DNA of 32,000 nucleotides from Raphidiopsis brookii D9 (GCA_000175855.1 ACYB01000007.1:60127-92126), one strand, 5' to 3'. Counted from the stretch's first letter, positions 1 to 32,000 are shown. Numbers and translations: made by a program. Notes: generated by a model from the sequence alone, not told the origin.

Positions 1-620
1 CTCCAATGGAGGACTGGTAGATTTCCTCAGCTGTTGACCAGGTAGATTGCCATTTGAGTATTTTCTCTTCCACAAACTGACGATCTTCCAAACTTTCTGG
101 AATTTTTTTGGTCAGTAGCTATTGCTTCCTCCAAATTTCCCGATTGGAAGCTCTTCTCCGCCAAATTTATAATGTCCCGTGACCACTCCTGCAATAGATC
201 ATTAATTTGCCCTCTTAGAGGATGATCCTGTGGTAAATCCTTCACTAAAGCTATAGCTTGTAATAAATCATTAACCGTCTGTTTGGAAGCAGCCAGGTTA
301 GCACAGTGGACGCGCATCGAAGCACTGGCTAAAGGCCAGAATATTCTAGGACAGTTAGGAGCGGAAGGTAGTTTAAGTAAGATAGCTACTGATATAATAC
401 CCATGGTGCTGGGAATAAACGCTAGCACCAAAAACCACCATATCCAGCTTTTCTTCCACATTCCTAATTCCCATATCTTATTGCGATCGCTATGCTGAAT
501 AGCGTTCCTACCGGATGATTGATTGACCTGGACTTCTGAATCTGGGGACAATCTTGGATTTTGCTCTGGTTTTGTGGTCTCAACCGGAGAAAAACCTCCT
601 GAAATATCCTGATCTGTCAT
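1..620 (-). CDS. Hypothetical membrane-anchored protein; 5' part of a gene that continues past the left edge, with the frame broken at the T7 run 103-109
   Basis: The 197-aa ORF 27..620 has one clear hydrophobic helix (WIWWFLVLAFIPSTMGIISVAILL). After the A7 run (T7 on the + strand, 103-109) the listed frame stops at 27. The frame reached by removing one base stays open to position 1 and reads like protein (..KIPESLEDRQFVEEKILKWQSTWSTAEEIYQSSIG). Confidence 0.5.
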
Positions 621-832
621 CTCTCACACCACACTAAATTGATTAACAGTCCATTTTGACAAATTTATCCTATCAACTCCAGAAGGTAGTGCGGGTGCGG
701 TCCAGTGTATAGACTGACACCCACCCACTCCGCTCTTTAAAACTTATCTAAAAGTATATACATCAGGGAATATGCTTAACTTAATTTTAGTATTGTTTTA
801 ATTCTAGTGTTATTTTACCATGTTAGAATAAT

Positions 833-1729
833 TTAACTTTTAAAATTTTGTAAATCCACAATTAGTTGAGCTAGATTATCAGTGCTTGCTTGATAAACAC
901 TACCGCAAAAATCGCAGGTAGCTTCAGCTCCGTTGTCCTTGAGAATCATATCTTGTAATTCGGACTCTCCCAACATTTTCAACGCTCCTAGCACGCGCTC
1001 AAAGGAACAACCACAATGAAAGCGCAGAAGCTGACTTTCAGGAAAAATTGTCAGCTCCATATCCCCCAATAAATCCTCAAAAATGTCGGTTAAGCTTTTA
1101 CCCGCTTGTAATAATGGTGTAAATCCAGATAATGCTGACACTCTCGATTCCAGTCTTTCCACCAGAACTTCGTCTCTGGCAACTTTTGGCAGAACTTGAA
1201 TTAAAATTCCTCCAGCTGCAGTTACACCGCCCGAACCAACAAACACACCCAACACCAAAGCGGAAGGGGTTTGCTCGGAGTTGACTAGGTAATGGGTAAC
1301 ATCATCCCCAATCTCTCCGGACACTAGTTCTACCGTACTAGAATAGGGATAGCCATAACCAATATCTTTAACTACATACAAATACCCTTTGCCCACAGCA
1401 CCTCCCACGTCCAGTTTACCCTTAGTGTTGGGTAGTAGTTCTATGGATGGGTTGCCCACGTAACCCCTGACTGTTCCATCCAGTCCAGCATCTACTAATA
1501 TACCCCCTAATGGCCCATCTCCCTTTACTCGCAGGTTAATTCTTGAACCAGAGCGTTTCATCCCTGAAGCCATTAGCAAACCTGCTGACATAGTTCTTCC
1601 CAGAGCTGCTGTAGCTACATAGGAAAGTTTATGGCGCACTCTTGCCTCTTCGACTAACTTTGTGGTGATTACACCGACCGCTCGAATGCCACCGTTTGCC
1701 GCTGTGGCCCGCATTAGTTTGTCCGCCAT
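833..1729 (-). CDS. hslO: Hsp33 redox-regulated chaperone
   Basis: 300-aa ORF with the N-terminal ATAANGGIRAVGVITT motif and a C-terminal Cys cluster (HCGCSFERV ... CDFCGSVY), which is the Hsp33 CXC...CXXC zinc redox switch. The ATG at 1729 (MADKLMRATAA) is preferred over the GTG at 1735. Confidence 0.9.
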   Translation of the reverse strand: MADKLMRATAANGGIRAVGVITTKLVEEARVRHKLSYVATAALGRTMSAGLLMASGMKRSGSRINLRVKGDGPLGGILVDAGLDGTVRGYVGNPSIELLPNTKGKLDVGGAVGKGYLYVVKDIGYGYPYSSTVELVSGEIGDDVTHYLVNSEQTPSALVLGVFVGSGGVTAAGGILIQVLPKVARDEVLVERLESRVSALSGFTPLLQAGKSLTDIFEDLLGDMELTIFPESQLLRFHCGCSFERVLGALKMLGESELQDMILKDNGAEATCDFCGSVYQASTDNLAQLIVDLQNFKS

Positions 1730-1905
1730 AAACACCTTTACTATTTACAAAAAACTGCTCAGGTAACCATTTGGGTTTAAACACTGGAGAAGATTCTTCC
1801 ATAATCATTATTTACTATATCATAGTTAATGCTGACTTCCATCTTAAAATTGGGGATTTAAACGGTTCATACCGTTCTTGCTAAAACTATAAAATAACAA
1901 CTATT

Positions 1906-2286
1906 ATGTTAGGAACCTTTCAACAAAGCCAATTGCGCATAGAAATAGAAGCATCCTCCCAGGCCATTCATGATAGTCTTGTCTTTCCTTCAAAATTACG
2001 TGAATGGCTGCCATTTGCAAGTCTTACCCCATCCATGCCAGAAAAATTGACCCCCGGTTTTGATTTCACTACTTCCATAGGATACGTAACCATATATCAT
2101 CATGTGGATGTTTTGAGGGTTAATTGTTTACGCTTACTTCTTAGTGGTGCTATTGATGGTTTTCATGAGTGGTACTGGGGAGAAGGTTGGCTACAGTCCC
2201 GATTGGAGGGTGTGTCAATGTTACCCTTGAATTTGGGTCAAACTCTTAGTTTGTTGAAACTACGTCATTTTTTGATCGCTCCCTAG
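1906..2286 (+). CDS. Hypothetical protein (126 aa)
   Basis: Clean ATG ORF filling the gap between hslO and the usp gene. Its stop abuts the stop of the convergent gene. I recognise no family motif. Confidence 0.45.
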   Translation: MLGTFQQSQLRIEIEASSQAIHDSLVFPSKLREWLPFASLTPSMPEKLTPGFDFTTSIGYVTIYHHVDVLRVNCLRLLLSGAIDGFHEWYWGEGWLQSRLEGVSMLPLNLGQTLSLLKLRHFLIAP

Positions 2287-2712
2287 CTACCCTTGTGACT
2301 TAACTACCAATACGGAACAGTGCGCTTCTTCCATTACTTGTGTACTGACGGAGCGCAAAACGATTTTTTTCATGCCTGTTAACCCACGATTACCAATCAC
2401 CACTAGATCGGCTTTATAAATATTTGCTAGTCTGATTATTTCATCCGCAGGATCCCCTGATACTAATTCTAGTTGGCTTTTTACCGCCAATTTTTCTTGG
2501 TAGGTTTGCAATTGCTTTTCTACCTGAAAATAAGACAATTTGGGTGAGTTTGGATGAGGACGATCAGCTGGCAATTCCGTGGAGTCCGATGATGGAAATA
2601 CATGACAAAGAATCACCCGCGCATTCGGCGAAATCTTAAGATTATCTAAGGTCTCCATCACTCTTTCCCCAATTTCTGAATCATCTAAAGCCACTAAAAT
2701 AGTATTTAACAC
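2287..2712 (-). CDS. Universal stress protein (UspA family)
   Basis: 141 aa. It has N-terminal ILVALDDS and C-terminal DLVVIGNRGLTGMKKIVLRSVSTQV...VLVV, the USP ATP-binding-type G-x2-G-x9-G(S/T) region. Confidence 0.85.
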   Translation of the reverse strand: MLNTILVALDDSEIGERVMETLDNLKISPNARVILCHVFPSSDSTELPADRPHPNSPKLSYFQVEKQLQTYQEKLAVKSQLELVSGDPADEIIRLANIYKADLVVIGNRGLTGMKKIVLRSVSTQVMEEAHCSVLVVKSQG

Positions 2713-2789
2713 CTCTTTTACCTCCTCAATTCAAAATCACCCTAGTTTTTTCAGTTTACCCCGTTCCAACTCATTTCTGTCCAATCTTG

Positions 2790-2826
2790 AAAAAAGGAAT
2801 TCCCCCGCAGTTGTAATCTGGGGGAA
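2790..2826 (-). terminator. Rho-independent terminator candidate downstream of hisD
   Basis: On the minus strand: stem TTCCCCC (2820-2826 rc) / GGGGGAA (2800-2806 rc) with a 13-nt loop, followed by TTCCTTTTTT (A6 at 2790-2795 on the + strand). It lies about 40 nt after the hisD stop. Confidence 0.55.
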
Positions 2827-2864
2827 TATGTATAGAACTGAGAAATCCTATCTATACCTCACTT

Positions 2865-4163
2865 TTAGCCATCAGCATCAAATCTTATACGCACTGAATC
2901 CGCATGAGAAGGTAAACCCTCCGCCATGGCTAAGGTGCTAATGGCATTGGCTACTTTGCTAAGTGCACTTCGGGAGTATTGTATAATACTTGAGTGTTTG
3001 AGGAACGTTTCTACACCCAAAGCGGAAGCATAACGAGCAGCACCGGATGTAGGTAGGGTGTGATTAGGACCAGCTAAATAGTCACCTACCGCCTCTGGTG
3101 TAGAATCGCCTAAGAAAATCGCCCCCGCATGACGGATATGCTCGATTAATGACCAAGGGTCTTTTACTTCCAATTCCAAATGTTCCGGGGCAAATATATT
3201 AGAAAATTCCGCCGCTGCTTCCAAGGATTCCACAATTACGACTAGTCCATAATGGGCGATCGCCTTTTCTGTGTCTATCCTTCTGGGATGATCTACTAAT
3301 TGTCTATCTACCTCTAACTGAACCTTTTTGGCTAAACCAGTGTCCGTAGTCAATAAAATTGCCGCTGCCATGGGATCATGTTCCGCTTGGGCTAACATAT
3401 CTGCCGCCAGATGTTTGGGATTAGCACTTTCATCGGCAATAATTAACACCTCACTCGGCCCAGCTAAGGAGTCAATACCCACAGTCCCATATACTAGTTT
3501 TTTGGCTAGGGTGACATAAATATTACCAGGACCTGTAATTACATCTACCTTGGGAATGGTTTCTGTACCGTATGCCAGGGCTGCGATCGCCTGGGATCCC
3601 CCAACGCGATAAATTTCGCCTACCCCAGCTTCTTGAGCAGCTACCAACACCGCCGGATTAATTACTTTATCACGACCCGGTGGCGTGACCATGACTATCC
3701 GAGGTACACCTGCTACTTTAGCTGGTATGGCATTCATTAGTACTGTACTAGGATAGCAGGCCCTACCACCGGGAATATATAGACCCGCCCTATCTACGGG
3801 TGTGTAGCGTTTACCTAAAACTACTTCATCTTCCCCAAAGTGCACCCAGGTTCTTGGTACTCTCTGACGATGAAAAGCTTCTATTCGTTCACAGGCCAGC
3901 CTAATTGACGCCAACAAATCCTTCGATATTTGTTGGTAAGCCACGTCCATCTCAGAACCTTTTACCCTCATCCCCGGTTCCAAGGTTTGGTGATCAAACT
4001 CGGCTGTGTACTGGAGTACGGCTTTGTCGCCCTGGTTTTTTACAGACAGCAAAACCTCTCGTACAGTTGCTTCTTTATTAAACACCTGTTCGTCATGGGT
4101 ACGTTCGCAGATGCGTTGTAGTTCGGATACAACATCTGCCTGCTGAGTGATAATTCGCAGCAT
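2865..4163 (-). CDS. hisD: Histidinol dehydrogenase
   Basis: 432 aa with HisD motifs: GPGNIYVTLAKK, AQAEHD, FAPEHLEL, GDYLAGPNHTLPT. Confidence 0.95.
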   Translation of the reverse strand: MLRIITQQADVVSELQRICERTHDEQVFNKEATVREVLLSVKNQGDKAVLQYTAEFDHQTLEPGMRVKGSEMDVAYQQISKDLLASIRLACERIEAFHRQRVPRTWVHFGEDEVVLGKRYTPVDRAGLYIPGGRACYPSTVLMNAIPAKVAGVPRIVMVTPPGRDKVINPAVLVAAQEAGVGEIYRVGGSQAIAALAYGTETIPKVDVITGPGNIYVTLAKKLVYGTVGIDSLAGPSEVLIIADESANPKHLAADMLAQAEHDPMAAAILLTTDTGLAKKVQLEVDRQLVDHPRRIDTEKAIAHYGLVVIVESLEAAAEFSNIFAPEHLELEVKDPWSLIEHIRHAGAIFLGDSTPEAVGDYLAGPNHTLPTSGAARYASALGVETFLKHSSIIQYSRSALSKVANAISTLAMAEGLPSHADSVRIRFDADG

Positions 4164-4671
4164 GGAGTAGTAAGGACAGTGCCAAAATTAGAATTTTTTC
4201 CCTTTTGATCATTAGTTTGGCTTTTTAGCCTTTCGGATAAACAGCTGCCACTAATTTTCTTCTCTAGCTTAACCTGCTTTTTTTTGTATACCACCATTAT
4301 TTCGACCTATCATTTATCGCTGTAAAAGCTCTAAAAACAGTTTGATAATCTTATACTCCCTAACCAGTCCTTGATATACTGGAGCAGTCTGGGGATCAGG
4401 TGGTATTAATCGTGAGTTTTTTATTGTTAGGGCCTATTATAACCTATTTTAAAAATCCCTGACCCCCATGCTATTGCCAATTTCTCCTGAACTGGAAATT
4501 TTTCTATCTTTAAATCAACTCTTTACAAAACTTTACAAAACTTTTGTTAAAAGTTGTAAAATTTTTCCTAAAATTTTTCTGTGGAATTGCAGCACTTGCA
4601 AATTTCGTGCTATCCTAGTATTTCTAGTAGTGTGTGTACATATTAATTGATAGTTTTTTTGGGAACTGACC

Positions 4672-4965
4672 GTGGCAAACACAAAATCAGCACTTAAACG
4701 CGCCCAAATCGCGGAGCGTAACCAACTGCACAACAAAGCATATAAATCAGCAGTAAAGACGCTAATGAAGAAATACTTTGCTGCAGTGGAAGCCTATGCT
4801 TCCAATCCTACGAGCGAGTCCAAACAGTTGGTCGATGAGAGGATGTCACAAGCCTACAGCAAAATTGACAAAGCTGTTAAAAGGGGAGTGTTGCATCCAA
4901 ACAGTGGGGCTAGAAAAAAATCTAGATTGGCGCGGAAGCTCAAACCATTGACCCAACCGGTTTAG
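4672..4965 (+). CDS. rpsT: 30S ribosomal protein S20
   Basis: 97-aa basic protein starting (GTG)[16 protein letters not shown], the typical bS20 N-terminus. It sits upstream of tatD-rpoB, as in other cyanobacteria. Confidence 0.9.
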
Positions 4966-4988
4966 GAGCCAGATATAGTTACTAATTT

Positions 4989-5007
4989 GTAATTCGTAAT
5001 TCGTAAT
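4989..5007. repeat. Heptamer tandem repeat GTAATTC x2.7
   Basis: GTAATTC GTAATTC GTAAT read directly in the rpsT-tatD spacer. Confidence 0.6.
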
Positions 5008-5141
5008 AGGAAAAAGCTAAGATAAGTCGTTAAATCAAAAAAACCGGTTGATTTTGGTTTAATGAGTACTTGAACCTGGTTATGGATTATGGATTAGCAA
5101 ATTATGGCAAATCACGAGTTGTTGTCACTGATAACCGAAAA

Positions 5142-6008
5142 ATGCAATTAATAGATAGCCACGTACATCTGAACTTTGAAACTTTTAAGCCAGATTTAGA
5201 AGCAGTGAGATACCGTTGGCAAGAAGCAGGGGTAGCGCACCTGGTGCATTCCTGTGTTCATCCAGGGGAATTTGCCAGCATTTGGTCTATAGCTAAGCAA
5301 TTCCCGGAGGTGAGCTTTGCCATTGGGTTACATCCTTTGGACGCTGATAGATGGGAAGAACACACGGGGGCTGAAATAAGAAATTCAGCTTACTTATCTA
5401 ACCAATCAAATGCGCCTATTGTAGCAATTGGGGAAATGGGACTAGATTTTTACAAAGCCAGCAACCGTGAGCAACAACATAAGGTATTTGAAGCCCAACT
5501 GGCGATCGCCACGGAATTAGATTTACCGGTAATAGTCCATTGTCGGGAAGCTGCTGTAGAAGCGAGAGAGGTGCTAGAAAAATGGCGAGAAAGGGAAGGA
5601 GAGAGGGTGCGGGGTGTAATGCATTGTTGGGGAGGAACACCGGAGGAAACCCAATGGTTTTTAGATTTGGGTTTTTATATTAGCTTTAGTGGTACAGTTA
5701 CCTTTAAGAATGCGAAAGCTATACAATCCTCAGCAGCGATGGTAAGTAAAGAGAGGATTTTGATTGAAACTGACTGTCCATTTTTATCACCCACACCCAA
5801 GAGAGGAGAGAAGCGTAACGAGCCAGCGTATGTAAGCTATGTAGCAGCGCAGTTAGCAAAAATACGAGGAGAACCCGTAGAATCCATAGCTGACCAAACG
5901 ACTGCCAATGCTTGTAGACTGTTTGGGATTAGACTGGAGGAAGGAGAAAACTCCGGGAGAAAAATTCGGCCAAATCCTGATATCGAGAATAACCTGGCGG
6001 ATCCTTGA
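5142..6008 (+). CDS. tatD: TatD-family metal-dependent hydrolase/DNase
   Basis: Motifs [35 protein letters not shown]. The ATG at 5142 ([10 protein letters not shown]) is preferred to the upstream TTG at 5070 given in the ORF track. Confidence 0.85.
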
Positions 6009-6238
6009 TTTTTGGTGTCTCACAGCGAGTGTAGATGAGGTCTGGATAAGTATATGAACAGAGAATTAATGAGCAAAATGTACGTAATGAGTAGACAAAT
6101 CACCCACCACTCGTCAACAGTTAGCAGGAGCAAGGTTTCCACGTTTATCTAATTTTATTTTTTTATTGGGTTTTCTTATTGGGTTTATTCTCCCACCGTT
6201 CTCAAAACAAGTTTAACCAGGTTGACAAAGGTAGAGGC

Positions 6239-9200
6239 ATGAACAACGAAAATTATATGGAACCATCCTTTCTATTACCAGATCTAATTGAGATTCAGCG
6301 TTCTAGCTTTCGCTGGTTTTTAGAAGAGGGTTTAATAGAAGAGCTGAACTCATTTAGTCCTATTACGGACTATACAGGAAAATTAGAACTCCATTTTTTA
6401 GGACATAACTATAAGCTAAAAGAGCCGAAATATAGCGTAGAAGAGTCTAAAAGAAGAGATAGCACATACGGTGTACAAATGTATGTGCCCACAAGGCTTC
6501 TTAATAAAGAAACAGGTGATATTAAAGAACAGGAAGTATTTATAGGTGATCTACCCTTAATGACGGATAGAGGAACCTTTATTATTAACGGAGCCGAGCG
6601 AGTAATAGTCAACCAAATCGTGCGATCGCCGGGCGTATATTACAAATCAGAGATTGATAAAAATGGGAGAAGAACATATTCTGCCAGTCTAATTCCCAAC
6701 CGGGGGGCATGGCTAAAATTTGAGACAGACCGTAATGATTTAGTGTGGGTAAGAATAGATAAGACCCGGAAATTGTCAATCCAGGTACTACTTAAAGCAT
6801 TAGGACTGTCAGATAATGAAATTTTAGATGCTTTAAGGCATCCAGAATACTTTCAAAAGACCATTGAAAAAGAGGGACAATTCTCGGAAGAGGAGGCCCT
6901 TCTGGAGCTGTATAGAAAGCTGAGACCCGGGGAACCACCCACGGTGATGGGGGGACAACAGCTATTAGAATCGCGCTTTTTCGATCCCAAACGTTACGAC
7001 CTAGGTAGGGTAGGTAGATATAAACTTAACAAGAAACTACGCCTTTCCGTTCCTGACACCACTAGGGTTCTCACCCCAGGGGATATTCTATCCGCTGTGG
7101 ACTATCTCATCAACCTAGAATACGACATTGGTAGTATTGATGACATTGACCATCTCGGAAATCGCCGAGTTAGAAGCGTTGGTGAATTGCTTCAGAACCA
7201 AGTAAGAGTCGGTTTAAATCGTTTAGAGAGGATCATTAGAGAAAGAATGACCGTCTCCGATGCCGAAGTGTTAACACCAGCATCACTAGTCAACCCCAAA
7301 CCCTTAGTAGCAGCCATAAAAGAGTTTTTTGGTTCTAGTCAGCTAAGTCAATTCATGGATCAGACCAACCCCTTAGCGGAACTAACCCATAAACGACGCT
7401 TGAGTGCTTTAGGTCCTGGTGGACTAACCAGAGAGAGAGCTGGTTTTGCCGTGCGAGACATTCATCCCAGCCACTACGGACGCATTTGCCCTATTGAAAC
7501 GCCGGAAGGTCCAAATGCGGGGTTAATTGGTTCCCTAGCTACCCATGCTCGTGTTAACCAGTATGGATTTTTAGAAACACCTTTCAGACCCGTAGAAAAC
7601 GGAAGAGTTTGCTACGAAAAACCAGCTGTTTACATGACAGCAGATGAGGAAGATGATCTGCGGGTTGCACCTGGTGACATTCCCGTAGATGACAACGGAC
7701 AAATACTAGGAATCCAAGTACCCGTTCGTTATCGCCAAGAATTTTCCACCACTACTCCCGAACAGGTAGACTATGTAGCTGTGTCACCAGTACAAATTGT
7801 CTCAGTAGCCACCAGCATGATTCCCTTTTTGGAGCATGATGATGCCAACCGAGCCTTAATGGGTTCTAACATGCAAAGGCAAGCAGTACCCTTATTGAAA
7901 CCCGAGCGTCCCCTAGTGGGAACTGGACTGGAGGCCCAAGGTGCCAGAGACTCAGGTATGGTAATTGTTTCCCGTACTGATGGAGATGTGGTATATGTAG
8001 ATGCGACCGAGATTCGTGTTCGAGTGAAAGAAAAAGCCGCTCTTACCAACCGTGAAAGCGAAACTATTCCCCATAAACCCCAGGAAGTTAAATACGTTCT
8101 CTCCAAATATCAACGTTCTAACCAGGACACCTGTCTCAATCAAAAACCCCTAGTGCGGATTGGGGAAAAAGTCATAGCAGGTCAGGTATTAGCAGATGGT
8201 TCATCCACAGAAGGGGGAGAATTAGCATTAGGGCAAAATGTTATTGTTGCCTATATGCCCTGGGAAGGGTATAACTACGAAGATGCAATTTTAATTTCCG
8301 AGAGGCTGGTACAAGAGGACGTTTACACATCAATACATATTGAAAAATTTGAAATAGAAGCAAGACAAACCAAACTAGGACCTGAAGAGATTACCAGAGA
8401 AATACCCAACGTTGGGGAAGACGCCCTCAGACAATTAGATGAACAGGGGATAATCAGAGTAGGGGCCTGGGTAGAATCAGGAGACATTCTAGTGGGGAAA
8501 GTGACCCCTAAAGGAGAATCAGATCAACCACCGGAAGAAAAACTACTTAGAGCGATTTTCGGGGAGAAAGCTCGCGACGTGAGGGACAACTCCCTGCGGG
8601 TTCCCAATGGTGAAAAAGGAAGAGTAGTGGATGTGCGACTATTTACTAGAGAGCAGGGGGATGAACTTCCACCGGGAGCCAATATGGTAGTGCGGGTGTA
8701 TGTAGCCCAGAAACGTAAAATCCAGGTTGGTGACAAAATGGCTGGGAGACATGGAAATAAAGGCATCATTTCTCGAATTTTGCCCTTAGAAGACATGCCA
8801 TACCTTCCCGACGGCACCCCAGTAGATATAGTCCTTAACCCCCTAGGTGTACCTAGTCGAATGAACGTAGGACAGGTGTTTGAATGCCTATTGGGTTGGG
8901 CGGGTCACAACCTGGGAGTACGCTTTAAAATCACCCCCTTTGATGAAATGTACGGAGAAGAATCTTCCCGACGTATAGTTCACGGCAAATTATGGGAAGC
9001 TAGGGAAGAAACCAGTAGGGATTGGGTATATAATCCCGAAAACCCCGGCAAAATAATGGTTTATGATGGACGCACGGGCGAGCCCTTTGATCGTGCAGTC
9101 ACCGTGGGGATAGCCTATATGCTCAAACTTGTCCACTTAGTTGATGATAAAATTCATGCTCGCTCCACAGGTCCTTATTCCTTAGTCACCCAGCAACCCT

Positions 9201-9580
9201 TGGGTGGTAAAGCACAACAGGGAGGTCAAAGATTTGGAGAGATGGAAGTGTGGGCCCTAGAGGCATTTGGTGCTGCTTATACATTACAGGAACTGCTAAC
9301 TGTGAAATCAGATGATATGCAGGGACGTAATGAAGCATTGAATGCCATTGTTAAAGGAAAAGCTATTCCTCGTCCTGGCACTCCTGAGTCCTTCAAAGTG
9401 TTAATGAGAGAATTACAATCTTTAGGATTGGATATTGCGGTACATAAAGTAGAAACCCAAACAGATGGTAGTTCTCTAGATGTAGAAGTTGACTTGATGG
9501 CCGATCAAGTATCTCGTCGCACTCCTCCCCGTCCAACATACGAATCCTTTTCTCGTGATTCCCTGGATGAGGACGAGTAA
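6239..9580 (+). CDS. rpoB: DNA-directed RNA polymerase beta subunit
   Basis: The N-terminus [32 protein letters not shown] matches cyanobacterial RpoB. Other motifs are [36 protein letters not shown] and [26 protein letters not shown]. The ATG at 6239 is preferred over the TTG at 6179. Confidence 0.97.
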
Positions 9581-9605
9581 TTAATCTAATCACTAAAATC
9601 ACAAG

Positions 9606-9635
9606 CTTAGAACAACTTAGAACAATCTAGAACTA
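9606..9635. repeat. Tandem 10-mer CTTAGAACAA x2 plus a degenerate third copy
   Basis: CTTAGAACAA CTTAGAACAA TCTAGAACTA in the rpoB-rpoC1 spacer. Confidence 0.6.
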
Positions 9636-9648
9636 AATTTACTGAACT

Positions 9649-11525
9649 ATGCGCTCCGTCCAATCTAATCAATTTGATTACGTCAAAATTGGCATTGCTT
9701 CACCAGAACGTATCCGCGCTTGGGGGAACGTACCTTACCTAATGGTCAGGTGGTTGGTGAGGTGACAAAACCTGAAACCATTAACTACCGCACCCTCAAG
9801 CCAGAAATGGATGGTTTGTTTTGCGAGCGGATCTTTGGCCCTGCTAAAGACTGGGAATGTCATTGTGGTAAATATAAACGGGTTCGTCATAGAGGTATTG
9901 TCTGTGAGCGCTGTGGGGTAGAGGTAACGGAATCACGAGTTCGCCGCCATAGAATGGGTTTCATTAAGTTAGCAGCACCCGTAGCCCATGTTTGGTATCT
10001 CAAAGGCATCCCTAGTTATATTGCTATACTATTAGACATGCCTCTACGAGATGTTGAGCAAATCGTCTACTTTAACTCCTATGTAGTTTTAGCTCCTGGT
10101 AATGCTGACACACTGGTTTACAAGCAATTATTAACAGAAGACCAATGGTTAGAAGTTGAAGACAGGATTTATAGTGAAGATTCTCAACTAGTAGGCGTAG
10201 AAGTAGGAATTGGTGCTGAAGCTTTACTACGTTTATTGTCAGATATTAATTTAGAAGAAGAGGCGGAAAAACTACGGGGGGAAATTGAATCGGCAAAGGG
10301 ACAAAAACGGGCCAAATTGATTAAACGTCTGCGGGTAATTGACAATTTCATTGCCACTGGTTCCAAACCGGAATGGATGGTGATGTCAGCTATTCCAGTC
10401 ATTCCACCCGATCTCCGTCCCATGGTCCAACTGGATGGTGGTAGATTTGCTACTAGCGATTTAAACGACCTCTATCGTCGGGTAATCAATCGCAATAATC
10501 GTTTAGCTAGGCTACAGGAAATCCTGGCACCGGAAATCATTGTCCGCAATGAAAAACGTATGTTACAGGAAGCGGTAGATGCTTTAATTGACAATGGTCG
10601 GAGAGGACGCACCGTAGTGGGAGCCAATAACCGTCCATTAAAGTCCTTATCAGATATTATAGAAGGTAAACAGGGACGATTTCGGCAAAACCTCCTGGGT
10701 AAAAGAGTTGACTACTCAGGACGTTCGGTTATTGTAGTTGGTCCCAAGTTGCAAATTCATCAGTGTGGACTCCCCAGGGAAATGGCCATAGAACTGTTTC
10801 AGCCGTTTGTGATTAATCGTTTAATTCGATCGGGAATAGTTAACAATATTAAAGCAGCCAAAAAGCTCATTTCTCGTAACGATCCTACTGTTTGGGATGT
10901 TTTGGAAGAAGTAATAGAAGGACATCCGGTTATGCTAAACCGTGCACCTACACTTCATAGATTAGGAATTCAGTCTTTCGAGCCCATATTAGTAGAGGGA
11001 AGAGCGATACAGTTACATCCTCTTGTTTGTCCAGCATTCAATGCTGACTTTGATGGAGATCAGATGGCTGTTCACGTTCCTTTGTCCTTAGAAAGCCAAG
11101 CGGAAGCAAGACTGTTAATGTTAGCATCTAACAACATTCTTTCGCCTGCTACGGGTAAACCCATTGTCACACCCAGCCAAGACATGGTTTTGGGAGCCTA
11201 TTACCTCACTGCTGAAAATCCTAATGCTAGCAAGGGAGCAGGCAAATACTTTGCCTCCCTAGACGATGTAATTATGGCATATCAACAAGATCAAGTGGAA
11301 CTACATGCCTATATTTATGTTCGATTCGATGGCGATGTGCAAACAGGACAACCGGATAACGAACCCTTGGAAGTTACAGAAAACGAAGATGGTAGCCGTA
11401 CTCTCTTGTATAAATTTCGTCGAATACGAGAAGATGCCCAAGGGAATTTAATTTCCCAATATATTTACACCACTCCTGGCAGAGTGATTTATAACAAAGC
11501 AATTCAAGATGCTTTAGCCACCTAA
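9649..11525 (+). CDS. rpoC1: RNA polymerase gamma subunit (N-terminal half of beta-prime); frame broken as sequenced at G5 9722-9726
   Basis: The ATG at 9649 encodes [26 protein letters not shown], the conserved beta-prime N-terminus. The protein continues in the next frame as [23 protein letters not shown] (ORF 9720..11525). It has the Zn finger [23 protein letters not shown] and the catalytic [14 protein letters not shown]. One extra G in the run restores a single 625-aa ORF. Confidence 0.93.
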
Positions 11526-11567
11526 TTACCCGTCCCGTTTGTCCTATTCTCCATTTCTTAACCCACC

Positions 11568-14500
11568 ATGACAGAAAAAATGATTTTCCGTAACCTTGTT
11601 GTCAACAAAGGTCAATTAAGAAACTTAATTTCCTGGGCATTTACCCACTATGGTACAGCCCGGACAGCTGTGATGGCAGATAAACTAAAAGACCTAGGAT
11701 TCCGGTTTGCGACCAAAGCCGGTGTATCCATTAGTGTAGACGATTTAATGGTTCCTCCCTCTAAAAAGTCCCTTTTACAGGCGGCTGAGGCGGAAATCTT
11801 GAGTACAGAGGCAAAATTTAAGCGTGGTGAAATTACGGAAGTAGAGCGATTCCAAAAAGTAATTGATACATGGAATAGTACCTCTGAAAATCTCAAAGAC
11901 GAAGTAGTTAATCACTTTAAAACTACAAATCCTCTTAATTCAGTTTATATGATGGCCTTTTCTGGAGCCAGAGGAAACATATCCCAAGTGAGACAATTAG
12001 TGGGAATGCGGGGACTAATGGCAGATCCCCAGGGAGAAATTATTGACTTGCCAATTAAGACCAATTTTCGGGAAGGCCTAACAGTTACCGAGTACATTAT
12101 CTCCAGTTATGGTGCGAGAAAGGGATTAGTAGACACAGCACTACGAACCGCTGACTCAGGTTATTTAACCCGACGATTAGTGGATGTTTCCCAAGACGTG
12201 ATTATTAGGGAAGTAGACTGTGGAACCCTAAGAGGTGTACCCGTACGGGACATGACAGAAGGGGCAAAAGTATTAATTCCCCTAGGGACAAGACTACTAG
12301 GGAGGGTTGTAGCTAAAGATATTATTAATCCCACAACTGGGGAGATTCTGGCAACCCGGAATACACCGATTTCCGACGAACTAGCAGCGGAAATCCACAA
12401 AGCGGGAGTAAAAGAAGTATTGGTAAGATCACCATTAACCTGTGAAGCTGCCCGTTCCGTATGTCAACATTGCTACGGGTGGAGCCTGGCATACGCCAAA
12501 ATGGTGGATTTGGGCGAAGCAGTGGGAATTATTGCAGCTCAAAGTATTGGGGAACCCGGAACTCAATTAACCATGCGGACCTTCCATACTGGTGGGGTAT
12601 TTACAGGAGAAGTTGCCCAACAGGTAAGAGCCAAAATCCCAGGAACCATCAAATTTTCCCGCAGCTTAAAGACCCGTCCCTATCGGACTCGTCATGGAGA
12701 AGATGCTTTATATGCTGAAACCAACGGCAATTTAATCCTCGAAAGTCCCACCCAGGATCATCAAGAAATTTCTGTGACCCAGGGTTCCACACTATATATT
12801 GTCCCAGGTCAAAAGGTTGAGGTGTCAGAATTGCTGGCCGAAGTAGCTTTAGGAGGTAAAACCACTAAAGCTAATACAGAAAAAGCAGTAAAAGATGTGG
12901 CTTCTGATTTGGCGGGTGAAGTAGTATTTGCTGATGTTTTAGCTGAACAAAAAACTGACCGTCAGGGAAACACCACCACAACAGCAACAAGAGGTGGTTT
13001 GATTTGGATTTTGTCGGGAGAAGTTTATAATTTACTCCCCGGTGCAGAATTGGTAGTCAAAAATGGAGATAAGATTACTACTAATGGAGTGTTGGCAGAG
13101 ACTAGACTCAATACCGTACATGGAGGAGTGGTTCGCCTACCTGAACCCATTCCTGGTCGTCCCACCAGAGAAATTGAAATCATTACAGCTTCTGTAATTT
13201 TAGACCAAGCAACAGTCACAGTTCATAGTTCTCAAGGGAAAAATAATTATTTGATTCATACTGGTCCAAGACACCAGGAAGAAATCTCCAAAGAGAATAT
13301 CAGTGAGGGATCTTTCCCATCCCAAACATTTAATCTCAGGGCCACACCCGGAACCAAAGTACAAAATGGTCAAGTTGTGGCTGAATTGATTGACGATAGA
13401 TATCGCACTACCACGGGAGGAATGTTGAAATTTGCCGGAATTGAAGTCCAGAAAAAAGGCAAGGCTAAACTCGGTTATGAGGTGGTAAGTGGGGGACTTT
13501 GTTGTGGATACCTGAAGAAACCCACGAAGTGAATAAGGATATTTCTCTACTTTTAGTAGAAGATGGACAATTTGTGGAAGCAAGCACAGAAGTAGTTAAA
13601 GATATATTCTGTCAAACCAGTGGAGTGGTGGAAATTACCCAAAAAAACGACATTCTGAGGGAGATAGTCATTAAACCCGGCGAACTTTTGATGGTAGATG
13701 ATCCAGAAGCAGTGCTGGGGAGAGATAATACCTTTATTCACCCCCAAGAGGAGTTACTAGGGACTACTGTAACGGAAATGCGTTACATTCAATATGTGGA
13801 ATCTCCCGAAGGACCAGCTCTTTTGAGTCGTCCTGTGGTGGAATTTCAGGTCTCATCCCACCCCAATTTACCTTCCACTACTTCTGTTAGTCAACAAACC
13901 GGAAGGTCGATACAATTAAGAGCAGTACAGCGGTTACCATACAAAGATGGGGAGCGCGTGAAAGCTGTAGATGGGGTTGAATTGCTCAGAACCCAACTAG
14001 TATTAGAGATTGAACAGGAGGGAGAGCAAGACCATGCTTCTCCTTTAGCAGCAGATATTGAATTAGTCCCTGATAGTGAAAACTCTGAGATTCAACGTCT
14101 GCAATTAGTGATTTTGGAATCTCTATCACTGAGGCGAGATATGGCAGCTGATGCCACCCAAGGTAGCACCCATACCACTTTAGAGGTAGAAGATGGTATT
14201 ACCATTCCACCTGGATCAGTAGTAGCAAGAACTCAGATCCTTTCCAAGGAAGGAGGAATCATACGAGGGGTAAGACCGGGTGCAGAAGCAGTTCGACGCT
14301 GTCTTATCCTCAGAGATACTGATATGATTGTCGTTAAGACAAATCTTCCACCTACTGTGAAAAAGGGAGATCTATTGGTACAAGGCACGGAAATTGCTCC
14401 AGGAATAACAGCTCCTGTTTCTGGACAGTTGGTAGATATTAGTCATCAATTACCCCCCAACAACAATCAACAAGAACAGCTGGTAGAAGCAGCATACTCC

Positions 14501-15709
14501 TTGAAAATTCGCACAGGTCGTCCCTATCGGGTTAGTCCAGGAGCAGTCTTACAAATAGAAGACGGTGGATTGGTACAAAGGGGAGATAATTTAGTTCTAT
14601 TGGTGTTTGAACGCGCAAAAACAGGAGATATTATCCAAGGGTTGCCAAGAATTGAAGAATTGTTGGAAGCTCGTAAACCCAAAGAAGCATGTATTTTATC
14701 CCGTCGTTCTGGGGAAGTAAAAGTAGTTTATGGGGAAGGGGATGAAAACCTGGTCAGTCGGGAAGCATATTCAGTTAAGGTTGTAGAATCTGATGGTGTG
14801 GTAATAGACTATCCTTTAGGACCAGGACAGAATTTAATCGTTCCCGATGGTGCGATGGTAGAAGCTGGTCAACCATTAACTGATGGACCTTCTAACCCCC
14901 ATGAAATTTTAGAAATCTTCTTCAGTTTGGGGTCTGAGGATGGCCTTTACGCTTGTGCTAGTCATGCTCTACAAAAAGTGCAAAGCTTTTTAGTGAATGA
15001 GGTACAAATGGTATACCAGTCTCAGGGAATTGACATTGCAGACAAACACATTGAAGTCATAGTCCGACAAATGACTAACAAAGTGCGTATTGATGATGGT
15101 GGTGATACCATTATGTTACCTGGAGAACTAGTTGAATTAAAACAGGTAGAGCAGGTAAATGAGGCTATGTCAATTACCGGGGGGGCTAGAGCTCAGTACA
15201 CACCAGTATTGCTGGGTATAACAAAAGCATCATTAAATACGGATAGTTTTATTTCTGCAGCTTCCTTCCAAGAAACCACAAGGGTGTTGACAGAAGCAGC
15301 TATTGAGGGTAAATCTGACTGGTTAAGAGGACTCAAAGAGAACGTTATCATAGGAAGATTGATTCCCGCTGGTACTGGTTATAACACTTATGAAGAGGTA
15401 GGAGCAATTGAGGACTATGGTACAGATGTGGCTACGGGTGTCTTAGATGAGGTAGATGATCCATTGGATATCGTTTTAGATGACCGAACCGCCAAGCTGT
15501 ATAGTTTGGATAACTCTGGACTAGATGGCACTTATGATGATAGCTATGATCACGATAACACCTATGGTAGTAACCATAGTACGGTTTTAGAGGATGAAGA
15601 TGAGGATCTAATTACCGATGAAGTAATTACAGGTGTAGATGAAGATGAAGATGAGGATGATTACGAAGACGAGGATGAAGATGATTTTGATATAGATGTA
15701 GATCTGTAA
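11568..15709 (+). CDS. rpoC2: RNA polymerase beta-prime subunit (C-terminal half, cyanobacterial type with a large insertion); frame broken as sequenced at G5 13491-13495
   Basis: ORF 11568..13532 ends ..[10 protein letters not shown] then runs out of frame. ORF 13499..15709 continues (T)[18 protein letters not shown]. Motifs include [17 protein letters not shown] (trigger loop) and [38 protein letters not shown]. One extra base in the G run joins them into an ORF of about 1380 aa. Confidence 0.93.
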
Positions 15710-15729
15710 TCATTGATGTTTAACCATTT

Positions 15730-15756
15730 GGGGGAGTCATTTCCCCTTTTCTTTCT
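15730..15756 (+). terminator. Rho-independent terminator candidate after rpoC2
   Basis: Stem GGGGA (15731-15735) / TCCCC (15742-15746), 6-nt loop, then TTTTCTTTCT. It lies about 20 nt after the rpoC2 stop. Confidence 0.5.
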
Positions 15757-15772
15757 CCATCCCTAGAGTAAT

Positions 15773-16303
15773 ATGAATTCCAACCTAGAAAATTTAGAGT
15801 TTATTGACTATATTGACCACAGTGGTGAATTACCCATACAACTTGAAGGTAAGATAGGTGTTTATGCAATTTTTAATCAGGAAAAAATTTTGCAATTCAT
15901 TGGTTATTCCCGTGATGTTTATCTCAGTTGTAAGCAACATTTAGTTCGTCAACCCCATAAATGTTATTGGTTAAAAGTCCACACTATTGAACGTCCTGAC
16001 CGAAAAATTCTGTCGGAGATTGAAAATAGCTGGATTGCCCAAAATGGTAGTCTACCACCGGGCAATGGTGAGAATAAGCAAATATGGACTAATGCCATTA
16101 ATGTTCAAGAGTTAATGACTGATACAGAAAAAGAGGATTATCAAAATCCATTAATTGATGATTTAGCTAAGACTAAAGTGTTAAAGAATGTATCACGTCG
16201 ATTAGAGTCAGAAATATTAGAAGTGTTGAGAGCAAGGGGGTTGAAAACTCAAATTCGCTTTAACCCGAAGTTGAAAGAGGAGGGTTTACTGGATTTAAAA
16301 TAA
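15773..16303 (+). CDS. GIY-YIG-like domain protein (176 aa)
   Basis: The N-terminal region GVYAIFNQEKILQFIGYSRDV resembles the GIY...YIG nuclease motif pair. The rest is unassigned. Confidence 0.5.
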   Translation: MNSNLENLEFIDYIDHSGELPIQLEGKIGVYAIFNQEKILQFIGYSRDVYLSCKQHLVRQPHKCYWLKVHTIERPDRKILSEIENSWIAQNGSLPPGNGENKQIWTNAINVQELMTDTEKEDYQNPLIDDLAKTKVLKNVSRRLESEILEVLRARGLKTQIRFNPKLKEEGLLDLK

Positions 16304-16425
16304 CCTCACCTCCAGATGGTAGTATAATCCGAATTATAATTTAGAGGAGTTCCCTACCCAGGAAAAGACCTCTCTAGTCCAAAATGAATCATCATATATT
16401 ACCTTAAACAGTCAAACAGATAACC

Positions 16426-18387
16426 ATGCTAGAACAAGGTACTATCAGTATACACACTGAGAATATTTTCCCCATTATCAAGAAATCTCTCTATTCGGAT
16501 CATCAAATATTCCTGCGCGAACTCATATCTAACGCGGTAGATGCGATCCAAAAAATCAAAATGGTCTCCCGTGCTGGGGAGTATGATGGAGATATGGGGG
16601 AACCGGAAATTACCATTGCCATTGACAAGGAGAAGAAAACCCTTTCCATCTCTGATAATGGTATTGGGATGACTGGGGAAGAAGTAAAAAAATATATTAA
16701 CCAAGTAGCTTTCTCCAGTGCAGAAGAGTTTATTCATAAGTATGAAGGAAAAGCAGATCAACCAATTATTGGTCATTTCGGTTTAGGTTTCTATTCTTCT
16801 TTTATGGTGGCTACAAGGGTTGAAATAGATACCCTTTCTTACAAAGAGGGTTCGCAAGCAGTACATTGGAGTTGTGATGGTTCACCAGAATTTACTTTAG
16901 ATCAATCTTCTCGTCACAGTCGTGGTACAACGGTCACTTTAACGTTAATGCCCGATGAAGAAGATTATTTAGAGACAGCCAGAATTAAAAATTTGGTCAA
17001 AACCTATTGTGATTTTATGCCAGTTCCCATCAAACTAGATGGAGAGGTGTTAAATAAACAAAAAGCACCCTGGCGAGAATCTCCCAGCACTTTGACCCAG
17101 GAAGATTATTTGGAGTTTTACCGCTACCTTTATCCCTTTCAGGAAGAACCTTTATTGTGGGTTCATTTGAACACGGATTATCCATTTATTATTAATGGAA
17201 TTTTGTATTTCCCTAAAATGCGTCCTGATGTGGATGTAACTAAGGGACAAACTAAGTTGTTCTGTAATCAAGTTTTCGTCAGCGATAATTGTGATGAAAT
17301 TATTCCCCAATTTTTGATTCCTATGCGGGGTGTTATTGATAGTACGGATATTCCTTTGAACGTTTCTCGCAGTGCATTGCAAGGCGATCGCACGGTGAGG
17401 AAAATAGGAGATTATATCGCTAAAAAGGTGGGTGATAGACTAAAGGAACTCTATAGGAGCGATCGGGAACAATATATCAAAGCTTGGAAGGACTTAGGGA
17501 CTTTTGTTAAGTTTGGAGTTCTCAATGACGAGAAATTTAAAAAACAAGTGGAAGATATAATTGTTTTCCGAACTACTGCTAAATTCACTGAAAGTCCCGC
17601 CCATGAACCAACAGTTGAGGTGCAGTCAGCGGAGGGTGATATTTGGCAAGATGTGAATAAGAGCAACACCAATACCTTGCCCTACACCACCCTGAAGGAA
17701 TATCTGGAGCGGAACAAAGAGCGTCAGGAAAATAAGGTATTTTATAGCACTGATGAAGCTAGCCAAGCTACATATATAGAGCTACACAAAAATCAAGGTT
17801 TAGAAGTTCTATTTATGGACTCGTTCATTGATACTCACTTTATTAATTTTCTAGAAAGGGAATATCAGGATGTTAAATTTACTAGGGTAGATTCTGACCT
17901 AGATAACACATTATTAGATGATAAATCGGGGGAAATTGTAGACCCAACAACACAGAAAACCAAGAGTGAAACCATCAAGGAGTTATTTGAGAAATCCCTC
18001 AACAAACCCAAGGTAAATATTCGCACTGAAGCCTTGAAATCCGATGATCCTCAAGGAACACCACCAGCAGTAGTGTTATTACCAGAAATTCTTCGTCGTC
18101 TGCGGGAAATGAATGCCATGATGCAACAACAAAATGCCGATTTTCCTGAAGATCACATTTTGTTGGTGAATACGGCCCATCCTTTGATTCAAAACCTAGT
18201 TAGCTTGAATCAGGGCACTATTATTCAAGACGGGGGTGAATCACCAACAGGAAAATTGGTGAAAATGATTTGTCAGCACGTTTATGATTTAGCATTAATG
18301 TCTCAAAAGGGCTTTGATGCAGAGGGGATGAAGTCTTTTGTTGAACGTTCTAACGAGGTGTTAACTAAGTTAACTTCAGCAAGTTAA
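16426..18387 (+). CDS. htpG: Hsp90-family chaperone HtpG
   Basis: 653 aa with GHKL ATPase motifs (FLRELISNAVDA, SDNGIGMT, GHFGLGFYSSFMV) and the Hsp90 middle-domain motif IPLNVSRSALQ. Confidence 0.95.
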   Translation: MLEQGTISIHTENIFPIIKKSLYSDHQIFLRELISNAVDAIQKIKMVSRAGEYDGDMGEPEITIAIDKEKKTLSISDNGIGMTGEEVKKYINQVAFSSAEEFIHKYEGKADQPIIGHFGLGFYSSFMVATRVEIDTLSYKEGSQAVHWSCDGSPEFTLDQSSRHSRGTTVTLTLMPDEEDYLETARIKNLVKTYCDFMPVPIKLDGEVLNKQKAPWRESPSTLTQEDYLEFYRYLYPFQEEPLLWVHLNTDYPFIINGILYFPKMRPDVDVTKGQTKLFCNQVFVSDNCDEIIPQFLIPMRGVIDSTDIPLNVSRSALQGDRTVRKIGDYIAKKVGDRLKELYRSDREQYIKAWKDLGTFVKFGVLNDEKFKKQVEDIIVFRTTAKFTESPAHEPTVEVQSAEGDIWQDVNKSNTNTLPYTTLKEYLERNKERQENKVFYSTDEASQATYIELHKNQGLEVLFMDSFIDTHFINFLEREYQDVKFTRVDSDLDNTLLDDKSGEIVDPTTQKTKSETIKELFEKSLNKPKVNIRTEALKSDDPQGTPPAVVLLPEILRRLREMNAMMQQQNADFPEDHILLVNTAHPLIQNLVSLNQGTIIQDGGESPTGKLVKMICQHVYDLALMSQKGFDAEGMKSFVERSNEVLTKLTSAS

Positions 18388-18497
18388 ATAGTCCCCCAGG
18401 GACTGCTATCATGGAATGCAACCCTGCTAACTGAATTGCAAACACAGTTCAAACACAATTGGAAATGTTTAAAATTCCTCAATTTTTGGGCAAAAGG

Positions 18498-18526
18498 TTG
18501 ACATTCTGGGAATTTCTGTTTAGTAT
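18498..18526 (+). promoter_or_regulatory. Near-consensus sigma70-type promoter upstream of sodB
   Basis: TTGACA (18498-18503), a 17-nt spacer, then TAGTAT (18521-18526). It is about 150 nt upstream of the sodB ATG. The -10 region is duplicated (TAGTATAGTAT). Confidence 0.5.
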
Positions 18527-18676
18527 AGTATGGTACACAATTGCCCGCAAAACCTAAACCATTGAAAGGCCACGAGGAAAAATCAAAGCGTGTTTAGGCT
18601 AAGGGTATAAGTTACCAGTAATTTTCGAGGTTTGAGCAATAGCTCACCGATAACCATAAAGAGAGGACTTGAAAAC

Positions 18677-19273
18677 ATGGCATTTACACAGCTTCCCTTA
18701 CCATACGACTTTAACGCTTTAGAAAGTTACGGCATGAAGGCTGAAACCTTTGAATACCACTATGGTAAGCATCACAAAGCATATGTAGACAACCTAAACA
18801 AGCTAACTGAAGGTACAGATTTGGCGGATAAGTCTCTGGAAGAAGTAATCCAAATTTCCTTCAAAGACCCATCTAAAGCTGGAATTTTCAACAATGCAGC
18901 ACAGGTTTGGAACCATACTTTCTTTTGGAATTCGCTCAAACCCGCAGGTGGCGGTGTCCCTACCGGAGCATTAGCAGACAAAATCAGTCAAGACTTTGGC
19001 AGCTTTGACAAGTTCAAAGAGGAATTTTCCACAGCAGCAGCAACCCAATTTGGTAGTGGTTGGGCTTGGTTAGTTGATGATGGTGGCACACTCAAAGTAG
19101 TCAAAACGCCGAATGCTGAGAACCCTTTAGTTCACGGTAAAAAACCACTCCTAACCCTTGACGTGTGGGAGCACGCTTATTATATAGACTTTAAAAATGC
19201 GCGTCCCGCATTCATCAAAAATTTCTTAGACAATTTAGCCAACTGGGAATTTGTAGCAGCGAATTTAGGTTAA
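18677..19273 (+). CDS. sodB: Iron superoxide dismutase
   Basis: MAFTQLPLPYDFNALE, YHYGKHHKAY, FNNAAQVWNHTFFW (Fe-type signature) and DVWEHAYY. The ATG at 18677 is preferred over the TTG at 18632. Confidence 0.93.
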   Translation: MAFTQLPLPYDFNALESYGMKAETFEYHYGKHHKAYVDNLNKLTEGTDLADKSLEEVIQISFKDPSKAGIFNNAAQVWNHTFFWNSLKPAGGGVPTGALADKISQDFGSFDKFKEEFSTAAATQFGSGWAWLVDDGGTLKVVKTPNAENPLVHGKKPLLTLDVWEHAYYIDFKNARPAFIKNFLDNLANWEFVAANLG

Positions 19274-19323
19274 ATGTGAAAGCAAAAATAAAACATTCAA
19301 GGTTTTAAGCGATTAAACTACAG

Positions 19324-19393
19324 CTTTAGCCAGAACGTGATAGACAGGGGAGCCAGGGAATTAATTCCCTGGTTCAAAGCTAAAGTTGGTTTT
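19324..19393 (+). terminator. Long hairpin or possible sodB terminator centred on a perfect 20-bp palindrome
   Basis: The outer stem CTTTAGC (19324-19330) / GCTAAAG (19379-19385) encloses the perfect palindrome CCAGGGAATTAATTCCCTGG (19353-19372). TTGGTTTT follows. Confidence 0.35.
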
Positions 19394-19511
19394 CAACCGA
19401 CTAGTTTTGTTGGTGGGGGATTGTGGGTTAACCTGCATTATTCATGAAGCTAAAAATAGGCAAAACAAAACCTAACATTTATCCCCCAATTTGTGAGCGA
19501 TCGCCTAATTA

Positions 19512-19949
19512 TTAACTTGCATCTTCTAAGTATTGTAGTCCCCACTGATATAAAGAACGCATTAATAAATTGTTGAAATTGGGGGGAGTGCCAATTTCTC
19601 TTAGTGTCTGCATCATTAAGTTTTTAATGATTGTTGATGTTGTTGGTATTTTAACTCCATCAAAGTTGTTATTAGCCCAAAGATAACCGACCTGTTTGGC
19701 ATCTATTGATTCACCATCATGAATAATTTTATTGCGTTTTTTTCTAATATCACTCATTAAGTTTGACCATTTTTTATCTTCTTTAAATCTACTATATGAA
19801 CACCACCCTTGCATCAATTCTGCCAGTGTTGGTTCATCTTTATCTTTGGGTATCCAACCTTTGGTATACCATTTCTTATTAATAGATTCCAGATATAATA
19901 ATTGTTCTAAAATCTGTACAAACTGAATGAATGCTATGGTATAATTTCC
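19512..19949 (-). CDS. csx1: HEPN RNase domain; C-terminal part of a Csx1/Csm6-like CARF-HEPN protein, out of frame with the upstream CARF ORF
   Basis: Contains the R-x4-H HEPN catalytic motif (RKKRNKIIHDG). The frame is open from 19949, with no ATG until 19814, and reads GNYTIAFIQFVQILEQLLYLESINKKW..., a typical first HEPN helix. It overlaps the CARF ORF stop. Confidence 0.7.
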   Translation of the reverse strand, partial: GNYTIAFIQFVQILEQLLYLESINKKWYTKGWIPKDKDEPTLAELMQGWCSYSRFKEDKKWSNLMSDIRKKRNKIIHDGESIDAKQVGYLWANNNFDGVKIPTTSTIIKNLMMQTLREIGTPPNFNNLLMRSLYQWGLQYLEDAS

Positions 19950-21037
19950 CTATTTAATGTTAGTTCTAAGATTAAAATAGACTCCCATAAATTAGTAATT
20001 TTGTCATTCTGTAATCTTTGTAATTGGGTTTTCCAGGTTTCAACCTGTTCTGCATCAACTAGTTTTGATATATCATTAGAACTCACCCAATCTTTGAGAT
20101 TTCGATAAAATTCTTTGCTATATTCCCAGTTACTATATTTCGCTAGAAAACCAGCTAATTTATGTAATACTGGATGACGATGTTGATGGACTTTTAGCCA
20201 AATTTGTGCTTCTGAAAAATCCCCTCTTTGCCAAGACGATTTTATCTTGACTTTTTCTAACGCCCAAAAATATTCGCCCATCGTAATCAGTTGAAAATTT
20301 TGGGAATGATTAGCAGTAACTAAACCATTTTCTAAAGTAGTAAAAAATTCCTTTGGTTCATCGGGAGTAGCATTAAATACTTGATATTGACGTACTAAAG
20401 CGGCCGCACAAATTTCTACATTAGAAGCAATTACGGGAGTACATCCTTTAGTTTGAATCCAGAGAACAAACTCTTGATTTTTGTTAGCACTGATAGCTTC
20501 TTTTAAAACCAGTTGTTCTAATTCTTCTCGAATTTCATCACTATTACCAGCATTAATTTTTGGGGCGTGAACATCAACTCTAATATCAGGAAATAAACTT
20601 TTAATTTTTCCTTTCATTAATTCTGCTAACCATAAGGTATCTAATCGGCGAAAGTTCCAAGTAATAGTTTCTGGTTGGTCTGTTCCCCATAGAATAATAT
20701 GTTTTAAGCCTTGTTTTACTCCTCCTTCAATGACAGTTTTATCTAGTAATAATTCAACATTACTAAAATCACCGCCTAACCATTCTTGACAGTAATCATA
20801 ATATCTTTGACCTAAATCTCGACCACTCCAGGGATAGGTTTTACCATCTTGGTCTTGATGTTTACCCCGTTCTATTCCTATTTGTTGATAGAGTTCGTTG
20901 ATATGTGGAGGATAGCTAATATTACCATCTGCACCAAAGGAACGAATAATACCGTCTTTGCAACGCCAACCTATTTGTCGAGTTCCTACGGTGATGATAA
21001 GGGTGCTAACTTTATCTGTATTATTGGTTATTTTCAT
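19934..21037 (-). CDS. csx1: CARF-domain part of a Csx1/Csm6-like type III ancillary protein
   Basis: The N-terminal beta-strand/Gly motif LIITVGTRQ and the later WIQTKGCTP are CARF-like. Its ATG overlaps the stop of the upstream cmr6-cmr1 gene (ATGA, 21034-21037), so it belongs to the same operon. Confidence 0.7.
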   Translation of the reverse strand: MKITNNTDKVSTLIITVGTRQIGWRCKDGIIRSFGADGNISYPPHINELYQQIGIERGKHQDQDGKTYPWSGRDLGQRYYDYCQEWLGGDFSNVELLLDKTVIEGGVKQGLKHIILWGTDQPETITWNFRRLDTLWLAELMKGKIKSLFPDIRVDVHAPKINAGNSDEIREELEQLVLKEAISANKNQEFVLWIQTKGCTPVIASNVEICAAALVRQYQVFNATPDEPKEFFTTLENGLVTANHSQNFQLITMGEYFWALEKVKIKSSWQRGDFSEAQIWLKVHQHRHPVLHKLAGFLAKYSNWEYSKEFYRNLKDWVSSNDISKLVDAEQVETWKTQLQRLQNDKITNLWESILILELTLNREIIP

Positions 21038-22917
21038 AGAGGAAAAATTTGCAGTTTATTTTGTAATGTTTCTAAATACCTCTTGCGGGGATTTTCAGTT
21101 GCACCAAAGACTGTCACTACTTGGTAATCACCTAAATTTGTAATCCATACTGGGGAAGGAATAACTCTATTACCTTGAGTTCTACCACAAAGATTACCGT
21201 CATATTTATTATTAAATTTTAGCTGATCACTATGTAAAACTGATAGGGCATAAGATTTACCGAATTTTTCATCTCCAGAACATACAAAGATGCGACAATT
21301 TGTGTCTATTGCTTCTGTCCATTGGTCATTTCTAACTATTCCACAAATTCTTAATTGTCGAGAATTAAAATTAACACCTAACGTTTGTAATGCTTCATAA
21401 AAATTCCTGATTTTCGTTCTGAATAATTCTTGAAATTGTCTAGTATTATCTGGTAAGTTCCAAAAATTATCATCACTTTCAGCAATTAAATTACAGCCAC
21501 GATCCCAAGGAGGACGGGGAGAATTACGATCTCGTCGAGAATATAATGGTCTTCTTGCACCTTGACCTATACCACCCAAATGAAACATTAACCAGGTGAG
21601 ATTTTTGATTAATTTCTCTAAGTTCTCTTTTTGAGACTGAGGAATTTCCGGTGAATAGTTTAATGTTAGGATACCTTCTTGCTCACCACATTCATCATTA
21701 TTTCTTTGGGCTTCTTTTTGATTAATCTTTCCTTCTAAAACTCTGACCATTAACCAGCCATATTGTTTACTAGGGTTAATACCACCAAATATTTGATTTT
21801 CCCATTCTTGAACTTGACCAGTTTCTAAAACCCCCAATGCAAAACTTCTGAACCAATAGCGTAACATTGATTTAAAGGCAACTGGGCGAACTTCAGGAGT
21901 ATTTATTGTATCGGGTCTTAAACTTCCATTATTATTTCTTTTGTAAGGTTGGTTAACATTTCTAAACCTCTGTCTACCATGAATTAACTGACCTTCTATA
22001 ATAAATTTAACTCTAAAAAATTCATTGTTATTTTCAAGTTTCCCTGCGGGATTTAATTGACCATAACCAGTGTTTACTTGAGAACCAACACCAGCTTGTA
22101 ACCCTTTTATTAACCACTGTTTGACCTGTTCTAATATTTCCTTATCCTGACAATTACTAGCTAACCTTAACCCTATGGTAAACATGGGTTTTTCTAAACT
22201 TAAAAATGGGTTAGGATTGGGGCTATATTTAGGTGTATTATTATCCCACTGCCAAATATTATTAGCCATATCAACAGCTAATACATTTTGTTTTTGGTTT
22301 GGTAAAGGATAAGCGTCTAAAAATACAACTTTACCCGCTTGATCTTTTTTATTATTAGTTTCTACAGAACCAAAATAGAAGGCAATTTGTTTCTCCGCTT
22401 CTTGCCATTCAATGTTGTTTTTAGCCATGATTTCCCGGATGGCTTGGGTTCTGGCTACACCCCGTAAGCTGCTAGAGGGAATATAAGGAATACCTAAAGC
22501 ATCAAAAGCGGGTAATAAAATACTTTCTGGTCCTCTATGTCCACCTACTCTAATTCTCCAAGGACATTGAACTTTAAAACTTTTTTGGGCTATTAATTCA
22601 GTACGTTCTGTTAGTTGTTGTAATCGCTGGTAATATTTTGACCCCTGTTCGGCCATTTGTAATATTTGTACTTTAGTGGGGTCCTTATAATCATGATTGG
22701 GCGATGCAGTTCGCATCCAACGCAAATACTCTACAAAACTAGCATCTGTATGTGGTTTAGGTTCATTGTCTGCATCTAACCAGGGAGACGGAATAGCAGG
22801 TTGATTACCGCCGTTACCACCGTTATTATTTCCTCCATTGCCACGATTACCGCCACCACGACCACCTCTATTATCATTAGCTGGAGGATTATTTATATTA
22901 GGTCTTTCAAATACCAT
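21034..22917 (-). CDS. cmr6: RAMP fusion protein: Cmr6-like N-terminal half plus Cmr1-like C-terminal half
   Basis: First half: WRIRVGGHRGPESILLPAFDALGIPYIPSSSLRGVAR, GKVVFLDAYP, VGSQVNTGYGQL (Cmr6 pattern). Second half: PEVRPVAFKSMLRYWFRSF, ENQIFGG, FHLGGIGQGARRP (Cmr1 pattern). The ATG at 22917 is preceded by AAGGAG. An alternative ATG at 22938 overlaps the end of cmr5. Confidence 0.75.
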   Translation of the reverse strand: MVFERPNINNPPANDNRGGRGGGNRGNGGNNNGGNGGNQPAIPSPWLDADNEPKPHTDASFVEYLRWMRTASPNHDYKDPTKVQILQMAEQGSKYYQRLQQLTERTELIAQKSFKVQCPWRIRVGGHRGPESILLPAFDALGIPYIPSSSLRGVARTQAIREIMAKNNIEWQEAEKQIAFYFGSVETNNKKDQAGKVVFLDAYPLPNQKQNVLAVDMANNIWQWDNNTPKYSPNPNPFLSLEKPMFTIGLRLASNCQDKEILEQVKQWLIKGLQAGVGSQVNTGYGQLNPAGKLENNNEFFRVKFIIEGQLIHGRQRFRNVNQPYKRNNNGSLRPDTINTPEVRPVAFKSMLRYWFRSFALGVLETGQVQEWENQIFGGINPSKQYGWLMVRVLEGKINQKEAQRNNDECGEQEGILTLNYSPEIPQSQKENLEKLIKNLTWLMFHLGGIGQGARRPLYSRRDRNSPRPPWDRGCNLIAESDDNFWNLPDNTRQFQELFRTKIRNFYEALQTLGVNFNSRQLRICGIVRNDQWTEAIDTNCRIFVCSGDEKFGKSYALSVLHSDQLKFNNKYDGNLCGRTQGNRVIPSPVWITNLGDYQVVTVFGATENPRKRYLETLQNKLQIFPL

Positions 22918-22921
22918 AATC

Positions 22922-23317
22922 TCATTCTCCTTTAACATCTGCGTAAATTGCTGTTGCCCAAAAACTAAATTCCTGCGCTAAAGCTAATCCCAAACCTGTT
23001 AAACCTAAATAATCATCTGTACTCACATTCTTTAAAGTTTCTAAACCCTGTTGTCCAGATAAATTCTGTCTTCCTGAAATAGTTTGTAAACATTCAAAGA
23101 ATTTTTGTACTACTTGTTTTTTGCCCATCATTCCATCAGGTAATGCCATTTCTTCAGCTTTTAATCGCATTATTCCCCAAGTGGAAAGATAGGTATATAG
23201 TTCCACTGCTTGACTTTTTTGTTGTTTTAAACGAGTGTCATCTTGATTGGGTAAATTACGCAAAGTATTCAAAGCATCATAAATTGGTGTAGCAATTGTT
23301 CTAGGGTCAAATGTCAT
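22922..23317 (-). CDS. cmr5: Small-subunit (Cas11/Cmr5-like) protein
   Basis: A 131-aa, apparently all-helical ORF in the canonical slot between cmr4 and cmr6. The call rests mainly on size and position. Confidence 0.55.
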   Translation of the reverse strand: MTFDPRTIATPIYDALNTLRNLPNQDDTRLKQQKSQAVELYTYLSTWGIMRLKAEEMALPDGMMGKKQVVQKFFECLQTISGRQNLSGQQGLETLKNVSTDDYLGLTGLGLALAQEFSFWATAIYADVKGE

Positions 23318-23319
23318 AA

Positions 23320-24116
23320 TTAATCCTTATTTTGTATCCATTGTTGAACAAAACCGCGTCCTAAACTTTCTTGTCCTCCTATTTGTAATATTTCCTTATC
23401 TGCTAACAAATTTTTAAAATCTTCTTGATAAGATTGTTCAGATTCTTTATTAGCTTGTGATGTGATTCCCCAAGGTAAATACATTAATGTATCCGGTGGA
23501 ATTGCTTCTTCATAACGGAAACCACCATCTACTGATTTATGGTCATCAAGTTTAATTTTTACTTGTCTCCATAAACTCATTTGAATTAATGTGGCACAAT
23601 GTTTATCTGGTAATACTAATAACCGATTTAGAGAAACAGTGCTATCATGTTTTGGTACAAATTGTTGTAAATTATTTCCTGGTTGTAATTGTTTTGCTCT
23701 AATAATTGCATCTTTTAGATAAACCGCAGCATTATTATTAAAGTTACAACTATATTCTGAAGGTATTGGTGTTGGTGATTCATCACCTTGTAAACGTTGC
23801 CAACGTTGTAATAAAAGAGGACAACTTACCCAAACTACACTATGACTTAATGACGGTACTGGCAACCATAATATAGAAGCATCCCCAATCCAAATATTAC
23901 CCTGTTTTAATTGTTGAGCATCTTTTAAGTCGTTGCCAAATAGTTCATCTTTTAGGTTTTGATCTGTAGCTAATGAACGCAATTTACCTCGCACTGTACT
24001 AGACGGAACATAGGGTAAATTAGTATGTGATTCACGGGCAATTCCTAATAAGTTACCCTCTTGAGTTGTGCCACCTGTATGTAATGGTGAAAGTAGATAT
24101 AAATAGATGTATTCCA

Positions 24117-24117
<1 letters not shown>
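23320..24117 (-). CDS. cmr4: Cmr4 (Cas7-family RAMP backbone subunit)
   Basis: LSPLHTGGTTQEGNLLGIARESHTNLPYVPSSTVRGKLRS and the C-terminal QIGGQESLGRGFV match the Cmr4 RAMP pattern. The start overlaps the cmr3 stop (TAATG). Confidence 0.85.
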
Positions 24118-25610
<1,493 letters not shown>

Positions 25611-25618
<8 letters not shown>

Positions 25619-28244
25619 TTACCATTCCGTAAATTACCCGCACTTGTACAGCGTCTTTTTTCTTCTCCTCACCATCTTTAAAATAAACATGATCTTTGGC
25701 TTTTTCTTCCGCTTCCCAGAGACTTTCTAAAGCTATTGCTAAGGGTACGGAATGATGGGCAATTACCATACCAAAGCTAATAGTGGCCTCACTTCCCATT
25801 GTAAATAATGGGCGGTCAACTAAACCAACTTGCAGAAGATTATCTTTTAAATATTTCCAATAATCCCCATTATTACTAAACTCTCCATGAGGGTCTTTTG
25901 CACCTTTAAAACATTGGCGGATATCCCATAACCAATTATCCCATTCCCAGAGATTAGTATAGGCTAAAACGTCATCACCACCACCATAAATTAATCTACC
26001 TGCATAACGGTTTTGGGTTAAATAGGGAACTAATTGATTAGAAAAATCTAATAATGCCCTACTTAATGCACTGTGGGTACTTGGTCCCATTCTTTTGGTG
26101 AGATCTAAAAACTTTGGAAAGTTAGTTAATGTAACTTTTTCCTCAAAACCATCGGGAACATATTCACGGTAGGGTTTCATTTTTGAACCCTTTAACCATT
26201 CACTCATACCATCACCATCACCTGCAGCTAACACATACCAATCCGATGGGTTGTTTTGAGGATAATGTTCACTGAGAATCTGATTAATCTCTTTGGTATA
26301 TTCTGCTTTTAATTCCTGACTGTTAGGTAAATCTTCTAAAATCCAACCTGCATTAAGTAAGCGGGGATGGTATTTTTTAGGATTTGGTTTTTTATCAATC
26401 CAAGGAATACCCCATTTACCTCTCATTTCTGTGAGTGTATTTTCAAGTTTAGGGTACTTATCAACTATTGCTTGACAAGCTTTTTCAAAATTTAGTTTAT
26501 GTCGTGTATCTCCAGCATTAACTTTCAAATATCCTGCTACACCTGATGTTAAATCTGGATAGGATGCTGCAATATCTTTTTCTTCGATTCCCAATAAGTT
26601 AGGTAAAATTTTGTGTAAACCACGTTTTAACACTTCCGTAGCATTTAGTTGTTCTGTTCCATCAAAAAAACCTGCATCATGGTTTCCCCATAATTCCTTG
26701 GTATCACCTTCTGTCATCCAGTCTTTTTTATCCTTACCAGGATTTACCACCGGACCAATACCAGAAATTGTCGAACGTGGTCCAAAAGCTGTGGGGAGTT
26801 CCCAATTTCTAGCGTTTTTAACTGATGCTAAACTAGCGCGGGTAGCATCGAAAATGTAAGCCCACCATGAACCAACATTAGCACTAAATCCTCTTTTGTA
26901 TATCTTTTGACGAACTTCATAGGATTCTTGCAATAAATCTTTTTCTTCTTCCTTAAACAGCCGATTTTTATTGTTAACTAGATTGTACGTTTCATTTTGT
27001 GTTGTTGACCAGCTTTCAAATTCTTGATTCTTATTTTTGTCAGCGGAAAATTTAAACTCTGTTCCTGATTTACCTATGGGTAATGCTGTCCAATAGGTTT
27101 GCCATTGGGATTTTAACCAACCTTGCCAACTATTGTGATCTGGTTTTAATTGTCTCATCCAATGACGTTCATTTTGTAATTCATTTAATACTAAATCACC
27201 AATTGTTAACCATTCTTCCAATAGCGCTTGCTGGGCTGTTTGCATGGCTGCTTGTACCTTGCCTTCTGGTAAGACCAATACTATCACATTAGGAAACCCA
27301 GCGGTTAATAATGATTTTGGTGATGGTTGATTTATATATGGCGAAAAATCTCGATATTGTTGTATTAACCAATAATCAATTAACGGCTGTTCATATAAAC
27401 TGGGATACAGTAAAGTATCAGGTCCATATTGATTAGCAAGTTTCCAACAAACTTTAGCTGATAGATAATGTAATAACCAAGAACCTGCCCAAAAATCCCG
27501 CATTTTGCGACTAGATTTAATTAATTCCTGTACAGGACTAAAACTAAATACCGCCAGATAAGGATGAGAAACTTTTTTTCCTCTTGGCCAGTTTTTAACT
27601 TCATCTAATGTTAAATCATATCCGGCAAAACCACCAGCTAAGGCTGATGTCATACTAACATGACTCCAAATAGAAGCATCGGGAATCCTGGTTTCTGCTG
27701 GCATTAACATTAAAGAACTATCTTCAAAGATATCACAGGTGACTTTAGGTAAACAACGCCATAACCACCAATATAATTCTTTAATTTTAGGAATATTGTT
27801 TTCAATATCTTCTTGGAATTTTTGTGGCGCTGTCTCTAATATTTCCAACAATCTTTTTTCTTTTTCAAATAAAAAATCTGCACGGCTACCAGTAACTAAT
27901 TGCTGATGAAAATTAACTTTAAAATCTTGTTTAGACCCGGACAATAAATGTCTAATTTCTAATCCTTTGTTAGGGTTATTATCTTCTGCATAGTTGATAG
28001 ATTCTGTAGTCCCACCGATAGCTGATCTATCACTCGCTGAAGCAACATGATCTGCAAATAATATGTTTGCTAATGCTTTACCACGTGAATCTTCGGGGGT
28101 TTTACCTGTCTCAACCCAAGGTTTCATAACTTCTAATTGTTTATAGAAGCTATTTTTACCCCGTCCGCTATTGTTATGTAATGCCTTTAATATGGGGTCA
28201 TGTAGTAAACCCCAAATCTTAGCCCGCCAATATTCTTCCGACAT
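25611..28244 (-). CDS. cas10: Cas10/Cmr2 large subunit (HD nuclease plus cyclase/palm domains)
   Basis: N-terminal HD motifs (KIWGLLHDP, FADHVASASDR), palm-1 AAGDGDGMSEWL and the cyclase motif RLIYGGGDDVLAY. Confidence 0.9.
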
Positions 28245-28274
28245 CAGTGATTCCCCTATCTAGCTGATGTTTGT

Positions 28275-28304
28275 ATTGTAATGGCGGGATTTAGTATTTG
28301 TCTA
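28275..28304 (-). promoter_or_regulatory. Weak candidate promoter for the cmr operon
   Basis: On the minus strand: TAGACA (28299-28304), an 18-nt spacer, then TACAAT (28275-28280). It is about 30 nt upstream of the cas10 ATG in an AT-rich tract. Confidence 0.25.
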
Positions 28305-28741
28305 TTAATTGACAATATTTAATTTTCAATATAAATCAGCTTGAAATCTTTTGTTTATAAGCCTTTGGGCTGTTTGTTTGGTTTTATCAAGAATATTTTT
28401 TATTTTTTGACATTAATTGCAAATTGTGTATTCTTATCCCGATTTGTTCATACCCAGATTTTATTAGCTTAACCGACAGAAGACAGAAACCCCACATCTC
28501 ACTCTTAGGAGCGTGGGATGAATGACGCGTGAGTTGACGACAGTTCCCTGACTGATGTGCGTAGCACCAAGGAAGGGAACGGAAAGGCTTTGCGTCTATA
28601 TTTTGTCGTTAAAACTAGATGTACGGTCACTGACCGACCTTCCCTTCGAGACAAAATCATTCAAAACCAGCAACTAAAAACCCTGAAACCCTTCATTTTC
28701 CCTGACCTTCGGCCAACGCCACACTTTAGTATCAGAAATCA

Positions 28742-29023
28742 CTAAACAATAATCGAACCCGGAGGTTCAATCACAGGAACACCCATCCCCCAAATTTCCA
28801 CCTGGGTAAGAGTATGTCTCGATAAAGGATAAAACCTAACATTATCCTCCTCCAACTTGACAATTTTCCTTAACCGACAACGTAAATCATTGTACTTTTT
28901 CGTATTTAACTGACATTCAAACACAGAATACTGTACGCGCTGACCATATCCTTCTAATAAATCAGCTATTTTTTTACGTCTTTTATCATTAGGAATATCG
29001 TAGGAAATCACATACAAAAACAT
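28742..29023 (-). CDS. cas2: Cas2 endoribonuclease (adaptation)
   Basis: MFLYVISYDIPNDKRRKKIADLLEGYGQRVQYSVFEC is the Cas2 ferredoxin-fold N-terminal signature. The ATG at 29023 is preferred to the TTG at 29047. Confidence 0.85.
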   Translation of the reverse strand: MFLYVISYDIPNDKRRKKIADLLEGYGQRVQYSVFECQLNTKKYNDLRCRLRKIVKLEEDNVRFYPLSRHTLTQVEIWGMGVPVIEPPGSIIV

Positions 29024-29043
29024 AACACAAATATCAGAAAAAA

Positions 29044-29706
29044 TCAATCAATTTGATATGGTTTATAATGATGACTAGGATTATAAACAAACTGTTTATA
29101 ATTCCTAACTTGTTGAGTTAATAAATCCCACTTTGGTTGTTTTCCATCATTAGTTTGTATTTCTTCCGTCATCCTTTGTAAAAACCCCCGTAAAAACTTT
29201 TTCCTACCTGAATCGTTTAAATAACACCCCCCATTTTTAAATTGAAAATCTCCTTTAACATCCATAATATTCCGATTAATTAACCACATTACTAACGAGT
29301 CTACCAACGGTGCGCGGAACTCCTCAATTAAATCAGAAGCTAAGGCCGCATGACCATCATTTGCCTGGTGTAAACAAGCATAATAGGGGTCTAGTCCCTG
29401 AACTTCAATTAATGCTAAAAGATGATTCCAAAGCACTTGATACCCAAAACTTAACATCGCATTTACCGGGTTTCCCGGTGGACGACGACTACGACCAGAA
29501 AACACAAAATCAGGGTTAGTCAAACATTCACTAAAAACAGAGAAATATTGAGCAGCACCAGTACCTTCAAAACCCATTAACCGTTCCCATGTATCAGCCT
29601 GTACCGCTTGTTCTGCTAAATAATCTAAACTTTGTAATGTCCTTTCTAACGTCTCAGACTCTCTTTTTTTTCTTTGTCTCCTTAATAAAATTCTACTATT
29701 TTCAAC
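29044..29706 (-). CDS. cas1: Cas1 integrase, C-terminal two thirds (out of frame with the N-terminal part)
   Basis: The frame is open from 29706 and reads VENSRILLRRQRKKRESETLERTLQSLDYLAEQAVQADTWERLMGFEGTGAAQYF.., NAMLSFGYQVLWN, ALASDLIEEFRAPLVDSLV (Cas1 catalytic-core pattern). Confidence 0.85.
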   Translation of the reverse strand, partial: VENSRILLRRQRKKRESETLERTLQSLDYLAEQAVQADTWERLMGFEGTGAAQYFSVFSECLTNPDFVFSGRSRRPPGNPVNAMLSFGYQVLWNHLLALIEVQGLDPYYACLHQANDGHAALASDLIEEFRAPLVDSLVMWLINRNIMDVKGDFQFKNGGCYLNDSGRKKFLRGFLQRMTEEIQTNDGKQPKWDLLTQQVRNYKQFVYNPSHHYKPYQID

Positions 29707-30032
29707 TTACCTTTGACAATTGCTCTAGCTGTAATTAACCTGTCTACAGGGGATAATTCTTGTTGATAACGTGATAACTGTCTATAACCCCTAGAAATTG
29801 GTAAAATTCTGCCGTAGCAGTAACCCATCCTTGATAAATAGGCAATGGGAATATCACGCCATAAACAAGCACGGATGACTTGGGTGGTTATTTGCGATCG
29901 CCCAAAAATTAAAATCTGTTCCAACAAAGGTAACTGTACTTCAACATGTACAGTGTCACCCTGTTTAACAATCAAAGTTTCCTTTTGTAAACATACATAA
30001 CAATTTTGCTCAGAAATATAAAGGGTCTGCAT
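29682..30032 (-). CDS. cas1: Cas1 integrase, N-terminal third
   Basis: MQTLYISEQNCYVCLQKETLIVKQGD.. is a typical Cas1 N-terminal beta-domain. The frame ends ..AIVKGKLK then IVEFY*, while the expected continuation NSRILL.. is in the adjacent frame. The break is at T4 29699-29702. Confidence 0.85.
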   Translation of the reverse strand: MQTLYISEQNCYVCLQKETLIVKQGDTVHVEVQLPLLEQILIFGRSQITTQVIRACLWRDIPIAYLSRMGYCYGRILPISRGYRQLSRYQQELSPVDRLITARAIVKGKLKIVEFY

Positions 30033-30304
30033 TAACGCCACCAACGTTGTAAATTGGATTTTCGGGAACGCTGCTCACTTTCAGTACCAGATGTTAACTC
30101 TGCATTTTGCTCTAGTTCTAACCACAACACAATTCTATCCGCTATACTGCAAACTAAATAAGTAGAAAAAGTTACCAACAAAGTATTAATAATCACAGCA
30201 GCTAACCCCAAGGGTGCAATGAGCAGAATCACCAAAGTAATACCACCATTAACAGTAGAGACAGAAACATTTCTGACAGTAGCAAAACGTCGAGAAATAT
30301 ACAT
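30032..30304 (-). CDS. Small predicted two-pass membrane protein, translationally coupled to cas1
   Basis: 90 aa with an ATG start and two hydrophobic stretches (GGITLVILLIAPLGLAAVII; TLLVTFSTYLVCSIADRIVLWL). Its stop overlaps the cas1 ATG (TAATG at 30030-30034). I recognise no family. Confidence 0.45.
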   Translation of the reverse strand: MYISRRFATVRNVSVSTVNGGITLVILLIAPLGLAAVIINTLLVTFSTYLVCSIADRIVLWLELEQNAELTSGTESEQRSRKSNLQRWWR

Positions 30305-30470
30305 AATGTGAAAAAACTTGACATAAAAGTGATGGCCTTGACTAGCATAACTTTGGAGTTACCGAAAAACCAGGAAAAGAAGATAAACTAAATTATTACT
30401 ATAATTGTTTAAAAACCTATACTAGTAGTACTTACAGCCAAATTCTGAAAACTGGCTAAATATTTTCTTT

Positions 30471-31688
30471 TTGTACATTTCATTAACAAAATTATTCTTA
30501 CAATGCCAAAAAAACCTAAGTCATCCTTATACAGAACCTTTAGCATTTGAACGTTTATTACTGTTAATTGCTACCCTACTCAAATATCCGGGTGTGGGGA
30601 GTCCAGATTTCCTAGAATTTAGTAATAATAAAAATCATGACGCAATTGGTGTCGTTAAAATATATCTACAACAACTAGCCAAGAATTTAAATATAAAATT
30701 ACCAGATAATTATCCCGCAGTGGACACATTACGTAAAGATTTAAAAACCCTTAGACGCTACGGTATCCTTGATCAAAGAATGTATCGTTGGGGATATTAT
30801 TTAGGCACTGGTGCTTTGTCTATTACTGAACTTAAAGTAGCATTTAACACTTTAGCTTCCCAAGCACAATATCAAGGCGATGCCCAAACAAGACGCATTT
30901 ATGAAACTTTAAGTAAAAGACTGCGGAGTTTGGATAGGGAACTCAAGGGAGAATTTTTTTATCCTATCCGTCAACATCTGAATCGTGCCATAATTCACAC
31001 AGACCCGGAAGAAATGGCAGCAAAAGGAGAAAACAGAGATACGTTATTTCATCAATTACCATTATTAGAACAGGCCATAAGTCAAGGACAAGCCATCGAA
31101 ATTTCTCGTAGTAAAAGTTTCTATGGTTCTGGTAATATTGGTAGATTTCAGGTATTTCCATTACAATTAATTTACCATGATATTGCCTGGTATTTACTGT
31201 ATGAGCTCTGTGAAGGTGGACATTTAGTAATGGGGCGTATTAATCGCTTTAATAGTTATTGTTCCCTAGTTAAAATACCAGCACGGGGAATAGAAAAACA
31301 AAGAGAAAGTTTAGCTAAAGCCTATCAACTATTGGAAAATGGTTGGGGTTTAAATTTAGGTGAACCTGAACCACAACAGTTAGAATTAGCGGGAAATCTT
31401 AAATTTATTGAAGTTGAGGTACGTTTTTATCCTCCCATATCCAACTTTATTGTAGAAGGAGAGCGTCGTCATCCCAATCAAAAAATTGTAGTCGGAGAAC
31501 CCGATAAAAACACTGGGGAATACAAATTTATAGAATATTCTATAAAATTACCGCCACGTTCTTTAAATGAATTTATACAATGGGTTTATCGTTATATGGA
31601 TAAGGCACAAATATTGTCACCACCAGAATTAATAAAACAACATCATCAGCTTGCACAAAATTTATATAATCGTTATCAGAAGGTTTAA
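30471..31688 (+). CDS. WYL-domain transcriptional regulator (wHTH-WYL-C-terminal extension), CRISPR-associated by position
   Basis: N-terminal HTH-like region (LAFERLLLLIATLL...LRKDLKTLRRYGIL) and a WYL domain (GQAIEISR...RFQVFPLQLIYHDIAWYLLYE). It diverges from the cas1 operon. The start is uncertain: TTG at 30471, or ATG at 30503 if the A7 run 30508-30514 is one base too long. Confidence 0.8.
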   Translation: MYISLTKLFLQCQKNLSHPYTEPLAFERLLLLIATLLKYPGVGSPDFLEFSNNKNHDAIGVVKIYLQQLAKNLNIKLPDNYPAVDTLRKDLKTLRRYGILDQRMYRWGYYLGTGALSITELKVAFNTLASQAQYQGDAQTRRIYETLSKRLRSLDRELKGEFFYPIRQHLNRAIIHTDPEEMAAKGENRDTLFHQLPLLEQAISQGQAIEISRSKSFYGSGNIGRFQVFPLQLIYHDIAWYLLYELCEGGHLVMGRINRFNSYCSLVKIPARGIEKQRESLAKAYQLLENGWGLNLGEPEPQQLELAGNLKFIEVEVRFYPPISNFIVEGERRHPNQKIVVGEPDKNTGEYKFIEYSIKLPPRSLNEFIQWVYRYMDKAQILSPPELIKQHHQLAQNLYNRYQKV

Positions 31689-31755
31689 TATTAAAAACCC
31701 TAAAGAGAAATTTTCAGGGGGAAACTTCATAAGAATTTAATCATCAACTTTGTAA

Positions 31756-31848
31756 TCGGGCGATCCTTCCTATCCTTGGGATGCAGCAGAGTATCTGGAA
31801 ACAAAAGAAGATATTGAACATGCTATAAACAATACGTTTATATTATGA
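31756..31848 (+). pseudogene. Fragment resembling the N-terminus of a HigA-type addiction-module antidote protein
   Basis: A 30-codon open frame with no start codon: SGDPSYPWDAAEYLETKEDIEHAINNTFIL*. The (F/W)DAAEYL-x-(S/T)-x-E-x-I motif is typical of that antitoxin family's N-terminus. The HTH part is absent. Confidence 0.3.
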
Positions 31849-32000
31849 AGTCTCTTGACTCATAATAAAGTGAGTGCGACTGCACTGCACTCGCACTTGC
31901 GCGATCGCCGTTTTTAAAAACTCACACCTACCCTCCCATACCCGGAAGCCCATACTACATATATCAAAATCCCTAAGCAGAACATTACATTCTTATGCAT

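Follow-up and report, generated by a model that had tools for sequence, protein, structure and literature searches.

In CRISPR-Cas systems of the canonical III-B subtype, Cmr1 and Cmr6 are two distinct proteins, Cas6 is required and the crRNAs produced carry an 8-nt 5' tag, whereas in the variant subtype III-Bv, first studied in Synechocystis, Cmr6 and Cmr1 are fused and Cas6 is absent. The III-Bv system of Synechocystis sp. PCC 6803 is CRISPR3 of plasmid pSYSA (sll7085-sll7090 together with csx18-cas1-cas2). There, RNase E together with RNase J processes the crRNAs, which carry 13-14-nt 5' handles (PMC12464536, PMC3575380), and Sll7086, named Cmr5 in the literature, co-fractionates with the complex (PMC8136920).

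Here we analysed a stretch of 32,000 nucleotides from Raphidiopsis brookii D9 (ACYB01000007.1:60127-92126), referred to below as the window. A preliminary description had noticed in it a Cmr-type effector and an adaptation module with neither cas6 nor a CRISPR array in view, which our profile and repeat searches bore out, and had guessed at a variant of the Synechocystis kind. That guess was right, as all the effector and adaptation genes have a collinear orthologue in pSYSA CRISPR3, with 45-71% amino acid identity (Table 1). We consider it about 80% probable that the locus is a chromosomal cyanobacterial III-Bv copy in which an IS200/IS605 remnant has taken the place of the array and in which the frameshifts are most likely assembly errors. 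The locus adds another example to a known subtype and is not a new system.

Gene content and subtype assignment

On the minus strand the genes run csx18-cas1-cas2, cas10/cmr2-cmr3-cmr4-cmr5-cmr6::cmr1 and a Csm6-like CARF-HEPN gene, and a WYL gene diverges from csx18. Gene set, strand and order are those first described, and each call is backed by profile HMMs. The stop/start overlaps reported on this strand are also real (TAATG at 25269-25273 and 24115-24119, ATGA at 21034-21037), and a further TAATG at 30030-34 couples the csx18 stop to the cas1 start. The locus sits in a low-GC island adjoining sodB. An Rfam scan of the whole window at the gathering threshold gave no match.

Table 1. Features of the R. 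brookii D9 locus in window coordinates, with amino acid identity to the Synechocystis pSYSA orthologue.
Feature	Position	Strand	Identity to pSYSA	Properties
WYL-family regulator	30471-31688	+		Divergent; PADLOC WYL/Csx1 E 1e-69, WYL E 1e-18; Pfam WCX E 3e-5
csx18	30032-30304	-	45%	90 aa; adaptation-associated; directly upstream of cas1
cas1	29044-30032	-	60%	About 329-333 aa after restoring one base; pieces 29682-30044 and 29044-29577
cas2	28742-29047	-	71%	Likely ATG start giving 93 aa; TIGR01573 E 7e-19; PF09827 E 2e-24
Residual cas2-proximal CRISPR leader	28660-28725	-		Local alignment to the leader of relative L003 scores 46, maximum of 200 shuffles 32
Internally deleted IS200/IS605 remnant	28492-28660	-		First ~27 tnpA codons (28579-28660) and right end of the element (28492-28551)
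Conserved cas10 upstream region	28245-28467	-		90% identical to the region upstream of cas10 in L004, 82% in L008
Cas10/Cmr2	25271-28244	-	53%	991 aa after restoring two bases; broken into 25611-28244 and 25271-25522
Cmr3	24117-25271	-	49%	384 aa; PF09700 E 6e-71
Cmr4 (Cas7 backbone subunit)	23320-24117	-	63%	265 aa; TIGR02580 E 1e-37, above cut-off
Cmr5 small subunit	22922-23317	-	60% (Sll7086)	131 aa; PADLOC Cmr5 (CAS-III-B effector_SS) E 2e-67, full length
Cmr6::Cmr1 fused RAMP	21034-22938	-	49%	634 aa; orthologue of Sll7085, a 649-aa RAMP protein
Csm6-like CARF1-HEPN accessory RNase (predicted)	19512-21037	-		508 aa after restoring one base

Profile-HMM classification placed the RAMPs in Cmr families and not in Csm or III-D families, either of which would have spoken against the original call. 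Cmr models always scored best, with 167 bits for TIGR02577 (cut-off 79), 130 bits for TIGR02580 (cut-off 87), 65 bits for TIGR01898 (cut-off 51) and 240 bits for Cmr3 with PF09700, besides the PADLOC match of Cmr5, whereas Csm models gave far weaker scores with the effector proteins, under their own cut-offs. The effector is thus of the III-B (Cmr) type, and tblastn against pSYSA placed it in III-Bv, with all five effector genes 49-63% identical to sll7085-sll7090 and in the same order. The layout had been described as not textbook III-B; a fused RAMP, Csx18 and often WYL and CARF-HEPN genes are, however, standard for III-Bv, in more than 60 cyanobacterial loci. The genomes with this layout number more than 60, all of them cyanobacterial, and a conserved cas6 was seen in none. 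Synteny was also compared within the Nostocales, and the locus of Anabaena cylindrica PCC 7122 plasmid pANACY.03 proved identical in architecture, gene for gene.

Cas10/Cmr2 is recognised by TIGR02577 (E 6e-49), Cmr2_N (E 7e-36) and PADLOC Cas10b (E 5e-284), and it matched Cmr2 chains in the PDB. The HD (LLHDP, SASDR) and GGDD motifs ascribed to it are present and are kept across 18 relatives, including Synechocystis Sll7090. Cmr5 was identified by its PADLOC profile and its pSYSA orthologue; Pfam, NCBIfam and PDB sequence searches returned nothing for it, and a Cmr5 profile searched against the PDB gave no meaningful match. The Cmr6::Cmr1 fusion is matched by TIGR01898 (Cmr6, E 7e-18, residues 147-295) and TIGR01894 (Cmr1, E 1e-3, residues 344-461), and by the PADLOC models for Cmr6 (E 4e-38) and Cmr1 (E 9e-8, residues 346-463), the Cmr6 part spanning residues 90-299. 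This pattern of Cmr6 (~150-297) and Cmr1 (~344-460) matches is shared with the pSYSA protein. The N-terminus of the fusion carries a G/N/R-rich tract.

In the adaptation module, the small membrane ORF of the preliminary description is indeed present, but it is no oddity; it encodes the known Cas-associated protein Csx18, which is normal for III-Bv (NF040558 CAS_Csx18, E 5e-29, scoring 100 bits where the cut-off is 50; PADLOC Csx18, E 4e-35), and its orthologues in pSYSA and pANACY.03 carry the csx18 annotation. The N-terminal piece of cas1 aligns with positions 1-110 of the PF01867 model (E 9e-22) and the C-terminal piece with positions 152-281 (E 4e-51); in relatives the two pieces share one frame. 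A search of 5.8 billion proteins gave a best Cas2 match of no more than 92% identity. The PADLOC profile that matches the WYL gene is described as 'CARF+WYL C', and in A. cylindrica its orthologue carries the annotation 'WYL domain-containing protein'.

The CARF-HEPN gene

The protein encoded at the end of the operon was missed by Pfam and NCBIfam, including their Csm6 models, and sequence and profile searches of the PDB gave only a marginal match to Csm6' (E 0.13); its identity was settled by structure prediction and PADLOC. The PADLOC profile CARF1--CARF_HEPN matched at E 3e-248 when run on an intact homologue that is 98% identical (P0001). The AlphaFold (AF2) model has a pLDDT of 90, and Foldseek aligned it with the Csm6 structures of T. 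thermophilus and E. italicus (E 3e-8 to 1e-7), with probability 1.0 over ~430-550 aligned columns. The HEPN motif R435-N436-x3-H440 (R-N-x3-H) is invariant in 77 homologues and agrees with the R-x4-6-H spacing expected of a CARF and HEPN protein. The earlier CARF-HEPN call is upheld by these three lines of evidence. From the fold and the conserved GGDD of Cas10 we infer that the RNase would be activated by cyclic oligoadenylate.

Loss of the CRISPR array

The spacer between cas2 and cas10 measures 497 bp and consists of a 66-nt leader stub, an IS200/IS605 remnant of ~170 bp and the cas10 upstream region. In blastn searches against an IS200/IS605 element of Nostoc PCC 7120 pCC7120alpha, the remnant matched the 5' end of tnpA at E 4e-10 and the right end at E 2e-14 with 85% identity; tblastn with the TnpA of that copy gave E 3e-8, and the NCBIfam transpos_IS200 match was marginal. 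A promoter scan of the cas10 upstream region found a promoter-like TAGACA-18-TACAAT at 28304-28275, and the region contains two related palindromes (28298-28315 and 28406-28423). In relatives, the site taken by the remnant is that of the distal part of the leader and of the array itself, which lies between cas2 and cas10 in 19 of the 26 relatives that have cas2 upstream. The distal leader and the entire repeat-spacer array are deleted from the window copy, with the IS200/IS605 element in their place. A metagenome scan returned no independent copy of the leader/IS junction.

Repeat and profile searches confirmed that the window has neither an array nor a cas6-like ORF. No repeats, even degenerate ones, were found anywhere in the window, and Cas6 had no match among all ORFs of the locus and the main ORFs of the remaining window. 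We also considered a collapsed array that had left a single repeat in the cas2-cas10 spacer; it was ruled out, the Smith-Waterman scores being no better than those of shuffles. The repeat of the relatives, GTCCCCACTCGCTGGGGACATTAATTGAATGGAAAC, and that of pSYSA CRISPR3, GTCTCCACTCGTAGGAGAAATTAATTGATTGGAAAC, belong to one family; both are 36 nt long, form a hairpin on the 5' side and are AU-rich in the 3' half. Repeats of the III-Bv kind (36 nt, 5' hairpin, AU-rich single-stranded 3' half ending in GGAAAC) are present in the arrays of the relatives and missing from the window because the array was lost, not because the repeat type differs.

The preliminary description had allowed for an array beyond the right edge of the window, and an ordinary III-B locus with its array and a cas6 just right of the WYL gene would also leave none in view. 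The window does end 312 nt past the WYL gene, and three distant relatives (L029, L037 and L039) have arrays downstream of the operon or past an inverted cas1-cas2. Close relatives with sequence beyond the WYL gene, however, have no repeat of the III-Bv family there, their arrays lying between cas2 and cas10, and it is at this canonical site that the window retains its leader stub and holds the IS200/IS605 remnant. Among 63 related loci, the 10-kb flanks yielded no conserved cluster of cas6-like genes, and experiments have shown that the orthologous Synechocystis system does not depend on Cas6 (PMC3575380, PMC12464536). An array and a cas6 on the right are therefore very improbable, and we take the array to have been lost from the cas2-cas10 spacer.

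Frameshifts in cas10, cas1 and the CARF-HEPN gene

The genes had been taken as intact, but three of them, cas10, cas1 and the CARF-HEPN gene, are not continuous ORFs. Each carries a 1-nt homopolymer deletion, and cas10 carries two. The cas10 frame meets a stop at 25611 and continues, in a different frame, from 25522, with deletions at 25610 and 25625 as located against L064 and L070. In the CARF-HEPN gene the deletion lies in a minus-strand A run at ~19944 (located against L069), which leaves ORFs at 19934-21037 and 19512-19817, and cas1 is split by a deletion in an A run at ~29699. With the bases restored, one per gene and two in cas10, the frames are fully open at 991, 508 and 333 aa for cas10, the CARF-HEPN gene and cas1, respectively. 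In total there are seven 1-nt homopolymer deletions and no insertions, at a rate of 0.31 per kb from rpoB to sodB, where codon 27 of rpoC1 and a mid-gene site in rpoC2 are among those hit, against 0.33 per kb in the cas locus. The homopolymer runs are longer in L064, L069, L070 and L071. A metagenome scan found only 94%-identical cas10 fragments, in all of which the homopolymers are intact. We also weighed a true split of the RNA polymerase beta-prime subunit at a G6 run, which is far less likely than an assembly error, rpoC1 being similarly hit.

The frameshifts are most likely assembly errors rather than true pseudogenisation, judging from the sequence comparisons, because the essential rpoC1 and rpoC2 are hit likewise at an equal rate and because independent, near-identical sequences have longer runs. 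Runs were shortened in 2 of 3 cases for G6 and in none of 8 for A6 or A7, which is not the classic error pattern of long homopolymers, so real slippage mutations may be among them. This sparing of long A runs would suit a dead, decaying III-Bv locus, in which an IS200/IS605 event removed the array, selection was relaxed and real frameshifts arose in the three genes. Indeed, the array is lost, a transposon remnant is present and three of the ten cas genes are frameshifted, and in a strain that is 99.3% identical the rear half of the operon has already been exchanged and the CARF gene of the window type is gone, which shows fast turnover at this site. Against decay, deletions of this kind are just as frequent per kb in rpoC1 and rpoC2, and once the single bases are restored no in-frame stops or other lesions are left. 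Moreover, Cmr3, Cmr4, Cmr5, the Cmr6::Cmr1 fusion, Csx18, Cas2 and the WYL protein are all full length, and only 15 nt separate the two cas10 deletions, suggesting that the consensus is poor at this spot. Decay with genuine frameshifts is thus unlikely, and assembly error is the explanation that we prefer. In practice, assembly quality should be checked before broken cas genes are named pseudogenes.

Proposed mechanism and implications

By homology with the systems already studied, Cas10, Cmr3, Cmr4, Cmr5 and Cmr6::Cmr1 would assemble on a crRNA, and complementary transcripts would be cut by the Cmr4 subunits. Target binding is expected to switch on the HD nuclease and the GGDD cyclase of Cas10, and the cyclic oligoadenylate would in turn activate the Csm6-like CARF-HEPN RNase, whose gene closes the operon on its 3' side. 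New spacers would be added by Csx18-Cas1-Cas2, and the WYL protein may regulate transcription. Cas6 would probably be unneeded, with host RNase E (and RNase J) cutting the repeat, in which a 5' hairpin leads into an AU-rich tail, as shown for the Synechocystis orthologue.

With the array gone, the effector lacks a local source of guides and would therefore either be idle or have to draw on arrays of its repeat family at other genomic sites. If guides are processed by the housekeeping enzymes RNase E and RNase J, an effector cassette could be swapped or lose its array and still keep its function. We suggest only tentatively, and with considerable doubt, that the array-less module may still act with crRNAs from distant same-family arrays, processed by RNase E and RNase J with no cognate Cas6. 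Such activity would fit the exchange of cassettes seen between the 99.3%-identical strains at this site, and if the effector does work with distant arrays, type III systems that depend on host RNases can separate effector and array more freely than those that depend on Cas6. The locus also provides a dated snapshot of CRISPR turnover, with an IS200/IS605 element exactly at the array site and a near-identical strain that has a different rear half of the operon. For annotation, a Cmr locus without cas6 and array in the Nostocales should be filed as III-Bv, where a fused RAMP, Csx18 and WYL are normal.

Comparison with known systems

Canonical III-B systems, such as the Cmr systems of Pyrococcus furiosus and Thermus thermophilus, have Cas10/Cmr2, Cmr3, Cmr4, Cmr5 and the Cmr6/Cmr1 RAMPs in common with the window, and presumably also the mechanism of transcript-guided RNA cleavage, HD nuclease activity and cyclic oligoadenylate signalling. 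The accessory protein resembles the Csm6 proteins of T. thermophilus and E. italicus and S. thermophilus Csm6' in its CARF, helical and HEPN fold along the entire chain and in the R-N-x3-H motif, whereas at just 10-16% identity to them it belongs to a cyanobacterial CARF1 family with its own PADLOC profile. Synechocystis pSYSA CRISPR3 has the same set of genes in the same order, likewise without cas6, and shares the HD and GGDD motifs. It differs in being plasmid-borne, with its adaptation module divergent from the effector operon, whereas the window locus is chromosomal and co-oriented; in pSYSA, moreover, cmr3 is separated from cmr4 by a small antisense 'peptidase' gene and an array is present, unlike in the window copy, whereas the window adds the WYL and Csm6-like CARF-HEPN genes, which pSYSA does not have beside the operon. 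The III-B locus of A. cylindrica pANACY.03 (ANACY_RS29235-29290) has WYL, csx18, cas1, cas2, cas10, cmr3 and cmr4 as in the window, followed likewise by a 132-aa Cmr5, a 653-aa cmr6 fusion and a 510-aa CARF-HEPN gene, and is 73-89% identical. Unlike the window locus it is plasmid-borne, its cas10, cas1 and CARF-HEPN genes are continuous and an array of ~34 repeats lies between cas2 and cas10.

Gene content and setting

The left part of the window carries, in order, hslO, a usp gene, hisD, rpsT, tatD, rpoB, rpoC1, rpoC2, htpG and sodB, and the window is a segment of cyanobacterial chromosome. The cas locus lies after sodB in a low-GC island (33-37% GC versus 40-47% in the flanking genes). A 176-aa ORF between rpoC2 and htpG (15773-16303) gave only a weak GIY-YIG match (E 0.002); in L064, a near-identical sequence from another genome, its conservation is 99.4%.

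Genes were assigned from an ORF list and profile HMM scans with Pfam, NCBIfam and PADLOC. The preliminary description, largely right in what it observed, had called the locus III-B-like; the Cmr models beat the Csm and III-D models in every case and exceeded the curated cut-offs, in agreement with that call, and the stop/start codon overlaps that it quoted are present exactly as stated. Cmr5 gave no Pfam or NCBIfam match and is covered from end to end by the PADLOC profile for the III-B small subunit (E 2e-67). The Cmr6::Cmr1 fusion has an N-terminal low-complexity tract rich in glycine, asparagine and arginine (NDNRGGRGGGNRGNGGNNNGGNGGN, residues 20-47, window ~22800-22880), and in several relatives the tblastn matches to the fusion start only past this tract, at about residue 45. 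In the WYL regulator Pfam recognizes only a C-terminal WCX domain. A PADLOC profile with the description 'CARF+WYL C' matches the entire protein (E 1e-69), a hint that the regulator may be a sensor of a nucleotide signal in its own right.

Features of the cas locus and of the cas2-cas10 spacer
Feature	Position	Strand	Remark
WYL-family regulator gene	30471-31688	plus	divergent from csx18
csx18	30032-30304	minus	
cas1	29044-30032	minus	
cas2	28742-29047	minus	
cas2-cas10 spacer	28245-28741		497 bp
leader stub	28660-28725		aligns to relatives' cas2-proximal leader, score 46 versus shuffle maximum 32
IS200/IS605 remnant	28492-28660		
tnpA start (first ~27 codons), inside the remnant	28579-28660		
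right end of the same IS200/IS605 element	28492-28551		
conserved cas10 upstream region	28245-28467		90% identical to L004, a comparison locus
cas10/cmr2	25271-28244	minus	
cmr3	24117-25271	minus	
cmr4	23320-24117	minus	
cmr5	22922-23317	minus	
cmr6::cmr1 fusion	21034-22938	minus	
CARF-HEPN gene	19512-21037	minus	

The CARF-HEPN gene was not recognized by Pfam or NCBIfam, and a homologue search returned 184 relatives at E <= 0.001; the 120 matches listed are ~500 aa, unannotated and, wherever a source organism is given, cyanobacterial. An R-N-x3-H motif is invariant in an alignment of 77 homologues, and the AlphaFold model built from this alignment (pLDDT 90) aligned by Foldseek over its whole length to the Csm6 proteins of T. 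thermophilus, E. italicus and S. thermophilus (E 3e-8 to 1e-5, probability 1.0). With a match of its intact, 98%-identical homologue to the PADLOC CARF1--CARF_HEPN profile (E 3e-248), motif, fold and profile agree on the label given earlier: the protein is a Csm6-like RNase, presumably activated by cyclic oligoadenylate.

Interrupted reading frames

The frames of cas10, cas1 and the CARF-HEPN gene are all broken in the window; in relatives the pieces of each gene share one frame. Comparison with near-identical DNA (L064, 99.3% over rpoB to sodB; L069, 98.6% over the CARF-HEPN gene; L070 and L071, 94% over cas10) traced each break to 1-nt deletions in homopolymers. Seven such changes, all deletions, were located, at 9726, 13491, 16404, 19944, 25610, 25625 and 29699, which makes 0.31 per kb of the housekeeping stretch and 0.33 per kb of the cas locus. 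With the missing bases put back, two in cas10 and one in each of the other two genes, the frames are open throughout (991, 508 and 333 aa).

Slippage mutations may be real at a few sites, and the long A runs are unaffected, a point in favour of this. Two essential RNA polymerase genes carry like deletions, however, rpoC1 (G6 to G5 at codon 27) and rpoC2 (G6 to G5 mid-gene) both being frameshifted, and one further deletion is intergenic; the three cas frameshifts are therefore, with good probability, assembly errors. Any 'pseudogene' call in this genome consequently needs read-level support.

Loss of the array

In most relatives an array lies directly upstream of cas10. Their repeat, GTCCCCACTCGCTGGGGACATTAATTGAATGGAAAC, and that of CRISPR3 on the Synechocystis sp. 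PCC 6803 plasmid pSYSA, GTCTCCACTCGTAGGAGAAATTAATTGATTGGAAAC, plainly belong to one family. No copy of the relatives' repeat was found in the window at <=3 mismatches, and local alignments were no better than with shuffled sequence, bearing out the earlier report that the window lacks an array. An array beyond the right edge, as had been suggested, finds no support in the relatives, whose array sits between cas2 and cas10 in 19 of the 26 loci having cas2 upstream. In the window this spacer retains a leader stub and a conserved cas10 upstream region around an insertion-sequence remnant, whose tnpA start and right end both match a copy on Nostoc PCC 7120 pCC7120alpha; the distal part of the leader and all of the array have been removed, with a gutted insertion sequence in their place. 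Repeats collapsed during assembly would still show at least one copy, and the spacer holds none; the loss is structural, a property of the sequence itself.

The conserved cas10 upstream region contains two related palindromes, TTGTCAATTAATAGACAA (28298-28315) and TTTGCAATTAATGTCAAA (28406-28423), which can also be seen in the comparison loci L004 and L008; they are candidate operators, perhaps bound by the WYL regulator. The closest Cas10 relative (86% identical), L001 of Dolichospermum planctonicum NIES-80, has three array segments with the same repeat upstream of cas10 (1-7400), unrelated ORFs between them, and no match to csx18-cas1-cas2 or WYL, a partial-loss state opposite to that of the window.

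In L064 the rear half of the effector operon is replaced by another version (10704-16602 versus window 19380-23973 at the same site), with Cmr4, Cmr5 and the Cmr6/1 fusion only 38%, 32% and 29% identical and a different Csm6 of 493 aa; of the window-type CARF gene a stub of 33 codons is left. Cmr3 (97.6%) and the Cas10 C-terminus (100%) match outside it, and the difference reads as a cassette exchange with its breakpoint near the cmr3/cmr4 junction. Six other loci (L002, L005, L007, L012, L016 and L019, ~17.2-18.8 kb each) have a tandem pair of distinct CARF-HEPN genes, one for a ~490-aa Csm6 (weak TIGR02672 match) and one of the 510-aa window type, together with a divergent Cmr4, Cmr5 and Cmr6 set.

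Proposed mechanism and relation to subtype III-Bv

To gene identities, motif conservation, orthology and an absent array, all directly observed, a mechanism can be added by analogy with type III-B systems and the Synechocystis work. Csx18-Cas1-Cas2 would take up new spacers, guide processing would fall to RNase E and RNase J, and the Cmr complex would bind crRNA and cut complementary transcripts via Cmr4; target binding would switch on the Cas10 HD nuclease and cyclase, and the cyclic oligoadenylate made would activate the Csm6-like RNase. As there is no local array, the window copy could act only with compatible arrays elsewhere in the genome.

CRISPR3 of pSYSA is the type example of subtype III-Bv. 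It lacks Cas6, and RNase E, assisted by RNase J, cleaves its repeats to leave 13-14-nt handles (PMC12464536, PMC3575380); its structural proteins are named Cmr1, Cmr5, Cmr4, Cmr3 and Cmr2 (PMC8136920). Along its whole length the window Cas10 shares 54% identity with Sll7090 of pSYSA, and the annotated region has the same gene set (cas10, cmr3, cmr4, a 131-aa protein, a 649-aa RAMP protein and csx18-cas1-cas2), the proteins being 45-71% identical each, so the earlier guess of a III-Bv locus was right. A scan of one genome per species gave 63 related loci, nearly all labelled cyanobacterial, and when the remaining ORFs of their 10-kb flanks were clustered, no conserved cas6-like family emerged. 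Cas10 keeps its HD and GGDD motifs across the family, as compared in 18 relatives. The layout had been thought unusual, but most of these loci share the gene order, frequently with the WYL and CARF-HEPN genes as well, and that on the A. cylindrica plasmid pANACY.03 matches gene for gene; the fused RAMP, the 'membrane ORF' (Csx18) and the WYL gene are thus usual for III-Bv. The locus is a further member of this already known subtype, one whose array has been deleted at the strain level and whose broken frames are probably sequencing errors.
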